The position numbers were made by a program, and so were the translations under genes. Shown here piece by piece: positions 1 through 64,000 of a stretch of DNA of 64,000 nucleotides; positions within the stretch are counted from its first letter, which is position 1, and each line of letters begins with the position of its first letter. The notes under the pieces are model-generated. The model had not been told where the DNA came from. It made no database searches and saw nothing but the letters and a program-made list of their open reading frames with translations. Source of the DNA: Gemmatimonadota bacterium (GTDB lineage Bacteria; Gemmatimonadota; Gemmatimonadetes; Gemmatimonadales; Gemmatimonadaceae); assembly GCA_003155795.1 (NCBI GenBank), contig PMEM01000043.1, positions 31,925 through 95,924 of the forward strand, in the 5' to 3' direction.

Positions 1-13
1 GGAATAGCTGCAT

Positions 14-529
14 TTGTTGGCGCAGGCCTGTTCCTCCCAAGTACAGTGTTACCGCGCGAGTGCATGTCGTCCTATCACTTACTTTGAGGAGTTCTCAATG
101 GAATCAGCCGATTCACCAGTATTCCCGCGTGCGCAAACAGCACGAAAGGATTTTGTACAAGGAGCTCGCCCCGCAGTTTCGCCAGAAGTCTCTGGGACAT
201 TCGAGTGCCCGGTGTGTGGAGAGCGCGAGCGGTTTGTTGGCACCGACATTCATGGTGCTGATGGCCCCGATGCCTGCAACTGCGACCGTCCCGGTGGAGA
301 CCACGATCTGGAATGTGGAATTTATGAGGATGTAGAACTGGTCCAGCACTTCCTGGTTATCTCCCAGGATGGTACCAGCGAGGGTGCTAACATCGACTAC
401 GACTCGCACGAAGGCGGTTGCTCGGGTGCTGAGATCGTCAGTTACACCTCAATCCACTGCGGTAATTGCGAGAGCCTCGTATGGGAGGAAGGTTTGCCGA
501 CGAGCAGTCCGATACCAGTGCGGGGGTGA
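14..529 (+). CDS. Cys-rich zinc-ribbon-like hypothetical protein
   Basis: ORF track. Contains CxxC pairs (CPVCGE, CGNCES) plus CNCD. Likely true start is the ATG at 98 (MESADS). Confidence 0.35.
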   Translation: MLAQACSSQVQCYRASACRPITYFEEFSMESADSPVFPRAQTARKDFVQGARPAVSPEVSGTFECPVCGERERFVGTDIHGADGPDACNCDRPGGDHDLECGIYEDVELVQHFLVISQDGTSEGANIDYDSHEGGCSGAEIVSYTSIHCGNCESLVWEEGLPTSSPIPVRG

Positions 530-634
530 CCGGGTTGCAACTCGTTACCTGACCTACATTCCGGGACGAAGGAAAGCGGCGCGGGTGCATGGAGATGAAT
601 CACATTCTCTCCGCGCATTCGCGCCGGGTCGCAT

Positions 635-1690
635 ATGGCATCCCCGATCTATCTCTACGAAGGTGAAGCGAACGCTGGACTCCATGCGATTGCACCTGGC
701 TCATGTTCTCTTGTAGTCACGTCACCACGGTATCTCTCACTCGTTGATTACGAGGCTGTAAGCCGTGGGCGAGCACTCAAGTGGCGTGATGGTGCGCAGC
801 TTGAGTCGCTCGACGCTTATGTACGCGAGCACCTTGAGAGTGTTCAGCAGATGGCGGAAATCTGCGCGCCCGATGCAACAATCTGCATCGAGATTGACTT
901 CTACCGTGACACAGAAGGACGCTGCCTGTTACCACTTCCAGACTTGTTCCGCGACATTTTGGTGGGATGTGGTTTTAGAATCGCGGAGAATGTCACACTA
1001 GCGCGCTACTTGGCACATGGTAGACGGAGCGGGCACTTCATCAAGTCAGCGGGGAAGCCAGGCACACTGTTTCCGGATAATCTGACGAGCGCGCTCATTA
1101 TTGCGAAGCGGGGTAATCCGGATGCGCGGTTGCGGCGCGGCGCGCGGCCAAAGGATCATTTGGATGTCGAAGCGCATCGGCGTTTCCTCGTCAATCTGTG
1201 GCGGATTAGTCCACCTGGGAAACGTGTATTGCCAGCGAATCATCCCGTGCCGATGGATGACGATGTGGTGCGAGCTCTTATCAGCGCGTATTCGCTACCG
1301 GGGGATACCGTGCTGGATTGCTGGGCCGGTTCTGGCACTGTCGGACGAATTTCCTCCGAGCTCGAACGCGAGTCTGTTCTGATTGAACGAGTCCCTCGTT
1401 TTGCAGCTTACATGCGTGAGCACCTGGGCGCACAACAACTCGTATGTCGCCCTCGGCCGCTAATCGTGCAAAGCGGTCAGATCGCGCTCCCGCTGGGAGT
1501 GCCAGCGATCACTGCCCTTCGCCGCGCCTTCAAGGAGAAAGCAGTAGGTGGAATCACGCCGCGGATGCGGGGGATTGCACGGCGTGTGCAGGCAGACGCT
1601 GGTGTAGAGGTACCGCCTGAGTTGATGGCCCTGGCTCTCAGGGCAGCACGTGCGTATTGGGCAAAGGGCGAGGCCAAAACGGCAGCCTGA
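635..1690 (+). CDS. N4/N6-type DNA methyltransferase (beta-class motif order) with variant motif IV
   Basis: 351 aa. Motif IV-like VVTSPRY sits upstream of motif I DTVLDCWAGSGTVG. The second Pro of the S/DPPY motif is replaced by Arg. Confidence 0.7.
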   Translation: MASPIYLYEGEANAGLHAIAPGSCSLVVTSPRYLSLVDYEAVSRGRALKWRDGAQLESLDAYVREHLESVQQMAEICAPDATICIEIDFYRDTEGRCLLPLPDLFRDILVGCGFRIAENVTLARYLAHGRRSGHFIKSAGKPGTLFPDNLTSALIIAKRGNPDARLRRGARPKDHLDVEAHRRFLVNLWRISPPGKRVLPANHPVPMDDDVVRALISAYSLPGDTVLDCWAGSGTVGRISSELERESVLIERVPRFAAYMREHLGAQQLVCRPRPLIVQSGQIALPLGVPAITALRRAFKEKAVGGITPRMRGIARRVQADAGVEVPPELMALALRAARAYWAKGEAKTAA

Positions 1691-1766
1691 TCCGCGCAGC
1701 CTCGACCTGCGCCGCGAGCGCATTCCTCCGGAGTAATCACACTCACACCCCCGGAGGGTCATCGCC

Positions 1767-3629
1767 ATGATGACCAAACTCGAATTCAGCACATGGAACC
1801 TGCGAAATGCCGAGCCGGCATCCGTCGCAGCGTTCGTGGCTGCCGGGGTCCCGCATCTTATCGCATGCATTCTCGCCGCCAGGGGCTTCCGTTCGATGGA
1901 GGAAGTCACCGCCTTCGCGGAATTGTCAGCTCGCAACATGACCTCGCCCGGCGATCTGGACGGGATGGAGCAAGCAATGGCGCGTCTTACACTCGCGATT
2001 GTGCGTGGTGAGCGTGTCTTTGTTCATGGCGACTTCGACGCCGACGGTGTGACGTCAACCTCGATACTGATGCGCGGTCTCGATACGCTTGGCCTCCAGG
2101 CAACGGCATACGTCCCTGACCGAGCGATTGATGGCCACGGCTTCAAGGAGGCTGCTGTCGAGCGTGCGTGTGACGTCGGGGCGAAGCTCATCATCACAAT
2201 TGACTGTGGTGTGTCGTCACGTGAGACGGTGGAGCTGGCGTCTTCGATCGGGATCGACACCATCATAATCGATCATCACGAACCAGACGGTGTCCTTCCT
2301 ACTGCAGCGGCCGTCATCGATCCGAAGGCATATCCTCGGAAGGACGGAGTACTTACAGATGTGTCCGCGGCGATGCTTGCATACAAGGTCGTGTGGGCTG
2401 CGCTCCGACTTGCGGTTGATCGTGGTGATGTCGTAGAGACGGACGCGAAGCGCGTACTGCGCGAATGCCTCGACCTCGCAGCGATTGGAACGATCGCAGA
2501 CTCGATGCCACTCGTCGGGGAGAATCGTGGTCTCGTACGTACGGCTCTGGATCGCTTGCGTCACACGGAGAGCGCAGGCCTGTCCGCATTACTGAACGAC
2601 GCACTTGCTCCACGGAATCGCCCCGGCCGTGGGGGCGTTATCAAACCTGTGAGACCCTTCCGCAGGCGAGAGGTTCTTATCGCCGCAACTCCGGAGAAGC
2701 GTGTAACAGCCAGAGACATCTCCCATGCGGTTGCGCCTGTGCTCAATGCCTTCGGGCGAATGGGTGATGCGGCGCGCGCTGTGTCGTTGCTCACGGCAGG
2801 CCGCGCGACGGCGCCAGGTCTCGCGACTGTTGGTCGCTACGAGAACGAGGCTCGTCGTGCAGAGGAGCAGAGGGTGTACGAATGCGCACTGGCGCAGGTG
2901 GACATCTCGGAGGAGTCAGGGGCGATCGTTGCCGTGGGTGAGGACTGGCATCCAGGGGTGCTCGGCAACGTCGCACCGCGTCTTGCTGAAAAATTCGGTC
3001 GGCCAGCGGTCGTGCTCAGTTTCAGGAATGGGGCAGCTCGTACACGTACAGATCTTGCTCGCGGTAGCGCTCGCGGCCCAGCCGGGAGCAACGTGCTTGG
3101 GTTGTTGCAGAGTGTGAGTGCGCACATCAAGGACTTCGGTGGGCATAAAGGTGCGGCCGGGGTCAGCGTTGAGCGTCGTCATCTCGACGGGTTCCGCGAC
3201 GCATTCCATGCTTCAGCGGAACATGCCCTGGGATCCGGTACTCCTGCAACGCCATTCGATGTGGACGCAACCGCTACTCTCTCAGAGCTACTCGATACAG
3301 CGTTAACCCCATGGATCGAGCGTCTTGAGCCATTCGGGCGTGGAAATCCGGAACCGACTATTCGGGTCGAGCAGGTATTCATCGCTGGTGCTCGTCTCGT
3401 CGGAGAGAAGCACGTCGCCGGCGAACTCCGCGTTGGTAGCGCGAGCCTTCCATTCATCGGCTTCAACATCGCGGACAACTATCCACCACAGTGGCTGTCG
3501 GGCAGTTACTGGACTGTTATTGGTCACCTCAGCCATGATCCGCGCGGAGGGCTGCAATTCCGCGTGACAGATCTTCGTGCAGTTGAACACCGCACGGTTG
3601 GAACCACCATCGTTTCTGCTGCTGCATAA
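1767..3629 (+). CDS. recJ: single-stranded-DNA exonuclease RecJ-like (DHH/DHHA1)
   Basis: 620 aa. DHH motifs HGDFDADG, ITIDCG and IIIDHH, plus DHHA1 motif FGGHKGAAG. Confidence 0.85.
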   Translation: MMTKLEFSTWNLRNAEPASVAAFVAAGVPHLIACILAARGFRSMEEVTAFAELSARNMTSPGDLDGMEQAMARLTLAIVRGERVFVHGDFDADGVTSTSILMRGLDTLGLQATAYVPDRAIDGHGFKEAAVERACDVGAKLIITIDCGVSSRETVELASSIGIDTIIIDHHEPDGVLPTAAAVIDPKAYPRKDGVLTDVSAAMLAYKVVWAALRLAVDRGDVVETDAKRVLRECLDLAAIGTIADSMPLVGENRGLVRTALDRLRHTESAGLSALLNDALAPRNRPGRGGVIKPVRPFRRREVLIAATPEKRVTARDISHAVAPVLNAFGRMGDAARAVSLLTAGRATAPGLATVGRYENEARRAEEQRVYECALAQVDISEESGAIVAVGEDWHPGVLGNVAPRLAEKFGRPAVVLSFRNGAARTRTDLARGSARGPAGSNVLGLLQSVSAHIKDFGGHKGAAGVSVERRHLDGFRDAFHASAEHALGSGTPATPFDVDATATLSELLDTALTPWIERLEPFGRGNPEPTIRVEQVFIAGARLVGEKHVAGELRVGSASLPFIGFNIADNYPPQWLSGSYWTVIGHLSHDPRGGLQFRVTDLRAVEHRTVGTTIVSAAA

Positions 3630-4405
3630 CAACACGCCTTTGGCCAGAATTCCTGGTGTGCATTTACTGGACAGTTGTTCACAAGCAAGAATGTTTATAG
3701 TGCGGAACCGCACTCACTTTCCATTACACCATGCAAGTTGTTACGTGGCCATGACTTCCGGGTGTTGCTTGAGGATCCCGATTACCTGAAACCCGTTGGA
3801 GAACCTGATTTATCTGGTGTGTAATCCGGGTGCCGAGGTCGATCCTTAGACCAATGGGACGATCTCAGTGTGCTCCGAAATGCGTTTGGTGGATAGGCGG
3901 GTGTATCCTCCTCAGAGCATGTTGCACTTCGTGCCAGAATACAGGAGTTGCTATTCGTGGGAACCGTTTCTACACAACCACCGATCGCCGGACCGTCGGC
4001 AATGGTTAGCGAAATTTTATCTCCGCGTTCGGCGCTGGCAGCAGTCCGGCAGCTTTGCGTCCAGCCTGTTGATAAGACACGTTTCGAGTCCGTAGTCCGT
4101 CGGTATTTTATCTTGCTGCGTTGTGCGAGTGGAGTTGACGGATGCGAAGCGGCTGCTGCAGACTCCAATGATGATTTCGCGTTGGACGATCAGATATTAG
4201 CGGATCAGGCGTTTCTGTTGCTTTCGTTCGGCATCCGTGTGCCTACGACTCGCGATGTTCGCGATGCGCTATTTGGTGGCCGTGGACATGGGGGCCTAGC
4301 GCCGCCCGGTCGTTTGCGGCTAGTTTCAGAAAGTACGACAACGAAGTAGCAGGATCAGCAGGACAAGAATTCGTAGGACTGACAACTTACTCTGACCAAA
4401 ATGGC

Positions 4406-5620
4406 ATGACTGCCTCTCGCCCATGGCGTGGGATCAGCATGCACCGGCGGCGCGTGATGTTGGGGAAATCAACCCTCAGCAGCACGACGAGCTCGGCGCG
4501 TGCTATCCCGCGATTAGTGAAGCATCTCGTATCGCCAAGCGTCGAAGTCATCGCATGCAGCCTTGCGTTGGGCTTCACCGTCGCGCCGATTACCGCAAGC
4601 GCGCAAGCCGGTATGGTTTGGGCCGTATCATTTAACGGTAGCGTTGCGTCACCGCCTTCGGCTGTATCTTCGACCGTACCGATGGCAGGGGCACCACCGG
4701 CGGCACCAAGGGTTCGGGTTCTCGCCGGAGACATGCCTGTTCATAAGTCTGCGCCGCGTCGTGATGGTTTAGCCTCACCGCGCCCGTCACGCCTTCCGGA
4801 CGTTGCAGAGGCACAGGTCGCACGGTGGGCCACTGCATACAGCACAGTTTACAAGGCTTCATTCGTTCGCGCCATCTCGCGCGGCCAGCCTTACGGTGAG
4901 ATGATCGCCACCAAATTGCGGAACGCCGGATTACCCGGCGCGCTCATCTACCTTCCAGTCGTTGAGAGTCGGTTTAGCCCGGGCGCGAAGTCGAGCGCTG
5001 GCGCTGTTGGACTCTGGCAGTTCATGCCGTCCACGGCGCGCGGCTACGGCTTGCGTGTGGACACCTGGGTTGACGAGCGCCGCGATCCTTATCGCGCGAC
5101 TGATGCTGCTGTGCGATACCTCCGCGACCTTCACAGGAACTTCGGTGACTGGTACTTGGCCCTCGCCGCATACAACGGCGGCGATGGGCGCGTAGCGCGC
5201 GCCGTACGGGCAAGTGGTGGGAAGGGAAGTGTGCATGCCTTCTGGGCGGCTCAGTCAGAGTTACCGCGAGAGACGCGTGACTACGTGCCGCAATTGCTTG
5301 GTGTCGCGCGCGTTGGCGCAAACCCGGCGAAGTACGGGGTAGTGATCCCTGTTGAACCACTATCAGAAAGCCTTGTCAGGGTGATGCTACCGCCGGCGTC
5401 CCGGCTCACAGCGTTGGCCGACGTGTGGGGGATCTCGCTTGACGAGATCGCTCGACTGAATCCGGCTCTGAATTGGGCAGCGACACCGCCCGATCGCAGC
5501 TATGCCGTCGTTGTACCGAGTGAGCAGGCAGAATCGAAGCGTGATGCTTTCATGCGGCTTCCGTCGCGGGTCCGGATTCTGACCCGGACGGAGATCGCCC
5601 GAATTTCAGGGAGAAGTTGA
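4406..5620 (+). CDS. lytic transglycosylase (SLT domain) with C-terminal LysM-like segment
   Basis: LPVVESRFSPGAKSSAGAVGLWQFMPSTA and AAYNGG are typical of the SLT/MltD family. N-terminal hydrophobic region. Start codon uncertain. Confidence 0.8.
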   Translation: MTASRPWRGISMHRRRVMLGKSTLSSTTSSARAIPRLVKHLVSPSVEVIACSLALGFTVAPITASAQAGMVWAVSFNGSVASPPSAVSSTVPMAGAPPAAPRVRVLAGDMPVHKSAPRRDGLASPRPSRLPDVAEAQVARWATAYSTVYKASFVRAISRGQPYGEMIATKLRNAGLPGALIYLPVVESRFSPGAKSSAGAVGLWQFMPSTARGYGLRVDTWVDERRDPYRATDAAVRYLRDLHRNFGDWYLALAAYNGGDGRVARAVRASGGKGSVHAFWAAQSELPRETRDYVPQLLGVARVGANPAKYGVVIPVEPLSESLVRVMLPPASRLTALADVWGISLDEIARLNPALNWAATPPDRSYAVVVPSEQAESKRDAFMRLPSRVRILTRTEIARISGRS

Positions 5621-6243
5621 GGGTGCTCTATTCCCAAAGTCGGAATTTTGTATTTATGGCAGCGGCTGCCTCGATAGTGATACCGATATCAGGTCAGGCA
5701 CAACTCCCATCGCATCCAACGTCCCGGCGACCGGCGGTAAGCAATGTCGTCGCCAAAGTTCCGGAACGCCTGGTCGGCGCGGTCGGCATCGAATCTCTCG
5801 TATGGGGGAGTGATACGGGTACCGTCAATCGAGCACTCGCACTTGCAGGCTACAAACGACAGGGCGCACCGGTTCTGTATACGCATGACCGCGATATCAG
5901 CGATGGCACCTCTGAGCTAGCGGAGACCTACATGCATCAGATTGGCGTTGTACCCGCGACTTTCAGGTTCGCGTTTTCAAACCATCGGCTTTCGCGGGTT
6001 GGCGTGATTGTGCACGACAACCCCAACGAGGGTGTAGATGTGCGACGAGCTTATCCGAGGATTCTCAGGACACTCATCGTACAGTTTGGTGCGCCGAGCC
6101 AAGTGGTGAATTCAGGTCTGAGGCAGGCGATGTGGACTGGATCTCACACTCGCTCATTGGTCACCCTAGCCGAGGCGAATACTCCGACCGGGAAGGGTGA
6201 ACACCAGCGGATCGTCATGCTCAACTTGTTTCCACTTCGATAG
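5617..6243 (+). CDS. hypothetical secreted protein
   Basis: 208-aa ORF abutting the upstream stop. Signal-like MAAAASIVIPISGQAQ. No recognised motif. Confidence 0.4.
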   Translation: MRVLYSQSRNFVFMAAAASIVIPISGQAQLPSHPTSRRPAVSNVVAKVPERLVGAVGIESLVWGSDTGTVNRALALAGYKRQGAPVLYTHDRDISDGTSELAETYMHQIGVVPATFRFAFSNHRLSRVGVIVHDNPNEGVDVRRAYPRILRTLIVQFGAPSQVVNSGLRQAMWTGSHTRSLVTLAEANTPTGKGEHQRIVMLNLFPLR

Positions 6244-6383
6244 CCACACGAGCGGCCAGGAGGACCTGCAGCCAACGTTCCAGGTGTAAGGCAAGGTCAC
6301 CCCGGGCTGTCTTGTGTACCGCCTGATCCGCCACACAACTGGTGGACTGACTTCAGGCGTTCATACCACCATAGAGGCCCCCG

Positions 6384-7694
6384 ATGCAGCCACCGCGATT
6401 GCTCGCCACTCTTTCTGTCTTCGATCGCTACACGTTTCCTCGATTCGGGCCAGATGCTCTTGCGTCGATGCTTCGGGAGGGCCGTGTAACGACCGCCCGC
6501 TTGAATGCGCGTGCTGATGCGATTGGTCCAATTGGTTGCGCCGATCTGCTTCATGTCATCATGGAGAACGTGCGGCCGCGTCGTGGCGTCGAATCGTTGT
6601 CTGGAACAGATGATGTGAATCGTGAGCGAGTCCAGGTGAAGGTTGCCGAGGACATGCTCGGTGAATCGTTAGTAGCAGACATCGTTGCGCGCGGGAATGC
6701 GGAGGGCGCACTCCCGTTTATCCGTTGGGGTTCCCGAACGACAGCCGTTGCTGCAGTAAGGGCGGTGAACGGTCGTGCCGCGTCGCGATACAACCCACCG
6801 CTCGCCAGTGACATCGTCAAGCAGGCGACTGACGCGATACTAGATCATGGTGCAGAGGACCAAAATCTGAATGGACCGAGCACGATCGACCTCGCTCGGG
6901 GAATTCGTTCGCGCGCCCTCTTCGACGAGATCGCGGAGGCGACCAACCGTGCGCACGGGTCTGAAACACCGGAGGAGAGTGCGCGTGCGGCGCGTGGTGA
7001 AGCTGTCCTTTTTGAGTCCCTCACGAATCCATTGTGTCAGCCGTACGGGGATGGTGGTCGAGATTCGGCGGCTGGCCGGCAGCAGCGTGCGCGGATCCTC
7101 GAGGTTACGGGTAGTCCGCATACGATCAGCATGGTGTGGGCACTTTCGGGTCAAGATCCAGTGGAGGCAGGTGCTGTTCTGGACGCGCTTGGCCGGACAG
7201 CGATCGTATCCTACGCCCGGTCGAACCGCGGTGCGACGACGTTGCGACACGCTGAACGCGCCGTGAAATGTCTTACAGTCGCGGAGCTTGTGATGCATTC
7301 GCTCGGATATTCGAGCGGCGGCGTGCCTCCTCATCACGCTGAGGCAATCGCAACTTTGAGGGATACTGCCATTGGTCTGCGCGCGAATAGTCACGGTGCT
7401 GCTTCGAACGGCTGGGCGCGTCAGCTATCCGCAAGTTCACTGATGGAATTCAACCACGTTGCAACGAGCTTTTTGAAGCTGACTGACCAGGCCGCTCGCG
7501 AACGCGCAGAGAGAAAACCGCGATCGCGTTCCAGTGCTGATCGATTGGTGCATACTTCACAACGTGTGACAGACCAGGTCCACGATCAGGACGATGGCGC
7601 CACCGAGGCAGGGATGTTGCCTTTGCTTGAAGATCCAGAGGCAGAGGAGAATGCCGAGTTGGGATTCCCGCTCAATTTAGGGAGTCCCAGGTAG
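6384..7694 (+). CDS. hypothetical protein
   Basis: 436-aa ORF, co-directional with its neighbours. No recognised motif. Confidence 0.4.
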   Translation: MQPPRLLATLSVFDRYTFPRFGPDALASMLREGRVTTARLNARADAIGPIGCADLLHVIMENVRPRRGVESLSGTDDVNRERVQVKVAEDMLGESLVADIVARGNAEGALPFIRWGSRTTAVAAVRAVNGRAASRYNPPLASDIVKQATDAILDHGAEDQNLNGPSTIDLARGIRSRALFDEIAEATNRAHGSETPEESARAARGEAVLFESLTNPLCQPYGDGGRDSAAGRQQRARILEVTGSPHTISMVWALSGQDPVEAGAVLDALGRTAIVSYARSNRGATTLRHAERAVKCLTVAELVMHSLGYSSGGVPPHHAEAIATLRDTAIGLRANSHGAASNGWARQLSASSLMEFNHVATSFLKLTDQAARERAERKPRSRSSADRLVHTSQRVTDQVHDQDDGATEAGMLPLLEDPEAEENAELGFPLNLGSPR

Positions 7695-7710
7695 TTATGA
7701 AGCGTCGCGG

Positions 7711-9009
7711 GTGCATGAGATAGGACTCACACATCTTCACGAGATCCTACCAATGACAGCACCAGATGCTCGTACGGCGAAAGCTATGCCGACACAGGGC
7801 CAGCTCACACTCAGCTTGTTGGACGTCCTGGCTGAGAAGCCGCGAGGCCCGAAGGCATTGGCTGATGAGCTTGCAAGAAGGTCGGATGTATCGCCCGAAG
7901 TACGGAATGCCCGAGTAACGATCGACGGTGGACGGCGTACAGTCAACTCGTTTGATCGTCATGTCCGATTCGCATTACTCAAAGCGCGCGCGTTGAAACT
8001 CGTCGAATCCCCATCGCGCAATTTGTGGACACTTACTCCCAAGGGAGAGAACGGACTACGTACCGCAACCCGTGGTGTTGTCATCACGCTGATCACAGGC
8101 GAACACGGAATCGGGTTGTGGGGATATGCCGAGGATGCTGCTGCGTTGTTGGATGACGGATCAGTCGCGCTCCTACTCACCAGCCCGCCTTATCCGCTGC
8201 TCACCCAGAAAACCTATTCTAACTTGCCAGAGCGCGAGCACACCGAGTGGTTGGTGAGGATGATCGAGCGGTACATGCCGAAGATCGATAAGCAGGGAAG
8301 CATTGTCTTGAATGTCGCGGATTGTTACCGTCGCGGAAAACCAGTCCTGAGTACTTACGTGGATCGCATGATCGTGCGCCTTGAAGACGAACTCGGTCTG
8401 CAGTTAAGCGGTCGCTTTGTGTGGGATAAGGGTAGTGCTGTTCTCCCCGCTCCTACAGAATGGTGCAATCGTCGGCGTTGCGTAGTGAAGTCGTCAACCG
8501 AATGGTTGCTGCACTTCGCGGTCGATTCGGAAGGCCGTACGCGAGCCAACAACCGGAATGTGCTTGTGCCGTACTCTGACGACATGAAGCGACTGATCGC
8601 GAGAGGAGGCCAGAAAGCAGCGGTCAGACCAAGCGGGTACTCCATGGGTGCCGGAGCATTCTCAGCGAACAATGACGGTGCAATCCCTACAAACGTGTTG
8701 CGGGTGTCGAATACCTCCTCGAACGACGCATATCACGTTGGCTGTAAGAAGCTTGGCATTCTGCGACATCCGGCCCGGTTTCCGAATGCGATCCCTAATT
8801 TCTTCATTCGCTATCTCACCGACAGTCCGGATCATCTTGTAGCCGACATCTTCGGTGGTAGCGGCACTACGGCGGAAGAAGCTGAGCGCCTGGATCGTCC
8901 GTGGTTCATTGTCGAAAGGGATATGACCTCGCTCGCTTCTGCACATGTCAGGCTTGCACCAGTTGTAGAGAACTATGTATGGCATGGCGGCCAGTTGGCG
9001 GCCGCATGA
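7711..9009 (+). CDS. N4/N6-type DNA methyltransferase with N-terminal Mrr_N-like winged helix
   Basis: Motif IV LLLTSPPYPL and motif I DIFGGSGTTAEEA. N-terminus LSLLDVLAEKPRGPKALADELA...WTLTPKG resembles a winged-helix DNA-binding domain. Alternative start at 7753. Confidence 0.8.
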   Translation: MHEIGLTHLHEILPMTAPDARTAKAMPTQGQLTLSLLDVLAEKPRGPKALADELARRSDVSPEVRNARVTIDGGRRTVNSFDRHVRFALLKARALKLVESPSRNLWTLTPKGENGLRTATRGVVITLITGEHGIGLWGYAEDAAALLDDGSVALLLTSPPYPLLTQKTYSNLPEREHTEWLVRMIERYMPKIDKQGSIVLNVADCYRRGKPVLSTYVDRMIVRLEDELGLQLSGRFVWDKGSAVLPAPTEWCNRRRCVVKSSTEWLLHFAVDSEGRTRANNRNVLVPYSDDMKRLIARGGQKAAVRPSGYSMGAGAFSANNDGAIPTNVLRVSNTSSNDAYHVGCKKLGILRHPARFPNAIPNFFIRYLTDSPDHLVADIFGGSGTTAEEAERLDRPWFIVERDMTSLASAHVRLAPVVENYVWHGGQLAAA

Positions 9010-9926
9010 AAGAGAAGCCTTCGAGTTCCCCACGCGTTCCGCGTCTCTCCGTTGGCTCGTCGACTCGGTGCGAGCGGCGCCAAGGACCAGGTAAGTGCGA
9101 TGCGTGGTTGGAAACCACCACCGATGGGCACGGCAACGCTGTGACGGTTTGCCCAGCATGTGAGCGGCGAAATAGAGGCATCTGTCGCGATTGTCCAAGG
9201 CCGGTATCTGGACGACGTGGCTACGCCACACGATGTGAAAATTGCAAAGCTCTAGCTCGGCGTGAACAAGGGCGAGTCTTTGAGGACTTGCACCGCGAGG
9301 AGAGGCTTGTGCAGAGCAGGAAGTACTATCAGGGCCATCCTGAGAAACGGGCTGCCAAAGCGACCTATCACCGAGCGCTCAGACAAGCTCAACCGGATCT
9401 AATTAAGAAGCAGAAGCGGGACGCTGGGATGAAGGGCAATGCAGCCCATGAGCACACACTTGAGTGGCATCGGAAGAATAACTCCAAGAAGCCCCGAATC
9501 CGGAAGAAACGCCGACAGGCGATGCATTCGTACTACCGGACTCATCCGAACCGGACTGTTCCCAAGTGTGCAGGGTGTGACCGGTGGCTCAGTTGGACGC
9601 CGCTACCAGGAGGCCGTGCAGGTGCCCCGCCGAAGTGGTGTGACGACTGTGCGACACCTGGCGAACGGACACGTCGAGCAAAGCTAGGGCGCTCCGTTGC
9701 TGGGTTGGTTGTGCCCCCGACGCGCAAGTACGAACCGGATGTCTATGAACTCGAAAAGGAATTTGGATTGCGCACATGCGTCACAGACGGATGTGAGGTT
9801 GTTGTCACGGGTAGGAAGAAGAAATGCAGCCGCTGCAAGGCTCGTGATGCCGCAGCCGCGCTTGAGTTCCTTGCAAAGGTTACGCGGCAGGATCAAACAC
9901 GAGTCGCGAAGAAGCGAGCAGCATAA
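9006..9926 (+). CDS. basic, Cys-rich multi-zinc-ribbon hypothetical protein
   Basis: The ATG at 9006 overlaps the methyltransferase stop (ATGA). Repeated CxxC pairs: CPACERRNRGICRDC, CENCK, CAGCD, CDDC, CSRCK. Confidence 0.5.
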   Translation: MKEKPSSSPRVPRLSVGSSTRCERRQGPGKCDAWLETTTDGHGNAVTVCPACERRNRGICRDCPRPVSGRRGYATRCENCKALARREQGRVFEDLHREERLVQSRKYYQGHPEKRAAKATYHRALRQAQPDLIKKQKRDAGMKGNAAHEHTLEWHRKNNSKKPRIRKKRRQAMHSYYRTHPNRTVPKCAGCDRWLSWTPLPGGRAGAPPKWCDDCATPGERTRRAKLGRSVAGLVVPPTRKYEPDVYELEKEFGLRTCVTDGCEVVVTGRKKKCSRCKARDAAAALEFLAKVTRQDQTRVAKKRAA

Positions 9927-9954
9927 CGTAAGGTCCTTGCGGGAGATTAGGTAA

Positions 9955-10413
9955 ATGACTGAATCAAAGAATACTAGCGCCGTGACCGACCTCGATCGTG
10001 AGGAGATCCCTGCTGCCGTGGCCGCAGCATCTCCAACCGAGATAGATCGACTTCATGCTCGGTTGGCTGAGGTCGAGGCCGAGAACCTTCGCCTTACACT
10101 GTTGCTCAATACTCCGGAGGTGACGGACTTCGCAAAGGGGGTTGTACTCGAGACGTTGCATCAGCGTGAGCGATGGGGGTCGGAACACGACGAAGGGAAA
10201 ACCCCATTCGACTGGTTTTGGCTCGTTGGCTACCTCGCACAGAAGGCAGCCTCGTCGCACCTAGCCGGGGATAGATCCAAGGCGCTGCACCATACTGTCA
10301 GCACGGCCGCCGCGCTCAACAACTGGCACGCTGCAATACTGGGGTTTACTGGGATGCGTCCCGGCATCGGGCCCGGTAATGCAGTGTTCGACACTGTGAG
10401 AAACGCCGATTAG
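9955..10413 (+). CDS. hypothetical protein
   Basis: 152-aa ORF with a coiled-coil-like N-terminus. Weak resemblance to phage all-alpha NTP-pyrophosphohydrolase-like proteins (ERWGSEHD); not secure. Confidence 0.4.
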   Translation: MTESKNTSAVTDLDREEIPAAVAAASPTEIDRLHARLAEVEAENLRLTLLLNTPEVTDFAKGVVLETLHQRERWGSEHDEGKTPFDWFWLVGYLAQKAASSHLAGDRSKALHHTVSTAAALNNWHAAILGFTGMRPGIGPGNAVFDTVRNAD

Positions 10414-10584
10414 GGGGAATCCGACCGGGAGTCGCACGGAATGGCCGGAGGGGTAGGGAAGGCGTGGGTGACGTAAGTAGTGAGTGAGCCGGGCTGTATC
10501 TGGTATAAGCGGCATCCCACCCAATCCAGACCCTTGCGGCTCTCCAGTGATTCGACGCGCAGAACCTTTACCATCTGAACCAAA

Positions 10585-11976
10585 GTGTTGACCGGACACG
10601 AATTGGCGATCAGCCGAGCGCGCCCGTTGCCACGCGTCTACGACGCGGCGGATGGGATACTCGGCGCCGCGCGCGCGGTTCGGTCCATTCCGACGAATGG
10701 AATTCACGCGCTCGACGGAATCCAGACTGAGGATGTAATCGATGCAGTCAGATCGAGGTTGCTTTCGCCTGGCGAGACAGACGCACTTGCTGCTCCTGAT
10801 GTTCTTCATGATCCAGTCCGATCATCCCATGTGGTGCTCGTCGCGAGAAGCATTTATCAAGATGGGATCGCGCGCGAAGTAGAGCGGGATCCAGGGATCA
10901 ACGAAGTGCCAGCGAATTCCGCCGGCGTGCGCGCTCTGGTGATGACTCTCGGAGCGGAAGCACTTCAAGCTGCCGTTCAACGCGACGGCGTGCTCCGGCA
11001 CGCGTGTCTCTGGTACGGTTCATCCGCTCGGTGCCGAGTTGCTGTGAGCGTAGCGATCGACGCGGGCGCAGCACTCGATATGCATGATGTCTCCTCACTC
11101 GCCCGGGATGCGGTCACTCAGCTCGCAATTGAGCCAGATGCGCCTGTCGCTGCTGGTGCGGTTATCGTGAGTGCATTACGAGTCCGGGAGTCCGTAAGCT
11201 CGGTGACGAAAGCCGTCGCTGAGTACAGCGAGGGTCAAGGATCGGATCGATCGCTCCCGCAAGCATTGGAGGGAATGTTGCTCGGGGCCCTCCGCCATCG
11301 GACGGCGTGGCAGACGACCGGGAGTGGTACTGCAAGCCAGGCATACAGCCGTGCGGCTTTTGACCTTGCGAGACGGAATGCCCTTACGGCGACGTCCGAT
11401 CTCACCGTTCTCGAGCGCGCAGTGCATTCCGATGTCGCACCCCTTGATGCGGAGGGGCACGCGTTGACAATCGAAGCGGCGATACGCGTCCAAAGGGAAC
11501 TTCTCAAGGGCGACCATCTTTCCGGAAAGTCCCTGCAGGCAGAAATTGTACTTCTCTCACTTGCCCGTGAGAACATTGAAGGTTCCGTTACATCATTCAC
11601 GCCAGCCTATCGTGACGCGGTGGCCCGGTTGTCATCTGACACTCTCGCGGCCGCAACGCGTTTACAGAGCGTAGAAGGCGGCGAGGTGCTTGCTCAAGCC
11701 GGCGCCGCGTTTGTTGTCGCAGTTGCAGCCGTGCACCCACTGTTGAAAGTCCCAACAACCCAGCAGATGTGGGACAATGTCTTGCAAGGATCGGCGATTG
11801 CCGCAGCAGCACGTTCCACACAGCGGGTTGCGGATGCGGGCGAGTTACAGCATCCGCCTGAAAACTTGATTGCAGCGGCGGAGTCAGGTGATCTGCAGCC
11901 CCCGTCCGAACAGCAGGCGCTCCGGGCTTCCGATCACACCGAGAATCACCCTACGACCGCGAGCTACAGTGTGTAG
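10585..11976 (+). CDS. hypothetical Ala-rich protein
   Basis: 463-aa ORF with no recognised motif. Start uncertain. Confidence 0.35.
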   Translation: MLTGHELAISRARPLPRVYDAADGILGAARAVRSIPTNGIHALDGIQTEDVIDAVRSRLLSPGETDALAAPDVLHDPVRSSHVVLVARSIYQDGIAREVERDPGINEVPANSAGVRALVMTLGAEALQAAVQRDGVLRHACLWYGSSARCRVAVSVAIDAGAALDMHDVSSLARDAVTQLAIEPDAPVAAGAVIVSALRVRESVSSVTKAVAEYSEGQGSDRSLPQALEGMLLGALRHRTAWQTTGSGTASQAYSRAAFDLARRNALTATSDLTVLERAVHSDVAPLDAEGHALTIEAAIRVQRELLKGDHLSGKSLQAEIVLLSLARENIEGSVTSFTPAYRDAVARLSSDTLAAATRLQSVEGGEVLAQAGAAFVVAVAAVHPLLKVPTTQQMWDNVLQGSAIAAAARSTQRVADAGELQHPPENLIAAAESGDLQPPSEQQALRASDHTENHPTTASYSV

Positions 11977-12020
11977 CGATCTCGGTCGGCCGAGAGGATT
12001 CTTGTGATGCTACGGCGTGG

Positions 12021-12254
12021 GTGCATATTCCCTGTATGTCACCGCGCCGCCTACTCTTCAAAGCCTCCGTTACGGTTCTCGGTAAGTCGATGTACGGTGC
12101 CGCTGAAGAACTGGGCGTGACCTACAACCACCTGGTCCTGGTACTCGATGGCGATCGGATCGGGAGTGAGCGATTGGAGGCGGGGATCAACAAGCTTCTT
12201 GTCTCGGCACAGGCAACACTTACCCCGGCGCCGGCTCGTCGATCGGCCCGCTGA
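12021..12254 (+). CDS. small putative helix-turn-helix DNA-binding protein
   Basis: 77 aa. KSMYGAAEELGVTYNHLVLVLDG resembles a Cro/YdaS-type HTH. Confidence 0.35.
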   Translation: MHIPCMSPRRLLFKASVTVLGKSMYGAAEELGVTYNHLVLVLDGDRIGSERLEAGINKLLVSAQATLTPAPARRSAR

Positions 12255-12539
12255 TGATCTGTGATCGCGTTGGGAGCGATCGTATCGAAACGCCGCCGGG
12301 CAGATTACGCATGGTTTCAGCTACTCGAACCTTTTCTCAGGGCCTCTCCATACGTCACTCTGTATCGAGAGGTTGATGATGCCCTGTTCCTGGTGCTAAA
12401 CGAATGCGAGTGGCAGGACTGTACGAAGTAGGCAGGGCATTAAGTGGTTAGCGACGGTTCAGTTGGCAGGTTGGGGAGCTACCGCGGGTGCATCAGGTGG
12501 TACGTGAAGTATCACCTGAAATCATCCAGTGAGGTTCCC

Positions 12540-13334
12540 ATGCGTACAGTTGCAACGTCCCAACCTACAATACCCGTTACTCACCAATCAGACCCAACGA
12601 AGCCGGTTGAGTACATCAGCTACGACGGACTCACCGCGATCGTGTCTGGCGAAGTCATGAGCGACGATGGTCGCTACATCGCCCTTGAGGTTGTGGGAGC
12701 CGAGGTGTCAGTTAAGGCAATTGCCGCGGCCCTCGTCATCGGGAAGCGCGTTGATGGATCCGAGAAGATTGTCGAGAAGGATACCGAGCGGATCAAGTTG
12801 GTTGATCGACCATTCCGGATGCTGACCGTACCGCTAACGGGCGGTGTAGTGAGTCTCGTGCTTCTCTCGGCCGATGCGGTTATCACCATGCCGCATGAAC
12901 AGGCACAGCAAACGAAGAAGCGTAAGAAGCGTCTGTCGGCCACCTACGACGACCGGAAGGCCCGCGCCGAGCGTGAACGTGACGATGGAAGCGAGTTGGG
13001 AACCGCTCGTGGCGACGACGAGGACAGGAAGGAGCTGCATTTCGTTACGTTGCCGCACTCTCCCGAGATTGATGGTGTGCCGGGAGGCTTGGCGGATGCC
13101 CTTGCGAGTGTGTTCCGACTTCCATTCCGCCGAGAATGGCTCCCCGATCTTGTGAAGCGAGGCACAGCGGCTGGACTGATTGTGCCATTCACAAGCAGCG
13201 GTACGCTGTCGGGGATGAAGCTCAACCTCATTCCGACCGCATGGGAAGACGTGTACCGTGATGCAGTGTCAGCGGCCCATCGCGCGAAGCGGCGAGAGGC
13301 AGGGCGGGTAGCAAAGGAACAGATCGCCGCATAG
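12540..13334 (+). CDS. hypothetical protein
   Basis: ORF 12444..13334. The ATG at 12540 is preceded by a GTGAGG SD-like sequence. Basic KKRKKR patch. No recognised domain. Confidence 0.4.
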   Translation: MRTVATSQPTIPVTHQSDPTKPVEYISYDGLTAIVSGEVMSDDGRYIALEVVGAEVSVKAIAAALVIGKRVDGSEKIVEKDTERIKLVDRPFRMLTVPLTGGVVSLVLLSADAVITMPHEQAQQTKKRKKRLSATYDDRKARAERERDDGSELGTARGDDEDRKELHFVTLPHSPEIDGVPGGLADALASVFRLPFRREWLPDLVKRGTAAGLIVPFTSSGTLSGMKLNLIPTAWEDVYRDAVSAAHRAKRREAGRVAKEQIAA

Positions 13335-13479
13335 ACAATCGCAACACGTAAGCGCGAATCATCGCGTCGGGGTGTCCACTGGACGCTCCGGCGCGTTTTG
13401 CTTTCGTGCCCCATGTGTCGTCGCGTGAGCGCACCACTCTCCATCTGATAACGCCTCAATCTCATTTGGAGTTTTCACC

Positions 13480-16400
13480 ATGGCCCGACTTGGAGCAGAC
13501 GCAAAAGCGCAGTACTACCCGACGCCTCTTTCGATCATCGAGACGGCGGCGAATATGATCCATGCCCCGAAGGGCGCGACGATCTATGATCCGTGCGCTG
13601 GAACCGGCGCAGCCGTGGCGTTGCTCGCTCGGCTCACTGGCATGACAGCCTACGGGAACGAGCTCGATGCAGAACGCGCAGGGTCAGCTCGAGCCGTGTT
13701 GGCCGAATGCACGGTTGGCCCATACGAGACTGTGACGCGCACGCAGGGCGACCGATTCTCGGCGGTGTTCTTCAACCCTCCATACTCGGATGCAGTAGGC
13801 AATCGTGGGCGTCTCGAAACCCTGGCGCTTCCTCACGCGCTACGGGATCTGGCAACGCATGGCCTGCTATTCGGCGTCCTCCCGATCGACACTGTACGCG
13901 ATTACACGTTCATGACTCGGCTGTGCGCGACTTGCGACGTGGTTTCGGTTGCTCGTTTCCCTGGTGATCTCTACGACTCTTTCAAGCAGGTGGTGGTCCT
14001 TGCCGTGAAACGTGCGAAAGGCACGACCGGCGAGAATGTGTACGTCTTGATGCAGCGGCTTGGACTCACTCCCCAAGCGCCTGTCCGCCATGGGTATTCC
14101 AAGCCTGTTCCACACGCGCTTGATGAATTCACGGTCGAGTATGTCTGCTCCCGCGCAGTGATCGAGGTTCCGGGAAGCCGTGCGCCCGTATCGCTAATCA
14201 ATCCGGCGTCCAATCCAATGGCGCTGCTCACCGATGCGGTTGCGAAGGGCGCAACAGCTACGCCGACGTTCCGGATGCTCACACGTGGCCGCACGTCTGA
14301 ACAGGGTAGGGCGCAAGCCGAGTTTCGCCCGTTGATGCCTCTCAAGCGCGGCCATGCGAGCATGTTACTCGCCGCCGGATTTCTGGACGGTGCGGAGGTC
14401 ACGTGGGAAGGCCGGGACTACGTTGTGCGCGGTTACTCGCGGAAATACCTCACCCGTAGGTCTGAAATTGTGGGTGAGAAGGAAGAAACCGAGAAGGTGT
14501 TCACTCGTGAGAACTTCGCTACAGTGATCGTTCTGGTCGACGCCGTGAACGGTGCGATCACCGAGCTGTCCCCGGATACCGACAAAGAGCGCTACCAGGC
14601 GTTTCTGCTCGATCAGGCTGATGCACTCACCAGCGTAGTTCAGAAGCGCTACCCGGCTCGCTACAATCCAGATTCCCCCGACTTCGCTGACCCTGTGATT
14701 GATGCCGTGCTTGCACGTGTAAAAGCACCAGGGAAACTCGCCGGGCGCGATACGGGCGGCCTGTTGGCGAAGCAGGCCGAGGTTGTTCGTGCAGGAGCGC
14801 GCTCATTGCGCGACGGTGAAAAGACCATCTGGTTTAACGCGCGCATGGGAACAGGAAAGACGCTGCTACTTCCAATCGCGTGGGCCGCATCGGAAGGCAA
14901 GCGGATGGACATTCGTGGATCGAATTCGCCAAAGGCTGTCGTACTTTGCCCGGCGCACCTTACACGGAAATGGGCGCGTCACATTGACGTGATGCTCTCC
15001 GATTTCGGAGCACGCGCGATTGTATGTAAGAAGCCGTCGGACGTTGATGCGGTGTTCAACATGAACAGGCCCGGTGTGGCGGTACTATCGTTCGAGCGGT
15101 CGAAGATGGGTAACGAATGGACGCATGCGGCGAATTGTCGGACCGTTCGCGGCGAGGTTTCGCGTGTCGCCGACAACGGCAAGATCGTTTGCGAGTCCAC
15201 CAACGTTCGTGTCTGTGCATGTCCCAAGTGCGGTACCATCCAACACGAAATTATCCGTGACGAGGAAGGCGACGCCGAGGATATGATGGGCGCCCCGTAC
15301 ACTTGGAGCGATCGCGACGGCCAGCGAGTGCCAGATTTCGGAAACCGTAGAAATCGGTGTGAGAACGAAGCGTGCGGCGAACCGCTTTGGCAGGTGGTCC
15401 CGTTTAAGGGCGGCCGAAACGGGCGCCATGCGCTTCCAAAGCCGGGAGAGTCGCGGTTCAACGGGGGCCTTGCCTACGGCGGAGGTCGCGCGGCGCTCGC
15501 CCAGTATATCTCTTCGCACTACGCAGGTCGTTACTCGGTCATTGGTGACGAGGTACACAAGCTTACCGCATCGGATACTGACCGTGGTTACGCGCTTATG
15601 GACCTTTGCGCCGGTGCAAAAAAGCGAATCATGGGATCCGGGTCATGGTTCAACGGAAAGGCGAGTGCGATTTTCGGTGTGTCGCTCCGAACGCTTCCGA
15701 CCTTTGTTGAGCGCGGTTTCAAGTACGGCGACGAGGCGTCATTCGTGCGCGCATACGGCCTCATTGAACAGGTTGAATACCGTTCCGCTAGCGCAACAGG
15801 CTCGACCAGCTCACTTGGTTACTCACGTCGCGAGGATGGCGTAAGGAGTAAGGAAATCGCCGGATGCCAGCCCGACTTGATGGCTCTCATTCTCCCAAAC
15901 TGCCTTTTCTTGGAGTTAGCGGATTTGGGTGAAGCGCTCCCACCTTACAACGAATACAGCGTCCACGTCGATCTACCGGAGGACGAGGAAATTAAGGTTG
16001 CGTTCCAGTCGATTGCTACGTTTCTCGAACAGGGACGCAAGGAGGCAAGGAAGGGCGATCCAACAGCGTTGAGCAGTGGAATTCAGCTCGCACTTGGTTT
16101 TCCGTATCGGATGGAAGGTGCGGAAGAAATCATCCATCGTCGCCGTGACAATGCGGTAATCTTTTCGATGGAAGGGCGCACAATGCCAGCGGGCGGTTGG
16201 CCGTTGGATCAATTGCTCGTGCGATATTGCCGCGCAGAGCGCGCGCGTGGACGCAAAGTGTTGGTTTATCTCGGTCAGATGGTACGCCGTGACGCGAGTG
16301 GTCGCCTGATTCACCTACTCACACAAGCCGGCCTACGCGTAGGCGTGTTGCGTCCGAACGTCGCCGCCGAGGGCCGCGAAGCGTGGCTTGCGGCGATTGA

Positions 16401-16977
16401 ACCAACCATCGACGTACTGTTTACGTCGGCGCCGTTGGTTGAAACTGGACTTGACCTCTACGCGTTCCCATCGATTGTGAATTTTGGGACAGAGCGTAGC
16501 ATTTTCACCTTGCAGCAGTCGTCGCGCCGTTCGTGGAGGTTGGGCCAGACGGAGCCGGTTGAGGTTTCGTTCTGGACGTATCGCGGAACGCTCTCCCACG
16601 ATGCGTTGCCAACCATCGCGCGCGGGCTTGCAGCAGCCGCGCGGTTCAACGGCAACACGGCGGAAGGCTTGGCGGCGACGTCGGAGGAAGGCGACGTTGA
16701 TTTGGTATCCGCGTTGATGCGCCAAGTTTTGACCGGCACCATCGAGCGTGGTACGCCGTTTCCGACCCTCACAATCCCGAGCGACGAGGAAGTAGCCGAA
16801 ATGGAGAAAGTGTCGGGGGTGATGATCCGTCCCGCGCCACACGCTCCGGCTCTCCCATCCGAAGTTGACGAGGCCACGGATGCAGTAGTCGCGGAGCCCG
16901 CAGCCATGGGTGGGGATGATTGGAAAGGTCGGAAAGTGGCGCAGATGTCACTATTCGATGCGCTGCTTGCGGCATAA
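13480..16977 (+). CDS. N6-adenine DNA methyltransferase fused to SNF2/DEAD-like helicase
   Basis: 1165 aa. Methyltransferase motif I IYDPCAGTGA and motif IV FFNPPYSD. Walker A ARMGTGKT, DEVH box VIGDEVHKL, Cys4 insert CACPKCG...CENEACG. C-terminal helicase motif QQSSRRSWRLGQ. Confidence 0.85.
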   Translation: MARLGADAKAQYYPTPLSIIETAANMIHAPKGATIYDPCAGTGAAVALLARLTGMTAYGNELDAERAGSARAVLAECTVGPYETVTRTQGDRFSAVFFNPPYSDAVGNRGRLETLALPHALRDLATHGLLFGVLPIDTVRDYTFMTRLCATCDVVSVARFPGDLYDSFKQVVVLAVKRAKGTTGENVYVLMQRLGLTPQAPVRHGYSKPVPHALDEFTVEYVCSRAVIEVPGSRAPVSLINPASNPMALLTDAVAKGATATPTFRMLTRGRTSEQGRAQAEFRPLMPLKRGHASMLLAAGFLDGAEVTWEGRDYVVRGYSRKYLTRRSEIVGEKEETEKVFTRENFATVIVLVDAVNGAITELSPDTDKERYQAFLLDQADALTSVVQKRYPARYNPDSPDFADPVIDAVLARVKAPGKLAGRDTGGLLAKQAEVVRAGARSLRDGEKTIWFNARMGTGKTLLLPIAWAASEGKRMDIRGSNSPKAVVLCPAHLTRKWARHIDVMLSDFGARAIVCKKPSDVDAVFNMNRPGVAVLSFERSKMGNEWTHAANCRTVRGEVSRVADNGKIVCESTNVRVCACPKCGTIQHEIIRDEEGDAEDMMGAPYTWSDRDGQRVPDFGNRRNRCENEACGEPLWQVVPFKGGRNGRHALPKPGESRFNGGLAYGGGRAALAQYISSHYAGRYSVIGDEVHKLTASDTDRGYALMDLCAGAKKRIMGSGSWFNGKASAIFGVSLRTLPTFVERGFKYGDEASFVRAYGLIEQVEYRSASATGSTSSLGYSRREDGVRSKEIAGCQPDLMALILPNCLFLELADLGEALPPYNEYSVHVDLPEDEEIKVAFQSIATFLEQGRKEARKGDPTALSSGIQLALGFPYRMEGAEEIIHRRRDNAVIFSMEGRTMPAGGWPLDQLLVRYCRAERARGRKVLVYLGQMVRRDASGRLIHLLTQAGLRVGVLRPNVAAEGREAWLAAIEPTIDVLFTSAPLVETGLDLYAFPSIVNFGTERSIFTLQQSSRRSWRLGQTEPVEVSFWTYRGTLSHDALPTIARGLAAAARFNGNTAEGLAATSEEGDVDLVSALMRQVLTGTIERGTPFPTLTIPSDEEVAEMEKVSGVMIRPAPHAPALPSEVDEATDAVVAEPAAMGGDDWKGRKVAQMSLFDALLAA

Positions 16978-17663
16978 TTTACCTGTAATGGGCGACGGCA
17001 TAACCGCAGTGCCGTCGTCATGCGCAGGCGCATGTCCTTGAAGGCGAATGGGCTTGATATGTGTTTCAAATCATTGCATCTATGAAAGCGACTGGATCCC
17101 GCGTGGCTCTCGAGACAGGGCGCAAAGGCTACACCCTTGGGGAAGGCAGAAGCTGATTGTCCCGCGTTTCGCGCGCGATTGGATGACGTCTGTAACCCGG
17201 AGTATATCGCGCACTGGCTTTAAGCGCTCCGCGACGATAACCGTGCGGTATTCCGTGCAGTCCGTGAGGCTCGGCAGGCGGTTGCCTATCTCTACGATCT
17301 GACAGAAACAGATACCGGTATAGTCCACCCCGACACATCGGCAAGTCAAACTACTTCTCAGTCTGTGGAGGGCGCACGATTATACAAACGACAACAATCA
17401 GTGCGGCGCCTTCGTATCGCGCCCCCAAAAGCCGGCGCCGATGTGCGCCGTGGAGCCAGAGCTGCCGGTGCGGCTGATACTCGCGCGGAGCGGGACAGTT
17501 AACTCACGATTGAGCGCGCACTCGAGGAGGCCGGCTGTTCGACTATGCGCGGCCGGAAATGGGAGCCGGCAACCGCGCAAACAAATTGGACGTATGCTTT
17601 ACACGTCATGAAAAACGCACCCGTGAAAGACGACCTATCGCCATACACAAATCGAGGGAGCAT

Positions 17664-18296
17664 ATGAAGCGGATCGGACTCGCGGTACTGGCACTAACGG
17701 TGTGCAACACCCTTGCGCAGGCGCAGGAAGGTCAGCACACTGCTACAGGATCAGTGTCCGGAAGCGTCTATCTAGTGATGCAGAACGGCGACACTAAGCG
17801 GGGGGCAGGCGTCACCGTCTATCTCTTGCGCGATACGAAAGACTTGGAACGTTGGCGTGATACCCTTTGCCCTCAACGGGCGCTTGGCAGCATCAAGCTT
17901 CAATTGAGCCACCTCTCTACAATGGTCTCCAGATATAAGGCGATGGAAGCCAATTCACGCACAAAAACGGATCTATACGCAAAGGAACAAGCTGCGAGTG
18001 AAGCACAGGCCGATTCGTTTAGTCAAGAGACGATCCGCCAAAGGAGAGAGAATCTTGCCGCAGCCATAGTAGATACGGTCGGCACAGGAATGGAGGCGCG
18101 CTACCAATTCGCAAACGTGATACCTGGGCAATATGTGCTCTTTGCTGAGTGGGCAATCGCAGACAAGCCCTACGCATGGTGGGCGCCGGTCGAAGTACTT
18201 CCGGGTCAATCTGTAAAACATGACTTGGATAATTCAACTGAGAAAGGTGGCGCGCTGTATTGCGGAGCGCCGCCCAAGTTCCCGCAGGAACCGTGA
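17664..18296 (+). CDS. secreted protein with carboxypeptidase-regulatory-like beta-sandwich
   Basis: ATG preceded by GAGGGA. Signal peptide MKRIGLAVLALTVCNTLAQAQ. GSVSGSVYLV...GAGVTVYLL pattern. Confidence 0.5.
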   Translation: MKRIGLAVLALTVCNTLAQAQEGQHTATGSVSGSVYLVMQNGDTKRGAGVTVYLLRDTKDLERWRDTLCPQRALGSIKLQLSHLSTMVSRYKAMEANSRTKTDLYAKEQAASEAQADSFSQETIRQRRENLAAAIVDTVGTGMEARYQFANVIPGQYVLFAEWAIADKPYAWWAPVEVLPGQSVKHDLDNSTEKGGALYCGAPPKFPQEP

Positions 18297-18698
18297 CGAC
18301 GTGGGAACTGGTGAACGCGCTACCGGCTGAGAACGTCGCCGGCGTGCTGCACATGGTGCGCGCCGAGCACGGCGGCACGTGGAAGTGTCCGGCGTGCGGG
18401 GGCCTCGCAGCTCCGGCCGTTCAACCCGAACGCTGGCGGGCAGGGTTTCGTGTACTGGAGCGGCTGCGGTGAAAAGTCTTTCACGTCGTTGAGTGGGCTC
18501 CATCGGTCTGGCGTGCCGACAGGAGACGCGCTGTGCGAGCCGTCGCGCCGGCCGCGCGAGATTGAGGATTTGCGGCGTACGATCACGCGGCCCCAGTTCC
18601 GTCATGGCAACGAAGATCAAGGAGGCGGCTCGCGAGGCCTTCTTGGGCCGGGAAGGGCGGGAGCGGTAGGGGGATTCGCATCAACCATGTGTCGGTGA
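18293..18698 (+). pseudogene. possible frameshifted primase-type zinc-ribbon gene
   Basis: The GTG at 18293 overlaps the upstream TGA. Frame 1 reads ...WKCPACGG. After the G5 run at 18398-18402, the next frame reads ...FNPNAGGQGFVYWSGCGEKS. Together these resemble a Prim_Zn_Ribbon motif. Confidence 0.3.
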
Positions 18699-18789
18699 CC
18701 GTGCACATCCCCGGCATCCCGGCCGTAGACTTACAAGACGAAAGAGGTGCGCGCGTCGCTATCACTTCGGTCTGTTTCCGCGGAGCCAT

Positions 18790-19629
18790 ATGGAATCCAC
18801 AATATCAGCGCAAGAAGCTGAGAGCGAAAGAAACGAACGTATCTTCCAGAGCCTTCCAAAGCTCGGGTCCGATGCTTATATGGACCTGCTCAAACACGGG
18901 AGTGCGTCCGACCTGCCTGCGCCAGTGCTGGTTCGCGCGTATAGACAGCTCGGTACAGGCCGCGCGGCCGAGGCAACACTGGGCCGTCTGCTTACAAATG
19001 ACGCCACCTATGGCTACCTGCGGCCGCTTCGAAAGATGGCGCGGCGAAAAGTCTCGAGCCGTGACTGGTTCAGCGCTGAGGACCTGGTAGACCAGTCAAT
19101 CAGTGTGATCTCGGAGGCACTCGCTGGGCCGCGCGGTGACGGCGCATGCGAGCATTGGATCAGCTTCCTGAAGCAGCGTATGGAGGATGCATATCGTTTG
19201 TTCAACGGTCGCCGCCGTGGCCGGCAGGATCCGCCTCGGGCGGATCCGCGCCAAGATCCGGAGTCGGGACTATGGTCGGACCCAGCGGATGACCCAGGCG
19301 CACTTCACGCTTCCTGGCACGGTCGTGTGGACTCGGGACATGAGGAGTGGCTGGAGGCGTTCATCACGCGCACGCTCGCCACGATCACCGACACACGCAT
19401 CCGCGAGGTTGCCCAGGATCTCTTTAGTGCCGCGCCTTCGCCAATCTCATCACAGGCTGGCATCGAAGAGGGCGGGAAGATACCTCTAACTGAGCGATAC
19501 GGGGTCGACCGTTACAAGATCTACAGGTGGCGCCGAATTGCGCGGGCAAAACTCTTGGCAGCGCTCCGCAATCAGAATGAACGTGAAGTTGACCTAAGCT
19601 GGCTGCAAGACTCAGCCGACGACGAATGA
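18790..19629 (+). CDS. sigma-70/ECF-like regulatory protein (putative)
   Basis: Region-2-like SAEDLVDQSISV and region-4-like LTERYGVDRYKIYRWRRIARAKLLAAL. Confidence 0.4.
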   Translation: MESTISAQEAESERNERIFQSLPKLGSDAYMDLLKHGSASDLPAPVLVRAYRQLGTGRAAEATLGRLLTNDATYGYLRPLRKMARRKVSSRDWFSAEDLVDQSISVISEALAGPRGDGACEHWISFLKQRMEDAYRLFNGRRRGRQDPPRADPRQDPESGLWSDPADDPGALHASWHGRVDSGHEEWLEAFITRTLATITDTRIREVAQDLFSAAPSPISSQAGIEEGGKIPLTERYGVDRYKIYRWRRIARAKLLAALRNQNEREVDLSWLQDSADDE

Positions 19630-19704
19630 CAGCAGCGATCGCTGTGCAAGCCCGACGAACGACAGCGCAACGGATCGTAGAGAAACGGGCAAGATCACTG
19701 AGAC

Positions 19705-20454
19705 ATGATAACTATGGAGTCTAAGATGCCGAACACCACCCCCGCGACCGACCTCATCCAGCAACTGGTTGTACGACTAGAGCATGCATGGAACACGAGC
19801 CATGACGACAGGCTTGTCGATCGCTTGGCTGCCGAGCACCCATCGTTCGCTGAGGAACTGTACGACTTCTTTGCTGACCTCGTAGAAGCGGAGTTGGAGA
19901 GAGATCATCCGTGTCCCGAACTTGAGGCCGCTGACGAGCGTACGCGGCAATGGTTGGAGCGCGAGGGTTACAGGAATGTGGCCGAGGCGCGCCGCTTGGA
20001 TGCAATAGGGCGAACGCCGACGCTTGGCTCCGCAGGATTGTCCTCTGGTCTATCCCCAGCCACACAGTCTGTTGCCTGGCCCGCGAATATCGCGAACGAT
20101 CGGGAGCTTGGCGCGCCTCGGCCATTCTTAGGCCTGCTGAAAGAGGCAACTAGCAAACCCACGGCTGCGCTCGCGGTCGCGCTGGAACTGACAGCGGGAT
20201 TTCTCGTCGATATCTCCGACAATGCCGACCTACTGCCTGACGCTGCGCGGGCGGAACTTGCCCATCGTGCGGAGAAAGCGTGGGGACTAGATCGGCGTCG
20301 TAGTTTAGCAGCACTGGCGACGGTAGACCACCAGTTTCAAAAGGCCGCTTCACGGGAGGGGCCGTACGAAGGTCACCGGGTGACGTACGCCGAGGTTGTT
20401 GCTCGATCCGGTATGAACTCGCAGCAAAAGCGGTACTGGCTTCTCTTAGCTTGA
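19705..20454 (+). CDS. hypothetical protein, possible XRE/ImmR-like HTH partner of the downstream peptidase
   Basis: 249 aa. LLKEATSKPTAALAVALELTAGFLVDI resembles an HTH. Lies immediately upstream of an ImmA/IrrE-domain gene. Confidence 0.35.
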   Translation: MITMESKMPNTTPATDLIQQLVVRLEHAWNTSHDDRLVDRLAAEHPSFAEELYDFFADLVEAELERDHPCPELEAADERTRQWLEREGYRNVAEARRLDAIGRTPTLGSAGLSSGLSPATQSVAWPANIANDRELGAPRPFLGLLKEATSKPTAALAVALELTAGFLVDISDNADLLPDAARAELAHRAEKAWGLDRRRSLAALATVDHQFQKAASREGPYEGHRVTYAEVVARSGMNSQQKRYWLLLA

Positions 20455-20538
20455 CGATTCGTCGATCGTCTACGAAGAATAGGCGAGCTGAGCATGTAAC
20501 CCATCGTTGTACGTCACCTCCGACTCTTCACCTCTTTC

Positions 20539-23500
20539 ATGCGCACACTCGAGCACGCGCGCGCCAAAGGCCGCGAATACCGCACCATTCTCGGGGCCAA
20601 TCCAGATGGGCTCTGTGGCCGTATCGTGCAACACATCGCTGAGATTTGGGGGATCGAAGCGGTTGCCATCAGTCGTGCTCAGATGGGGGGAAGTGTGGGG
20701 GAGGTTAATCCGAGCTCCGGCGTCCTCAAGTATGACCGTACGCTCTCGGACGCCGATAAACTCGACCTGTTCGCGCACGAGCTTGGGCATCTCGTTCTAC
20801 ACAAGCGACTAACAGATCCAAACATCCCTCGTGACCCGGTGCTAGGCTCTGCCTATACAAATTCCGGGTCGGGGGCAATCGCCCGTTATAGCCCGCGCGC
20901 AATGGAAGAGGCACAAGCCAGCGCGTTTGCGACCGAGCTCATATGTCCGAGTGCCAAATTGTTCGCAGATTGGCGCGCCGAGAACACGGCGACTGCGGCG
21001 TCGCTTGCTGAGCGCTTTGGCGTGCCGGTCAAAGTAGCGCATGCGCAGCTAGCGCATGCGCTTCACGAGTTCGCACTGGGGGCGAATGATCCGATAGCGA
21101 AGCCACAGCGCGCGATCGCGTTTACGCCACGTCAGCTTGAGGCGGCGCGCTTCACCGGGAAGCCTGCCCTTGTCGATGCGGGTCCAGGCACTGGAAAGAC
21201 CGCGACGCTCATCAGACGGATTCAGTTCCTGCTTGAGGAAAGCAGCGCCCGACCAAGCGAGATCCTTGTTCTAACATTCAGCAACGAAGCTGCACAGGAA
21301 CTGCGCGAGCGTGTCACGTTAGCGTTTGGCGCTGACGTGACTGAAGAGATGACAATCGCAACGTTCCATGGCTTTGGAATGACGTTCCTGCATCATCACG
21401 GACAGCATGTTGGCTACGATACTGCCTTCACGATACTAGACGAGGACACACAAGCTGAGCTAGTCACGTCAATCCTTGGAAGGGTGCCGTGCGGCCAGAT
21501 CCTCACGCTCCGAGATCCCCAGGAGACCGTCGATGCAGTTGTAGAGCACATCAATTATTGCAAGCAACGGCTGCGCGACTGTGACGCACTTCAAGAATGT
21601 GTCAGCGCTTGGACACCAACACCTGACGAAACTGACGCGAATGCGGCGTCTGGGCAATTCGCCGGGCTCTATCGCGAGTACGAATCCGCCAAGCACGCAG
21701 CTAAGCAAATCGACTTCGCCGATTTGATCATGTTACCTCTGCGCGTTCTGGAACAGCAACCCGAAATCGCTGCTGCTTACCAAAGCAAGTACCCGTGGGT
21801 GCTAGTCGACGAGTTTCAGGATGTGACCCGCGCCACGTCTCGGCTACTCAGGCAGCTGTGCGGGCCAACCAACCCGCCTTGGGTGGTTGGTGACGCGCGC
21901 CAGGCGATCTATCGCTTCCTGGGTGCAGCGCCGGAAAATGTACGTGAGTTCAGTACAGATTTCCCGGGCGCTGTAGTCTTCGAGCTCGAGGAGAATTATC
22001 GGTCCGCCGCGCCCGTAGTTCGAGCAGCCAATGAGCTCGCGACTCTAATGGAAGATCCGGAGCGCGCCGATGGTCAGGTTTATGAGCGATGGCGGGCGGC
22101 TACCGATCAGACACCGCTCGGCGATATGCCCATCGTAATCGCTGAAGCGACGTCTGACTACGCGGAACGCGAAGGCGTTGCCGATCAAGTGCAAGCCTGG
22201 CTTGAGACTGGACAGGTCACACCTAGCGAGATTGCCGTTCTTGCCAGACGGAACATCGACGTGCGGAATATTATTCTAGCCCTAGCTGCGCGCGGTGTGC
22301 GAGCACAAGCAAGCGGTCTGCTGACCGCTGACGGGGCGGCGGGGGACCTCGCCGCAGCCGTCACCCTGACCGATGCGCCGGTTGCTTCGATCCCACGCGT
22401 CGCGTTTGCGCTTGGCCGGGCGCGGTTCCCAGTAGGCGCCATAAACGCTGTAGTGCATCACGCGCTGGCAACGTTCCGTAAAGACCGTGGGTTCGACATA
22501 GCTGCGCCCGATAGCGGTGCCGAACTCGCGTCAGAAGTTGAGTTTGCTCGGGCGTGTCTCACGCGAGGGCACTTTACCGCCGACGGGTTTGCAACGCTCG
22601 CCACATTCCTCTTCGATGGCGGCTGCTACCTTCGCGTCCTACTTGATGCCGCAGATGGTGCCGAGCGCGCGATGGCACTCATGGAGATCGTAAGCGCGCT
22701 ATCGCTTGCCGTGAGCTACCGCGTCACGCACCCGGCTATGCCGCCTGCGCTTGCCCGAGTTGGCTTCGCCAGTCATCTTCGCGCACGGTTGGCTGAGACG
22801 ACACCGCTTCCGATCGTCGCGCGCGCGCGACCGGACGCCGTTAGGGTAATGACTTGTCATGCGTCAAAAGGCCTAGAGTTCCCCTGTGTCATCGTCGCCG
22901 GCCAAACAGTACCAAAGGCGCGAGCGAAGTACCCTTGGCTCCCACCCTCGTGGCGCCCCGCCACGGACGAAGACGTCGAGCAAGGGGACGCGCTCCTCTT
23001 CGTCGGTGTTACTCGCGGCCAGCGCGCTGTAGTCGTGTCATTCCCGAAGCAGGCAGGAGAGGGAGTACGCGGCCACGCGAAGCAGGTTGTTCGCCTGCTG
23101 GCGCGTTGGCGCGCCGCGCACGAGTTAGAAGTAGTCTCATGGACAGCGAGCGGGAATCCTACCTCCGAAGTCACCGTCGGCCTCATTTGGGGTGGACACA
23201 CACCGGCTGTGCTCAACCTGTCCGCGCTCGACACGTCAACCTGCGCAATTCAGACCTACCTGGAGGAGTTCTTGGGGGTATCCTTCCCGATTGCCGCGCG
23301 CGCACTGTACCCGGTCTTCTTCTCCGTTACGCGCCGCGTCCTTCGGCAGGTCGTCACGCGCGCCAATGAGACAGGACGGCTCGTCGAAGAGGCGGCAGTA
23401 CGTTCGATGGTCGCCGATGCGTGGCCTGAAGGAGAATTCGCTGAGCATCCCCACATTGGGATCTACCTTGATGCGACGCTTCGTATGGTGCTTGATTTCG

Positions 23501-23973
23501 CAAAGTTGTACCGACCTGTAGGAGTGCCGATTACATCGTTCGATCCCGAACTCACCGTTACTGCCGAAGGCGAAGAGCCAGCAGTGCGGCTCGATCTGAT
23601 TGGCCATTTTCTCCAGGCTGATGGGCGCATCGTCGCCCTTAGCTTCCGACCTGAATCACTCGGTGCAGACGCTAAGGATGGGGTTCTTAATTGGAGTGCG
23701 AAGCGCATCAATAGTAAGAAGAGGATGTCTTTCGTACTCCTGGAGCGGCGTACCCCAGGCATACTTCCGCACTTTTTTTCCGGAGCCGACGGGGAGATGT
23801 TCAGTTTCAAGTGGAGCACGCGGAAAGACTCGCTAACGAACGAGACGGCAAAGGTGATCGGTAAGCTGGAGGCGCTCTCGCACGGTGAGTTTGCGACCAA
23901 AATCTCGGCGTATACATGCGACCGCTGTCGCGCTCGTGTTAGCTGCCCTCACTGGGTGGGAGCACTCGGTTAG
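20539..23973 (+). CDS. ImmA/IrrE (M78) metallopeptidase - UvrD/PcrA helicase - Cas4/AddB-type PD-(D/E)XK nuclease fusion
   Basis: 1144 aa. HEXXH in FAHELGHLVLH. Helicase motifs DAGPGTGKT, VLVDEFQDV, ENYRS, CHASKGLEF, VGVTRG. C-terminal nuclease with TSTCAIQTYL and CDRCRARVSC cysteines. Confidence 0.85.
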   Translation: MRTLEHARAKGREYRTILGANPDGLCGRIVQHIAEIWGIEAVAISRAQMGGSVGEVNPSSGVLKYDRTLSDADKLDLFAHELGHLVLHKRLTDPNIPRDPVLGSAYTNSGSGAIARYSPRAMEEAQASAFATELICPSAKLFADWRAENTATAASLAERFGVPVKVAHAQLAHALHEFALGANDPIAKPQRAIAFTPRQLEAARFTGKPALVDAGPGTGKTATLIRRIQFLLEESSARPSEILVLTFSNEAAQELRERVTLAFGADVTEEMTIATFHGFGMTFLHHHGQHVGYDTAFTILDEDTQAELVTSILGRVPCGQILTLRDPQETVDAVVEHINYCKQRLRDCDALQECVSAWTPTPDETDANAASGQFAGLYREYESAKHAAKQIDFADLIMLPLRVLEQQPEIAAAYQSKYPWVLVDEFQDVTRATSRLLRQLCGPTNPPWVVGDARQAIYRFLGAAPENVREFSTDFPGAVVFELEENYRSAAPVVRAANELATLMEDPERADGQVYERWRAATDQTPLGDMPIVIAEATSDYAEREGVADQVQAWLETGQVTPSEIAVLARRNIDVRNIILALAARGVRAQASGLLTADGAAGDLAAAVTLTDAPVASIPRVAFALGRARFPVGAINAVVHHALATFRKDRGFDIAAPDSGAELASEVEFARACLTRGHFTADGFATLATFLFDGGCYLRVLLDAADGAERAMALMEIVSALSLAVSYRVTHPAMPPALARVGFASHLRARLAETTPLPIVARARPDAVRVMTCHASKGLEFPCVIVAGQTVPKARAKYPWLPPSWRPATDEDVEQGDALLFVGVTRGQRAVVVSFPKQAGEGVRGHAKQVVRLLARWRAAHELEVVSWTASGNPTSEVTVGLIWGGHTPAVLNLSALDTSTCAIQTYLEEFLGVSFPIAARALYPVFFSVTRRVLRQVVTRANETGRLVEEAAVRSMVADAWPEGEFAEHPHIGIYLDATLRMVLDFAKLYRPVGVPITSFDPELTVTAEGEEPAVRLDLIGHFLQADGRIVALSFRPESLGADAKDGVLNWSAKRINSKKRMSFVLLERRTPGILPHFFSGADGEMFSFKWSTRKDSLTNETAKVIGKLEALSHGEFATKISAYTCDRCRARVSCPHWVGALG

Positions 23974-24101
23974 CAGATGCGCTAAACGCGGGATTCGGCC
24001 TACCCATCGACGCACATCAGCCTGAGTGCGGCCGTAGGAGGTGTAGGGCGGCCAGAGTGGCTGCTCTGCACCTCTTTCGTTTGTTACTCTGGAGATACAA
24101 A

Positions 24102-24437
24102 ATGACCACAACGGCACACGGCGCAGACGCGTCGCAGGACGAAGCAGGGGACGAGCGCCACGGACCACCGCACGTCCAGCTACAAGTCCAGACCCCACGC
24201 GGGCTCTGGAGCATGACTGAGCCGGAAGAGGCGCCCCGCCGGCCAGACTATCCCATCTCCACAAAGATCCAAGTCGTGATCGACGACGCACGAACAGTCT
24301 TCAAGTTCGTCGAGAATGACAGCAAGTACACTTTGTTCCTGGGTGGAGAGATGCTTGCGCCCGAACGGACGCTCGCGAGCTATCATATTGCGCCCGACGC
24401 ACTCTTGGTGCTCTCCGTCCAAGGTGGGAACGCGTGA
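24102..24437 (+). CDS. bilA: ubiquitin-like beta-grasp protein (Bil-type Ubl)
   Basis: ATG at 24102 with a GGAGA SD. Ends LAPERTLASYHIAPDALLVLSVQGG-NA, which parallels the ubiquitin C-terminus. First gene of the Ubl-E2-JAB-E1 operon. Confidence 0.8.
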   Translation: MTTTAHGADASQDEAGDERHGPPHVQLQVQTPRGLWSMTEPEEAPRRPDYPISTKIQVVIDDARTVFKFVENDSKYTLFLGGEMLAPERTLASYHIAPDALLVLSVQGGNA

Positions 24438-24892
24438 GCGTTCCCGTCTCTCTGTCACTTGAGACCGTGCGCTGCGAACTCGCCGCTGCGACAGCTTATG
24501 CCGCGGCTGCGGGGCTCGAGCTTGATGCCAGTGAATTGAGCGAGAATACGCTTCAGTTTCATGTTGTGTTCTGGAACATGCAGCGCGAGCGATTCACGGC
24601 AGAATTCGATTGTCGTGATTACTCAATGTATCCGCCGACGATTGAATTCGTGGATGCGACCCGCACCCTGCGAGGTACGCCCGCTCTTTATCCAGCAGGG
24701 TTCCATGGAATGCCATGCGTATGCGCGCGCTATAATCGCAAAGCATACACAGAGCGCGGCGGGCCTCACGGAGACTGGCGGCTGGTTGACTGGCAATTAC
24801 CTACCGGCAACGGGGTTGCAATCGACAGTCTGGCTATGATTCTAAGCGACCTTCATAGTAAGATTTCGCAGTCTGCAGGGAGACTGGGATGA
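24434..24892 (+). CDS. bilB: E2-like ubiquitin-conjugating enzyme homologue
   Basis: GTG start overlaps the Ubl stop (GTGA). UBC-like core FTAEFDCRDYSMYPPTIEFV. Candidate catalytic Cys in FHGMPCVCARYN. Confidence 0.75.
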   Translation: MSVPVSLSLETVRCELAAATAYAAAAGLELDASELSENTLQFHVVFWNMQRERFTAEFDCRDYSMYPPTIEFVDATRTLRGTPALYPAGFHGMPCVCARYNRKAYTERGGPHGDWRLVDWQLPTGNGVAIDSLAMILSDLHSKISQSAGRLG

Positions 24893-25422
24893 GTGACAAG
24901 GTCCCCATCATCTACATCCCTGCAACCTTACTCGGTGCCACAGGGATGCTTCTCGCTAGCTTCGCAGAGGAGTTACCCTCCGAAGGCATTGTTTACTGGT
25001 TCGGACTCGAGCTCGGGCCGCGGGCCATCGTGGCGTCGCTCGTCGTCCCAAATGCCGACTCATCTCGTGGAGACATCGTGACTTCAGCTGCCGCGAACGC
25101 TGAAGCACTTGGGGCGGTTGTGGGAACCCCGCTCGTTCTCCTCGGACAAGCTCACTCGCACCCACGCGCGAATGTACGCCACTCGCCTGTCGATGACCGC
25201 GAGACGTACGCGCAGTTTCCCGGTGCACTCTCAGTCGTTGTGCCGTTCTTCAGCCGGAACGGGATCGACCTCTCACGCTGCGGTGTGCATCGTCATCTAG
25301 CGGGCCGGTATCAGCTTATCCCACGCGACCAAGTGCAACAACACGTGAGAGTCGTTCCTGGCATCGTTGACTTCCGGCGTGATCGATTCACTACTGAGAT
25401 GTCCCGTGCACGTGCACTCTGA
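24889..25422 (+). CDS. bilC: JAB/JAMM metalloisopeptidase (deubiquitinase-like)
   Basis: ATGA overlap with the E2 stop. JAMM motif HSHPRANVRHSPVD (HxHx7Sx2D) with an upstream Glu (PSEGIVYW). Confidence 0.85.
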   Translation: MSDKVPIIYIPATLLGATGMLLASFAEELPSEGIVYWFGLELGPRAIVASLVVPNADSSRGDIVTSAAANAEALGAVVGTPLVLLGQAHSHPRANVRHSPVDDRETYAQFPGALSVVVPFFSRNGIDLSRCGVHRHLAGRYQLIPRDQVQQHVRVVPGIVDFRRDRFTTEMSRARAL

Positions 25423-26920
25423 ACAGGCGATAACATCGCCGCTCACGCCGGCCGACCGACTTCGTGTTGCTGATCGCTGGCGGACGGCGGAGTCGTTCTA
25501 CCGGGAGCGCGATGACCGCACCACGCGTAATGTTGGTGACCTCGCGACACACGCGTACCGTGCCGTTGAAATCCACGTCGATCCCGGCGCCGCGGCTAAT
25601 CTCACCGTGCAGCGTATGGCACTCACCGTAGCAAATCTCACCGCCCGTTGGGCGCGTCGGGTGCGTATTGTGCTCGCAGCCGACGCGCCTCTTGCGCCCA
25701 TTCTCCGTCGGGACGGTGCGGCGTGCCTCAGCGATCGACTGATTCGCGAGATGTGCGCGGCTGACCCGTTCGGCGAGTTCAATATAGCTGTGACGGGCAC
25801 AAGTGTCGCCAATGACGGCCGAGCACCGTTACGCCTCTTTGTCGGCCCATGGACGCTCCACCCACAAGCATTGAGCAGTGAAGACTATCAGGTGCACGCG
25901 TCATCGTGGACAGCTTTGGGGAGACGCACGGGAACGCAAGGGCGGCTTCTAGGAATCATGAACGGAGCAGAAGCAACCGCAGCGGCGGCAGGCTTAGCCG
26001 GCGCCCTCGGTGCCGCAGACCTTTTCAAGCGAGCTGTTGGTCACGTCCACGCGAACTGGATGCCTACATTCGCTTGGGATACCTGGGCGGGTATCCTCGA
26101 CACCTCACCGATGGCATGGTCAACGGTTGGACATCGCTCTGTACCGGAGCACTTGGATTTCGGCGAGACTCTGCTCGCGGGCGTTGGTGCGATCGGCTCA
26201 GCTTTTATCTACCTCGCTGATTTTATGCCGCTCAGCGGTGCGCTCACGCTGCTCGACCGAGACGCCATCGAGATCACGAACTTGAACCGAACGCCGCTAT
26301 TTACGGTCATGCACGCGCTCGACGAACCGAAGAAGACGGGAGCAGTTGCTGCGTACCTCACCGGCCGAGGTGTCAAAGTCGAAAGTCTGACGGGACCATG
26401 GCGGGAGCACGCAGCGGCGCTGGCAGAGCGGCCTTTCGACGCTTGGATCAGCCTCATAAATGAAGACGGTGCGTGGGCTGAGGTGCCGTTCCAACTCCCT
26501 CCTGTAGTCCTCCACGGTACGACGACGAGCGGCTGGGGCTTCGGTATGGGGCGACACATCCCAGGGCGCGAGGACTGCACGCTCTGCCGCCTCCCGCGGC
26601 CGGCCACGGAGTTCCGCGGGCCTTGTGCCCAGGGCGAAATCGCCCTGGGTGTGGACCGGGAGCCCGTCCGGGCATCGCTCCCGTTCCTCTCGACGGCGGC
26701 CGCCGCCTTGGTACTTACCGCGTACCTTCAGCTTGGGGAAGGATCTGCTGCGGTGTCATTACCGAACGACGTGTCCGCTGATCTAGGCTCCGGTCTCCCG
26801 GCGCTGATCGCCCTGCATCGTGGTCCAAGCGTGGGGTGTCGAGGATGCCATGCGCAAAGCTCTGTGGCATGGCACTCACGCGGCGGTAGAGGTCGATTCG
26901 CACATTACTCAACCCCGTGA
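25367..26920 (+). CDS. bilD: E1-like ThiF/MoeB-family activating enzyme
   Basis: Rossmann motif LLAGVGAIGSAF followed by LLDRDAIEITNLNRTP. CTLCRLP Cys pair. The roughly 265-aa N-terminal extra domain is consistent with an inactive adenylation domain. The real start may be GTG at 25406 or 25412, overlapping the JAB stop. Confidence 0.8.
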   Translation: MTSGVIDSLLRCPVHVHSEQAITSPLTPADRLRVADRWRTAESFYRERDDRTTRNVGDLATHAYRAVEIHVDPGAAANLTVQRMALTVANLTARWARRVRIVLAADAPLAPILRRDGAACLSDRLIREMCAADPFGEFNIAVTGTSVANDGRAPLRLFVGPWTLHPQALSSEDYQVHASSWTALGRRTGTQGRLLGIMNGAEATAAAAGLAGALGAADLFKRAVGHVHANWMPTFAWDTWAGILDTSPMAWSTVGHRSVPEHLDFGETLLAGVGAIGSAFIYLADFMPLSGALTLLDRDAIEITNLNRTPLFTVMHALDEPKKTGAVAAYLTGRGVKVESLTGPWREHAAALAERPFDAWISLINEDGAWAEVPFQLPPVVLHGTTTSGWGFGMGRHIPGREDCTLCRLPRPATEFRGPCAQGEIALGVDREPVRASLPFLSTAAAALVLTAYLQLGEGSAAVSLPNDVSADLGSGLPALIALHRGPSVGCRGCHAQSSVAWHSRGGRGRFAHYSTP

Positions 26921-26996
26921 ATATGACCCGCAGCGCTCTGGCCAACTCAAGAATATGACGGTTCGGTCACTATCGATCGGACCTAGCATGTCGAAT

Positions 26997-27119
26997 GACA
27001 AAGTCGTTGCGACTAGAGTAGCTAATATCGGCGAAAAGCGTCAAAGTGGTTGCGAATTTGGGTCGCCGCCGGCCAAAGGCGATGCGACTGACCCGCGCTC
27101 GGTCAAAGACGATGCGACC
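26997..27119 (+). repeat. four spaced copies of an 18-bp subterminal repeat (left end)
   Basis: GACAAAGTCGTTGCGACT (26997), GTCAAAGTGGTTGCGAAT (27040), GCCAAAGGCGATGCGACT (27072), GTCAAAGACGATGCGACC (27102). Spacing 43/32/30 bp. Confidence 0.8.
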
Positions 27120-27209
27120 GTCACTACCGGGGTATTTTCTGGTAGATCTTTGTCACCGAATAGACTCAGGATCAACAGGGAGGTGCCCCCACGTTCATAA
27201 ACTGCAACG

Positions 27210-27782
27210 CTAAACTGGCGCAGTGGTAAGGCCCAGTTGGAGCAGAGCTAGTGGTGCAGTAAGAGGACGTGCTTGCCAGAAGCTCCCAAATAACAAGAAC
27301 GGCAAGGCGATAAGTGCGCCCGTAAGTGCACTCGGCTGGATGAGGACTTCGAGCACGAGATCGAAGACCCAAATCCGCCTGAGAGGCTCCAATAGGTCCC
27401 ACGACGAAATCCTATCGCCCTCGTTAGCGGCTGCATACGCGCCGCTCTTCGATATGTCTGCCACCGGGCTGGTCGGTACAGTTTTAGCTACCTCCCGATG
27501 GAACTCGCGTAGGACGGCATATGCTTCGGCGATGTCTTGAAACCTGCGTGTTGCTACGGCACGCTCCCCCGGCGTGAAAAAACGGTCAGGATGGAATCGA
27601 CTAGCGAGAGTTCTGAAGCGTGAACGAATCTCATCAAGACTTGCAGTCGACTCTAGCTGTAATAGGGCGCATGCCTCCACCATATTCATATTGTTACCGG
27701 AAGGTGCGGCGCCCAAGCCTTGCTTGCTATAGAGCGTATTGCCATAAATAGGAAGGCGATCGTTCGACGATCGCCTGACCAC
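27210..27782 (-). CDS. J-domain (DnaJ-like) protein with C-terminal transmembrane segments
   Basis: LDEIRSRFRTLASRFHPDRF...FQDIAEAYAVL has the HPD motif. Hydrophobic C-terminus ALTGALIALPFLLFGSFW. An internal Met start is possible. Confidence 0.7.
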   Translation of the reverse strand: MVRRSSNDRLPIYGNTLYSKQGLGAAPSGNNMNMVEACALLQLESTASLDEIRSRFRTLASRFHPDRFFTPGERAVATRRFQDIAEAYAVLREFHREVAKTVPTSPVADISKSGAYAAANEGDRISSWDLLEPLRRIWVFDLVLEVLIQPSALTGALIALPFLLFGSFWQARPLTAPLALLQLGLTTAPV

Positions 27783-27815
27783 TTCAGCGTTAGCTTAACA
27801 GCATAATCAACGAAA

Positions 27816-28157
27816 CTACCGCGATTGCGTTGGTGGCGCATCGAGAATGTCGAGTCCTACGCCGCCATTTGCCTTGTGATGAAGGATGACATACTTCCCC
27901 GGATACGCCGCGATCGCACCCGCGACGCCAGTGGTCTCGAATAGCGTCATAAGGTGCTCCGGATCGTAGTCTTCCAGTATCGCTCGCGTGATTCGGATCG
28001 TTCGAGTAATTGTCAGCTTGTCGTGCCTCCATGCCAAAACACGAAAGTCAAAGGCAAAGTCGCGCTCTGTCACGGGCCAATCGTGTCCATCGAACCACTG
28101 CGTGATTGCTGCGTCATGCACAGCGAACTTCGCAAATATTGGATCGCTGATCGTCAT
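27816..28157 (-). CDS. hypothetical protein (cargo of the mini-element)
   Basis: 113-aa ORF upstream of and co-directional with the J-domain gene. No recognised motif. Confidence 0.45.
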   Translation of the reverse strand: MTISDPIFAKFAVHDAAITQWFDGHDWPVTERDFAFDFRVLAWRHDKLTITRTIRITRAILEDYDPEHLMTLFETTGVAGAIAAYPGKYVILHHKANGGVGLDILDAPPTQSR

Positions 28158-28451
28158 ACGTTCCTCGATATATAGATCCCATGGTTGTCAACGCTCGAAC
28201 CGCGGTCGGCAGCTAACACATCTAGCGGTGCTCCGCGCACGGGGGGGGCGGCGAAGCTCCGACGGTAGTCGTAATCACAGGGGCGCTGAGACGCTTCGCG
28301 GATCATAGGTGGGAGTGTTGCCACCCTATCAAATCAACTTTGATGTATATGATCGCTGTCGGCTCATACCTAACTTGGCCAGTCCGGAAAATTCTCGTAC
28401 GCTCCGATTAATTCTTGTTTTTCACATCACCGTCAGCCGCAACTGGCAGTC

Positions 28452-28510
28452 AGTTGCAACGACTTTGGCTGTAGTCGCAACGGCTTTGGCCATTTCGCAT
28501 CCTCTTTGTC
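28452..28510 (-). repeat. three tightly packed copies of the same 18-bp repeat (right end, inverted)
   Basis: Reverse complements: GCCAAAGTCGTTGCAACT (28452-28469), GCCAAAGCCGTTGCGACT (28473-28490), GACAAAGAGGATGCGAAA (28493-28510). Period 20-21 bp. Confidence 0.8.
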
Positions 28511-29682
28511 ATCCGACATAGCAATCACTAAGTAAGTATGCAGCAGTCTTCTTTTATTTGCCATCCAATTAGTTGTGTCCGTGCTTGCGAGCTTCTCCGG
28601 CCTCACCCGTTGAGACCAGTGGTCCGATTATCTGTTGTATAAGGCCTTGGGTAGCGCCGGTGTGTGCCTGAAATTCCGGTACCGAAATGCCACCCCTGTT
28701 GAGCCCGCCGTTTGGAATCCTGGGAGCCTGGTTCCCGGGTGGCCGGGAATCCTAAGAGCGGGCTGGGGCGGGGGTTGGGTAGGCCTAACCCTTGGGGGTG
28801 TTTTTGGGAATGGTGGTTGGTCACGGACACAACTTATAATTTCATAGTTCTGCAAAATTGGCGATGAAATAGAACTGAGCAGGTCAGACTTGGCGGAGCA
28901 CGAGGTGCACGGCCGCAACCGACACCACAGAGACAGCCCCGAGCCTGGCCGATTACCCGTCTGTAACTGTCGGATAATTCCGGGATAACCGCCCAGGGCA
29001 CCCAGGGAGAAACAGGTACCGATGGGCGGTGACCCCTCATCCCATCAGTTTCCGGCGGCGACTCGCGTTCCAGTAGCCCATAGCATCCACACATCGAGCG
29101 CCGCACACAGAACTACCCTTCCTGCCATCTCCGCCGGCTTTGAGAGCCACAACGAAAAACGGGGGTATCGCTGGCTAAATGGGGGCAGTACAAGCCGGAT
29201 GGCCACCGCTGCGAGTAGAAGGACGTCTAGCTCTATCCCAGTGTGCCCCAGGAGAATCTCCTTACAGGCTTCCACCTGAATCACCACCCAGCCGCCGGCG
29301 AAACTGTCTGCTACGAGCTTGGCGAGCGACCAAACGGCCGGCAAAGCCAGTGTACGGAGCGAGCGGAAACCGAGCCGCCACGGCTGGAGGGAAGCGGCCA
29401 GCAGAATAACTAGGGCGATTCGGGCAGCAATGTGGAGCATTCAAGCCTCTTTGGTCGGGGAGGCTTTCTACTTATGGGTCTCGGACGGGAGGCAGCAGTA
29501 GGGCCGAGGGTGACCGGTCGCGAGTGTTCTAGCAGTGCTTGACTATCAGAGAGAGGAGGCATCCGCCGCCGGCGCCGGCTACGAGCCAGGACAAGAATTG
29601 CCCCACCGTCCAATCGGAGATGCTTGAGCGCACGGAGTCCCACCAAGCAGTCCTTCCCTTGTTGTCAGCGATCGCGTGAAAT

Positions 29683-31511
29683 GGGGTCTGCTCAGATTTT
29701 GGTGAAAGGTGAGGCGAGGAGTTAGGCTTCAGGGATCGTTTTGGAGGTGCTGCACCACATGGATGCATTGACTGCGAGCCCGCTGTGCCCGTCTCCGCTG
29801 GAGCTACAGCTCGCCGAGATTCGCTTTGCCGCGCCGGAGCTGATCGTCACCGCAACGGCTCGCCGACGAGTGGTCGCCTGCCCCAAGTGTGGCCACGCCA
29901 GCACGCGGGTGCACAGCCGGTACAGTCGGACGCTCTCCGATCTCCCATGGCACGGGCTACGAGTGCGCCTTGACGTCCACGTTCGCCGCTTCTTCTGCGA
30001 TGTACCGGGCTGCAAGCGGCGGATATTCACCGAGCGACTCCCGAAGACCGCCTCCTCCTATGCCCGGCGCACCGCACGTGCAGCGTCGGCGCTGGAAGCT
30101 ATCGGGCTTGCTCTTGGCGGTCGTGCTGGCGCCCGGCTCGCAGCAGCACTGGGTCTCGCCGGTGCTCCATCGGAAATCCTCTCGATCCTATCCGCCATTC
30201 ATGCCGTCGTAAGCGACTGCAGTAGTGACCGCGCTACATCCACTGTGCGGGTGTTGGGCGTGGATGACTGGGCGTGGCGCAAGGGCCAGCGGTATGGCAC
30301 GATCTTGGTCGACCTGGAGCGGCATCACGTAATCGACTTACTACCGGACCGTGAGTCTGACACGCTCGTCGCATGGCTGTGTGCGCATCCCGGGGTCGAG
30401 TTCATCAGCCGGGACCGCGCAGGTGGTTACGCAGATGCTGCAAGGCGCGGAGCGCCCGGCGCCATTCAAATCGCTGATCGTTTCCACCTGCTGCGCAATC
30501 TGACCGATGCCGCACAGCACGCGTTGGAACGACATCACACCATCGTGCGAGCAATCGGTCTCGATGCAAAGCCGCCGACGCCGGTATTGCTGAAACGTGG
30601 TGGCCCTGTGTCACGCCGATGGACACTTGGAGCGAGCGATCTGCCAGCCAATCCACCGAACGATCCGCCGCTCGCGGAACAGCGCAAGCTCGCCCGGCGT
30701 GCTCGGCGACAGTCGCGCTACGACGAGATGATCGCGCTTCGTACGGGTGGCGCGTCGGTCGCGGCCATCCACCGCTCGCTCGGGCTCAGCCGAAAGACGA
30801 TAATGCGCTGGACAGGAGCAGGCGCCTTCCCCGAGCGGCAGCCCGCAGTGAGAAGAGAGACGTCGTTAACACCACACGCTGAGTATCTCGCCGAGCGGTG
30901 GCGTGGCGGATGTCACAACGTGACCCAACTGTGGCGCGAGCTCCGCGACGGGCGCGGATTTCACGGTGGCCTCACCACTGTACTGGCGTGGGCCCGATTG
31001 CATCTGCGTGGAACGGTGATACCGAAGATACCGGAAGCATCGCTCGCGGTGACGGCGCGTCCGACATCACGTCCGTCCTCACGCCGCGCGGCCTGGCTGC
31101 TGACCGCTCCATTGGATCAGCTCAAAGCGCCGGAACTGCGCTACGTCGAGGCGATCTGCACCGAGTCGAGCGCACTTGCTGCCGTGCATAGTCTCGCGAT
31201 GGAGTTTCGCGGTATGCTCAAGACTCATGATCCTAACGCGCTCGCGCTCTCGCTCGATACGGCCGAGCGCAGCGAGCTTCGATCCCTTGCTGCGGGTCTG
31301 CGGCGTGACAAGGACGCGGTGCTCGCAGCCATCCTCTTCCGCTGGAGTAACGGGCAGGTCGAAGGCCAGGTGAACCGGCTCAAGCTCATCAAGCGCACGA
31401 TGTACGGTCGGGCCGGCTTCGCGCTGCTCCGACGACGTGTGCTCGCCGCCTGACTGCAACGAACCCCAACTCCGAGAGGCGAGTGCCTTCATCAAAAGTT
31501 TGTCAGACCCC
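29683..31511 (+). mobile_element. ISL3-family insertion sequence
   Basis: Imperfect terminal IRs of about 26 bp sharing the 8-bp tip GGGGTCTG (29683-29709, and reverse complement of 31486-31511). They enclose a single ISL3 transposase gene. No target-site duplication seen. Confidence 0.8.
29741..31453 (+). CDS. ISL3 family transposase
   Basis: N-terminal zinc finger CPKCGH...RRFFC. DDE region DDWAWRKGQRYGTILVDLERHHVIDLLPDRE. C-terminus NGQVEGQVNRLKLIKRTMYGRAGFALLRRRVL. Confidence 0.9.
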   Translation: MEVLHHMDALTASPLCPSPLELQLAEIRFAAPELIVTATARRRVVACPKCGHASTRVHSRYSRTLSDLPWHGLRVRLDVHVRRFFCDVPGCKRRIFTERLPKTASSYARRTARAASALEAIGLALGGRAGARLAAALGLAGAPSEILSILSAIHAVVSDCSSDRATSTVRVLGVDDWAWRKGQRYGTILVDLERHHVIDLLPDRESDTLVAWLCAHPGVEFISRDRAGGYADAARRGAPGAIQIADRFHLLRNLTDAAQHALERHHTIVRAIGLDAKPPTPVLLKRGGPVSRRWTLGASDLPANPPNDPPLAEQRKLARRARRQSRYDEMIALRTGGASVAAIHRSLGLSRKTIMRWTGAGAFPERQPAVRRETSLTPHAEYLAERWRGGCHNVTQLWRELRDGRGFHGGLTTVLAWARLHLRGTVIPKIPEASLAVTARPTSRPSSRRAAWLLTAPLDQLKAPELRYVEAICTESSALAAVHSLAMEFRGMLKTHDPNALALSLDTAERSELRSLAAGLRRDKDAVLAAILFRWSNGQVEGQVNRLKLIKRTMYGRAGFALLRRRVLAA

Positions 31512-33109
31512 CACTGCAAGCGTCTCGGCTAACTGACGACGGCGGCCGGATCCGAAAGGGTCCGGCCGTTCTTGCGGTTCATAAGCTGGCCGAGCCCACG
31601 CTGCCCAAACGACTGCTCGCGAAAATCGGTTCGCTGACTCTTGCGAGGATAGCCAAGTTCCTGCACTATAACGACGTTGGCAATCCTGCCGACAAAACGC
31701 AGCCCACTTTGGGGGTGGCGAATGGGACTCTTCAGCAACGAGGACAAGCCGAGCGAGGAGACGGAGGAACACAACCGGGGTCAAGAGGAAGGTGCGCACG
31801 AAACCCTCTGGGACCAGTTGACTACTCCGCGGATCTTTGAGTCCTCGGCTCACGAGAAGGGCAGAGAGAACGGCCACAGGAACCGACCGGACGAGCCCGA
31901 TGAGGAGTCCGACGACGAGTGACGCGGGTCTGTAACGGAGCTCGGCCGAGTACCTGACCCAAGTCGGGGGTACTCGGCCGAGCTTACGTTTGATGTGGAA
32001 CCGCCGCGGGATGCCGGCGGCGGCAACGGGTGGTTTAGCACTCGGCTTCCGCGCGGGAGGCCATCATCATCGACAGGAGGCGGGGCGGAAGCGGCTCGGG
32101 TTGTCCAGCGTCGGGCACGCGTGGCCGGCATGTTCGAGCCGGCGTGCGCTGAAGGATGTCAACGTGACGACGGCTCTTCTTGGTGCTTGCGGCGGTGGTC
32201 TCCATAAGGGCTCCAGGATTGAAAGGTCTCTGCGCTGTCGATGGTTCAGCTTTGTCTCCCGGCAGATCCCGAATCGAGAGTCCTGGAAAAGTTTTTCAAG
32301 ATGTTTTGGCGAGTCGCTGGGGGGACCAGCGCCCCATGCGTATCAAGCATGGGAATCCCCCTGAGGATTAGCCACTGCCTAAGGGTCCCGGGGCATTCGG
32401 GGGAAAGAAGTGCCTCCTGGGCCGCCTCCAGCGGGACATCGGGGAATGAAGGAATCTAGGGTGTAGCGCCCATGGTCTGAGAGCTCAACATCGCCGAAGA
32501 CGGACGCCGGCGTGATGTATGTAGGTAGTGCGACGTCCCACCGGTTGAGGGCGCACACCACATGCGGCCACTGTAAAGAGGAGAGCGCCTACCGCCATGC
32601 GAGGGAGGGGCGCATCCAGCTGGCACCTGTCGCCATAGCCGGTAATACGAATCCCACCCCAGGCGACCCAACGCTCGATGCCGGTCCATCGGCCGCTCGT
32701 CAAGACCAGCACCAGACAACGTGGTCGATATGGTCCAAGGTCACGAGAAACCCGTTAGGAAACCACGACCAAATGGGCCACAGGTCAGCGGAGGCTCTTA
32801 GCACCCGGGACAGAACCGTGTGGGGTGACCGCGTGTCGCTAGGGGAGGAATCCAAGGCCAGCATAGTATCACAATACAGGTCCTCTCCGGCCGACCGCTT
32901 GACGACCTTAGAACTGTAGGCAGCGCGAGTGAAGTTGGTTACAAGCTGCGCTTGCGCGAGCCAGAGACCGGCGGGATTATAGGTAGTACGCTCAGGCTCG
33001 TATGTCTCGTCGGCAGCACATTGCCAACGACGAAAATAGCGGTGCGGGCACAATCCGCGTAGGACAGCCATGACTTCGTTGCTTGCCTTAACACCAACCG
33101 AAAACATCA

Positions 33110-34957
33110 ATGCCGGATAATCCCCGAGATGGAGTTTCGGGAACGCGCTCGCAACGACAGGCGCTTTCACAGTTTATGCGATTACTTCGGCTCGCTCATC
33201 CATATTGGGGAGGCCTAACCAAAGGTCTCTTTCTAGGCATCATCTTGGGCTTGCTCGGGCTAATAACTCCCTACGCCTCGAAACTCCTATTCGACAATGT
33301 GTATCCGGCTCGCGACCTAACGCTACTAAACGTCGTCGTCATCGGAGTAGCGGTCATATCTATAACGACCACGACGATGGGGGCGCTACGCGGGTACTAC
33401 GGCCAAGTGGTCACAGGGAAGCTGGGAAGCGCTGTCGGACTTCTGTACTTCAATCATGTACAGCACCTCCCAGTCGCATTCTTTGACGTGCATCGGGTTG
33501 GCGAGGTCATGAGCAGAGTAGGAGACATTCGCACCGCGCTCGGAACCGTCTCCAAGGTTATACAGTCGGTCTTGGTAAATGGCGTTTTTCTCATTTGTGT
33601 TCCACCCTTCTTAATCGCACTCAGTTGGAAGCTCTCGTTGATTGCCGTCGTGACTACACCTCTTACTGTTGGTGTTACTGCGATAACAAGCCGAGCCGTT
33701 CAACGGTACTTTCGACTCAGCGCAGAAGCGTTCGCCGAGCTTAGCGCGATTCAGGTCGAGGCATTCACGCACATTCGCACAATCAAGGCAATGGCCGGCG
33801 AGCACACGTTTTTCGCCAGCGCGCGCGCCCAAACAGTCAGTACGATTCAGGCCCAACTACGCGCGGCCCGCGTCGGCTCGATAGTGACTATTGTTAATGG
33901 GGTCGTGCGCATAGCGGGTACGGGAGTTCTAACCTGGTATGCGTGGCGATTGATCATCGCGGGTGAATTGACGCTGGGGACCTACGTAGCCTTCACGGCC
34001 TATCTCGGCTATCTAACAGGACCAATAGGTCAACTAACGGATCTCTTTTCGGACTTTCAGCAAACGGCAGTCTCTCTTACCCGCGCATTTGAGTATCTCG
34101 ACATTCTCCCTGAGCAGGACCCGCGCCTCGCTTACGTTCCGCCGTCTGCTCCGACCAAAGGTCGCGGTAGTCTGAAGCTAATCGCGGTCAACCTATCCTA
34201 TGGGTCGGGAAGGCCTATCCTAAAAGAGATATCAGCAGTTCTCGAGGCGGGCAGCATCACGGCTATTGTCGGGCCGAGCGGCGCCGGAAAGTCGTCAATT
34301 TTACGTCTCCTCTGCCGCATGAGCGAACCAACTTCCGGGCAAATCTTGTATGGAGACAGCCCCATCAGTGAATTGAAGATTGGCGACTTCCGTCGCGACG
34401 TCGCGGTGGTCTGGCAAGACCCGGCTCTTTTTCGGGGCACCATTTGGGACAACCTCGCAATGGGAACTTTGGCGGTGTCGATGCAACGAGTTCGCGAAGT
34501 GGTGGCACTGTGCCAGCTCGACAGCCTAATTGACGAGCTTCCACAGCGGTACGAAACGCCAGTTGCAGAATGGGGTGCGACTCTATCAGGTGGACAGCGG
34601 CAGCGGATTGCAATCGCACGTGCCCTTCTCCGGGATACCCCGATCCTGTTGCTCGACGAAGCGACCGCGCAAGTCGATGTGAGAATGGAGAGAGAACTAT
34701 TGACGGCGTTGTTGTCGTGGGCGACGACCAAAATCGTTGTAATTGTGACGCACCGCGTCACGACCGCAGCGATAGCCAATCAGATCTGCGTTGTGGAGGC
34801 GGGGAGAATTACGGCTTCCGGTACACACGAAACGGTTACGGCTGCGAGTCCGATGTATCGCGAATTATGGCAGGCAGCACAAGCAAGTGACACCTTTGCG
34901 GTTGATTGTCCTACAGGAATATTGCGCGCGCGCGACGGGTTGCCTGCGTTCGGGTGA
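33110..34957 (+). CDS. ABC exporter (fused permease/ATPase, no peptidase domain)
   Basis: Six-TM ABC_membrane-like N-terminal half. Walker A GPSGAGKSS, signature LSGGQRQRIAIARAL, Walker B ILLLDEAT. Confidence 0.85.
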   Translation: MPDNPRDGVSGTRSQRQALSQFMRLLRLAHPYWGGLTKGLFLGIILGLLGLITPYASKLLFDNVYPARDLTLLNVVVIGVAVISITTTTMGALRGYYGQVVTGKLGSAVGLLYFNHVQHLPVAFFDVHRVGEVMSRVGDIRTALGTVSKVIQSVLVNGVFLICVPPFLIALSWKLSLIAVVTTPLTVGVTAITSRAVQRYFRLSAEAFAELSAIQVEAFTHIRTIKAMAGEHTFFASARAQTVSTIQAQLRAARVGSIVTIVNGVVRIAGTGVLTWYAWRLIIAGELTLGTYVAFTAYLGYLTGPIGQLTDLFSDFQQTAVSLTRAFEYLDILPEQDPRLAYVPPSAPTKGRGSLKLIAVNLSYGSGRPILKEISAVLEAGSITAIVGPSGAGKSSILRLLCRMSEPTSGQILYGDSPISELKIGDFRRDVAVVWQDPALFRGTIWDNLAMGTLAVSMQRVREVVALCQLDSLIDELPQRYETPVAEWGATLSGGQRQRIAIARALLRDTPILLLDEATAQVDVRMERELLTALLSWATTKIVVIVTHRVTTAAIANQICVVEAGRITASGTHETVTAASPMYRELWQAAQASDTFAVDCPTGILRARDGLPAFG

Positions 34958-35048
34958 CCGCCTGGCGCGGATGGCTCAACACAAGCTCCTGGCTAGAAGC
35001 ACGAGTAGTGTATCGACCACACACTGTCGTTGAACTCTAGGAGAAAAG

Positions 35049-37034
35049 ATGGTGCTTCCAACATTGCTGGAGAAAGATCAACGCGCACTTAGCGATGTCG
35101 CCTCTGACATTGGCGAGCAGCTGTGTCGTGCGGCACTCATCGATGGCAAGACGCGGCACTGGCCGCGTGATTCACCAAGAGATATTCAACCAAACTCGCA
35201 CGACCCAGGCGATGCGACCGTATACGCGGGAAGTGCGGGCATATCTATTGTCCTGGGCGAGTTGTTACGCGCGGAGGGGTCAACAAGAATAGAGGAGGTC
35301 GCAGTCGGTGCTCTTAGACATGCGCTCGAATCCGACAGCACGGTCCTTCCAAGTCATTGTGGCTTCTTTAATGGCCGAGTCGGTTCTGCATACGCGGCCT
35401 TCCGCGTGGGAGAAGCCGCCGGAGATCCTACCTTTATCGAGCGCGGTCGTCGCATTGTGGACGAGCTTCACGGACATGAGTCCGAGGATTACGGAATTGA
35501 TGTCATCTCTGGGGCTGCTGGCGCAATTCCGGTTCTGCTTCGCCTCCAACGCGAGTTCAACATAGATGTAGCTGGCGCCGTAGCGGTCGGACTCGGCGAC
35601 AATCTGCTCGCGCGCGCACGGAGGGAACCGACTGGATGGTCCTGGGATTTCGCGTCAATTTCTTCGGTCCGAAACCTGTCCGGTTTCGCCCATGGCGCAT
35701 CGGGTATCGCCAGTGCTCTTCTCGACTTGTTCGATACAACTGATGACACAAGATATTTATATGCAGCCGAACAGGCTCTCCTGTTCGAGCGTCAGTTCTT
35801 CAATCACCAACTGTGTAATTGGCGCGACAATCGCCATTCAGGAATCCTCCAATTGCAAGAAGCGCACGGCATTGAAGGCGTAGCAGGATTCTTGTCAGCT
35901 GGCGGGAAACTCAAGCCCTACGAACCCTCCTATTCATGCGCTTGGTGCCATGGAGCTCCGGGCATGATTGACGTGCGGCTCCGCATTGGCCTTTTGCTCC
36001 ATGAGCCAACTTGGCTTGAAGAGGCACGCCTAGCCGAAACACCAGTAACTGCGTCGCTCTATACGACAACAAATTACTCTCTATGCCACGGCTCACTTGG
36101 GAACGCAGAGGCTTTGTATCGTGCGGCGCGCGTGTCAGGCGACGTCAGGCTCGGACAAGATATCTTGACATGGTCTACTCAAATACCGACGTGGCATGAG
36201 TCACCAACGCTGAATTGGCGGCCGTCTGGCGCTGCCGCCGACACGGATAAGGTAGAATACTCACTTATGCTCGGTCTCGCTGGTGTGGCTTACTACTGTC
36301 TCATGCTTGCCAATCCCGATGTGCCGTCAATCTTATTCCCGGGAGGGGCGGCAGGTTCTCGTTCTGAACGTGCGGAAAAGTGGCGCGACGGCTGCGACGC
36401 CGCATACTGTGACCACTTCTTTCGTGAAAGTATTCGCATTTCTTCCAGTCTAGGTAATGCGCTCAATCCAACCCGGGTTCCCGGCAACAATAGTTCCGCG
36501 CCACGGGAGCTTTACGCCTCGTTGCTAGGCGTACTGACGGCGGCGGAAGGAGTAACTACCGCTCTCTTACAAGACGCGTCAGCGATTGAACGAACACGAT
36601 TCCTTCTAGAAGTCGACTCTGAAGATCACTTAAGCGACAAGCTCGAGCGGCTTTACAGCGAAGCAGTAGGTGAGCGATGGCGTAACCTGCCGTTACGCGT
36701 GGCTCCGGGAGTGCGCGTGGTCGAAACGGACTACGATTGGGCCGAATGGTCACAACAGTCAGAGGCAGATCGCCCACCAGTGCCCCGGGCCGTCGCTCAG
36801 ACTCACCTGCTCGTGTGGTCACATCGTGGTGTAGCGCAGTACAAGATAGACGAGTTGTCAGCCCAGCTTATCGCATACATGGATCGTCCATACGTGTTAA
36901 AGGATCTATTGGACGAGACGGGTGTGGCGGACGGCGAAACGGACGAGTTGAAAGTACGCGCTGCCGTCAGTCGTGCCGTTGAGCAACTATATGCGGTTGA
37001 CGCATTGATCATTGATATTCCGCTGTTCGAGTAG
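35049..37034 (+). CDS. lanC: LanC-like lanthionine cyclase with roughly 220-aa C-terminal extension
   Basis: GFAHGASGIASAL, AWCHGAPGM and SLCHGSLGNAEAL match the LanC His and Zn-ligand motifs. The extension is beyond normal LanC length. Confidence 0.8.
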   Translation: MVLPTLLEKDQRALSDVASDIGEQLCRAALIDGKTRHWPRDSPRDIQPNSHDPGDATVYAGSAGISIVLGELLRAEGSTRIEEVAVGALRHALESDSTVLPSHCGFFNGRVGSAYAAFRVGEAAGDPTFIERGRRIVDELHGHESEDYGIDVISGAAGAIPVLLRLQREFNIDVAGAVAVGLGDNLLARARREPTGWSWDFASISSVRNLSGFAHGASGIASALLDLFDTTDDTRYLYAAEQALLFERQFFNHQLCNWRDNRHSGILQLQEAHGIEGVAGFLSAGGKLKPYEPSYSCAWCHGAPGMIDVRLRIGLLLHEPTWLEEARLAETPVTASLYTTTNYSLCHGSLGNAEALYRAARVSGDVRLGQDILTWSTQIPTWHESPTLNWRPSGAAADTDKVEYSLMLGLAGVAYYCLMLANPDVPSILFPGGAAGSRSERAEKWRDGCDAAYCDHFFRESIRISSSLGNALNPTRVPGNNSSAPRELYASLLGVLTAAEGVTTALLQDASAIERTRFLLEVDSEDHLSDKLERLYSEAVGERWRNLPLRVAPGVRVVETDYDWAEWSQQSEADRPPVPRAVAQTHLLVWSHRGVAQYKIDELSAQLIAYMDRPYVLKDLLDETGVADGETDELKVRAAVSRAVEQLYAVDALIIDIPLFE

Positions 37035-37059
37035 CGCTCTCACGGGGCGAAAACTTTGT

Positions 37060-39039
37060 ATGGGCATGAATTTTATTATGTCGGCTACAAATGAACGCCT
37101 TGTCGTACCCAAGGCAGCCAGATGTGCTCGCGCGGGACTTTTTGATAGACTGCTCGTTACACTGAGCTTGCTACTCTTGTGGAATGCGACAATTGGTGTA
37201 CCGGCACAAGGCCAGGGAATACTGAATTCGGGATTCGAAGTCCCTAGCGACATCGATCCAGCTCATGCCTGGGGGTGGAGTAGCGATCAAACTGCGTATG
37301 AAGCGTTGAGAGACTGCCGTGTTGCAAAGACGGGCCGCTGTTCGCTGTTAGTGCGCTCCGCGCCTTCTACGAATGCGTCTGACACCGGTACCGTCGCTCG
37401 CCAAATCACCGCTGCCGCGTTAAGGTCCAAGGACGTGGAAGTTCAGGTAAGCGTCCACATCGGCGCTGGCGATGGCCAAGTTAGTCTTTGGATCCGTGCC
37501 GACGGACCTGACGGCCGGAACGAAGGTTTTATTGAAACCCGCCTGCAAGAATCAGCAGACTCGACACAATGGACTACGCTGCGAGCTCGGCTGCACGTTA
37601 CGCACAAAACGCAAGCCTTGACCGTCGGTTTTTTGGTCGTCGGGAGACGGACCGTCTGGTTCGATGATCTACGGATACTCGTAAACGGTTCTGACTACGA
37701 TACTGTCCTAGCGGCCGAGGTACAGCATGCGGTCCCGGAACGAAAGCTTCGTCAATATGCCACTTCGATGGGAACTTCTAATCCTCTGATACCGCTTTCG
37801 GACACGGCCGCGCTCGCGCGGGTCATCGACGGTGCGCGAGTTGTTGCGCTCGGTGAAGCAACGCACGGCACGCATGAGTTTTTTGCAATGAAGGACCGCG
37901 TGATACGGTCGCTCTTCGAACGAAACGGTTTTACTGCGGTATTGATGGAGTGTAGCATGCAGCAAGCTCGGCGCGTAAACGCGTATATACTCACTGGCGC
38001 TGGAGATCCTCGTAAGCTCGTTGCAAACCTTGGATTCTGGTCGTGGGACACTGGCGAGGTAGTTGAACTGATCAGATGGCTTCGGCTATATAAGCTTCAA
38101 GGTCATGAAGTGGAGTTCTGGGGATTCGACACGCAATCCCCCGAAGGAGCGATGGACAGCGTGATTGCGTTCTCACAATCGACAAACCCTGCTATCGCAG
38201 ATCGGATCGCCCGGCGCTATGCTGCAATTCGTCCAATATTACAAAGGCTTCCAGCAACTGGTGGCGGCACCGATTCCGCAAGTTCACAATTCTGGGTTAG
38301 CGCTTCGCGCGACGGGCTTGCACTACTGGATCAGCAGGTTGGATCGGACGTTAACGTCGGTTCACGCGAGAGGTGGGCCCGCCTATATGCAAATATTGTT
38401 GTTCAATCAGGCCTGCAGTCACTTGCCGCAAGCACCCGAAACGGATTAGTACGGGATAGTATTATGGCGGCGAACATCGAGTGGATTATCGCCCAGCTGC
38501 CAAGTACGGCACACGCAGTCGTTTGGGCGCATAACGGACATGTAGAGCGGAGCCAGGCATCCATGGGCTGGCATCTTAACCAGAAGTTCGGTGATAAGTA
38601 CCGAGTTATCGGGATGACCAGCTATGAAGGAAGCTACCTTGCGGCGGGCCCTAACGGTTTTCGGGCTTATTCTGAGGGTGTCGCGCCCGTCGGTAGTATT
38701 GAGTCGGCTCTTCATCGTTTAGGGGTTCCGATCCTGCTATTGAACGTTCGCTCGTTGCGAGCCGATCCAGCTATGATTTGGTTCGCCGAACCACACGAGT
38801 TCCTTGCCGTTGGCGCGATTGCGGAGGAACCATCGTTTTCCCCGGTGACCTTGGCGACAGCGTTCGATGGGCTAATTTATTTCGCTCATACTTCCCCATC
38901 CGCTACTGCGCTTTCGCTGTTGCTACCGGCCACAGTTGCAACGCACGGCTTCATTCGATGGAGCTACGTCCCACTGCTGGTAATTATCGTAGCAGTCAGC
39001 GCGCTAACCGGGCTATATGTTAAAAAGCGCGCGAAGTAG
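37060..39039 (+). CDS. erythromycin-esterase-family protein with N-terminal beta-sandwich module and C-terminal TM anchor
   Basis: VVALGEATHGTHEFFAMKDRVIRSLF matches the Ere/ChaN-type motif. Signal-like N-terminus. C-terminal VPLLVIIVAVSALTGLYVKKRAK. Confidence 0.65.
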   Translation: MGMNFIMSATNERLVVPKAARCARAGLFDRLLVTLSLLLLWNATIGVPAQGQGILNSGFEVPSDIDPAHAWGWSSDQTAYEALRDCRVAKTGRCSLLVRSAPSTNASDTGTVARQITAAALRSKDVEVQVSVHIGAGDGQVSLWIRADGPDGRNEGFIETRLQESADSTQWTTLRARLHVTHKTQALTVGFLVVGRRTVWFDDLRILVNGSDYDTVLAAEVQHAVPERKLRQYATSMGTSNPLIPLSDTAALARVIDGARVVALGEATHGTHEFFAMKDRVIRSLFERNGFTAVLMECSMQQARRVNAYILTGAGDPRKLVANLGFWSWDTGEVVELIRWLRLYKLQGHEVEFWGFDTQSPEGAMDSVIAFSQSTNPAIADRIARRYAAIRPILQRLPATGGGTDSASSQFWVSASRDGLALLDQQVGSDVNVGSRERWARLYANIVVQSGLQSLAASTRNGLVRDSIMAANIEWIIAQLPSTAHAVVWAHNGHVERSQASMGWHLNQKFGDKYRVIGMTSYEGSYLAAGPNGFRAYSEGVAPVGSIESALHRLGVPILLLNVRSLRADPAMIWFAEPHEFLAVGAIAEEPSFSPVTLATAFDGLIYFAHTSPSATALSLLLPATVATHGFIRWSYVPLLVIIVAVSALTGLYVKKRAK

Positions 39040-39232
39040 TCCCGGCGTCAGCGACGCTCACCACCACCGTCATTAGACGCTGTGGCCCACCGAGTGCTAA
39101 AGATTTGGGCGCGCGCTAGACCTGAGCAAAGAGCCGACCGATGTTCGGCCAACTTGAATCGCACGCGTTGTCGGATGTTACGCAGACATCGATTTTGTTG
39201 TCTCTTAGTACCGCCCGGACGCTAGATCACCG

Positions 39233-39856
39233 TTAGACTATACGATCGATTCCGGACGTGCGTTTGACAAATAAATGTTCCGCGCGCCTGCGGATGATGG
39301 GACGTTGCTTATACGCTTGTATCGCGGAAACGAGATCGGACATTTTGCACCTGTAGCCCTTCGCAGCGTATCGATGGGTTCGGCATAGGCATTTTAAGGT
39401 GCTAACGTTATTTGGATTCGACTTGCCAAGGATGCCGGCAGCGAAGCATTCTAGAGTGTTTGCGCCTACAAAAAGGACGTTGTCGCCTAAACTGTAAACC
39501 AGCGCTGATATTTCAAAATCCTCCAAACGTGATAGCAAGTGCCGCGCATCACGGAACACTGCTTTGTTTACATCTATCGTAGTGTAGTTGACTTTGCCTG
39601 TCCCACAATCTTGCAATGCGTATCGTCTCCCGCGCAGCGAGTTAAGTCGCTTCTGATCTTCACTGTTACCCGCAGCGATATCCACGTCTCCAAACGGCTC
39701 GGCTCCCGTTAGACAGTGCCGTATGTAGCCCCCGTACAAGTACATAGAGCGAACGCCAAGGCCGGCTATACCTGTAACTGAGAGTAGACGTCGAACTCCG
39801 GCGGCTAGTCGAGGAAATTCGTCCAACCGCCGTATCTCTAGCGGAGACTGATCCAT
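39233..39856 (-). CDS. minimal CCA-adding-enzyme/poly(A)-polymerase-like nucleotidyltransferase
   Basis: MYLYGGYIRHCLTGAEPFGDVDIAA matches the GGxVRD...DxD head-domain motif. LEDFEISALVY resembles RDFTINAL. Confidence 0.6.
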   Translation of the reverse strand: MDQSPLEIRRLDEFPRLAAGVRRLLSVTGIAGLGVRSMYLYGGYIRHCLTGAEPFGDVDIAAGNSEDQKRLNSLRGRRYALQDCGTGKVNYTTIDVNKAVFRDARHLLSRLEDFEISALVYSLGDNVLFVGANTLECFAAGILGKSNPNNVSTLKCLCRTHRYAAKGYRCKMSDLVSAIQAYKQRPIIRRRAEHLFVKRTSGIDRIV

Positions 39857-39898
39857 ATAGTTGCGTTTGAGTCGCCATGCAAGTTCGCATTCGCTGCG

Positions 39899-40438
39899 TT
39901 ACACAATTACGACCCCCCCCGAATGGCGCGCGACTTCTTCGGGATTCAGTTCCGGAAAATCCTTTGGCAGTAAGTCGATAATTCGCAAGAATTCTGGGAA
40001 AGGAATGCCATAACCTCTTGAAGCATACTTATACGTTCTTAGCAGCGAAATCAGAGCTCGGCTGGGTGAAATGCGATTCACTGTCAGCAACCGCTGCGCG
40101 ACATGCTCGAAGAAGTGTGATCCAATCAAGAATTCTCCGTCATGGAACGCGATCTGACACACCGTGAAGTCGGCGTCGCGAAGTACGCACGTTGGGTCTG
40201 AATAAATTACTGGGGAACTTACTACGAATGGCGAAGCCGTCAGCTGCGCCGCGAATTGCGCACGGGATGACTCGCTCACGAATGCCACGTTTACATTGGC
40301 AGTTGTCTCGCGTGTCCATAAAGCGCGGACTGCACTGCCAAAAAGCGTGTACTCTGACGCGGGCAAAGCCGCCAAATCGTACCGCTCCAGCAGATTGCGC
40401 AGGGCTCGCAAGACCGACGGGGAACTCTCAGTTCGCAT
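39899..40438 (-). CDS. paralogue of the nucleotidyltransferase-like protein lacking catalytic carboxylates
   Basis: Aligns with 39233..39856 and 48400..48987 (FGSAVRALWTRE, DFTVCQIAFHDGEFLIGSHFFEHVAQRLL). The DxD position reads NVNVA. The ORF extends to 40537; Met at 40438 chosen from the paralogue alignment. Confidence 0.5.
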   Translation of the reverse strand: MRTESSPSVLRALRNLLERYDLAALPASEYTLFGSAVRALWTRETTANVNVAFVSESSRAQFAAQLTASPFVVSSPVIYSDPTCVLRDADFTVCQIAFHDGEFLIGSHFFEHVAQRLLTVNRISPSRALISLLRTYKYASRGYGIPFPEFLRIIDLLPKDFPELNPEEVARHSGGVVIV

Positions 40439-41293
40439 TCGTTGGCGCCCGCCATTTAGTGGTCTGCCTCTTATCCGACTTCCAGCCATACTAAGGTGGA
40501 GTTGAGCTCCCGTTATTGCAAGACCTTGACGTCCCACCGCAAAATGGGTCTAAGGTTAAGTTAACCCGGGTCTGGCCGCACCCGAACTACGGCGAGAGCT
40601 AGGGTGAGTTGGGCATGGTTTCGAAAGCTTCGACGCTAAGGTCCGCGCCAGATCTCGACTGCTGTGAGCCCCGATTAGACGGGACGCTCTGGGAAGGTAG
40701 TTTCACTTCTCAGAAGGGGCTATCTCAATGGAGACACATCGGCGCGGTGCAGATGGCAGGGAATCAACTGACTCGATCGGGGTACCGCTCAGCCGGAGCG
40801 ACATCATCCGCCTTCAATCTGTATCGTGTCACTGGTTACTCCAAGCGGCTCCGCCACATCGCGCTGCCGTAAGCCAAGTGCCATCCGCCGGTTCCGGACT
40901 GATCTCCAATCGTCTTCGGGTCCCCGCGCTTACGCTGGCCGAACCTAGCGCGACGCGGGGACTGCCAGCGTTATTGGTGAAGATCGCCCAGTCGATGATG
41001 CTGGTTCACCCTCCCGACGCTGACAAGCCCGAAAACCTGATCGCATCAATCGATGCGGCGCTTGCAACCGCGAAGTTATAGCGAGTCGATTGTATGACGT
41101 GTGTTGCGAATATTGGCTGGTGGCGGCGACCCGTCTTTTTGATTGGCCAGCGGAGTTTGAGGCAACAACAGCAAGAGTCGTTGTGCCTCCGACTCTCGCC
41201 AATGACGAAGATGGACAAACAGGCACTGTCGAAAGGACCTACGCAAGCTGCCGCCCGTCGAGACCGGCGAGTCCGCGAGACTGCTGGCGAAGT

Positions 41294-43747
41294 TCACGGA
41301 GCCACTCGCCCGCTCACCACTTTGAGCGCGCGCGCGAGCACTTCATCCGTTCCGTCCCGCAGACCCTCGAGTGTCGGTGAGACGGGAATCGTCGGGTGGA
41401 TCCCGACACCGTGATGGGGCGTTCCGTTGCGCTTCTCGACGCGCATCCCGGTCCAAATGACGCTATACCCGCCAGGCAATGCGAAGGGGTCGATAGCGCC
41501 GTTCGTCCCTGCGGTCGTCTCCCCGACAATGGGCCCGAGGTGGTTCTCCTCGACCACGCCCATCGTCGACTCCGCATAGCTCACCGCGCCAGCGCCGGTC
41601 AGGAACACCACTTTCGCGGGCAGGCGAGGCAGCAGTGGCGCGATGACCCAGCCGACGTCGGCGTAGCGCATCAGCGTGTGATCCGGGCGAAGGACTAGTG
41701 GCAGTTCAAAGCGTGCGGAATAGATCGTCGAGTCGCTCAGGTGCGCGAGGAGCGCGGGCGTGTTCAAGCCACGGCTTGGGTAGCCGCGCATATCGAAAAC
41801 GATACCACGTGCTGCCTCCAGACGCGGCATTGCCTGCGCGACATCCCTATCGGTCACACGACTGAGGTCGACGTAGAAGATTCCCGGTTGCAGCTCGGCG
41901 ACTTTATCCGGCCGTGGCTCTGCTGGTGGTTGTTGCAGAACGCGTGAAAGTCGTACGTCGCGCAATGGCGAATTCGCCTGGAGCGGATCGCGCAGACGTA
42001 GCACGGCGACGGTGCCCGGTATTCCGAGCAACACCTTGGAGAGCGCGGCGTGACGGACCCATTGCGTTGTCGCACCCGAAGTGCGGGCCTCGGCGTCGCG
42101 CAACTTCGCCATAGCCGATCGACCATCGACTGCCACAATCTCGTCGCCGATGTGCACGCCCAGCGCGCGCGCCGAATCACCGACGGCGAGCACAACGATT
42201 CGGTTTTCCACCCAACCAAGGAGGACGTCCGGCGCGGCCTGCACGACGGTCGTCCGAAGGACGTTCCCGTGCCCGTCATGCAGGGCGGCGATGAGTCGCT
42301 GCAGCGTCCCGTCGAACGCAGTAGCGTCTGAGTCGAGCGCGGCCTCGTTGAGGGCCGTGCGAAGCGCCGCCGGCCAGTCGGTGTGCACGACGTCGAAGTA
42401 CGGATAGAAGTGCTGCGGGACCATCCATAGCAGTGCCACGTCTGCTAGCCGCGTGGTGCGATCGTCCAGATCGAAGCGTTCCGTCGCAGGTGTGGGCTGC
42501 CACGTCGATCCGGCCGATGCAGTCGCAGTGAGCGAATCCGGCACCGCTTCTTCGGACAAGGCGAGCGGCACAGACGCGGACATGCCCGCGCCGAGTTGAG
42601 CGACGAATGCGGTGTCGGGGCTGGGCACCGGCATCGTGCGCGACGGTCCACAGTCTGTGACGGTGACGTCGCTAGGCAGTCGGCCGGCCGACGCGGAGAC
42701 GCGTCGCAGGCTACTGTGATAACTAGCCCGCGGCAGACCCGCGGGAGGATCCGGCACACCGAAGCCGCAATGCTCCCAGAATACGACGCTGCCATTCCGA
42801 CCAACGCTGTCAGTGTGCCGTGAATGCGGCGGGGCCGCCCCGTTACGATAGAGGTCAACCGTAGGAGCAACGCGCGCGAAGAGCGCGCGAAGAGCGATAA
42901 TGAGACTGTCGGCAGTCGGCACATTCTCCACCACGCGCATGCCGTGCACCGTGAACTCGTTCCAGTTCGTCATCAACGCGACGCTGCCGGGATACCAGAA
43001 TCGCACGTAGCCCACGAGACGCGTAAAGGCGATGATGTTATCGAGAGCACGTGCGGTGAGCGGGGGGAGCGGCTCGCGCCGGGTCGCCGTGAGCCCACGT
43101 CTCGTGCTGCTGGCGGCGACACGCGCAACTCCGATGAGTATGTGCGGTGACCTTAACCCGAGCACACTCGCACGCTGCACCGAACCGACGGACCCAGATT
43201 CGGAGCTCCCAGGACTGTGAGGGCGCGAAATCACGGCGAGCTTAACATCGTCAATCCAGAGGCGCCCGCGGCCTAGGGACAGCGCTCCCAGCCCGATTGA
43301 TGAAGCCCCGTTGGCAACGTCGAGGTCCACTGTGACCGACGTCCAGTCCAGGTTTCCGCCGACATAGCGACGGTCTTGCGTCGTTGCGAAGGCGATGAGC
43401 TTCTCGCCGCTATCTGCACAGACGCAGACCGCGGCGCTTTGTCCGCCGAGTGCCGCGGCTTGCGGGGCGGTGGAGACTTCAATCCGACGTCCGGTGTACG
43501 CAGCAGCTGAGACGCCGGTGCCGGCGTCGGCGAAGCCCGTAGGGTCAACGTTGGTCGACACTCGTAGACCCGCCCGTCCGCTGCGCACCTCGGTGCTGTC
43601 GGCGACGGTCTGAAGGTGGGTGACGGCAACGCCCATCGCGAACCAGCGGTTGAACGACGCCGATTGTGCGACCGCGGAGGCCGATGCAGACACTGTAACG
43701 AGGAACGCAGCGAGCAAGCTAAGCGATGGGTGGCGACAGGAATGCAT
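41294..43747 (-). CDS. secreted S41-family (C-terminal processing/tricorn-like) serine peptidase with PDZ and N-terminal beta-sandwich
   Basis: Signal peptide MHSCRHPSLSLLAAFLVTVSASASAVAQ at the internal Met (ORF runs to 44008). PDZ-like GVHIGDEIVAVDG. Ser motif TGAGAVSYAEST. Confidence 0.7.
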   Translation of the reverse strand: MHSCRHPSLSLLAAFLVTVSASASAVAQSASFNRWFAMGVAVTHLQTVADSTEVRSGRAGLRVSTNVDPTGFADAGTGVSAAAYTGRRIEVSTAPQAAALGGQSAAVCVCADSGEKLIAFATTQDRRYVGGNLDWTSVTVDLDVANGASSIGLGALSLGRGRLWIDDVKLAVISRPHSPGSSESGSVGSVQRASVLGLRSPHILIGVARVAASSTRRGLTATRREPLPPLTARALDNIIAFTRLVGYVRFWYPGSVALMTNWNEFTVHGMRVVENVPTADSLIIALRALFARVAPTVDLYRNGAAPPHSRHTDSVGRNGSVVFWEHCGFGVPDPPAGLPRASYHSSLRRVSASAGRLPSDVTVTDCGPSRTMPVPSPDTAFVAQLGAGMSASVPLALSEEAVPDSLTATASAGSTWQPTPATERFDLDDRTTRLADVALLWMVPQHFYPYFDVVHTDWPAALRTALNEAALDSDATAFDGTLQRLIAALHDGHGNVLRTTVVQAAPDVLLGWVENRIVVLAVGDSARALGVHIGDEIVAVDGRSAMAKLRDAEARTSGATTQWVRHAALSKVLLGIPGTVAVLRLRDPLQANSPLRDVRLSRVLQQPPAEPRPDKVAELQPGIFYVDLSRVTDRDVAQAMPRLEAARGIVFDMRGYPSRGLNTPALLAHLSDSTIYSARFELPLVLRPDHTLMRYADVGWVIAPLLPRLPAKVVFLTGAGAVSYAESTMGVVEENHLGPIVGETTAGTNGAIDPFALPGGYSVIWTGMRVEKRNGTPHHGVGIHPTIPVSPTLEGLRDGTDEVLARALKVVSGRVAP

Positions 43748-44498
43748 CTGTAGAGTGTCCGGATACAAATCGGCGGTGGCGGCAGCGGGTTCGTGGTGCC
43801 GCACGAGTCGAAGCCTCTGCCTGCAGCCCAAACGGTCTGGGTATTGACGCGTGGTTGCAGTATTGCCCAAGCTACCTGCGCACGTTGGCGTTTGTAATCG
43901 GTGCTCTGATCTCATAGAAGCATCTGGTGTTGCGGCATGATTCGCAGTTCGCTCTCCGCGTGCGCGGATGCGGCGAGCAGCGGTACTTCGATAGGAGGTT
44001 AGACTCATTTACTTCGAGCGATTGATAGTCATCTAAAGTACCTCACTATTGCGGTCGTGGAGCAATCTGGAAACATCGTTTCGGAGAAGGGGCTCTACCA
44101 CGCAGACTGCTGCGCTCATTTCCACCGTGGAGCCGTATCGGCCAATCGAGGCAGGAGTAGAGACATTTCCATTTTGCCCATGGGTTTACGATGTGCTGGC
44201 CCCGAGGGGATCGGTCTTATTTGGCGCGCCAATGTCGCACCCCAAGGAGCTCGAGGCAATTTCCCACGCTAACTAAAAGCCGGCTGAGCGAGACGCGTTG
44301 TTACTAGCTCGCATAGTAAGCGGCCGCCTCATTCCGGAAGTCTATGCGCGAGCTGGCCCGCAGGGTGACACCGTGCGTGTACTAGTACCATTGCGGCGTT
44401 TCGCGTTCGCACCAAATGGACATGGGTTCTCGACGTAGCGGAGCTAGATGACGCCGTTGGTACAAAATGCACCGTATTGCTACCGCCGCCATACTGAG

Positions 44499-45713
44499 TT
44501 AAGACGCGCTACTCGCGCGCGCGCGCAGCTCGTCGAGAAGCAGTTCTGACACGCGGGCCTTTCCCGTCACTATCTTGCCGCGAACGGCGAAACCGCGCTT
44601 AAAGTCTCCCGGTAACCTACCCATAGTATCATGCAGGTCGATTCGTACGACTACCGCAAACCGTCCGGTACCATCAGTCGGCGGAGACATCGGAGTGCCC
44701 GCGGTGCCAAGTCGCGTCGCAGATTCGGGGGCTACCGAGACCACGCTACCGTGGAGATCCCGGCCCTTCAAGAACAACGCAGAGGGAAGAGTCAGAATGA
44801 CGGCTTGGCCGACGCGCACATCGTGAACATTTCGCTCATCGACTAGCAGGCGCGCTGTCCAACTGCCGAGATCTTCGATCTCGAGAATTCCCTCGCCGGC
44901 TGATACGGACGCGCCGATGAGATCTCGTGGCCGTTCAGTGAGCACGATTCCGTCGATCGGGGCAGTAAGATCCACTCGTCGGCGTTCGCCACGCGCGTGA
45001 GCAACGTCAGCGCGAAGTCGATCAAGCTCAAGAGTACTCTTGGCGAAGTCCAATGAATCGAGCTTTGCTTGCTCGCGCGCAGCAACCGCCGACTTCACTC
45101 GTGCTTCTGCCGACTGCACATCAGCGATCGCAAGATCAACATTGACACTCTTGCCGATCGTATAGGCTTTCAGCACTGAATCGACGTTGGCCCTTAGGCT
45201 AAACTCCATCAATCGCTGCCGAAGAGCCGCTTGCGCCTTAATTACATTTGTCTGTTCTTGGGTTACTTGAGCTGTCTTTTGGATCAGATCGAGTGGCGCA
45301 GTAGCTCGAGCACGGTTGAGCTCACCGCGACTCTCATCGTACTGGATTTCGAGGCGTTGTAGGTCCGCGTCGGCAGACACTGGATCTAAGCGTGCTACTA
45401 TTTGTCCGACTTTGACTGGCTGGCTAACGTCAACATCCACCTGTGTAACAATTCCGCCAATTGAAGGGCGCACATTCGCGACGTGGAGTGGCTCTAAAGT
45501 TCCATCAGCGCCGACAGATACAGTCACGGAAAGCAAGAACGCGGTGAGAGCACTTAGCAGCACCAGCGTCGCAAATGCGCCGATTGTAAGGCCAACCGCG
45601 CGCTGCACAATACGCTGCCCCGGGACTATGACGTCATCGAGCGAGGGCAGCTCAAACACGTACTTCGCGTTAGCCGAGTTAGCCATTCGGACAGCTTGTT
45701 GGCAAGTTGGCAC
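44499..45713 (-). CDS. HlyD-family membrane fusion (periplasmic adaptor) protein
   Basis: N-terminal TM, long coiled-coil region, lipoyl/beta-barrel segments (VKVGQIVARLD, GQAVILTL). Alternative start at 45686. Confidence 0.75.
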   Translation of the reverse strand: MPTCQQAVRMANSANAKYVFELPSLDDVIVPGQRIVQRAVGLTIGAFATLVLLSALTAFLLSVTVSVGADGTLEPLHVANVRPSIGGIVTQVDVDVSQPVKVGQIVARLDPVSADADLQRLEIQYDESRGELNRARATAPLDLIQKTAQVTQEQTNVIKAQAALRQRLMEFSLRANVDSVLKAYTIGKSVNVDLAIADVQSAEARVKSAVAAREQAKLDSLDFAKSTLELDRLRADVAHARGERRRVDLTAPIDGIVLTERPRDLIGASVSAGEGILEIEDLGSWTARLLVDERNVHDVRVGQAVILTLPSALFLKGRDLHGSVVSVAPESATRLGTAGTPMSPPTDGTGRFAVVVRIDLHDTMGRLPGDFKRGFAVRGKIVTGKARVSELLLDELRARASSAS

Positions 45714-45788
45714 TAACTGCGCGGAGAGTGCACCAAAAAAGGAGTCACACCTATCACATTCGCCAAAGCACGTACGACTCCCCTCCGA

Positions 45789-46088
45789 CTACGGCATGTA
45801 ACACGGAGCGCAGGTCCACGACATGTCTTGAGTTGGACACGCACAGGATCCGCAACTTTGCTGACAAGTATTGCATTCGCTATAGTGGCAGCTCATCGGG
45901 CACGTTGTGCCGGCCGTACAGGCCCAACACGTCTTTACACTTGGACAAGTACAATATCGGAGCTGGCTGGTTGAATCTCCTCCGTAATACGTTGCCGTCC
46001 CTCCTGCGACCTTCGCAAGCGCGCTGTCACCCAGCTTTCGCAGTGTTTCGCGAGTAATGGTGAGCTTGCGCCTTTGTGGATTGTCCAT
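45789..46088 (-). CDS. lanA: lanthipeptide/RiPP precursor peptide with double-glycine leader
   Basis: Leader MDNPQRRKLTITRETLRKLGDSALAKVAGG. 69-aa core with 13 Cys and 19 Ser/Thr. Lies between the C39-ABC and HlyD genes. Confidence 0.8.
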   Translation of the reverse strand: MDNPQRRKLTITRETLRKLGDSALAKVAGGTATYYGGDSTSQLRYCTCPSVKTCWACTAGTTCPMSCHYSECNTCQQSCGSCACPTQDMSWTCAPCYMP

Positions 46089-46201
46089 CGCCCCCCCCGT
46101 GTGAACAAGTATGTGCACCGGTGGCCCGTTTGCTAGGCCAAGACGCCACGGCGCAATTTTACCCTCCCGTAGTATGCGCCAGCAGTATGCCGTAGCAAGT
46201 G

Positions 46202-48187
46202 TTAAATCAAGACATTATCGGGTAGTTTTAGGACACGTCCTTTCCACTCAGGCGGAGCTTCTTGTGCAGATAGGACGACAAGAATTCCGGTAAGATCGCA
46301 TAGTATATCAAGGGCATGGTCACGAGAAGCCGCGTCGAGAGACATCGTGGGTTCGTCGAGTATATAAACTTGCGATGTAGCGATGAGCGCACGAGCAATG
46401 GCAAGTCGGGCTAAGACAGATGGGCGCAGCTGGCCGCCGAGCGGATCGAGGCGCGTTTGGAGACCGAGAGGGAGACTGGAAATCTCGACATCGAGACGAA
46501 GCGTAGCGCAGACGTCGCGCAGGGCGGTGTCCGGGACCCCGCTCCTTCCGCACCGGAGATTGTCTGCGATAGAGCCGTGATACCAGCAGGCTCGCTCTAG
46601 CAAGGCACCCACGTCTTGAAACTTTGAATCGCGAGATGAGATGTTTACGTCGATGCCGTTCCACAACACACGTCCACTTTGGGGTTTCAGAATCCCCAAT
46701 ACTATCTGGCCAAGCATCGTCTTCCCGCTACCGGACGGACCTGTAACCCAAAGCCGATCCCCTTCGAGGAGAGACAATGAGAATGGCGGCGAGTTCGCGC
46801 ACGCAGCGGCGCCAATCTTGACATCTTCCACGCAGATTCTTGTCACCCGTTCCCGCACAAGCGCACCCGGCACAGACGATGCTGGCTGACTCAACTTCCG
46901 TTCTTCAAGCGAATGCGGAGAGAAGGCAGACGCGGCGAGTTTCATATTCTCCTCAACTGCTCGAAAACATAAGCCAACCACACAGGCACCCACGAATTGT
47001 CGAAATGGAACCGTAGCCGACCACTCGATCGCTATTACAACGGTTGTCGCAAGAGCCGACAGGGCGAGCCATTTTAGGGGGCCCAAGTTCTTTTTCTCGC
47101 GCTTGGATTCGCTCTGTGCAACTCTACGCGTCTCTAATACATATTGTAATACGTTAGAGCGAGTACCGGTCGCAGCGAATGTTGGCATACCCGTCAGCGA
47201 GCGCGCGACCGCTGCCCTGTGACGAGTCCAATATATATTCTCGGATTCTGGAGGATGAAGGACCGCCGCAATAAAGGTGGCCCACAGGCTTGTTGTTAGG
47301 ACCAATGCTGACACAGCCAACGAATGAACCAATATTGATTGGCCGGCCGGTGCACACAGCAATGGAAGAAGTGTTCCGGTAATCAACGCCGCAGTCCACG
47401 TACCCTTCGCTGCACTCGATCCTGCAACTGTATTCGCCTCGAATGCCGCTAGCTGCCACCTACCGACGTTACTCTTGGAAACAGTAGGGGTCGCGGAAGG
47501 CGGGAAAAGTGCCGACTGGGCTATCGTCAACCACAAGCGTTCTCGCCGCGTTACTGCTTCTTCCAAAGCGTGGGCTAGGACAAGTAACGAAAGCGCCGTA
47601 GCGGTCGTCGCGCTAACGGCGGCGATGACCGTTGGCGCAACGTCGTTTCTAGTGAACGCGACGCCAAGAAGCAATCCGGCCACCAAAGCGCCCAGGACGG
47701 CGACCGTGAGTTCGTACGAGGTTACCGTATTCAGCGCGCCTCGGAGAGAACTTGTGCAACGAATGATCCAGCCCAAGACACTTCGTGAAGGTTTGCTAAA
47801 GTGGAGAGCTGTCCCTCCGAAACGCGCTATTGCCTCACTAGTTGCCACGGCCCTGCGGCCCGCGGCAGGATCGACAATTGTAATCTCTGATGCACCTGCG
47901 TGTTCTAGAATCACAAAGTGCATGGGCGTCCATTCCAGAATTGCCGGAGTTGATAATAGATTCAGCTGCGTCGGCTCAATTGCCACGCCAACGCCGTGTA
48001 AACCGGATGCATGGGCAATGGCCAACAAGTCAGCGGCTGTCATGACGTCGCCGGACGCCTGAATCGCGAGCGTCATATCCCGGGCGTAGTAGTCCAACAC
48101 CATGGCGATACAGACAAGACCGCAATCGGAATTGCTGGACTGCCGAATTATGCGGACACGCCCAAACCTCTTGAAGGGATTTCTCAA
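46202..48187 (-). CDS. lanT: bifunctional C39 peptidase-ABC transporter (PCAT/LanT type)
   Basis: C39 motifs QSSNSDCGLVCIAMVLDYY and MHFVILEH. Walker A GPSGSGKT, Walker B VYILDEPT. Divergent signature PLGGQLRPS. Confidence 0.8.
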   Translation of the reverse strand: MRNPFKRFGRVRIIRQSSNSDCGLVCIAMVLDYYARDMTLAIQASGDVMTAADLLAIAHASGLHGVGVAIEPTQLNLLSTPAILEWTPMHFVILEHAGASEITIVDPAAGRRAVATSEAIARFGGTALHFSKPSRSVLGWIIRCTSSLRGALNTVTSYELTVAVLGALVAGLLLGVAFTRNDVAPTVIAAVSATTATALSLLVLAHALEEAVTRRERLWLTIAQSALFPPSATPTVSKSNVGRWQLAAFEANTVAGSSAAKGTWTAALITGTLLPLLCAPAGQSILVHSLAVSALVLTTSLWATFIAAVLHPPESENIYWTRHRAAVARSLTGMPTFAATGTRSNVLQYVLETRRVAQSESKREKKNLGPLKWLALSALATTVVIAIEWSATVPFRQFVGACVVGLCFRAVEENMKLAASAFSPHSLEERKLSQPASSVPGALVRERVTRICVEDVKIGAAACANSPPFSLSLLEGDRLWVTGPSGSGKTMLGQIVLGILKPQSGRVLWNGIDVNISSRDSKFQDVGALLERACWYHGSIADNLRCGRSGVPDTALRDVCATLRLDVEISSLPLGLQTRLDPLGGQLRPSVLARLAIARALIATSQVYILDEPTMSLDAASRDHALDILCDLTGILVVLSAQEAPPEWKGRVLKLPDNVLI

Positions 48188-48399
48188 GCGCCGTGCCGCG
48201 GAAACGAAGAGCGCGATAAGTTGTCAGTCACAACTGGCGTTGCGGACAGGGGGTAGCGTGGCCGCGTGTATAGCCGAGAGCCCGCCGTGATGGTGCGGTT
48301 GCGAAAGCGGTATAGTTGCAATTCGAGTGCGATGCCTCAGAAGAACCAGCGGCGGTAAATGATTCTCCTCGGACCTTGGGCTCGCCACGAAGATTGGCT

Positions 48400-48987
48400 C
48401 TAACGAGTAGGAAGCACAGTTCCGCCCGCAAGCGAGTAGAGATCGAGCGGCTGACTCGGCGCTCCCGACAGATTTAACGCATTAAGAATCATATCCAAGT
48501 GTTCAGCTGAAACGCGAAATCCCATCGCTACTAACCGAAATGTGCGGAGCAGCGTGATGTAAGCCGTGGCCGGCTCAATGTTTCTCAGAACGAGTAATTG
48601 TTCCGCGACATGCTCGAAGAAGCTGTGTCCAACGATGAATTGCCCGTCATGCCAGGCGACTTGATCTATGGTAAAAGCACCTCGTTGCACAATTTGAGCG
48701 GTAGAAATGCCATTTCCGTTGGCGATTTCAAGAGCAGCGTGGCGTAGCGGTACGCGCGTGAGGAAATCGACTTCCGCTGCTCGGCTCGTGAAATGGATCC
48801 GTACCAGCGCAGGTGCTTCCCTTGTCCAAAGTGCCCTAATCCCATCGCCCGAGAGCGCGTAAGATTTAGCCGACGTTCCGTTTAGTCTAAAATCGCTCCT
48901 AAGGCTACGAAGGTGCTCGGCAATTATTGGGAAGCGAGCTTCGTCCTCTTGGGCGACAGCGTTCCAGTCCGCGATATTAGTTGTCAT
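48400..48987 (-). CDS. second catalytically degenerate paralogue of the nucleotidyltransferase-like protein
   Basis: YALSGDGIRALWTRE...AFTIDQVAWHDGQFIVGHSFFEHVAEQLL aligns with 39899..40438. Sits between lanB and lanT. The ORF extends to 49044. Confidence 0.5.
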   Translation of the reverse strand: MTTNIADWNAVAQEDEARFPIIAEHLRSLRSDFRLNGTSAKSYALSGDGIRALWTREAPALVRIHFTSRAAEVDFLTRVPLRHAALEIANGNGISTAQIVQRGAFTIDQVAWHDGQFIVGHSFFEHVAEQLLVLRNIEPATAYITLLRTFRLVAMGFRVSAEHLDMILNALNLSGAPSQPLDLYSLAGGTVLPTR

Positions 48988-49088
48988 TCGAGGACTGACC
49001 AACGCCGGCTTAGGCGGTAAGAAGGGCGGGGAGACCGGTACCAACCCGGCTGAGAGGTCGTACTAGCTGCGATTAGGTGTACTTTCAT

Positions 49089-52000
49089 TTACGCGTTAGT
49101 GGCATCATGGGATGGAGGGGGTGTTACCGCTCGCACTCGCGCGAACGCAGACTCGTGGAAACGACGAATGAAATCGTAAACTCTCTGTTCCTCAACCGGG
49201 TTAGTTGTTCCTACCATTCGGTTTACGTGCATGTGGGTGAGGCTCAGAGCAATGTCCTCGAGAGCCGCTCCGAGCTCGCCGCAGCGCAGCAGATCGTGAA
49301 GGCGTGCCGCCGAGGCCGCAACTCGCATCGATCGTCGCACTAATTCTTCGCATGCATTTGCAAAAGTGGGCTCCGTTGCCGCGTGAAGGCCAAGGACGGT
49401 TTCAATATCGCCGCGGTTAGCACGATACGCTTCACTCCACACGCGGCGTGCGTCCCCCGAGGGCGGGCGTAGACGTCCAAGCAAGAGTACACGCTGCTCA
49501 GCCGTAAATTGAAGATCGGCAAGCAATGTATCTATTCCTCGCAGTAAAATCATGTCGCGAGCATGCGCATTCTCATCCCCTGGGTAGCCCCCCAGTACCG
49601 TAATAGCAAAGTCACTATCGGCGCAAAAAACATCCTCCGCAATGGTAATGGAACGACTCCCGCCATAGCGTTCGATCTCGCGCGAATAGGTATCGTAACG
49701 CAGGGACGTGAGCAGGCGGTTATCGAGGAATTCTTCTGATCGCGCTTCGAGATCTGGTAAGACTTCGCACCGGATCCGAGACGGATCGCCACAAAGGCGA
49801 AGCCGAATATGCGGTTTTGGATCTGAATACCGAATGAAAAACCAACGATCGATGGCGCCCGAGTCACGCGCCGTCTGAATCACGGGTGCGACGAGATGGC
49901 TAAGAATTCGGTTAGTCGTCCCCTCACCTGCGAAGAGTTGCGCGTACGTCCATCCAGACGTCGGCGTAAACTTTCGTCGGATTGAGGTCGGCGCGATCGT
50001 TACTGTGTTCGGCGCCATTACTTCTTCCCGACTCGTCTGCCGGCGTCGTAAGAACGGAACGATCAGTTCGTGGGTGAATCTTCCCTCTGGTCCTTCTACC
50101 ACGAGAGAATTGTCGTCGGGATATTGCTCCGCCAGTTGTACGGCGTGGTGCTTTCTGATCGACTCGACGACAACATCCACAGCGATCGGAAGATCCAGAT
50201 CCAGCGACAGTAAACTGTCTCCCTCTGAAAGGAGTACTCGTCGCGGGATACCGCGCTCGTTACGGAGCAACTGGAATGCTTGGTACGTAGCGACTCTTGC
50301 GGTACTCGGCTTCAAGGCTAATTCGGATGCAGCAATTCTCCATTGAGCGCGGCAGAGGACCGCCTGCCCGTAAACCACTCGCGGAAGAAAGGGCAATTGT
50401 TCCAGCCGCCCCCAAACCCAAGACGCGCCGAACAGTACGCCTTGTTCACGTAGAAGTGCGAAAAAGCGGTAAATCGGGAGGTTGCGAGGGTGACTCAAAT
50501 TGTGCGCCGTAGTAATGCGCGGCAGGACCTCGCGACCGAGACGGCGAGACCACAAAACTACACGATCGTCCCGAACGGTTACGAAGAGATCAGATATGGG
50601 AATCTGCTGCGACGCTGGCGCTCCAGATCTTCCCAGGAAAGGAATTTCATAGTCGCGAAGCACGGGCCGACAAAGGATGTTTCCCATGCGTCCTTCAGGC
50701 AGATGCACGACTTCAGCGAGAGCCTGATCGGGGAATAGCGCTGCCTCGCTACTGAGAAAGCGCTGTAGCGCATGCGTAAGATCCTCATCGCAGTGACAGA
50801 ATCGGCCCAGCAGATTTCCACCGGATGGCCCGGTAACCATATGAAATAGCACTCTAAGCGGGCTAGGTGTGCTTCCGGGCCGTACATCACGCACCAGCGT
50901 AACGACTGCAGCTATGGACGATGGTAACGGCGACGGAGTGCGTGACGCAAGCGAGGCAACGTCGTCGGCAGTAAGCGCGACTTCCACAGCCCCTGATTTC
51001 GCGGCACGTATTACAAGACCAGCCAAAACGGCCTGGCGAGCTCCCTCAGCACTTAGCTCTCGTAGATCACCTTCGCTAACGGCGCCTTCAAGACCTAGGT
51101 TGTCTAGGCCGATTCCAATTTCCGCATCGAGTGCCTCCGCGAGCGGCACGAGTTCCATCTCATACCGTTCGCGAAACGCGCGACGGAACGAGCGAAGAGG
51201 ATCGGTCGGTAGCGTTATACGTTGGAGAAGATCAATCCCCGCCTCAATCTCATGCATCTCAACAGCTCCGATAACCGCAGCCTCAAGACTCGTTGACATG
51301 TCTACTTGGAAAAGCCGCGCAGGATCCGCCCGTACCGGGAACTCGCCCAGGAGCTCGGCGATCCCGTTATAGTCCTGTACCGAGCAGCCGATGCCACGAG
51401 CGTCGATGTTTGCAAGCAGTTCCCGGGCGCGTTTAAGTCGATCGACCGTTGGCGCGGTCACCTCCTGCGTAGATAGCGTGTCAATCATGCCGTCGAGTGC
51501 GGCCATACCGGTCACCAACGGCTCGATATCCGCCACGATGATTTGAGCATCAAGGAGTTCATACACGAAATCGCGCGCCTCGTTGACTGAAACGTCTTCG
51601 TTCACCAATGCAAGTGCCAGTTCCGCGATCGTAGCTCCATTCTCAGCAAGTCGAATAACTTCGTCCAGAGGGTCTGACCGGTCGACAGCAACAAGTCGGT
51701 ACGCCCGATCCCCACCTTGACTGTATGCTTCCATATAATGAAAGCGGCCCCCGGCTGCGTACAGACTTGAGTTCGGTCGGATGGTAAATACGGGTCCGAA
51801 TGTACGATTAAGCAGAACTGCATCGGCTAAATCGCCAAGAAATTGTGTGTCCAACCGAGTGGTACGCCGGTAAGTTTCCCGGCTTGCGAGGCGTAGATCC
51901 GTTTGGTCGCCCACTGCCCCGAGCGCGAATCCGGCAAACAAGCCGAACGGAGTCGCACGTGCGGACATGCGTGCGAAATAACGAAACAGGCTGCGACCAA

Positions 52001-52349
52001 TGCGATGACCGCGCTCTGACTCTGGGTTGATTTCCCAGGCGGCAATTCGATTGTGAAGATCCGGAGTAGCGAGATAAATCGCCTCGCGCACTCCACGCAA
52101 CTTGAGAACGCGAGTCATCAATCGCCAGACACTTGCATCGTCCGCAGCGATCCCCTCGCTAAGTTCACCCGACTCACCAGCGCAAGCAAGTCCTACCGCG
52201 ATCGTCTCTCCAACCATAAACTCGTTCGAGGCGAGGAATGGCGTCCTTAAAGCAAAGAACCCACCCGCAGAATAGCCGGTCAGCACTGACGGTACGGCGG
52301 ACAAAGCTCTTGAAGGAATCGCTGCGTCGCCATCGTGAGTTGTATTCAT
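49089..52349 (-). CDS. lanB: full-length class I lanthipeptide dehydratase (LanB)
   Basis: 1086 aa. N-terminal GGFFALRTPFL motif. C-terminal SpaB_C/thiopeptide-type domain WFFIRYSDPKPHIRLRL. Confidence 0.85.
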   Translation of the reverse strand: MNTTHDGDAAIPSRALSAVPSVLTGYSAGGFFALRTPFLASNEFMVGETIAVGLACAGESGELSEGIAADDASVWRLMTRVLKLRGVREAIYLATPDLHNRIAAWEINPESERGHRIGRSLFRYFARMSARATPFGLFAGFALGAVGDQTDLRLASRETYRRTTRLDTQFLGDLADAVLLNRTFGPVFTIRPNSSLYAAGGRFHYMEAYSQGGDRAYRLVAVDRSDPLDEVIRLAENGATIAELALALVNEDVSVNEARDFVYELLDAQIIVADIEPLVTGMAALDGMIDTLSTQEVTAPTVDRLKRARELLANIDARGIGCSVQDYNGIAELLGEFPVRADPARLFQVDMSTSLEAAVIGAVEMHEIEAGIDLLQRITLPTDPLRSFRRAFRERYEMELVPLAEALDAEIGIGLDNLGLEGAVSEGDLRELSAEGARQAVLAGLVIRAAKSGAVEVALTADDVASLASRTPSPLPSSIAAVVTLVRDVRPGSTPSPLRVLFHMVTGPSGGNLLGRFCHCDEDLTHALQRFLSSEAALFPDQALAEVVHLPEGRMGNILCRPVLRDYEIPFLGRSGAPASQQIPISDLFVTVRDDRVVLWSRRLGREVLPRITTAHNLSHPRNLPIYRFFALLREQGVLFGASWVWGRLEQLPFLPRVVYGQAVLCRAQWRIAASELALKPSTARVATYQAFQLLRNERGIPRRVLLSEGDSLLSLDLDLPIAVDVVVESIRKHHAVQLAEQYPDDNSLVVEGPEGRFTHELIVPFLRRRQTSREEVMAPNTVTIAPTSIRRKFTPTSGWTYAQLFAGEGTTNRILSHLVAPVIQTARDSGAIDRWFFIRYSDPKPHIRLRLCGDPSRIRCEVLPDLEARSEEFLDNRLLTSLRYDTYSREIERYGGSRSITIAEDVFCADSDFAITVLGGYPGDENAHARDMILLRGIDTLLADLQFTAEQRVLLLGRLRPPSGDARRVWSEAYRANRGDIETVLGLHAATEPTFANACEELVRRSMRVAASAARLHDLLRCGELGAALEDIALSLTHMHVNRMVGTTNPVEEQRVYDFIRRFHESAFARVRAVTPPPSHDATNA

Positions 52350-52450
52350 CAGTTCTTTCGTTGAAGGATTTCCGCCAGACCGAAGTGCAATCCCTTTTCA
52401 CCTGAATTCGGGAATCAGCACTCCGGGCACTCAACAGGTGGTAGCACAAT

Positions 52451-53248
52451 TCACGCGTCCCGTAATCGCCTAACAATGCAATCGACAAATGCCTTCGCGT
52501 CCATCTCCGCGCGGATCTCGAGAACCCCCATCCCTGTTAATTCCCTACATTGTTTGTCGAGTCTACGATGTTCGCTATACCCAAGGAAGGTAGCCGTCCG
52601 CTTCATGCTGAGGTCGCGGTCCATAAGACAGGGAAACGCGCGAACGAGCCGCGCTGCAGCAACCAACCGACGCGTCGAAGTAATTCGCGCTCGGAAAATC
52701 CATCTATCAAGTGAGCGTCGTGTCAGTCCAGCTGCAGCCGCCAACTGCTGCGCCGACTGAGGAGCGATCGGGGCTGTGAACATTAGAGTGATCGCGAACT
52801 GCAATCGCTCTGGGAGCACAGAAATGAGGGGACTAAGCCGTTCGGCGAGTTGCAGATCAAGGCCGGCCATGGGCAGCGCAGCGAAAGCCTCCCCCAACCG
52901 ATCCATTCCAGATGTCGGATTTCTAAGGACTACATCAACGTATGAGACACGGGACAGTACAAGTAACGCGACGATAAGCCGCGGTGTCAGCGAGCCATAC
53001 AGCACGACTGGAATTTGGCGCCTGTGTAGAGCGGCAGCGATCGCGTAAATGTTTGTCTCGTCAGTCAGCGCCGGATCCAACACGAGAACGTCCACACCAA
53101 TCCGCACCGCTTCAATATCGAGCCCGCAGACGATGTGTTGCGTCTGATGAGGACCCACGCTGAGAAGCGCTGTCCGAAGGGAGGCAGCTGCGAGGGCCGG
53201 GAGCCGGATCAGCACATGCACGTCAATTGGCCTCAGAAGGCGAGCCAT
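52451..53248 (-). CDS. AraC-type HTH regulator with receiver-like N-terminal domain (putative)
   Basis: C-terminus FLGYSEHRRLDKQCRELTGMGVLEIR resembles the AraC second HTH. N-terminal VDVLVLDP...IPVVLYG resembles a CheY-like fold. Confidence 0.45.
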   Translation of the reverse strand: MARLLRPIDVHVLIRLPALAAASLRTALLSVGPHQTQHIVCGLDIEAVRIGVDVLVLDPALTDETNIYAIAAALHRRQIPVVLYGSLTPRLIVALLVLSRVSYVDVVLRNPTSGMDRLGEAFAALPMAGLDLQLAERLSPLISVLPERLQFAITLMFTAPIAPQSAQQLAAAAGLTRRSLDRWIFRARITSTRRLVAAARLVRAFPCLMDRDLSMKRTATFLGYSEHRRLDKQCRELTGMGVLEIRAEMDAKAFVDCIVRRLRDA

Positions 53249-53835
53249 AAATTACCACTTCCCGTAGACATCGGCGTCACGATCAGCGCGAATCGTGGTT
53301 GGAGGCTTCTGATATCGATCTATCCCGCCGATGCCCTGAGCGAAAAGGGGTTGCCCAGCGAGTAATTCAAATTCGGGCTTCCACGCGTCAAGTCTGTGAA
53401 CCTAGAGAGCCGAACGAGGCGAGGCACTCGTCCGAGTCGGACCCGGACCGTGCCGCCGCCAACCGCCTGCAATGGTACCTGAGGGGTTGTCGTCAAAACT
53501 CGGTATCGCCCAGGGGCCTTCGAGATCTCAAACTAGGGCGGTCAGACGGGTGCGATGAACTGCCCGCCACAAATGCCCCACCCCCACCTCGTGTCGCTGG
53601 CTGCCGCGGGTCCCCCATTCTCCATCGCTGTCGACACGGCGTTTGGGGAGGGGCCGCACCGCGGGTAGTCGTTCGGAATCGGGGCGACCACTGTTGGCGC
53701 TGGAACCGCGAACAACCATGCGCCATCTTTTCCAGACGCACCTCGACGCGAGCGCTGCTTAGCGATAAGGAGTCAATCGCGCCACGCGGGTCATAAGGGA
53801 CCTCAGCGGTGAGATGTAAGGAGCGGGTGAAAATT

Positions 53836-54075
53836 TCAAACGATCATTGACACCTTGTGCCCCTGGGTGCGGAATTCGGGGGCCTCGTAGACAACATGGT
53901 AGTGCGAGTTCGTGATGTTTATGTCCCCGTTCTTGGTGAAGTAGACCTTTGAAGAACGGACCGGGAATGCTCGAGAGGAGGCTTCGTCACCCGAACAGGT
54001 CCGTACAGGTAAGGCCACAGTGTTCTGGAGATCCATCGGTTTCTTCCGGTGCCCCTTTACTCGTGTATTGCTCAT
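53836..54075 (-). CDS. small hypothetical protein
   Basis: 79-aa ORF with a good SD (GGAGGG, 5 nt before the ATG). No motif. Confidence 0.35.
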   Translation of the reverse strand: MSNTRVKGHRKKPMDLQNTVALPVRTCSGDEASSRAFPVRSSKVYFTKNGDINITNSHYHVVYEAPEFRTQGHKVSMIV

Positions 54076-54334
54076 TCTCCCTCCGCGGTTTGCTGCGATT
54101 CAATTCTGTCGTCTTCCAGCCAGGCTAATTGGCACACCCAGCCCTATAGTGGGTGTCCAAGTGGCCCAACCTGACAGTCTTTCGTCGGCTGAGCGCGCTA
54201 CCCTCTACCTCGGAAAAGGCGACCAGCGGACAAAGGCTGAATCACTAGGCGTAGAACTGGGTGCGTTGGGGCTGTCTTTTGTAGCCCGAGGTTTTGGAGT
54301 GCGCGCCTAAAAAGGCGTAGGGCGTATCGTCTGC

Positions 54335-54865
54335 ATGTGGCCACGTCAGTCACGAGCACGCAGCAAAGTCAACGAACCACTCCGAAACAAGGCGACCGAA
54401 ATCACCATGTCCGATTCCCCCTCTCTTTTTCCGAACGATGGCGCAGGCGGCGGTTCCCGCCGGCGGGCTCCGTCCAGTGGTTCAATCGTGACGCGGAATG
54501 CCGCTGTCCCGGTTGCCCCAGCGTTCGGTGTGCGTGTGCGCGATGCTGCGACGAACACTTACTCAGAGCACATCGTTGACATCGTGACCGGTCCGCTCGG
54601 TTTCACGGTCATACACGCGCGGGTGTCTGTCGAGGATACGATCCCGCTCGAGCTCCCGACCGGAACAGAGAACGACGACATCATCCACGAGAGCGATGCC
54701 GCAGAACGCAATGGCGGAATCGTTTCGATCGACGTGACCGATGAGACTCAGTTCTTCATCGGACCGCATGGAAACCCGATTCGTCTCTATGGCGATGATG
54801 GAGTAGAGGCCGCGCGCGAGTTCCTTGCGCGCGGTGAACCCGCCGTACCACCGCCGCCACTCTAA
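54335..54865 (+). CDS. hypothetical protein
   Basis: 176-aa ORF. Alternative start at 54407. No motif. Confidence 0.35.
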   Translation: MWPRQSRARSKVNEPLRNKATEITMSDSPSLFPNDGAGGGSRRRAPSSGSIVTRNAAVPVAPAFGVRVRDAATNTYSEHIVDIVTGPLGFTVIHARVSVEDTIPLELPTGTENDDIIHESDAAERNGGIVSIDVTDETQFFIGPHGNPIRLYGDDGVEAAREFLARGEPAVPPPPL

Positions 54866-54899
54866 CGCAGATAGTTCCTGCATCTTCCAGAGACTCGCA

Positions 54900-56006
54900 A
54901 TGCCACAGTCCTCCGCTTCGCCAACTGATCTATTCGGTCGCAAGATCGAGAACGTGTTTTCGTCAGTGCAGTCCGTGCCCCACACCGCGGACCGCGGCTT
55001 TGGTGCGCCTGCGCTCAACACGGCGCGAGAGGCGGTCCGGCAGGATGCGGTGAAACATGGAAACAGCGATCCCTCGTCACTCTGGTCGGAACGCCGGATG
55101 CAGCTCAGTCCGCGTAGCCGTACCGAACATCTGGCGATCGGGAGCGGCGCCCAGAATGAAATGTTCGCGTTCACGCCAGGCTCGCGCGCGGTTGACCCCA
55201 AATCGGCCGAAGCGTTGCCGTATAGTGACTACTTCGACATGTGGTGGAAGCGACGCGACGTTGATGCGAGCGAACGAGATTACTTCGCCCATGCGTTCGC
55301 ACGGAGCCACAAGGTTATAGCGACGCGGAGTAAGCCTGGCACCACTGCAGTCAGCGTCGCTGTAGCAGGACTCGTGTTCGAGTCAAATGGAACCGATCTG
55401 TACGACGCGCTGGATTCGCTTGCCTATACGGTTCGCGGCGGTCCGGCGATGTCAGCTCGGCCCGCCGCACCGGAACCATCAGCCTTGGACCTCATCGCCC
55501 AGGCGCGAGCTCGCATGCCGGAAGCCGAACGCGCGCGCCGTGATGCGTATTCCCATTTCATGGGCCGTCGCATCGCGCTCAGTCGATCGCGCGATCGTGG
55601 TTTCCTGCTCACAGTCTCAGCGAACGATAAGCGACACGCCGCTACCCTCGGGATCACGCCACCAGAAGGTGACCGTGCGTCTGAAATCACTGAAATTGCC
55701 AAGTTCTTCGGGGAGTGCGCTGATATGACGCGCGACCTTGAAGATGCAGCGTGGTTTGGACTGACAAAGGATCTCCTGCCAGGCGAGGCCATGGAGCGCG
55801 CAACCGCGCAGGTGCAGCGAGTGGAGAGGTACCAGAACGATAGGTACATCGATCACTCGGCACGGGCGCACGGAAACTCGGATGGGCGGGTTGGCGACTC
55901 AGGTGATCGAACCGATAGCCTCTTGGAGCGAAGTGCAGTGCTCGAGTCGGGTGCTGATCCCCTAGGTGAAAGTGAGGAGGTATCCGATGAAGGCCGTACT
56001 GCATGA
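54900..56006 (+). CDS. hypothetical protein
   Basis: ORF 54825..56006. The Met at 54900 avoids overlap with the upstream gene. No motif. Confidence 0.4.
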   Translation: MPQSSASPTDLFGRKIENVFSSVQSVPHTADRGFGAPALNTAREAVRQDAVKHGNSDPSSLWSERRMQLSPRSRTEHLAIGSGAQNEMFAFTPGSRAVDPKSAEALPYSDYFDMWWKRRDVDASERDYFAHAFARSHKVIATRSKPGTTAVSVAVAGLVFESNGTDLYDALDSLAYTVRGGPAMSARPAAPEPSALDLIAQARARMPEAERARRDAYSHFMGRRIALSRSRDRGFLLTVSANDKRHAATLGITPPEGDRASEITEIAKFFGECADMTRDLEDAAWFGLTKDLLPGEAMERATAQVQRVERYQNDRYIDHSARAHGNSDGRVGDSGDRTDSLLERSAVLESGADPLGESEEVSDEGRTA

Positions 56007-56328
56007 TGCACTTCGTACTGTGTTTCGCCCGGCGCTTGGCGGATGGATGCGGTCACAGGTGGGCGTAGCACCTTCTCGCGTGTTGATCACTCCTCACGAG
56101 CCGAGTTCGCCAGCCCGCTGTGGTGCGTGTGGCGAAACACTTCCGTTGGTAGCAACGGCAACATATCCGGATATGGACCACGGGATCGGCTCGACGCACA
56201 CTGACGTGGTCGTTTGCGAGCTGTGTGGGGGATGTGAGCGAGCAGCACTCGGCGTGGGGCGACCAATTGGATTGATGCTGTGCCGTGACTCCGCCGATCT
56301 TCGCGCGAGCGCATCCGACCGTCAGTAG
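55966..56328 (+). CDS. small Cys-containing hypothetical protein
   Basis: CGACGE ... CELCGGCE zinc-ribbon-like pairs. Start probably at 55987. Confidence 0.35.
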   Translation: MKVRRYPMKAVLHDALRTVFRPALGGWMRSQVGVAPSRVLITPHEPSSPARCGACGETLPLVATATYPDMDHGIGSTHTDVVVCELCGGCERAALGVGRPIGLMLCRDSADLRASASDRQ

Positions 56329-56361
56329 TCCGCACTCTTTCGACTCAAGCAATACAAGCAA

Positions 56362-56886
56362 ATGATCCTTTCTAACGGCCAACACGAGATGTTGACTGAA
56401 TCCCGATTGACTTCGACCATTCCATCTCAGGCAATTACGCTGACGGAGCCGTGGGCTTCCCTTGTAGTGCTGCTTCTCAAGCGCTACGAGACGAGAGGCT
56501 GGCCTACGCGATTCAGAAAGACACTCTTCGTTCATGCCGCGAAAGGGATGCCACGGTATGCACGTGAGGCTGTGTGCACGTCACCATTTCTTGAAGATCT
56601 CACTGCTGCGTTCCATGTAGATACGGCATCGCAAGTTCTCGAGGTACTCGATGCTCGACGTGGCCATATCATTGGCCAGTGCGAGATCAGAGGATGCCAC
56701 CGGTCAGAGGATGTACGTGGCACTCTCTCCGATCGGGAGTGCGCTTACGGAGACTACAGCGATGATCGTTATGCATTTGCGATTGAGCGCGCTGTGGCAT
56801 TCGACTCGTTCATTCCGTGTCGAGGCATGTTGGGCATCTGGACAGTTCCTGCCGATACACTCGCCGCGCTCCAACGCGCAGCCTAA
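56362..56886 (+). CDS. ASCH (PUA-like) domain protein
   Basis: ITLTEPWASLVVLLLKRYETRGWPTRFRKTLFVHAAKG is typical of phage ASCH proteins. Confidence 0.6.
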   Translation: MILSNGQHEMLTESRLTSTIPSQAITLTEPWASLVVLLLKRYETRGWPTRFRKTLFVHAAKGMPRYAREAVCTSPFLEDLTAAFHVDTASQVLEVLDARRGHIIGQCEIRGCHRSEDVRGTLSDRECAYGDYSDDRYAFAIERAVAFDSFIPCRGMLGIWTVPADTLAALQRAA

Positions 56887-56898
56887 CCGGAATATCGA

Positions 56899-57978
56899 AT
56901 GGGCGCGAAAACAAAGATAGAATGGAGTGACAGCTCGTGGAATCCGCTGCGCGGATGTTCCAGAGTTTCTCGAGCATGTGAGCACTGCTACGCTGAGGTG
57001 GTAGCGGGCCGATTCTCGGGTCCAGGGTTGCCTTATGAAGGTCTCACGCGCGCGACGACAGGAGGAGCGCGTTGGACAGGGAAGATCATGCTTGTTCCCG
57101 AGCATCTTGCGGATCCACTTCGCTGGAAGCGCCCGCGGTTGATCTTCGTCAACTCGATGAGCGATCTGTTTCATCCCAATGTGCCGGATGAATATATCGC
57201 TGCTGTATTCGGCGTCATGATGTATGCACGTCGACACACGTTTCAAGTGCTTACAAAGCGCCCGGAACGTATGGCAGCTTTGCTGCCGACGCTGACCGCA
57301 CTTCGATGCCATGTGACCGCGAGCGAGATCCTCGGGTACACCCCGGCGTGGGAGCGCACGTACCAGCCGGCGGATGCGACGTTCCCACTGCCGAATGTCT
57401 GGCTCGGTGCGAGTGTGGAAGATCAGCCGACCGCGGATGAACGTATTCCGCACCTGCTCAACACACCCGCAGCGGTGCGCTTCCTGTCGTGTGAGCCATT
57501 GCTCGGGCCGATCACACTGACGGTTCCTGGCGAGTCGGGGAAGATCCGGATCGACGTTCTTACAGGTGGCTGGGCTGTACCGCGCAACGATGGATCGCAT
57601 CACCAGGAGCCGCGCATTCACTGGGTAATTGTGGGTGGCGAATCTGGCGCCGGCGCGAGGCCCATGCATCCGGATTGGGCAAGGTCACTTCGAGATCAAT
57701 GCGTTCGCGCCGGTGTCCCGTTTTTCTTTAAGCAATGGGGTGAGTGGGTTCCAATTGCGGCTCCGGGGCTGAACAACGACGCTGACGAACCCAAGCTAGC
57801 TGTATTGTCCCGAACCGGAGAGTGCTTCTCGGCGACGCCTGCTGAGGCGATGTTAGCCACAGGATCGTTACACGCAGTCCAAAGATTAGGCAAGCACAAA
57901 GCCGGCCGTCACCTCGATTGCCGCGCGTGGGACGAGATGCCGATCGCATGTGGCAGCGTTGCGTCCCAGGACGCGTGA
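56899..57978 (+). CDS. phage Gp37/Gp68 family protein (DUF5131)
   Basis: The N-terminus KIEWSDSSWNPLRGCSRVSRACEHCYAE is the family hallmark. Confidence 0.8.
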   Translation: MGAKTKIEWSDSSWNPLRGCSRVSRACEHCYAEVVAGRFSGPGLPYEGLTRATTGGARWTGKIMLVPEHLADPLRWKRPRLIFVNSMSDLFHPNVPDEYIAAVFGVMMYARRHTFQVLTKRPERMAALLPTLTALRCHVTASEILGYTPAWERTYQPADATFPLPNVWLGASVEDQPTADERIPHLLNTPAAVRFLSCEPLLGPITLTVPGESGKIRIDVLTGGWAVPRNDGSHHQEPRIHWVIVGGESGAGARPMHPDWARSLRDQCVRAGVPFFFKQWGEWVPIAAPGLNNDADEPKLAVLSRTGECFSATPAEAMLATGSLHAVQRLGKHKAGRHLDCRAWDEMPIACGSVASQDA

Positions 57979-58361
57979 CGGTGAGTTACAAGCTGATCCT
58001 TAATCGACTCGTAAATGAGCTGCCCCGATTCGCGTACAACTACGCAGACGAGCGCCAGCTACATGAAGGACTTGCCGCAGTACTCACGTCAGCCGGCATA
58101 CGTTTCGACCGTGAATACATAGCTGGTCCCAAGGATCGATTCGACTTTCTCTGCGATGAGGGGGTCGTGATCGAGGCGAAGATCAAGGGGACGTTCTCCG
58201 AGGCACTACGCCAGATCGATCGCTATTGCGCTCGCGATGACGTCAAGGCTGTCCTTCTGGTGACAACCTGTTTGTGGGGTCAGGCTCGTGGGTGGCGTGA
58301 CGATGCTGTGCTACACACGAAACCAGTCCGAATGGTTCGTATCGGAAGGCAGGCGTTTTGA
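57975..58361 (+). CDS. PD-(D/E)XK nuclease-fold protein (VRR-NUC-like)
   Basis: The GTG at 57975 overlaps the upstream TGA. DRFDFLCDEGVVIEAKIKG gives a D...ExK motif. Immediately precedes the SNF2 helicase, as in many phages. Confidence 0.5.
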   Translation: MTVSYKLILNRLVNELPRFAYNYADERQLHEGLAAVLTSAGIRFDREYIAGPKDRFDFLCDEGVVIEAKIKGTFSEALRQIDRYCARDDVKAVLLVTTCLWGQARGWRDDAVLHTKPVRMVRIGRQAF

Positions 58362-60112
58362 TAACCTTTGGGCAGGTCTCACATACCGGAACTCGGTGGG
58401 TGATTAATTGCGAACCGCACGTTCGCACACGCCTCAAGCGCGTGTTCCCGCGAGCTCCACAGTATGCCTCCGAGAAGATCTCGATATCGGATACGCCGGA
58501 GAACTGCCGCGATTTGCTCTGGTTTCTCGATCGCTATCCCATGCAAGTCGACAAGCCTGAATTACTCACTGGGCGCGCGCGAGAGCATCTGGATACGGAA
58601 GCGCGGCTCGCGGACCTATTGGCTGCCAGGCATCCGCCACACAAGGTCGTACTCGCACAACCGCCGCGTGAGTATCAAGAGATCGCCGAGAACGTGGTTG
58701 AGCTTATGGAAGGATTGCTCCTCGCTGATGAGGTTGGCGTCGGGAAGTCGGTTTCAGCGATTTGTTCGATGACGCGGATCGAAAACCTACCAGCTCTAGT
58801 GGTTTGTCCTGCACATCTGCCTGACCAATGGGCGGAGATGATTGCGCAATTTGCGCCTGATCTCAAGGTTCACATTCTGCGGAAAAGTCAGCCCTACGAT
58901 CTTACACGTCCGGAGCGCGGGGGGCAGCGGGACTTGCTCCCGGATCGGCTACCAGACGTGATCGTTACGAGTTATCACAAACTGCGTGGATGGGCTGAAA
59001 CGCTCGCTGGCGTTGCGCGCCTTGTCGTATTCGATGAATGCCAGCAACTCCGCAATCCTGATAGTAACATCTACGCTGCCGCGAAACTCGTTGCTGATAA
59101 GGCACGACGTCGCCTTGGACTCTCTGCAACCCCGATCTACAACTACGGGTCGGAGTTCTTCTGGGTTGTTGATGCGCTTCGACCTGGCGCGCTCGGCCAA
59201 CGTGATGAGTTTGTGAGGGAATGGTGTACGAGTGACGATGGAAGAAAGGCACGGATCTCAGACTCCGTGGAGTTCGGAGCCTATCTCCGCCGCGAAGGGA
59301 TCATGCTGCTTCGTACGCGCAAGGATGTTGGCCGCGAGTTGCCGCCGCTTACTCGGGTCGTTCATACCGTTGCGTCGGATCCTGCTACACTCAATGCGTT
59401 GAAGGGCGATGCAGTAGCTCTAGCACGCATCGTATTAAGCCACAACGAGCAGTATCGCGGTCAAAGGATGCAGGCAGCGGGTGAGTTCGATTCACTCATG
59501 CGTCAGGTAACGGGCGTCGCAAAAGCCCCGTATGTGGCAGAGTTCGTCAGGTTGCTGCTTGAAGCGGGCGAGCGCGTGGTCTTGTTCGGGTGGCACCGTG
59601 AGGTGTATTCGATTTGGCTCGAGGCGCTCAAGGACTTTAACCCGCACCTTTACACAGGGAGTGAGTCGGCGACACAGAAGGCGGCGTCGAAGGCGGCTTT
59701 CGTGAGTGGCGAAACGAAGCTGCTCATAATTTCCCTACGCGCCGGTGCCGGCATTGACGGCTTGCAGGGAGTTTGTCATATCGGCGTGTTCGGCGAGATC
59801 GATTGGAGCCCAGGTGTCCACGAACAATGTGTAGGCCGCTTTTACCGTGATGGCCAGTCAGATCCTTGTGTTGCTTACTTTCTGCTGTCCGAGGACGGGG
59901 CCGACCCAATTATGGCAGAGGTGGTCGGTGTGAAGCGTGAACAACTCGAAGGTGTCAGGAATCCCGGCCATGCTCTCGCGGAGCGCATCGACACAGGGGA
60001 AAACAACATCCGCCGGCTGGCGCGTGAGTTCCTGGCGCGTAAAGGTGAAACCTTCGAGGGAGAGGATCCGGTAGCGATCCACCCAGAGGGTGAATTGGCG
60101 GTGTGCGTATGA
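58358..60112 (+). CDS. SNF2-family helicase
   Basis: LLADEVGVGKSVSAI (motif I), VVFDECQQLRN (DEXQ), GAGIDGLQ, QCVGRFYRDGQ (motif VI). Confidence 0.85.
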   Translation: MITFGQVSHTGTRWVINCEPHVRTRLKRVFPRAPQYASEKISISDTPENCRDLLWFLDRYPMQVDKPELLTGRAREHLDTEARLADLLAARHPPHKVVLAQPPREYQEIAENVVELMEGLLLADEVGVGKSVSAICSMTRIENLPALVVCPAHLPDQWAEMIAQFAPDLKVHILRKSQPYDLTRPERGGQRDLLPDRLPDVIVTSYHKLRGWAETLAGVARLVVFDECQQLRNPDSNIYAAAKLVADKARRRLGLSATPIYNYGSEFFWVVDALRPGALGQRDEFVREWCTSDDGRKARISDSVEFGAYLRREGIMLLRTRKDVGRELPPLTRVVHTVASDPATLNALKGDAVALARIVLSHNEQYRGQRMQAAGEFDSLMRQVTGVAKAPYVAEFVRLLLEAGERVVLFGWHREVYSIWLEALKDFNPHLYTGSESATQKAASKAAFVSGETKLLIISLRAGAGIDGLQGVCHIGVFGEIDWSPGVHEQCVGRFYRDGQSDPCVAYFLLSEDGADPIMAEVVGVKREQLEGVRNPGHALAERIDTGENNIRRLAREFLARKGETFEGEDPVAIHPEGELAVCV

Positions 60113-60837
60113 CAGCCAGGTACGAGCGGCGAAGCGTACTCGGGCCAACCTTGAAGATCGATCCCAGCGTGCTCTCGATCAAGGATGCTTTAGCATTCAG
60201 CGCCGCACGGGACGCAGCGAAGCTGGCGGGCAATCCAATGCCCACGGTCGAGGAGTATTTGAACAATGCCGCTCGGCGCTCGATCGCGCCTGTAGACAAG
60301 ACGCTACCTCACTCAAAACGCGACCAGGTGTCCGCGGCGCTACGTGTCGCCACCAGTAGTCAGGAGGCGGACGCAATTTGTCCGCCGGTGGTGACGCTAC
60401 GCCGAATGGGTGATTGTATCGCGGGATCAGTTCTTCTGGCGCCACGAACAAAGAAGAACAGTACAGAGCTCGGCATCCGTCAATCCCCAGCGTATCGCGC
60501 GTATAGGGGGGCTGCACTTCCTGCGATCCGCGATGCGGTTTCGCAGATCGGCTCACTTCAAGCTGATGTCCGTTACAACGTTTGCGCTCATTTCTACCCG
60601 GACAGCTCGGGAAATAGAGCCGACGCCAATAATTTTTATGCGTCTCTCGCCGATCTACTCGAGAACGCGGGCTTGATTCCCAACGATCGCCAGTTCTGCA
60701 GATGGTGGGGGAGTGATGTGTTTGTTGACCACGGCACAACTCCACGGACTGAATTCGTAATCACCCCCATCGAGATGGTTACTGTGACTGTAAGCCCGAG
60801 TATGTGGCGTCTTCTCTCGCGCGGGTGCACTGCGTGA
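60103..60837 (+). CDS. RusA-like Holliday-junction resolvase with N-terminal extension (putative)
   Basis: LLAPRTKKNS...NRADANNFYASLADLLENAGLIPNDRQF parallels the RusA DxDN...D.L...DD layout. Carboxylates only partly conserved. Confidence 0.4.
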   Translation: MRMTARYERRSVLGPTLKIDPSVLSIKDALAFSAARDAAKLAGNPMPTVEEYLNNAARRSIAPVDKTLPHSKRDQVSAALRVATSSQEADAICPPVVTLRRMGDCIAGSVLLAPRTKKNSTELGIRQSPAYRAYRGAALPAIRDAVSQIGSLQADVRYNVCAHFYPDSSGNRADANNFYASLADLLENAGLIPNDRQFCRWWGSDVFVDHGTTPRTEFVITPIEMVTVTVSPSMWRLLSRGCTA

Positions 60838-60842
60838 CCACT

Positions 60843-61406
60843 ATGCAAATCAAGATGGATGTCGATGGTTTATCCCCCTTGCCAGGAGATGTTCGATCCA
60901 ACCTGAGCGCCACTACTTCGCGGGAAATCCGGTTCTATCGCGCGAGCGAACGCCCGTATGGAGTCTTCTCAAATCTCCATCGACGTCCGATTAGTTTCGA
61001 AGGCCGCGATTTCCCCACTGCAGAGCACGCATACCAGTTTGGCAAGGCGCGAAAGCCAGCCGTACAGGAATGGTTAATGGCCGCACCATCTCCGTCTCTT
61101 CTCGCGATGGCTGCTCACGGATTGTACGCGTGGGACATTGCGCCTGGATGGTCGCAAGCGAAGGTCGATCGAATGCGTTGCGTCCTACAGTCAAAGTTCT
61201 CTCAACACGCCGATTTGCGAGAGATTCTCATCGGAACTGGCGACGCGCGCCTGGTTGAATCGGCCACTGCTGATTCGTCGGTCAACCGTTTCTGGGGAGA
61301 AGTCAACGGACAAGGCCGAAACATGCTTGGAACACTCCTTATGGAAGTACGTGAGTCCATCTTGGCGCGCAACGAACATCAAGACGACGGTGGTGGTGGT
61401 CTGTAG
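60843..61406 (+). CDS. NADAR (DUF1768/YbiA-like) family protein
   Basis: FYRASERPYGVFSNL...FPTAEHAYQFGKA...LQSKFSQHADLREILIGTGDARLVE...FWGEVNGQGRNMLGTLLMEVRE matches NADAR hallmarks. Confidence 0.8.
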   Translation: MQIKMDVDGLSPLPGDVRSNLSATTSREIRFYRASERPYGVFSNLHRRPISFEGRDFPTAEHAYQFGKARKPAVQEWLMAAPSPSLLAMAAHGLYAWDIAPGWSQAKVDRMRCVLQSKFSQHADLREILIGTGDARLVESATADSSVNRFWGEVNGQGRNMLGTLLMEVRESILARNEHQDDGGGGL

Positions 61407-61649
61407 CCAAGCGGATGGGAGTCCAGTTTGGGTGTAGCGTGCCCGACGCAGCCGCAAGGGTGAAACTCCGGCGCGAACACTCATGGATAGACGGGGATCA
61501 TAGCTGCAAATGAGCCTGACGGGTTGCAGATCGGGATTCTAGAAGCCCGACCAAAGACGAGCGCGTGCCCTGGGGCAGAGAGCTGCACGAGGTAGCTACA
61601 CCCAAACTGGATCGAATACGGAACAGCTCGCGCAGGTGCAGTTCCGCTT

Positions 61650-62069
61650 GTGGACAGCCGTGGAGGTAAGAAGATGAGCCGGTCCGTGAAGTCTAGGAAC
61701 TCCATTCGTTTTGACATCCCGGTCCCGCCTGTGGCATACGGTCGGGAACATGTCGATGCTCAACTACCGACTGGCTGGCGTCGGGGAGTTGTAGTAGAGG
61801 GCCGCTCATTTACTTCCTACGGCGCAGTCAACCCGCACGTCGTTTTTGTTCGCACAGACGGAGCGGAAGTCAACATGATCCACGAGACATGGCGTCCTGA
61901 TTGGCGTAGTCACAGGGTGTGGGCCGCCTTTGCGCCAGGTGAGGACTATCCGTTGACATTTGACCGTTGGCACTCGCGGGCTAGATCGCCGCGGTTATAC
62001 ATGACGCCAACGGCTGCGATTCAGATGTTGAACCGCGAATTTCCGATGACAAGACGGCGGAGCCGTTGA
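61650..62069 (+). CDS. hypothetical protein
   Basis: 139-aa ORF. No motif. Confidence 0.35.
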   Translation: MDSRGGKKMSRSVKSRNSIRFDIPVPPVAYGREHVDAQLPTGWRRGVVVEGRSFTSYGAVNPHVVFVRTDGAEVNMIHETWRPDWRSHRVWAAFAPGEDYPLTFDRWHSRARSPRLYMTPTAAIQMLNREFPMTRRRSR

Positions 62070-62079
62070 GAGGTCGTAT

Positions 62080-62367
62080 ATGAGCAGACACAGAAAGTCA
62101 CCAAATGATCCGGTAACAGCGACGGAAGCGAGTACTGCTACGCGGTGTGCGCGTCAGTATTATCTCGAGCATGTGGCCCTGGCTCCGATTGGCGCGGATG
62201 CGCAGCGTAGCCGCCGCGCTGGAACCGAGCGTCACAACGAGTACACTCGCCAACACTTCGGAGTCGGTAAACGCCGGAGGCGTTCGCTGCTGCGTACGAT
62301 ACTGGCTGCTCTCGGCTTGCTGGCACTCGCGTGGTTCGCCCTTCGCGCTGTTGGGTTGATCCGATGA
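62080..62367 (+). CDS. N-terminal piece of a Cas4/RecB-like nuclease with C-terminal TM helix
   Basis: TEASTATRCARQYYLEHV resembles the Cas4 N-terminal Cys motif. GTERHNEY follows. C-terminal LLRTILAALGLLALAWFAL. Confidence 0.45.
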   Translation: MSRHRKSPNDPVTATEASTATRCARQYYLEHVALAPIGADAQRSRRAGTERHNEYTRQHFGVGKRRRRSLLRTILAALGLLALAWFALRAVGLIR

Positions 62368-62882
62368 TAGCGATCGCTGTGTTTGTACTATGTCTTTGCG
62401 TGTTGGTTTGGTATCGCGCTACGCGCAAACGCGCCGGCGTGTCCTTGGTTGCCGCTGATGTGAGTGGTGGTGGGCGTCGGTGGACGTTGAGAGACCCGCG
62501 CCTTAACGTCGTAGCGGTGGCTGATCATGTGTTGGGCATTACTGATGCGGGTGGTCACCGGGTAATGTTTCCTCACGAGCTCAAGCCGACACGGAGGGCG
62601 AGAAAGCCATATACGGCGGACGTGGTGCAGCTCGGCGCACAGATGGCCGGACTGCAAGCCGAAGTCGGGAGTAAGTTCGCGGGGTTCGGTATCCTTGAGT
62701 ATAGTGGCGGCCGGCAGTTCCGTATCGAGTGGAATGAACAGGTTGCCACGACGCTCGAGCGCGCCGTTGGCCTTGTTCGGACCCTTCGCGCCGCACGGAC
62801 GCCACCGCCGCGGACTCACAACGAAGTGCATATCTGTCAGCACTGTCCGGTCAGAGACTCATGCGACCAGAGGTTGTCATAA
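62364..62882 (+). CDS. C-terminal piece of a Cas4/RecB-like PD-(D/E)XK nuclease with N-terminal TM helix
   Basis: ATGA overlap with the upstream stop. TM MIAIAVFVLCLCVLVWY. ADHVLG...PHELKPT (D...ExK), VVQLGAQ, and the CxxCx5C cluster CQHCPVRDSC. Confidence 0.55.
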   Translation: MIAIAVFVLCLCVLVWYRATRKRAGVSLVAADVSGGGRRWTLRDPRLNVVAVADHVLGITDAGGHRVMFPHELKPTRRARKPYTADVVQLGAQMAGLQAEVGSKFAGFGILEYSGGRQFRIEWNEQVATTLERAVGLVRTLRAARTPPPRTHNEVHICQHCPVRDSCDQRLS

Positions 62883-62938
62883 CAATTCGGCGACGTGTGG
62901 CGCTACAGGCGCAGGTGCATCAGTGAGTAACCATTTGA

Positions 62939-63556
62939 GTGAGGGATAATATGTCACCAAAAGTGCGTGACGTTTCAGATCGCAAGACGCTTTATATGAG
63001 TGACATCCGGAAGGAAGGTCGCATTGCTGTTCGTTTCGGGTCATTCTTTGAGAGTGTGAACAACCCTGGCCAGTGGGTCGCGGATATTGAGTGGCGCGGT
63101 GAGCGCCGCTACTTCAACGTCGACGGTGAGGTAGACCGGGAAAGTTTCAAGCGCCTCCCTGAAAACCTGGATGTTGAGATCGAAAGTGTTGGTCGCTCTG
63201 GACTCGACAAGGTTGCGATATGGAAAGGCGATCGGCGAATTGACTTGCACGCTGAGAAGGAACGTGCTGTAGTCGACGAAATTGGTGGCGCAACGAGCTC
63301 GAACGAAGTCAGCACCCCTGCGGCCGCCCCCATCTCCCTCGATCAAGTGCTTAAAGCTTACGCGAAGGCGTTCCTCAAAGCCGTGCCAATGGTGAATGAG
63401 TTAGATCCCGCAGGAGAGCAGGGACTGACGGCCGAGAAGATTGTGGCTACAGTTCTTACGGCCTATCTAGTGTTGCTTCCAACGGTAAGAAACATTTCGG
63501 GTCCGCTAAACAACGGAATGGCGGAAGGCAAAAGATGTGGATGCCGTTGTCGTTAA
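62939..63556 (+). CDS. hypothetical protein
   Basis: 205-aa ORF. No motif. Confidence 0.35.
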   Translation: MRDNMSPKVRDVSDRKTLYMSDIRKEGRIAVRFGSFFESVNNPGQWVADIEWRGERRYFNVDGEVDRESFKRLPENLDVEIESVGRSGLDKVAIWKGDRRIDLHAEKERAVVDEIGGATSSNEVSTPAAAPISLDQVLKAYAKAFLKAVPMVNELDPAGEQGLTAEKIVATVLTAYLVLLPTVRNISGPLNNGMAEGKRCGCRCR

Positions 63557-63701
63557 ATGACTTACGGCTGGCGTTTAGCTGATTTTCGGGGCCTTGAAAA
63601 CAACCGATCGCGGCAGTGGGAGGCGCGCGGTTAGTGCGTCTGCTGCAGTGGAGGGCGGAAACGCGAGGTTAGAGTGGGGATGGAGCTCTCATGGATGGCC
63701 G

Positions 63702-63744
63702 TGATTCTTCGGGCGCGGTAAGAATCTCTGCGCCCGAAGAATCA
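63702..63744. terminator. 15-bp perfect stem-loop between convergent genes
   Basis: TGATTCTTCGGGCGC (63702-63716) pairs with GCGCCCGAAGAATCA (63730-63744), with a 13-nt loop. No clear U-tract. Confidence 0.35.
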
Positions 63745-63814
63745 GTCACCCAGTTCCAATCTCGGGAGAATCCTTTATAGACCGTCAACCATCGGCGAAA
63801 CTTGAGCTGTACTT

Positions 63815-64000
63815 CTACTTCAGTGGCTCGGGTGACGATATCAAGGAGCGAATACTTTCTTGCTGCAATGGGCGCATGTGCGCCGGCATAAGTTTGTAGT
63901 AACCCATCGTAGTGCGGATGTCGGCGTGACCCATCGCCTGCATAACGATTTGGGCGGAGTGGCCGGCCCCAAGCCAGGTGGTAACGCGGCGGTGGCGCAG
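63815..64000 (-). CDS. tyrosine recombinase/phage integrase, C-terminal fragment (runs off the window)
   Basis: My translation of the minus strand reads LRHRRVTTWLGAGHSAQIVMQAMGHADIRTTMGYYKLMP...K*. It contains the HxxR and GH...T..Y catalytic box. Absent from the ORF track because the Met lies outside the window. Confidence 0.8.
   Translation of the reverse strand: MRHRRVTTWLGAGHSAQIVMQAMGHADIRTTMGYYKLMPAHMRPLQQESIRSLISSPEPLK

Follow-up and report, generated by a model that had tools for sequence, protein, structure and literature searches.

The gene that joins an M78 peptidase, a UvrD helicase and an Fe-S nuclease-like domain is the third gene of a conserved cassette, B-A-fusion. The closest known system of this cassette is the CapH+CapP pair, which is already known beside Bil and Bub operons. 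With moderate confidence, we propose that B-A-fusion is a helicase-coupled, CapP/CapH-like sensor cassette which switches on the adjacent Bil-like operon through a sigma factor. The sequence-only reading of the locus had taken the fusion for a sensor-effector; it overlooked two conserved upstream partners, the sigma-like gene B and the HTH-like gene A, and missed CapH+CapP as the closest known system, known to flank both types of operon. The two partners move the reading from a sensor-effector to a sensor-protease of a transcriptional switch. The features concerned were located in the window (the whole stretch of 64,000 nucleotides that was analysed) as follows.

18703-18726, forward strand: ECF-type promoter-like motif, copy 1 (GCACAT-N14-GCCGT), about 65 nt upstream of gene B
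18790-19629, forward strand: gene B, 279 aa, probable divergent sigma-70/ECF-like factor
19705-20454, forward strand: gene A, 249 aa (242 aa if the start is the ATG at 19726)
20539-23973, forward strand: fusion gene, 1144 aa, a single polypeptide by open reading frame call
20680-21051, forward strand: Peptidase_M78 domain (CapP/IrrE/ImmA-type), fusion residues 48-171, from Pfam
21124-23046, forward strand: UvrD/PcrA-type SF1 helicase core, fusion residues 196-836, from Pfam and NCBIfam
23086-23970, forward strand: predicted Cas4/AddB/AdnA-like Fe-S domain, fusion residues 850-1144, from an AlphaFold model and Foldseek
24012-24035, forward strand: ECF-type promoter-like motif, copy 2, between the fusion stop and the Ubl start
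24036-24076, forward strand: hairpin with a 19-bp stem, then a T-rich tract, beginning right after motif copy 2
24102-24437, forward strand: Ubl gene (BilA-like), 111 aa, C-terminus ...QGGNA
24434-24892, forward strand: E2-like gene (BilB-like), 152 aa, with a Cys, and from synteny
24889-25422, forward strand: JAB peptidase gene (BilC-like), 177 aa, PADLOC BilC E = 1.9e-6, and from synteny
25367-26920, forward strand: E1 gene (BilD-like, ThiF), up to 517 aa with an uncertain start codon, from synteny

The 1144-aa open reading frame and all the motifs quoted from it earlier were confirmed in the translation: FAHELGHLVLH (residues 78-88), GPGTGKT (215-221), DEFQD (424-428), ENYRS (485-489), KGLEF (777-781), VTRG (824-827), TSTCAIQTY (899-907) and CDRCRARVSC (1127-1136). 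The three modules named for it are right at the fold level, the architecture being a protease of CapP/IrrE type, then a UvrD helicase, then an Fe-S nuclease-like domain; Pfam bore out both the M78 peptidase and the full UvrD motor.

The peptidase domain matched Peptidase_M78 (PF06114) with 32.1 bits against a cut-off of 22, and distant relatives of the fusion scored 40-47 bits. The residues of the HExxH zinc motif (H80, E81 and H84) were invariant in 43 and in 28 aligned sequences. The third zinc ligand, E124, was also invariant and lies in an E-A-x-A-(N/D)-x-F-A helix which aligns with EAQADLFAS of CapP. A single-sequence search of PDB with the N-terminal region found nothing significant, and CapP emerged when a profile was used, with 7t5t_A as the best match (E = 2e-8) and both HELGH and the Glu of EAxA aligned; the IrrE match of this profile reached only E = 0.8. 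The spacing from HExxH to the third ligand is 40 residues in the fusion versus 27 in CapP, which implies an insertion, of 14 residues. The CapP alignment stops at CapP residue 173, and the UvrD-helicase domain begins at fusion residue 196, directly after the peptidase. The C-terminal HTH and GAF-like domain of CapP, with its ssDNA groove, is not present in the fusion.

The helicase was identified by Pfam UvrD-helicase (residues 196-476, E = 2e-64) and UvrD_C (residues 766-836), and by a PDB match to UvrD 4c2u (E = 6e-57) spanning residues 189-833; AdnB also matched this part. Its motifs were all invariant, the Arg finger included: the Walker A GPGTGKT, DEFQD (DExQD), Q455, R488 and T825-R826. 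An intact motor of this kind would suit a sensor-effector enzyme in which the helicase and nuclease domain unwind or degrade phage DNA directly, as in AddAB, AdnAB and Gabija GajB, and the strongest PADLOC matches of the fusion were indeed GajB helicase models; however, these cover the generic helicase core only. We regard such an enzyme as unlikely, and give a similarly low probability to the accompanying idea of an M78 domain that regulates the enzyme itself or processes a partner, with the Ubl operon as a second, co-regulated arm of one defence island.

Residues 850-1144 gave no Pfam or PDB sequence match, including a search of PDB with the C-terminal profile, and the window's fusion matched neither PF12705 nor PF01930; such a match was seen only in the distant relative L120 (PDDEXK_1, E = 8e-16). 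An AlphaFold model of the domain (pLDDT 88, pTM 0.82) had AdnA as its best Foldseek match (4e-6) and ACE1 of the Cas4 family at 1e-5, with further matches to Dna2, RecE, Cas4 SSO0001 and AddB. The domain is accordingly modelled as having the RecB/Cas4 fold, and its predicted resemblance to the AdnA, AddB and Cas4 nucleases favours a sensor-effector. The 1+3 cysteines C902, C1127, C1130 and C1136 (C...CxxCx5C) were invariant in 43 homologues and are kept in distant relatives. The canonical motif III, (D/E)xK, is missing: the strand reads F-R1037-P-E1039-S in the fusion and R-V-K-T-G in L120, and the alignment with L120 puts the Arg at the acid position. Arg occupies this position in the fusion family as well as in L120, L046, L056 and L076; distant relatives have lost the Asp of motif II. 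Thus of the PD-(D/E)XK domain with 1+3 cysteines described by the sequence-only reading, the fold and the cysteines stand, and the conserved ExK is replaced by R1037-P-E1039. As far as the alignments go, the missing motif and the Arg in place of the acid would make nuclease activity doubtful, and with it the effector role proposed for the fusion. D1019, E1039, H970 and H972 are conserved within the fusion family and could form a non-canonical active site, which would favour an effector. Loss of the catalytic acid across the superfamily with the Fe-S cysteines kept nevertheless seems to fit a DNA-binding sensor better, and a Cas4/AddB Fe-S domain has apparently been retooled in the fusion protein from nuclease to sensor.

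The family is rare. A profile of the C-terminal domain found just 133 clusters among 1.84 billion representatives, with the domain at the C-terminus in every full-length match (about 1090-1250 aa); we read the shorter matches as fragments. A genome scan with the single fusion protein as query found no relative; an alignment-based rescan did. A metagenome scan matched generic UvrD helicases almost exclusively; one match was a partial family member. The M78-UvrD-nuclease fusion and its link to Ubl operons were not described in the full-text literature searched, and PADLOC and NCBIfam contained no specific model for the fusion, gene A or gene B.

In at least 29 of 38 sources gene A is the immediate upstream neighbour of the fusion, and in 14 gene B is kept two genes upstream of the fusion. 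Protein A consists of a helical N-domain, a disordered linker and an XRE-like HTH, followed by an invariant A-A-x-R210. It had no Pfam match. An AlphaFold model built with database homologues (pLDDT 83) gave top Foldseek matches that were all XRE HTH proteins, including DdrO and the N-terminal domain of CapH, at E of about 1, and the best profile match in PDB was the XRE protein 3kxa (E = 0.048); from these non-significant scores the HTH is putative. Protein A could be the substrate of the peptidase, either a repressor or an anti-sigma factor. In the M78-cleaved repressor DdrO, the cleavage site is L106|R107, to which the invariant x|R of protein A is similar. That x|R also resembles the site at which CapH is cleaved, F82|R83 (PMC13228613).

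The gene B protein of the window had no significant Pfam match, and BLASTP against a true sigma factor found nothing. Alignment by hhalign with region 2 of a bona fide sigma factor (c15) was weakly positive (P = 0.002), with no signal against c7, nor for gene A against sigma factors. Sigma70_r2 was matched at E <= 0.5 by 11 of the 24 proteins at the gene B position, the gene B profile matched ECF sigma-2 domains in PDB (E 0.2-0.3), and positional equivalents in L024, L042, L076 and L120 had significant Sigma70 r2/r4 matches. Gene B is probably a divergent sigma-70/ECF-like factor, weakly supported for the window protein itself.

Downstream, the fusion is separated from the Ubl start ATG at 24102 by 128 nt, as had been stated. 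The operon has the order Ubl-E2-JAB-E1, and its Ubl has a C-terminal Gly with a short tail. The E1 gene matched Pfam ThiF (2.4e-8) and PADLOC BilD (5e-12), and the E2-like protein weakly matched BilB of E. aridi; no BilA or BilB match was found by PADLOC in this operon. The GGNA end of the Ubl, the Cys of the E2 and the BilC (2e-6) and BilD matches agree with its earlier description as Bil-type, and we call it Bil-like. By tblastn, the Ubl was found in 10 loci at 55-72% identity. Conserved synteny of the fusion with Ubl-E2-JAB-E1 operons, which the sequence-only reading had raised as a check, was found: a Bil-like operon lies directly downstream of the fusion in 10 GTDB loci and in one further contig (L198), and other Ubl systems flank 10 more fusion loci. 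Among 26 related loci that were complete with both flanks, the cassette adjoins a Ubl conjugation operon in 20, with three operon architectures; a distant relative with 29% identity precedes a Type I Bub-like operon (DUF6527). E1-like genes were found near 21 of 50 M78-UvrD loci versus 1 of 146 other UvrD loci (p = 1.4e-13). No Ubl operon was found within 10 kb of the fusion in six complete loci (L003, L006, L012, L031, L033 and L035), of which two also lack gene A. This occurrence of the module apart from Ubl operons speaks against the proposed switch and is a further point for a sensor-effector enzyme.

The surroundings could also suggest a mobile-element switch, in which B-A-fusion is an ImmR/ImmA-like module that couples DNA damage to excision or transfer and Ubl operons are frequent cargo. 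ImmA/ImmR, the founding M78/XRE pair of ICEBs1, provides the precedent. The window itself forms a variable island carrying DNA methylases, an SLT transglycosylase, a DUF6094 methylase-helicase, a RecJ-like gene and an ISL3 transposase, and SSB, HNH, integrase-fragment and rve genes occur near related loci. We nevertheless consider this reading quite unlikely. The three Ubl operon types are unrelated and yet hold a fixed position relative to the cassette, the promoter motif described below stands precisely before the Ubl gene and not before integrase or transfer genes, and a scan of viral contigs found no full-length family member, just the fragment L080, so that a phage origin of the family is not supported.

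In the window as in about ten loci, a bipartite motif with ECF geometry and the consensus CGCACAy-N13-15-(G)TCCGTw stands ahead of gene B and again ahead of the Ubl gene. It was present on the B side in L003, L009, L015, L019, L020, L021, L023, L025, L029, L039 and L040, and on the Ubl side, where the GC-CAC and CCGT columns are invariant, in L015, L016, L019, L020, L021, L025, L027, L029, L039 and L040. The two copies per locus may represent a putative auto-regulated promoter common to the cassette and its target operon. A sensor-effector enzyme would leave this duplicated motif, the dedicated sigma-like gene and the HTH gene without a reason. In 9 of 10 loci a hairpin likewise occupies the place after the Ubl-side motif (z = -3 to -6 versus shuffles), and no such hairpin follows the B-side motif. 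A scan of 16.9-27.4 kb with Rfam assigned the hairpin of the window to no known RNA family, and a generic sigma-70 promoter/terminator scan gave counts at chance level, from which only this hairpin stood out. A simple sigma-activation model does not explain a strong terminator-like hairpin between the motif and the Ubl start. Synteny and a single motif before both transcription units support the suggestion that the fusion and the Ubl operon form a functional unit. Overall, the first reading is supported in part, for its three modules, the synteny and the functional unit, and not for the nuclease ExK.

In the mechanism that we propose, the fusion protein would be the signal-sensing protease of a three-gene cassette controlling transcription of the Ubl operon. 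The UvrD motor and the Fe-S Cas4/AddB-like domain would load on DNA ends, or on damaged or foreign DNA, and unwinding would expose ssDNA. The Zn-peptidase of CapP/IrrE type at the N-terminus would thereby become able to cut protein A, with the invariant A-A-x|R210 that closely follows the HTH as the probable site. Loss of A would free or derepress the sigma-like B, which would transcribe its own operon, B-A-fusion, as positive feedback, and also the Ubl-E2-JAB-E1 operon, the two CGCACAy-N13-15-GTCCGTw copies being both promoters. Domain identities, peptidase and helicase catalytic residues, gene order, Ubl linkage statistics and the duplicated promoter-like motif were observed; we infer the DNA signal, that protein A is cleaved, and what B does.

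The direction of control could also be the reverse, with the fusion or protein A a substrate or client of the Ubl machinery and conjugation priming or tethering the helicase-protease. We hold such a client relationship to be very unlikely, and equally so that the Ubl operon regulates the fusion in the way that Cap2 conjugates the CD-NTase in Type II CBASS. The linkage is tight across several types of Ubl system, and E1/E2/JAB modules that modify the sensor of their own system are summarised in the introduction of 10.1101/2024.11.21.623966. However, the targets of characterised Bil systems, as far as that source describes them, are phage tail proteins. M78, HTH and sigma genes together are what one expects of a transcriptional control module, cassettes that have no Ubl genes also exist, and no conserved acceptor feature was identified.

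If the switch operates as proposed, the M78-UvrD-Fe-S protein might act as a one-protein 'RecBCD-to-SOS' relay through a dedicated ECF-like sigma factor, plugged into at least three or four Ubl families (Bil-like, Bub Type I-like and Multiubiquitin/Prok-E2_E/JAB-E1). Such a relay, joining an AddAB-like motor that generates DNA ends or ssDNA to a LexA/CapH-type repressor-cleaving protease, would be an undescribed class of immune-operon switch; we put this forward more tentatively. The defined promoter-like motif and candidate cleavage site are directly testable, and the cassette offers a marker for uncharacterised Ubl systems, for example those of the Multiubiquitin/Prok-E2_E/JAB-ThiF type.

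CapP and CapH were reportedly described by Lau et al. 2022 as well. CapP is an ssDNA-activated M78 peptidase that cleaves the HTH repressor CapH and so induces immune operons, the pair inducing CBASS, Bil and Bub operons after DNA damage (PMC13228613, Calloji et al. 2026 preprint). The pair is found beside 15% of Type II Bil operons (10.1101/2023.09.26.559546) and beside 31% of Bub operons (10.1101/2024.11.21.623953). The fusion cassette is like this pair in its M78 domain, which is nearest to CapP among solved structures, in an adjacent small, putatively HTH-like partner with a conserved x|Arg just after the predicted HTH, and in adjoining bacterial ubiquitin-like operons. It differs in that the HTH/GAF sensor half of CapP is replaced by the UvrD helicase and Fe-S nuclease-like domain, and in having a third component, the sigma-like gene. 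Moreover, the fusion cassette lies upstream and runs in the same direction as the operon, an arrangement that speaks against the proposed switch because CapH/CapP are mostly placed divergently. The target promoters of the fusion cassette look ECF-type rather than repressor-occluded sigma-70.

In IrrE/PprI-DdrO of Deinococcus and ImmA-ImmR of ICEBs1, an M78 peptidase cleaves the cognate XRE repressor after DNA damage. DdrO was among the Foldseek matches of protein A, but these systems are without the helicase, Fe-S domain and sigma factor of the fusion cassette. With AddAB, AdnAB, RecBCD and Cas4 the fusion shares a UvrD-family motor and, after it, a domain of RecB/Cas4 fold that carries a C...CxxCx5C Fe-S cluster; AdnA is the best structural match of the C-terminus, and AdnB matches the helicase. 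Unlike AddAB, AdnAB and RecBCD, the fusion is one polypeptide with R-P-E at motif III and an N-terminal protease, and its locus has no partner helicase subunit. The order of sigma gene, small partner gene and protease recalls the ECF sigma/anti-sigma modules RseA-DegS/RseP and RsiW-PrsW, as does an auto-regulated promoter-like motif resembling -35/-10 (CGT) with N15-16 spacing; however, the fusion protease is cytoplasmic and coupled to a DNA motor, protein A is XRE-like with no recognised anti-sigma domain, and B is only weakly assigned as a sigma factor. CapK + CapS and CapW/BrxR are DNA-damage-responsive regulators upstream of Bil, Bub and CBASS operons (PMC13373217). They are unrelated proteins: a kinase and its STAS partner in the first case, a WYL-domain regulator in the second. 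To our knowledge, the known regulators of Bil/Bub-type operons, CapW, CapH/CapP and CapK/CapS, all sense DNA damage passively. The present cassette suggests that the DNA signal may be generated or scanned for actively, driven by ATP, and relayed by a sigma factor.

The window ORF at 20539-23973 (+) was found to be real and encodes a protein of 1144 aa (hereafter the fusion), in whose translation all the motifs quoted by an earlier sequence-only reading were located where expected. Pfam assigned the following domains to it:

residues 48-171, Peptidase_M78 (32.1 bits, cut-off 22)
residues 196-476, UvrD-helicase (E = 2e-64)
residues 766-836, UvrD_C

NCBIfam and PDB sequence searches were concordant in identifying the helicase part as an SF1 core of the PcrA/UvrD/Rep type, and in the PDB search residues 189-833 matched UvrD 4c2u at E = 6e-57. 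Peptidase residues H80, E81, H84 and E124 are invariant among homologues, as are all of the helicase motifs; with these residues invariant, both enzymatic activities, peptidase and helicase, appear to be under selection.

No Pfam match was found for the last ~300 residues, nor any PDB sequence match even with a family profile. Residues 850-1144 were modelled by AlphaFold from a 20-sequence alignment (pLDDT 88.4, pTM 0.82). The best Foldseek match of this model in PDB was the AdnA nuclease domain (E = 4e-6); ACE1, an Argonaute-associated Cas4-family protein, was matched at 1e-5, and further matches were to Dna2, RecE, Cas4 SSO0001 and AddB. On the basis of these matches the domain is assigned the RecB/Cas4 Fe-S nuclease fold. 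The four cysteines of its 1+3 pattern (C902, C1127, C1130 and C1136) are invariant in 43 homologues, and the Fe-S cysteines are retained throughout the fusion family and its distant relatives.

The nuclease ExK that the sequence-only reading had assigned to this domain is absent. The motif II strand (R-L-D1019-L-I) precedes the one usually bearing (D/E)xK, which reads I-V-A-L-S-F-R1037-P-E1039-S; neither R1037 nor E1039 varies among homologues, unlike the position preceding them. The distant relative in locus L120, which matches Pfam PDDEXK_1 at E = 8e-16, reads R-V-K-T-G at motif III. In an alignment with distant relatives including L120, the canonical acid position of the fusion family is occupied by Arg and the Lys position by Glu; in Chloroflexi relatives, which read R-x-H/R-T-G, the motif II Asp is also gone. 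By this alignment, replacement of (D/E)xK by Arg and Glu indicates a domain predicted to be either catalytically inactive or strongly altered. The proposal that the fusion is itself an effector, acting directly as a helicase-nuclease, is weakened by this loss of the motif III acid, and we consider it unlikely.

A word-indexed search recovered at least 120 clusters of full-length proteins with 42-66% identity to the fusion, whose annotation goes no further than 'UvrD-helicase domain-containing protein' or PcrA. When the C-terminal profile alone was searched against 1.84 billion representatives, only 133 clusters were matched (E <= 1e-3). The domain was C-terminal in every full-length match (about 1090-1250 aa) and was seen in no other architecture in this search; the many shorter matches were read as gene fragments. 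The fusion family is rare, at about 130 clusters (50% identity), and occurs mainly in Acidobacteriota (Blastocatellia, Pyrinomonadaceae) and Gemmatimonadota, with Entotheonella as a further host. No full-length member was found in the viral contigs scanned.

Linkage to ubiquitin-like (Ubl) operons was determined by tblastn, the queries being the window neighbours and genes of other loci. A Bil-like Ubl-E2-JAB-E1 operon, as in the window, lies immediately downstream of the fusion gene in loci L015, L016, L019, L020, L021, L025, L027, L029, L036 and L039, with 43-72% identity between operons and 37-51% between fusion proteins; L198 has the same arrangement, and in L014 and L040 a JAB-E1 fusion gene is located downstream. 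Eight loci (L001, L002, L008, L018, L024, L028, L030 and L034) carry a different, apparently uncharacterised Ubl system with Multi_ubiq (2e-12), Prok-E2_E (5e-36) and a JAB-ThiF fusion (4e-32), transcribed divergently from the fusion and its upstream genes. A fusion relative in L120 (29% identical) precedes a 147-aa gene, a gene for a JAB-ThiF fusion and one for DUF6527, in the Type I Bub layout (10.1101/2024.11.21.623966). Examples are:

L008, 5934-8090, minus strand, divergent Ubl system
L120, 8511-16134, in order sigma(r4) gene, 197-aa gene, fusion, then Bub-like operon

Among the 26 loci uncut by a contig end near the gene, a Ubl operon was present at 20 and absent from 6. Of 50 non-redundant M78-UvrD loci, 21 had an E1-like gene in the flank, versus 1 of 146 UvrD loci without M78 (200 loci fetched; Fisher's exact p = 1.4e-13, which is indicative only because the loci are not phylogenetically independent). 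Co-occurrence of the two is conserved across genomes, contrary to the outcome that the sequence-only reading had named as refuting it. That reading is partly supported, in that its suggestion of a functional unit with the Ubl operon holds. A different reading of this linkage, in which the fusion is a client of the Ubl machinery, seems to us very unlikely.

Two copies of the fusion look decayed from their sequences. In L037 (2-2801) the gene ends at about residue 812 and runs directly into the final 83 residues of E1, which points to a deletion; in L027 (725-4182) the protein is split into ORFs of 756 and 388 aa, through a frameshift or an assembly error. In the window, the longest E1 ORF begins at a TTG and shares 56 nt with the JAB gene (25367-25422); since homologue alignments start at E1 residues 10-37, the true start is probably farther downstream. 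A convergent gene just past E1 (27210-27782, minus strand) encodes a DnaJ-domain protein and is unconserved in related loci.

Two partner genes precede the fusion:

18790-19629, (+), gene B, upstream of A and present in 14 sources
19705-20454, (+), gene A, directly upstream of the fusion

ORFs were called and clustered in 40 GTDB loci, and in at least 29 of 38 sources the gene immediately preceding the fusion was A (~190-250 aa). The position upstream of A was filled by B or by one of two alternative ORF clusters, c7 and c15, the latter a clear sigma-70 protein (Sigma70_r2 at 1e-9, r4 at 2e-5). Sigma70_r2 was matched at E <= 0.5 by 11 of 24 proteins from the B position, B aligned with c15 over region 2 (hhalign, P = 0.002), and the B profile found ECF sigma-2 domains in PDB (sigma-E 1or7, SigR 1h3l and others) at E of only 0.2-0.3; these results are weakly consistent with B being sigma-like. 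The same three-gene layout surrounds distant M78-UvrD proteins from Burkholderiaceae, Ktedonobacterales, Chloroflexota and one metagenome contig (21-25% identity to the window fusion over the N-terminal domain), and its first gene has a significant Sigma70_r4 match (8e-8 in L042, 3e-11 in L076).

Protein A belongs to no Pfam family. Its AlphaFold model (pLDDT 83) starts with a helical N-domain, which a disordered linker (97-127) connects to a five-helix bundle (134-198); the invariant A207-A208-x-R210 comes next, and two terminal helices end the chain. The top Foldseek matches were all XRE-type HTH structures (NGO0477, DdrO, ClgR, SinR, the CapH N-terminal domain and C-proteins), with RMSD of 2-3 Å over about 60 residues and E about 1; with the sequence profile NGO0477 was again the best in PDB (E = 0.048).

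Additional small genes were also seen. A DUF4160-like ORF lies between B and A in L015 (8699-9998), L021, L025, L029, L036 and L039; in these six loci A is extended at its N-terminus, a part for which database homologues P0141, P0144 and P0148 have the annotation PF10387 (DUF2442), and the two resemble a toxin-antitoxin-like pair integrated into the cassette. A gene for a small HNH endonuclease (c16) directly follows the fusion in L017, L030 and L038 and comes after the Ubl operon in L016, and SSB genes (c14) recur in L005, L014, L024 and L034.

A promoter-like motif, CGCACAy-N13-15-(G)TCCGTw, occurs both 65-90 nt upstream of gene B and in the intergenic stretch that separates the fusion from the Ubl gene, where it is followed after 4-5 nt by a strong hairpin:

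18703-18726, B-side motif
24012-24035, Ubl-side motif
24036-24076, hairpin with a 19-bp stem, folding energy -33 kcal/mol

The motif pair recurs in L015, L019, L020, L021, L025, L029, L039 and L040, and the B-side copy was seen in L003, L009 and L023 as well, the Ubl-side copy in L016 and L027 as well; GC-CAC and CCGT are invariant across ten aligned Ubl-side sites. The loose pattern is not rare (8 window matches observed versus 5.3 expected), so the evidence lies in its positional recurrence and not in its raw frequency. Its geometry (N15-16 spacing, -10 of CGTATA type) resembles that of ECF promoters, such as sigma-W-type promoters. Auto-regulated ECF regulons are classically recognised by a motif that the operon of a sigma gene shares with an operon next to it. 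Loci of the divergent type have mirrored repeats in the shared intergenic region, with arms of 35 nt in L008 and 16-22 nt in L018, L024 and L028:

L008, 8135-8169 and 8252-8286
L018, 8495-8514 and 8533-8552

The hairpin is kept in 9 of 10 loci (z = -3 to -6 versus shuffles), with a T-run after it in most, and no equivalent follows the B-side motif. Besides the window, it was noted at this position in L015, L016, L020, L021, L025, L027, L039 and L040. Its arms vary in sequence between loci yet remain complementary, the 5' arm often having TGTAGAGG, and no Rfam family was matched. As a terminator it could insulate the Ubl operon from read-through; it could also act as an attenuator or 5' stabiliser.

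The two partner genes alter the picture drawn by the sequence-only reading. The best-supported model, to which we give about an even chance, is that the fusion is a sensor-protease. The UvrD motor and Fe-S domain would engage DNA that is damaged or foreign, or DNA ends; the M78 domain would then cleave A, a putative repressor or anti-sigma factor; and the sigma-like B, once released, would transcribe both B-A-fusion and the Ubl operon. What the data establish are the identities of the domains, the conserved catalytic residues, the order of the genes, the association with Ubl operons and the doubled motif, whereas the DNA signal, A cleavage and the part played by B are inferred.

The window is a variable island, in which lanthipeptide genes and an ISL3 transposase accompany DNA methylases, an SLT transglycosylase, a RecJ-like gene and a DUF6094 methylase-helicase. 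A further reading of the cassette, and a rather improbable one, is that it acts as the ImmA/ImmR-like switch of a mobile element with the Ubl operons as its cargo. The coordinates of the island genes are:

635-1690 and 7711-9009, methylases
1767-3629, RecJ-like gene
4406-5620, SLT transglycosylase
13480-16977, (+), 1165-aa protein with N-terminal DUF6094/N6 methyltransferase and C-terminal helicase domain
29741-31453, ISL3 transposase
33110-52349, lanthipeptide-type cluster: ABC transporter, LanC-like (35049-37034), erythromycin-esterase-like, S41 peptidase, HlyD, C39-ABC exporter, LanB dehydratase (49089-52349)

The 1165-aa protein has a weak PADLOC match to MADS mad2 (2.6e-11) and, together with the methylases, SLT transglycosylase and RecJ-like gene, suggests a conjugative or anti-restriction island.

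Neither PADLOC nor NCBIfam has a specific model for the fusion architecture, and in the literature, as incompletely covered here, no description of it or of its Ubl-operon link was found, which is absence of evidence only. The best solved relative of the fusion N-terminal profile is CapP (7t5t_A, E = 2e-8), in an alignment that brings HELGH and the Glu-bearing helix together; IrrE scored only 0.8 against the same profile. CapP is an ssDNA-activated peptidase that cuts the XRE repressor CapH between F82 and R83, inducing immune operons (PMC13228613). CapH+CapP are found beside 15% of Type II Bil operons and 31% of Bub operons (10.1101/2023.09.26.559546; 10.1101/2024.11.21.623953), and CapK+CapS and CapW/BrxR also regulate these operons in response to DNA damage (PMC13373217). 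Unlike CapP, the fusion has no HTH/GAF half, and carries the UvrD motor and Fe-S domain instead. The system is best filed with the CapH/CapP regulators of immune operons, as a variant that is coupled to a helicase and a probable sigma factor and has been joined to several families of bacterial ubiquitin-like systems.

Follow-up and report, generated by a model that had tools for sequence, protein, structure and literature searches.

What kind of system is encoded by four tightly packed genes on a Gemmatimonadota contig, and how might it be switched on? Within the window, by which we mean the whole stretch of 64,000 nucleotides that was analysed, an earlier note had described a complete ubiquitin-like (Ubl) conjugation operon of Bil type. 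The four coupled genes are indeed present, yet the conserved cassette has seven genes, and these four are no more than its 3' half; the coordinates given earlier omit 18703-24035, where another three genes, conserved together with them, and two promoter-like motifs are located. The four genes are a Bil-type Ubl conjugation system, from a distant and previously undescribed branch that is neither a canonical Type I nor a canonical Type II member:

24102-24437, plus strand: gene 1, pro-Ubl (BilA-like), 111 aa counted from the ATG
24434-24892, plus strand: gene 2, E2 (BilB-like), 152 aa
24889-25422, plus strand: gene 3, JAMM/JAB peptidase (BilC-like), 177 aa
25406-26920, plus strand: gene 4, two-domain E1 (BilD-like), 504 aa (the ORF opens at 25367, giving 517 aa)

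The GTGA overlap of genes 1 and 2 (24434-24437) and the ATGA overlap of genes 2 and 3 (24889-24892) read exactly as claimed, and public gene calls agree with the proposed GTG start of gene 4 (25406), 17 nt inside gene 3. A GGAG precedes the ATG of gene 1 by 7 nt; another possible start, GTG at 24057, is located within a hairpin (see below). All peptides cited by the earlier note were found (LLVLSVQGGNA, FTAEFDCRDYSMYPPTIEFV, FHGMPCVCARYN, HSHPRANVRHSPVD, GVGAIGS and LLDRDAIEITNLNR). The same four genes occur in the same order in more than 50 metagenomic or MAG loci, with protein identities of 44-71%, and on sequence grounds the four ORFs are genuine genes and not chance ORFs. The order Ubl-E2-JAB-E1, rightly recognised as that of BilABCD, is kept in more than 40 loci. 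When E1 sequences are clustered at 90% identity, the clade yields 281 clusters or more, with soil Acidobacteriota and Gemmatimonadota as the main sources.

The identification of gene 1 as a Ubl holds. Its product has a variable N-terminal tail of ~25-45 aa followed by one beta-grasp-like domain and a C-terminus ending in LSVQGG-NA, the LSVQGGNA terminus being present in 18/18 orthologues. The invariant G108-G109 pair falls on G75-G76 of ubiquitin in an hhalign alignment (E 2.6e-5) that is limited to the C-terminal ~35 residues, and Pfam matches are weak (ubiquitin 0.018, DUF2604 0.022). BilC has been reported to cut pro-BilA after a conserved Gly, and the invariant GG-NA tail fits such a cleavage.

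For gene 2, the AlphaFold2 model (pLDDT 80) has a single credible match in the PDB, namely BilB of Ensifer aridi (8tz0 chains D and C; Foldseek probability 0.98-0.99, TM 0.61-0.68), which upholds its description as an E2. The putative catalytic pair, C97 and H112, is invariant among orthologues and corresponds to E. aridi C138 and H151; C97 was also aligned, by eye on the sequence, with the sole Cys of the corresponding E2 motif in a sister-clade locus (L056). When the CEHH pattern of Type II E2s was looked for, the Cys (C97) and the last His (H112) were present, and Lys103 and Tyr105 occupied the positions of Glu144 and His146, as placed by their +6/+8 offset from the Cys (the spacing from C138) and not by residue-level alignment.

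Gene 3 is a JAMM peptidase, as proposed: the motif E...HxH...S..D is intact (E32, H89, H91, S99, D102) and the protein matches E. aridi BilC (8tyx) at 2.2e-9, with E32 opposite its E33. Gene 4 likewise proved to be an E1 (ThiF 2.4e-8; weak Pfam BilD_N), and the extra N-terminal domain of ~265 aa that had been noticed corresponds to an inactive adenylation domain. The full-length model (pLDDT 83, pTM 0.89) retrieves with Foldseek first E. aridi BilD (8tyz_A, E 3e-19) and then UBA7. The protein is predicted to combine inactive and active adenylation domains with a Cys4 zinc site, its crossover loop being short and carrying the catalytic Cys. Five cysteines are invariant in the numbering of the 517-aa ORF, C404/C407/C491/C494 and C420; the last is the single invariant Cys of the loop and equals C407 of the 504-aa protein. 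Residues 409-430 are predicted to be disordered.

Searches with PADLOC, which the earlier note had proposed, recovered BilD (5e-12, 43 bits) and BilC (1.9e-6) and did not secure the other two components: the window's own E2 reaches 0.018 with the BilB model, which 18/23 of its orthologues match (best 5e-4), and the BilA model gave no match to the Ubl. On the same scale Type II E. aridi BilD obtains 51 bits, and E. aridi BilB and BilA do not score. Weak as their scores are, the Bil models are nevertheless the best defence-model matches of the operon.

Where, then, does this branch stand among known systems? It shares its gene order with Type I BilABCD (Collimonas sp. OK412; Millman 2022, Hör 2023-24), a comparison that was made by description, without the Collimonas sequences. 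Further resemblances to Type I are an E1 of ~450-500 aa whose catalytic Cys lies close to the C-terminal portion of the active domain (C385 in Collimonas), and an E2 with a Cys and adjacent His, lacking the Glu/His of CEHH. However, the Ubl has here a single beta-grasp-like, domain-sized core behind a low-complexity variable tail, whereas that of Type I consists of two fused domains; it ends in GG-NA in all orthologues and not in Gly; and the operon has an obligatory upstream module of sigma factor, p249 and helicase-protease. Type II BilABCD (CEHH/6C; Ensifer aridi TW10; Chambers 2023-24; PDB 8tyz, 8tz0, 8tyx) is structurally the closest match of the E1, the E2 and the JAB protein, and has in common with our system a single-domain Ubl precursor with residues beyond the reactive Gly, which in Type II are trimmed by BilC, as well as the E1 pseudo-dimer of inactive and active adenylation domains (IAD-AAD) with its Zn Cys4 site. 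Yet the E1 attains only 18-54 BLASTP bits against Type II, in comparison with 95-180 bits against non-Type-II relatives. It also lacks the ~80-aa helical CYS domain, with only ~30 residues between the CxxC and the next conserved helix; in other E1s without the Type II insertion, as in this one, the crossover loop is short and holds the catalytic Cys. The E2 is shorter (152 aa versus 204 aa), having neither the long disordered loop nor equivalents of Glu144/His146. Bub operons (6E/DUF6527) and Type II CBASS Cap2/Cap3 share E1/E2/JAB chemistry linked to CapH/CapP-type regulators, but in our operon there is no DUF6527 protease and no E1-E2 or Ubl-E2 fusion, and only marginal BubCD and PADLOC E1-E2 matches were obtained.

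The upstream half of the cassette and its control region consist of the following:

18703-18726, plus strand: motif P1, GCACA-N15-CCGT, 63 nt 5' of the p279 gene
18790-19629, plus strand: p279, divergent ECF-like sigma factor, 279 aa
19705-20454, plus strand: p249, unclassified protein, 249 aa (public gene calls start at 19726)
20539-23973, plus strand: M78-UvrD-four-cysteine fusion protein, 1144 aa
20680-21051 (aa ~48-171), plus strand: M78/CapP-like metallopeptidase domain of the fusion (Pfam Peptidase_M78 1.1e-7)
21124-23046 (aa ~196-836), plus strand: UvrD/Rep SF1 helicase domain of the fusion (UvrD-helicase 2.1e-64, UvrD_C 3.2e-17)
aa ~890-1144 of the fusion, plus strand: Cas4/AddB-like four-cysteine domain (weak PDDEXK_1)
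24012-24035, plus strand: motif P2, GCACA-N15-CCGT, 66 nt 5' of the Ubl ATG
24036-24076, plus strand: 19-bp hairpin, terminator-like or leader structure, directly 3' of P2

Sigma70_r2 is matched by 11/17 orthologues of p279 (best E 2.1e-6), the window's own copy falling below threshold, and the family profile retrieves from the PDB the sigma-2 domain of SigR (1h3l) at 3e-4; no model match was obtained for sigma region 4 in this family. For p249 no match was found in Pfam, PADLOC or the PDB, and because neither an HTH nor an anti-sigma domain could be detected, its putative role is assigned solely by gene position, which is that of a CapH-like HTH protein in a sister clade. Aligned with hhalign to the HTH protein of L056, p249 pairs over the expected segment, with an E value of only 0.22. 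Its C-terminal half (residues ~138-249) is common to the middle gene of stand-alone three-gene modules.

The N-terminal 195 aa of the fusion match PADLOC capP at 6.9e-8 (orthologues up to 1.6e-11), and its HExxH, GPGTGKT and DEFQD motifs are kept among orthologues. The helicase core carries all SF1 motifs, with strong GajB and PcrA/Rep model matches over aa ~190-590. In the C-terminal domain C902, C1127, C1130 and C1136 are invariant and the nuclease catalytic positions are not conserved, a pattern suggesting that this domain is probably nuclease-dead. The SF1 core is common to the fusion and to UvrD/PcrA/Rep, AddA/AddB and GajB of Gabija, and the C-terminal C...CxxCx5C is the Fe-S PD-(D/E)XK pattern of AddB and Cas4; in contrast to these proteins, the fusion adds an N-terminal M78 peptidase, has no GajA partner, does not conserve the catalytic residues and scores far below equivalog cut-offs. 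We found no earlier report in the literature of a fusion between an M78 peptidase and a UvrD helicase. The arrangement recalls CapH/CapP, the capH-capP-sigma triads and IrrE/DdrO of Deinococcus, where an M78 HExxH peptidase likewise lies beside a small partner and a sigma-70-family factor, upstream of an immune-type operon. Unlike CapP, the peptidase shows no HTH or GAF part (no Pfam match), and its fusion partners are an entire helicase of UvrD type and a PD-(D/E)XK-like domain with four cysteines; unlike CapH, p249 has no recognisable XRE HTH.

The synteny of the two halves is obligatory. The helicase lies directly upstream of the Ubl operon in 27/27 scanned loci with enough upstream DNA, and p279 and p249 are also present, in the same order, in 22 of them; two further loci (L075 and L077) are intact seven-gene examples. 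Adjacency, order and orientation are constant in 29 intact loci with enough upstream DNA (E1 identity 44-72%), a thirtieth related locus being an IS-truncated remnant. Genes 3' of the cassette are not conserved among loci. In a sister clade (L056, L053), an ECF sigma factor, an XRE-HTH protein and a stand-alone CapP-like peptidase occupy the same positions before Ubl-E2-JAB-E1. Each half also occurs alone: in 7/7 sampled distant helicase homologues (L065-L072) the three-gene module stands by itself, with no Bil genes, and four-gene Bil-like operons without the module are carried on Natrinema and Mesorhizobium plasmids. Defence or mobile genes (AbiEii, REase, MmeI-type RM) are located near some loci, and the neighbours of L077 include a DinB-type polymerase, SRAP and a ligase.

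Both halves are preceded by the same motif. P1 and P2 are two of the three occurrences of strict GCACA-N15-CCGT in the whole 64-kb window, for which 0.77 would be expected. A relaxed form was found 5' of the p279 orthologue in 13/16 loci, far more often than the background of 0.07 hits per kb-strand, and the motif lies within the helicase-Ubl spacer in 19/20. Moreover, three loci (L004, L015, L023) carry the -35 variant GCTCA at both P1 and P2, a co-variation that may reflect a single ancestral change. An autoregulated promoter with a CGT-containing -10 element is characteristic of ECF (group 4) sigma factors, and GCACA-N15-CCGT recalls such promoters. The hairpin that follows P2 is stable (dG -37 kcal/mol, z -6.0) and had no match in Rfam; in other loci a hairpin of different sequence occupies the same position. 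Placed between P2 and the Ubl start, it could block P2 transcripts.

With slightly better than even confidence, we read the cassette (18703-26920) as two coupled modules, a DNA-sensing switch and a Bil-like conjugation cascade. CapP is known to be activated by ssDNA and to cleave CapH; capH-capP-sigma triads have been reported adjoining CBASS, with a sigma factor present in addition in 24 CBASS systems, and CapH/CapP are carried by 15% of Type II Bil operons. By analogy, and as its DNA helicase part suggests, the fusion protein would detect abnormal DNA (ssDNA, ends or replication intermediates arising from phage infection or DNA damage) and, once engaged on it, would cleave p249, which would otherwise restrain p279. 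The freed p279 would then transcribe its own gene and the Ubl operon through the two GCACA-N15-CCGT promoters. In the cascade itself, the JAMM peptidase would trim the C-terminal Asn-Ala off the pro-Ubl, exposing Gly-Gly; the C-terminal active domain of the E1 would adenylate the terminal glycine and form a thioester on its crossover-loop Cys; and the Ubl would be handed to Cys97 of the E2, with His112 assisting, to be joined to lysines of target proteins, an attachment that the JAMM peptidase may also undo. For the Ubl operon as a whole we infer an antiviral role. Of this scheme, sequence and structure prediction support the folds, the catalytic residues, the fixed synteny and the shared motif with its co-variation, whereas the trigger, the cleavage of p249, the dependence on the sigma factor and the targets are proposals. 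Perhaps, and this is put forward tentatively, M78-UvrD fusions represent a new kind of cytoplasmic DNA sensor, in which a motor acting on DNA activates a protease, a partner is destroyed and an ECF-type sigma factor is freed. The output would here be Ubl conjugation, for which p249 or the helicase, in place of the minimal E2, may help to select the targets.

An alternative that we hold to be unlikely is that the helicase fusion is itself the effector, and that the Ubl cascade acts as its regulator or partner. A response directed at DNA would then be activated, localised or reset by placing Ubl on the helicase, on p249 or on proteins bound to DNA. Such a system would be the bacterial equivalent of DNA-damage signalling by ubiquitin and need not be antiviral; the strict link to a UvrD-type motor agrees with it. 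The E2 is short and without the long variable loop, proposed in Type II BilB to select phage targets, and a partner protein may for this reason supply specificity. The polymerase, SRAP and ligase genes beside L077 agree with such a role, and published work allows stress-response functions for Bil/Bub operons. However, an effector activity of the fusion is not evident, since its nuclease-like domain lacks conserved catalytic residues, and a signalling role is more in line with the M78 domain and the sigma factor.

It is more improbable still that the two halves are independent neighbours in a defence island, that is, a sigma/p249/M78-UvrD defence-or-repair system next to a separate Bil-type operon. 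Since the module does exist without Bil genes, it serves some function by itself and may be more than a regulator; the plasmid-borne operons that lack the module, and the defence and mobile genes near some loci, would fit this explanation as well. Yet adjacency, order and orientation stay fixed in the intact loci while the flanks vary, the motif variants in front of the two modules change together, and the sister clade retains the sigma/HTH/M78 trio at the same place. Finally, a sulfur-carrier pathway (MoaD/ThiS with MoeB/ThiF), whose small protein would be thiocarboxylated and never conjugated, can claim the ThiF domain of the E1, weak NCBIfam MoeB/ThiF matches and the GG ending that sulfur carriers likewise have, but is scarcely credible and ruled out. 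Such pathways use a single-domain homodimeric E1-like enzyme and have neither E2 nor DUB; here an E2 with its Cys/His and a JAMM peptidase are translationally coupled to an E1 that has the IAD-AAD pseudo-dimer architecture of BilD and of E1s from eukaryotes. The NCBIfam scores are 12-18 bits, far under cut-offs of 150-750, and no molybdopterin or thiamine genes lie nearby.

The reading of a DNA-sensing switch coupled to a conjugation cascade bears on Bil systems in general, for which a target has so far been established in just a single system, of Type I. The constant presence upstream of a sigma factor and a helicase-protease suggests how such systems may be switched on, and the trigger of Bil/Bub systems becomes accessible to study in this clade, where the operon is joined physically, and apparently also in its transcription, to the helicase-protease, the sigma factor and a defined promoter motif. 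Current defence models scarcely pick up the clade, so that it is probably overlooked in routine annotation. Where it stands alone, the three-gene module may represent a more widespread kind of regulatory device that responds to DNA and has so far gone undescribed. If the fusion does act as a DNA sensor, the cassette would constitute a bacterial pathway leading from DNA sensing to inducible ubiquitin-like tagging.

Four plus-strand open reading frames sit where the earlier note had placed them, and its identification of a Bil-type operon is supported overall:

24102-24437, + strand: gene 1 (Ubl), ATG start, with GGAG 7 nt upstream
24434-24892, + strand: gene 2 (E2), GTG start
24889-25422, + strand: gene 3 (JAMM peptidase), ATG start
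25367-26920, + strand: gene 4 (E1), the frame opening at 25367 and the start being GTG 25406

The described coupling was recovered in full; gene 2 begins at the GTG of the GTGA that contains the gene 1 stop (24434-24437), gene 3 begins at the ATG of the ATGA that contains the gene 2 stop (24889-24892), and the GTG presumed to start gene 4 inside the end of gene 3 is GTG 25406 in the public gene calls of an identical metagenome contig, giving 504 aa and a 17-nt overlap. An alternative GTG at 24057, which would give a longer gene 1, would fall within a strong hairpin. More than 50 public loci encode these four proteins side by side and in this order (44-71% identity), a recurrence by which genes 1-4 are judged genuine.

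Gene 1 ends in CAA GGT GGG AAC GCG TGA (Q-G-G-N-A-stop), the GG-NA ending claimed for it, and LSVQGGNA is the C-terminus of all 18 orthologues examined, in which a variable N-terminal tail is followed by a conserved core beginning QTPRGLW. The C-terminal half aligns with ubiquitin, Gly-Gly falling on the terminal Gly-Gly of ubiquitin (hhalign E 2.6e-5), from which we infer a beta-grasp fold; the hhalign alignment of the Ubl family with BilA of E. aridi, the Type II Bil reference, was not significant. Gene 3 has the complete JAMM peptidase motif that had been proposed (E32, H89-x-H91, S99, D102) and hits E. aridi BilC at 2.2e-9; in the alignment E32 faces the catalytic E33, the residue mutated in that BilC.

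Searching PDB with the E2 or E1 sequence by itself gave no useful match, so family profiles and predicted structures were required. The HMM searches that the earlier note had suggested as a check succeeded for E1, in which Pfam finds a single ThiF domain in the C-terminal half, and in part for E2, which matches PADLOC BilB weakly (0.018 for the window copy; 18 of 23 orthologues also match weakly, at best 5e-4) but nothing in Pfam, including the prokaryotic E2 families. The UBC-like assignment of E2 is borne out by its AlphaFold2 model (pLDDT 80, with 43 homologues as input), for which PDB offers no credible match other than the BilB chains of E. aridi (probability 0.98-0.99, TM 0.61-0.68). Cys97 is invariant among orthologues, as is His112. 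These two residues are the counterparts of E. aridi Cys138 ("SPFLCM" versus "TPCVCM") and His151, and the Cys-His pair has been reported as conserved in both Bil types. On our reading, Cys97 also lines up with the sole Cys of the equivalent motif in the E2 of a sister-clade locus (L056).

The E1 model (pLDDT 83, pTM 0.89) matches E. aridi BilD over its full length (E 3e-19) and then human UBA7, confirming the ThiF/E1 assignment; because the match is full-length, the extra N-terminal domain, correctly noticed earlier and named BilD_N in newer Pfam, is an inactive adenylation domain. Four invariant cysteines (C404, C407, C491 and C494, numbered on the 517-aa ORF) correspond to the zinc-binding structural site reported in BilD, and a fifth, C420, lies within a disordered crossover loop of about 30 residues. 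A sulfur-carrier pathway of MoaD/ThiS type lacking conjugation, the reading that the earlier note opposed to its own, is excluded by the E2 and E1 models, which resemble BilB and full-length BilD, together with NCBIfam MoeB/ThiF matches that stay below threshold. In viral contigs, no E1 relative was found apart from short ThiF-like stretches.

By its sequence features the operon fits neither established Bil type. Type I (Collimonas) has been described with a tandem Ubl whose last residue is Gly, and Type II with a CEHH E2, an E1 bearing a helical CYS domain of about 80 aa, and a usually single-domain, BilC-trimmed Ubl. The window Ubl resembles Type II in being single-domain and requiring trimming, whereas the E2, without the Glu/His of CEHH, and the E1, without a CYS domain, resemble Type I. 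On the PADLOC Bil model, E1 scores 43 bits and E. aridi BilD 51 bits, a calibration that had first suggested a third type, as far from Type I as from Type II; this reading was softened, as BLASTP groups the clade with CYS-less E1s. E1 proteins of the window's clade score 120-181 bits against the sister clade (L052, L053, L056), 94-151 bits against four-gene operons on Natrinema and Mesorhizobium plasmids and 18-54 bits against E. aridi BilD, and it is because of these scores that we place the clade, as a well-separated branch, within the lineage without a CYS domain.

An exhaustive E1 profile search gave 225 representatives (50% identity clusters) at E <= 1e-30, of which only a handful, the window's own clade, exceed 450 bits; below lies a continuum of 445-480-aa relatives. 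At least 281 homologues were found at E <= 0.001 (90% clustering), the best 120 of them sharing 50-94% identity with the window E1. They come mainly from soil metagenomes, with Acidobacteria, Pyrinomonadaceae and Gemmatimonadetes as named sources. Haloarchaeal plasmids carry four-gene Bil-like operons (small protein, ~158-aa protein, MPN/JAB, ThiF E1), as in Natrinema zhouii NZ_CP084885.1 (L073, 149342-152104) and in Halomarina and Haloferacaceae plasmids; thus the family extends to Archaea.

The earlier note called the operon complete; its four genes are indeed coupled, but the conserved unit is larger, with three more genes upstream: p279 (18790-19629), p249 (19705-20454) and a 1144-aa protein (20539-23973). 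When window proteins were compared by tblastn with all fetched loci, a homologue of the 1144-aa protein lay directly 5' of the Ubl gene in all 27 clade loci whose sequence 5' of that gene extends beyond a few hundred bases, 22 of which also carry p249 and p279 homologues in the same order, and the seven-gene set occurs on two further long contigs. Conservation across the fetched loci did not extend to the 245-aa gene further upstream or to the DnaJ-like and 113-aa genes on the downstream side. At L076 (9024-11476), an E1 gene of the clade (55% identity) stands alone directly 3' of an IS240 transposase, between an upstream RHS/YD-shell toxin gene and a downstream MmeI-type RM gene; it is read as a probable decayed copy.

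The 1144-aa protein combines an M78/IrrE-type peptidase with HExxH, a complete UvrD/Rep helicase (GPGTGKT and DEFQD) and a C-terminal domain in which the cysteines are spaced as in AddB/Cas4-type Fe-S nucleases (C...CxxCx5C); the acidic and lysine positions usual for catalysis are variable among its orthologues. Its N-terminus matches PADLOC capP at 6.9e-8 (orthologues down to 1.6e-11); the M78 domain alone had no match in PDB by sequence. p279 is a predicted divergent ECF-like sigma factor, and p249 had no match in Pfam (searched member by member), PADLOC or PDB. In a Pyrinomonadaceae MAG (L001, 2032-3114), the p249 orthologue appears to have an added N-terminal DUF2442 (1.3e-18), provided that the longer ORF is taken. 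In the sister clade, the same positions hold a clear ECF sigma, an XRE-HTH protein and a stand-alone CapP-like peptidase, followed by Ubl-E2-JAB-E1; hhalign of p249 with the L056 HTH protein and of p279 with the L056 sigma aligned the expected segments, not significantly. CapP has been reported to be activated by ssDNA and to cleave the repressor CapH, a sigma factor is added in 24 CBASS systems, and CapH/CapP are carried by 15% of Type II Bil operons. Seen against these facts and the sister-clade layout, the window's clade has its CapP-like peptidase fused to a DNA motor.

Inspection of the intergenic sequences from every locus revealed a bipartite motif, GCACA-N15-CCGT(A/T), which lies 50-90 nt 5' of the p279 gene and recurs in the spacer between the helicase and Ubl genes. 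It occurs three times in its strict form in the 64-kb window, against 0.77 expected, including:

18703-18726: P1 motif, before p279
24012-24035: P2 motif, before the Ubl gene

The relaxed form precedes p279 in 13 of 16 loci and the Ubl gene in 19 of 20, over a background of 0.07 per kb-strand; the misses inspected are one-base variants, and in L004, L015 and L023 the first half is GCTCA at both sites. ECF sigma factors typically autoregulate and recognise a -10 element that contains CGT. The shared motif is the strongest evidence, of a sequence-based kind, that both modules may form one regulatory unit; a generic sigma-70 promoter scan stayed at chance level. A hairpin (24036-24076, dG -37 kcal/mol, z -6.0) begins right after P2, before the Ubl start, and across loci (including L001 at ~6566-6600, L003 and L016) its position is kept while its sequence is not. 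It may either stop helicase transcripts or shape the Ubl leader; Rfam gave no match over 18300-27300. In L001, L003 and L016 a U tract follows, as in an intrinsic terminator.

All seven sampled helicase homologues on long contigs (43-50% identity) have p279-like and/or p249-C-terminal-like genes upstream, and Ubl, E2, JAB and E1 genes are absent from these loci (L065, L066, L069-L072 and L067/L068). Dependence is thus one-way, the Bil-like clade always having the module and the module having no need of Bil. Most of these stand-alone modules lack GCACA-N15-CCGT, which only L067 has; in L065, L066 and L072 a divergently transcribed SSB gene and a ~245-aa gene adjoin the module. Because the module occurs without Bil genes, two less likely readings stay in play: the helicase protein may work independently, or it may itself be the effector. 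An active helicase-nuclease effector was considered but became less likely, given the variable PD-(D/E)XK catalytic positions.

The cassette is flanked by mobile-element-type genes on one side, and by an ISL3 transposase and a lanthipeptide cluster on the other:

635-1690, + strand: N6/N4 DNA methylase
1767-3629, + strand: RecJ-like DHH protein
4406-5620, + strand: SLT transglycosylase
7711-9009, + strand: N6/N4 DNA methylase with Mrr_N
13480-16977, + strand: DUF6094 methyltransferase-helicase, 1165 aa
27210-27782, opposite strand: DnaJ-domain protein
29741-31453: ISL3-family transposase (Zn_ribbon_ISL3 and DDE_Tnp_ISL3), about 2.8 kb 3' of the E1 gene
46202-48187, - strand: C39-peptidase ABC exporter, adjoining the LanB-type dehydratase
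49089-52349, - strand: LanB-type lanthipeptide dehydratase (Lant_dehydr_N 3e-140, Lant_dehydr_C 7e-56)

The plus-strand run at 635-16977 is typical of conjugative or integrative elements, and the minus-strand genes at 44499-52349 look like a class I lanthipeptide cluster. Related loci lie near AbiEii, restriction or DNA-damage genes.

In the searchable literature, whose incomplete coverage leaves novelty unproven, there was no description of the clade, the M78-UvrD fusion or its link to Bil, and nothing relevant under "Type III Bil" or ECF/IrrE/helicase systems. We propose that the helicase-protease would sense abnormal DNA and cut p249, a cleavage put forward tentatively, and that p279, once free, would drive transcription of the Ubl operon, a p279 dependence that we consider likely. 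The JAMM protein would then trim the GG-NA end of Ubl, which would pass through the E1 loop Cys and E2 Cys97 to its targets, and this conjugation chemistry is highly probable. An antiviral role is evenly poised, and the whole chain from DNA sensing through sigma release to Ubl conjugation is slightly favoured. What makes the system valuable is that it would open to experiment how a bacterial ubiquitin-like system is triggered.

Follow-up and report, generated by a model that had tools for sequence, protein, structure and literature searches.

A transposase-less 1,530-bp segment from a Gemmatimonadetes-type soil bacterium as a probable natural mini-Tn7

The 64-kb stretch of DNA analysed here (the window) contains an E1 (ThiF/BilD) ORF ending at position 26920, and 68 nt past its stop codon begins a compact segment flanked on both sides by the pentamer TAGCA. 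The question raised by this locus is whether the segment is a mobile element and, if so, which proteins move it. An earlier note, made from the letters alone, had described it as a mini-transposon with a 5-bp target-site duplication, TG...CA termini, asymmetric repeat arrays and an insertion point 68 bp downstream of E1, and all these coordinates and sequences were recovered as described. The tips, read directly, lie at 26989 and 28518 and thus define an element of 1,530 bp with TGT…ACA ends, whose features are as follows.

26984–26988 (no strand): left copy of the target-site duplication TAGCA, read directly; the same flank and duplication occur in the independent 100-kb contigs L004 and L005
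26989–28518 (+): the whole element, 1,530 bp, probably non-autonomous and Tn7-like; found elsewhere with 100% identity over exactly this span and with different flanks
26989–27180 (+): left-end module, with the 8-bp tip TGTCGAAT, four TnsB-type sites and about 60 bp more common to a larger element
26997–27013, 27040–27056, 27072–27088 and 27102–27118 (+): left-end 17-nt sites, from a motif scan
27124–27145 (+): hairpin followed by a T-rich tail, terminator-like in a consensus scan only, just inside the last left-end site
27210–27689 (−): cargo gene 1, coding for a J-domain protein of 159 aa whose C-terminal segment is hydrophobic (Pfam DnaJ, E 7e-11)
27816–28157 (−): cargo gene 2, an ORF for a 113-aa protein
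28360–28426 (−): part of the right-end module, a conserved sub-terminal block some 200 bp upstream of the cargo genes
28453–28518 (−): right end, with three abutted 17-nt sites and the 8-bp tip TGTCGGAT (read inward)
28494–28510, 28474–28490 and 28453–28469 (−): right-end 17-nt sites, from a motif scan
28519–28523 (no strand): right copy of the target-site duplication TAGCA, read directly

The tip sequences are TGTCGAATGACAAAG (26989–27003, +) and TGTCGGATGACAAAG (28504–28518, −), and with up to two mismatches the tip 15-mer is confined to these two positions within the 64 kb (0.24 expected). The terminal inverted repeat extends over 25 nt with 84% complementarity. The motif GNCAAAGNNGWTGCGAM, allowing up to two mismatches, has eight matches in the window (2.1 expected; none of 100 shuffles reached eight), and seven of these fall within the element, starting at 26997, 27040, 27072 and 27102 (+) and at 28453, 28474 and 28494 (−). 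The four sites at the left end are spaced and the three at the right end are abutted with a 20–21 bp period; measured from the tips, their offsets are 9/52/84/114 and 9/29/50, respectively. In a comparison of five family members, conservation is 94% at the fixed motif positions and 74% in the spacers. Overall, a left module of about 190 bp and a right module of about 160 bp enclose 1.15 kb of cargo.

Between the ends lie only the DnaJ-domain ORF and the 113-aa ORF, both reading inward from the right end, in agreement with the cargo described in the earlier note. Domain searches found no transposase domain inside the element, and no Tn7-type gene (TnsA, TnsB, TnsC, TniB or TniQ) was present between the ends or anywhere in the 64-kb window; the element is therefore non-autonomous. 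The J-domain protein, called as 159 aa in public contigs too, matches NCBIfam models at the level of the J domain only and has one strongly hydrophobic C-terminal stretch (hydropathy peak at aa 108–140). Searches of Pfam, NCBIfam and PADLOC with the 113-aa protein gave no match. Its family is small (54 clusters at 50% identity), and elsewhere its domain occurs C-terminal to a TIR domain or repeated in large proteins. Both cargo ORFs are identical across all copies of the element, and related mini-elements bear a methyltransferase in place of this pair. The block at 28360–28426 is 84–90% identical in three relatives whose cargo differs (L014, L015 and L016), and we infer that it is a promoter or 5' leader; a sigma-70 scan of the end modules, this block included, gave nothing above the shuffled expectation. 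The hairpin and T-rich tail at 27124–27145 are partly conserved in the left end of the larger element described below. Classification as a MITE was considered and rejected, since a MITE is usually shorter than about 600 bp and non-coding, and the 1,530 bp with two ORFs, including a clear J domain, are better described as a mobile insertion cassette.

Searches for sibling copies, which the earlier note had proposed, returned 100% identical 1,530-bp copies at 11 further loci (including L001 and L004–L012), all bounded exactly by the same tips, as well as relatives with other cargo. In peat metagenomes and in a Gemmatimonadetes MAG, the identical copies are found in three or more unrelated contexts, with three different left and three different right flanks. 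The first context is that of the window, downstream of bilD with TAGCA on both sides, and is seen on 100-kb contigs. In the second (L007), the element lies 77 nt upstream of a TetR gene with CACCC on both sides and stands head-to-tail with other family members. In the third it lies inside codons 5–6 of a tnsB gene, at CACTG. A methyltransferase-cargo relative (L016) has a TCGAG/TCGAG duplication, and in the relative L014 the flanking repeat is 7 bp rather than 5 bp. The left end most similar to that of the element is that of L015, which lies on a 22.9-kb contig and has a 166-aa cargo protein; among contigs with available sequence, a homologue search with this protein returned only short ones. 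The presence of identical copies at three sites or more points to recent movement.

The search for empty sites, also suggested in the earlier note, succeeded for the tnsB copy and failed for the copy in the window. At the tnsB site, L022 and L030 are uninterrupted and L006 and L023 are interrupted. The uninterrupted site reads ...ATGAAGCGGCTCT CACTG GTTGCTGG... in L022, with CGCTG replacing CACTG in L030, and the right end with its flank at this insertion reads CTTTGTCATCCGACACACTGGTTGCTGG. L022 and L006 share 89% nucleotide identity, and their homology breaks off precisely at the left tip. As to the window copy, the 12 contigs with an identical E1 protein all either carry the element or break at it. 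In viral contigs there was no hit to the tip pattern, and none to the empty site predicted for the window copy. The plasmid collection yielded nothing meaningful, either in a megablast with the element plus flanks or in a distant blastn with each end, and Rfam had no match on L006 and L007. One match, L003 (Chthoniobacterales), was discarded as a chance match within a gene with no further sites.

Two explanations would make the segment immobile or its distribution unreal. The repeats could be operator or other regulatory sites of a fixed genomic island, with TAGCA a coincidence, as might be argued from the lack of an empty site for the window copy and from the TetR regulator gene that the right end adjoins in L001, L002 and L014. 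However, no TetR gene stands beside the element in the window, and identical 1,530-bp units with the same two end bases are found in contexts that are unrelated and differ in their 5-bp duplications; these copies and the empty tnsB site already refute the fixed-island reading, to which we leave practically no probability. Alternatively, the several contexts could be an assembly artefact, in which one locus is multiplied by chimeric short-read contigs. Short-read contigs that cross this 1.5-kb repeat are indeed often chimeric, demonstrably so in L009–L012 (mismatched duplications) and L013 (a switch between the large element and the mini-element), and only flank pairs with matching duplications are therefore trustworthy. 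Yet chimeras through a repeat require that the repeat first be present at several loci, in many independent assemblies and samples each of the three left flanks joins exactly at the tip, two sites have matching duplications on both sides, and the empty site in a related lineage fixes the tnsB site, so an artefact is very improbable. The earlier note had allowed for repeats acting as operators, for a lack of any other copy or cognate transposase, and for true ends lying elsewhere; none of these was what we found. The segment is very probably a real, recently active non-autonomous transposon of the Tn7 family, a natural "mini-Tn7" or mobile insertion cassette.

The assignment to the group of Tn7, Tn402/Tn5053 and Mu, made in the earlier note, is supported and can be narrowed, as judged from sequence, to a Tn7-like family by a TnsA gene adjoining TnsB in the larger element and by the geometry of tips and sites. 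Tn7-like transposons encode a DDE transposase (TnsB), an AAA+ regulator (TnsC/TniB) and a target selector (TniQ/TnsD), in most cases together with TnsA. Tn7 on plasmid R721 (NC_002525.1) has site offsets of 9/73/129 and 9/29/49/70 and begins TGTGGGCG|GACAAAA… at both ends; the ends of the element read TGTCGAAT|GACAAAG… and TGTCGGAT|GACAAAG…, the 8-bp tip preceding the first site. The element thus shares with Tn7 the TGT…ACA tips, a first site that starts GACAA after the 8-bp tip, a 5-bp duplication (TAGCA in the window, CACCC in L007 and TCGAG in L016), and one spaced and one abutted end, the latter at 20–21 bp (9/29/49/70 in Tn7, 9/29/50 here). The right end of Tn7 faces glmS, and that of the element likewise faces the gene at the recurrent TetR site. 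In contrast to Tn7, the element lacks any tns gene, measures 1.5 kb rather than 14 kb, has four left and three right sites instead of three and four, has GNCAAAGNNGWTGCGAM as its site sequence, and occurs in tandem and nested copies that suggest weak or absent target immunity. Tn7 moves in E. coli by TnsABC with TnsD or TnsE, whereas the host here is a Gemmatimonadetes-type soil bacterium.

A neighbouring family, Tn5053/Tn402 (TniA), IS21 (IstA/IstB) or a Mu-like element, might move the segment in place of TnsA and TnsB. The tip TGTCG and the general layout presumably resemble the 25-bp repeats of Tn402, and IS21 elements, in which multi-repeat ends enclose the IstA transposase and its IstB helper, also have sub-terminal repeats and occur as tandem copies. 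Nevertheless, the sole matching large end that was found goes with a TnsA-like gene that overlaps the gene for the TnsB homologue, and TnsA defines Tn7-like elements; the offsets 9/29/50 and the tip followed by GACAA match those measured in Tn7; and genes for IstA/IstB, TniA/TniR or MuA were absent from every fetched locus. Elements of the Tn5053/Tn402 family have TniA, TniB, TniQ and the resolvase TniR, lack TnsA and insert into res/par sites; the target sites seen here are intergenic or genic, with no res sites. Mobilization by a neighbouring family is accordingly improbable, and the element is better placed among Tn7-like transposons.

A candidate for the autonomous master element anticipated in the earlier note was found in part. 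The candidate is a larger element from the same peat metagenomes with a tnsA-tnsB operon and a matching left end. This left end (L023, 676–868) is 88% identical to that of the mini-element over 192 bp, with the same 43/32/30 site spacing; it is flanked by AGGAC, and between it and tnsA, which follows 10.2 kb downstream in the same orientation, there is no right end. The gene interrupted by the third copy of the mini-element, which is inserted 10.2 kb inside this candidate, is its tnsB, overlapping by ATGA a gene assigned as TnsA-like by domain search. The interrupted TnsB shares 26% identity with Tn7 TnsB (E 9e-15) in a match that covers the first catalytic Asp motif, and its best PDB matches are the TnsB proteins of Tn6677, ShCAST and Tn7. 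The recovered part includes TnsA and the N-terminal 351 aa of TnsB but not the right half of the element (the rest of tnsB, tnsC/tniQ and the right end), and an exact look-up of the partial L030 TnsB in the collection found no entry. Since relatives of this TnsA/TnsB type carry TniB (TnsC) and TniQ, TnsC and TniQ would be expected by analogy in the candidate as well.

The mechanism that we propose is conventional. A TnsB-type DDE transposase supplied in trans would bind the 17-nt sites and, together with TnsA, would excise the element at its TGT…ACA tips; joining to the target with a 5-bp stagger and subsequent repair would generate the 5-bp duplication, which is itself observed. The larger Tn7-like element of the same metagenomes would be the putative source of TnsA and TnsB. 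On balance, we consider it more likely than not that the tnsA-tnsB element of L023 is the helper that mobilizes the mini-element in trans, although a helper other than this one, such as an unseen family member (for example the R' element of L007) or a copy elsewhere in the genome, is a possibility of lesser weight. The tnsB of L023 is interrupted in every contig seen: in all ten contigs with the exact TnsA, tnsB carries the mini-element, and consequently no intact helper was seen in the population. In addition, the L023 left end differs from that of the mini-element at 8 of the first 130 positions. The R' element, whose right end is 91% identical to that of the mini-element, has the duplication CACCC, whereas the L023 left end is flanked by AGGAC, which implies at least one further member of the family. 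Against an unseen helper, no other source of TnsB was found, and the 785 bp of R' that were available contain no tns gene and include about 600 bp of non-coding repeats; its interior matched no other locus, and its 46-aa C-terminal fragment yielded no candidate when used as a query. Furthermore, the tnsB insertion takes away only five codons, and an in-frame TTG lies in the right end five codons before the junction; expression of the L023 tnsB may therefore persist. A 70-aa ORF at 28309–28521 was rejected as the fusion partner of tnsB because it is in the wrong frame; the frame in phase is another one, with the TTG. The L023 element stays the preferred candidate. Its tns operon is directed away from the end with spaced sites, in contrast to Tn7, which counts against this reading.

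The TetR context recurs. In three lineages, orthologous TetR genes have different family members 71–80 nt upstream, the right end being the one nearer to the gene in every case, a pattern that common descent followed by rearrangement could also produce, and in one of these lineages the same CACCC is reused. This suggests an attachment site of the TniQ/TnsD type upstream of the TetR/outer-membrane efflux operon, a region that is thus a candidate new attachment site; no TniQ was seen, and the window copy and the tnsB copy are insertions away from the TetR site. Head-to-tail junctions 5 bp apart were observed as R-CACCC-L, between identical copies, and as R'-CACCC-L, among short-read junctions that may include artefacts. 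Such tandem copies, together with an insertion inside the putative helper, are not expected where Tn7-type target immunity operates, and the copies 5 bp apart and the one in the putative helper constitute a natural test of that immunity. Tentatively, the family may be read as cargo-swapping "mini-Tn7" shuttles that are hyperparasites of their own helper: modules of about 190 and 160 bp around variable cargo (J-domain plus 113-aa pair, methyltransferase, or none), accumulating head-to-tail at the TetR-efflux site with reuse of the 5 bp and inserting into the helper tnsB. If this doubtful reading held, this branch of Tn7-like elements would lack effective target immunity, and Tn7-driven gene flow could include a widespread layer of such elements that has gone uncounted.

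Among known systems, the TnsA and TnsB of the candidate helper are homologous to those of Tn7-like elements with the order tnsA-tnsB-tniB(tnsC)-tniQ, such as those on a Xanthomonas campestris plasmid (NZ_CP066989.1) and at a metagenome locus (L031). Over 343 aa its TnsB shares 36% identity with the Xanthomonas protein, and its TnsA shares 35% with P0008; tnsA overlaps tnsB and the gene order is the same. It differs in its TnsA of 301 aa instead of about 220 aa, and in that the spaced-site end, from which the operon reads away, is separated from tnsA by 10 kb of defence-like cargo. No GNCAAAG-type sites were found in the ends of L031 or of the Xanthomonas element.

Transposon derivatives with intact ends and no working transposition genes are known in the same superfamily, among them class 1 integrons and other defective Tn402/Tn5053 derivatives. 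Degraded array-targeting Tn7-like elements are thought to be mobile only if a relative supplies the proteins (PMC11837452). These are decayed full-length elements with tns/tni remnants, whereas the present element is a compact two-module shuttle without any remnant, and it exists as several cargo variants. MICs and MITEs (e.g., MIC231 of IS231) are also transposase-less, have the ends of an autonomous relative and are mobilized in trans, MICs with passenger genes. They derive, however, from insertion sequences with a single transposase and simple inverted repeats; the ends of the element, asymmetric and with several sites each, are those of a heteromeric, target-selecting transposon, and the element is too large and too coding for a MITE. 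The same design, two Tn7 end segments around a cargo with the proteins given in trans, underlies laboratory mini-Tn7 vectors, but the element is natural and spreading in a wild population. The two end modules and a fully recovered helper would make a compact natural donor design from a phylum without genetic tools.

Surveys of Tn7-like elements begin from TnsB, TnsC or TniQ proteins (e.g., PMC8649781), and transposase-less derivatives are therefore invisible to them. The present case, as we read it, demonstrates the existence of these derivatives, their activity and the exchange of cargo among them.

The mini-element lies directly inside two copies of the pentamer TAGCA, and thus spans positions 26989–28518 of the window (1,530 bp). 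Direct reading of the window bore out the coordinates, pentamers, tips and repeat arrays described in the earlier note, and a motif scan located the individual sites:

26984–26988 and 28519–28523: TAGCA target-site duplication (direct reading)
26989–27003, plus strand: left tip, TGTCGAATGACAAAG (direct reading)
28504–28518, minus strand: right tip, TGTCGGATGACAAAG (direct reading)
starts 26997, 27040, 27072 and 27102, plus strand: spaced motif sites of the left end (motif scan)
starts 28494, 28474 and 28453, minus strand: abutted motif sites of the right end (motif scan)

The terminal inverted repeat is 25 nt long. Allowing up to two mismatches, the 15-mer tip was confined to the two element ends in the 64 kb (0.24 matches expected), and the 17-nt motif GNCAAAGNNGWTGCGAM matched eight times, seven of them inside the mini-element. 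Since 2.1 matches were expected and 0 of 100 shuffles reached eight, the repeats exceed chance. The upstream neighbour, a ThiF/BilD-type E1 ORF, ends at 26920, which places the left tip 68 nt past its stop codon, as claimed. The ends enclose only two ORFs, both on the minus strand, encoding a J-domain protein and a 113-aa protein, in agreement with the earlier view that no transposase lies between them. An inverted repeat at 28702–28764, about 180 bp beyond the right end of the element, has 22-nt arms of 77% complementarity and a 19-nt spacer.

A 24-nt tip pattern was scanned across one genome per species and returned three loci: L001, L002, a remnant without left tip, and L003, a chance tip match within a gene that was discarded. 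L001 belongs to a Gemmatimonadetes MAG from palsa peat. This contig starts precisely at the left tip and, after the 1,530 bp, which are 100% identical, runs into a TetR-OEP efflux operon that has no relation to the window. An exact look-up of the 113-aa protein yielded 18 contigs, those examined being peat-type metagenome assemblies; element identity was 99.9–100% in L001 and in the ten of the 18 contigs shown. The segment is a mobile element: the sibling copies for which a search had been proposed were found, as identical copies in other contexts and as relatives with other cargo. Flank extraction gave three left and three right flanks:

left flank A (window context): ...GGACC TAGCA
left flank B: ...CGGCTCT CACTG
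left flank C: right end of a 91%-related family member (R'), then CACCC
right flank A': TAGCA ATCAC...
right flank C' (upstream of TetR): CACCC TCTCAAATAAAC...
right flank D': CACCC, then the left end of another identical copy

In short contigs these flanks are paired inconsistently (e.g., A with C', B with A'), as happens when short-read assemblers cross a 1.5-kb repeat; contig L013 is a demonstrable switch between the left end of a larger element, described below, and the mini-element. Flank pairs were trusted where the duplications matched, that is, A/A' on 100-kb contigs (TAGCA) and C/C' on L007 (CACCC). The D' junction between two identical mini-elements (right end, CACCC, left end) was observed in two independent assemblies (L011, 56–60; L012, 66–70), and could be a true tandem formed through a re-used target pentamer, but also a circle or an artefact of assembly.

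Flank B lies 15 nt past the stop codon of a 301-aa TnsA-like gene (Pfam PF08722). A homologue search identified a 93%-identical TnsA variant (P0007) on contig L022, which is 89% identical to contig L006 over 1.8 kb, the homology ending exactly at the base preceding the left tip. L022 reads through ...CACTG GTTGCTGGCG... without the element, an empty site; a second lineage, L030, is also uninterrupted here, with CGCTG in the position of the duplication. Empty sites, which the earlier note had suggested looking for, were thus found at site B, and none was found for the window copy among contigs with an identical E1 protein. The public L022 contig terminates in Illumina adapter sequence (AGATCGGAAGAGCGTCGTGTAGGGAAAGAGTGT, approximately 1927–1959), so that the final ~45 bases, and with them the C-terminal portion of a 39-aa gene call, are non-genomic.

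The gene starting at site B overlaps the stop codon of the TnsA-like gene by ATGA. Its first 351 aa, containing HTH_29/HTH_32 domains, identify it as a TnsB homologue: they align with Tn7 TnsB (26% identity, E 9e-15) across the first catalytic aspartate (IDHT/IDAT) and the LVIDVYTRMILGF/IVIDVFSRMITGF block. The top PDB sequence matches were Tn6677 TnsB (9e-20), the PseCAST TnsA-TnsB fusion and Tn7 TnsB, with further chains deposited as TnsB (7svw, 8rdu, 8aa5) and one near-top chain annotated only as integrase. Copy B accordingly interrupts codons 5–6 of a tnsB gene.

Tn5053/Tn402, IS21 and Mu share the TG...CA tips and 5-bp duplication with Tn7-like elements. The earlier assignment to the Tn7 / Tn402-Tn5053 / Mu group is supported, and can be narrowed to Tn7-like by the tnsA gene adjoining the transposase gene and by the geometry of Tn7 on plasmid R721, which was fetched and measured. 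The tip and first site read TGTGGGCG then GACAAAA... in Tn7 and TGTCGRAT then GACAAAG... in the mini-element. Spaced-end offsets are 9/73/129 in Tn7 and 9/52/84/114 in the mini-element; the abutted ends (9/29/49/70 and 9/29/50, respectively) keep a common 20–21 bp register, and both duplications are of 5 bp (GTGCG and TAGCA). Moreover, among five left ends of the family, fixed motif positions were 94% conserved pairwise versus 74% for spacers, the pattern expected of protein-binding sites under selection. In mechanism, the mini-element is an ordinary Tn7-family end pair.

Among the contigs with the exact TnsA protein, the longest (L024, and L023, which is part of a 26.5-kb contig) contain a second left end 10.2 kb upstream of tnsA and in the same orientation. 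Its tip is TGTCGAATGACAAAG, its four sites share the 43/32/30 spacing of the mini-element, and it is 88% identical to the latter over 192 bp, with AGGAC as its flank; no right end was found between it and tnsA on L023. The simplest reading of this arrangement is a large Tn7-like element, known from its left end through the first 351 aa of TnsB, in which the left end is followed, in order, by defence-like cargo, tnsA and the tnsB interrupted by the mini-element. The cargo, on the minus strand, encodes a 199-aa protein, GAP1-N1, two DO-GTPase proteins, a 351-aa protein, a Metallophos protein and an S24-like protein, and looks like a defence island. It extends over L023 895–9725 (also in L024 and L006), with an 815-aa GAP1-N1 and a DO-GTPase1/2 pair; the Metallophos phosphoesterase gave a weak PADLOC PDC-S60 match, and the 216-aa protein of L023 corresponds to a 153-aa S24-peptidase-like ORF in L006. 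Relatives with this TnsA/TnsB type possess TniB(TnsC) and TniQ (L031; Xanthomonas plasmid NZ_CP066989.1).

We consider it somewhat more probable than not that this large element, or an intact sibling, supplies the transposition proteins to the mini-element. Insertion into tnsB, present in all ten contigs with the exact TnsA protein, should disable such a helper and fits poorly with this role. Copy B costs tnsB just five codons, and the right end provides an in-frame TTG (...TTG TCA TCC GAC ACA | CTG GTT...) with 49 open codons upstream. In the reconstructed junction (window 28219–28518, CACTG, and L030 from 1014), this TTG lies five codons before the junction and MKRLS is replaced by (M)SSDT, so that the interrupted gene could still be translated and its expression may survive. 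Furthermore, the tns operon of the candidate helper runs away from the spaced-site end, opposite to the arrangement in Tn7.

In three lineages, orthologous TetR genes each have a different family member upstream, whose abutted (right) end points in every case towards the gene:

L001/L007, J-domain element: right tip 77 nt from the TetR ATG
L014, methyltransferase element: right tip 80 nt from the TetR ATG
L002, remnant: right tip 71 nt from the TetR ATG

In the L007 lineage, CACCC stands between R' and the mini-element, between the mini-element and TetR, and (D') between two identical mini-elements. One re-used pentamer and a fixed orientation would be expected of a TniQ/TnsD-type attachment site. 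We infer such a site here, with the caveats that no TniQ was encountered and that L002 and L014 may have a common ancestor. Copy B, the window copy and L016, a relative described below, occupy unrelated sites, and a second, less specific pathway or simply relaxed targeting must therefore exist as well. Tn7 avoids DNA already bearing its own ends, whereas here family ends are separated by 5 bp and the candidate helper itself contains a copy. Within R', two ~174-nt direct repeats of 84% identity (L007 4240–4584; GTGGGGAAACAATAAAG...CTGTTTGAGAACGTTCAG) contained no ORF and had no Rfam match.

A metagenome scan supplied further relatives. L016 measures 1,514 bp; its ends are homologous, its cargo is a SAM-methyltransferase, and it occupies a further site, where its TCGAG/TCGAG duplication is perfect. 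The same cargo occurs in L014, which adjoins the TetR orthologue and is flanked by a 7-bp rather than 5-bp direct repeat (CGAGACG; 2076–2082 and 3467–3473); a truncated right-end remnant lies to its left (1998–2075). The left end of L015, 90% identical to that of the mini-element, is preceded by the degenerate right end of another family member and 5 bp (GGGGC) separating the two. In this region (L015 378–3068), the degenerate right end (tip TGTCGTTTCTCAAAG) is accompanied by the conserved sub-terminal block and precedes a MacB/FtsX-type efflux permease gene by 180 nt, so that here too a right end points at the start of a gene related to efflux.

The two cargo genes are transcribed inward from the right end. 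The J-domain protein (159 aa in the gene calls of public contigs; Pfam DnaJ, E 7e-11) has a hydrophobic C-terminal segment. A ~65-bp block (28360–28426), about 200 bp upstream of both genes, is conserved in elements with different cargo and is possibly a promoter or leader module; a sigma-70 scan of it gave no promoter match. The 113-aa protein had no family match in Pfam, NCBIfam or PADLOC; with its homologues it forms a small group of 54 clusters at 50% identity. In P0106 (457 aa), a homologue of 27816–28157, its domain is fused C-terminally to TIR_2, and nine stretches of P0093 (1,665 aa) match it; these hint, and prove nothing more, that the domain may be a module of conflict or signalling systems.

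In life-style, the mini-element is a mobile insertion cassette, the natural counterpart of laboratory mini-Tn7. Overall, the reading in the earlier note, a non-autonomous element mobilised in trans, is supported. Class 1 integrons are likewise defective members of the superfamily that need proteins in trans. Degraded array-targeting elements are another such case (PMC11837452). In a literature search, no account was found of Tn7-like shuttles that are compact, lack tns genes and swap their cargo; protein-seeded surveys (e.g., PMC8649781) could not detect such elements.

Just upstream of the insertion, a defence-island-like cluster (20539–26920) encodes a UvrD-type helicase of 1,144 aa, which bears an M78 peptidase domain at its N-terminus and has its best PADLOC matches to GajB, followed by ORFs of 111/126 aa and 152 aa and by a Bil-type ubiquitin-like conjugation system:

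24889–25422: BilC
25406–26920: BilD E1

An ISL3-family transposase gene (29741–31453; DDE_Tnp_ISL3 and zinc ribbon) is found 1.2 kb beyond the right end of the mini-element, its DDE domain matched in two stretches with weak HTH_7/HTH_23 matches between them. Lanthipeptide-type biosynthetic genes occupy 33110–52349:

33110–34957: ABC exporter
35049–37034: LanC-like
37012–39039: erythromycin-esterase-like
41294–44008: S41 peptidase
44499–45713: HlyD
46202–48187: C39-ABC
49089–52349: LanB dehydratase

Together with the methylase, SLT, SNF2 and Cas4-like genes present elsewhere in the window, they make it look like plasmid- or ICE-like DNA.
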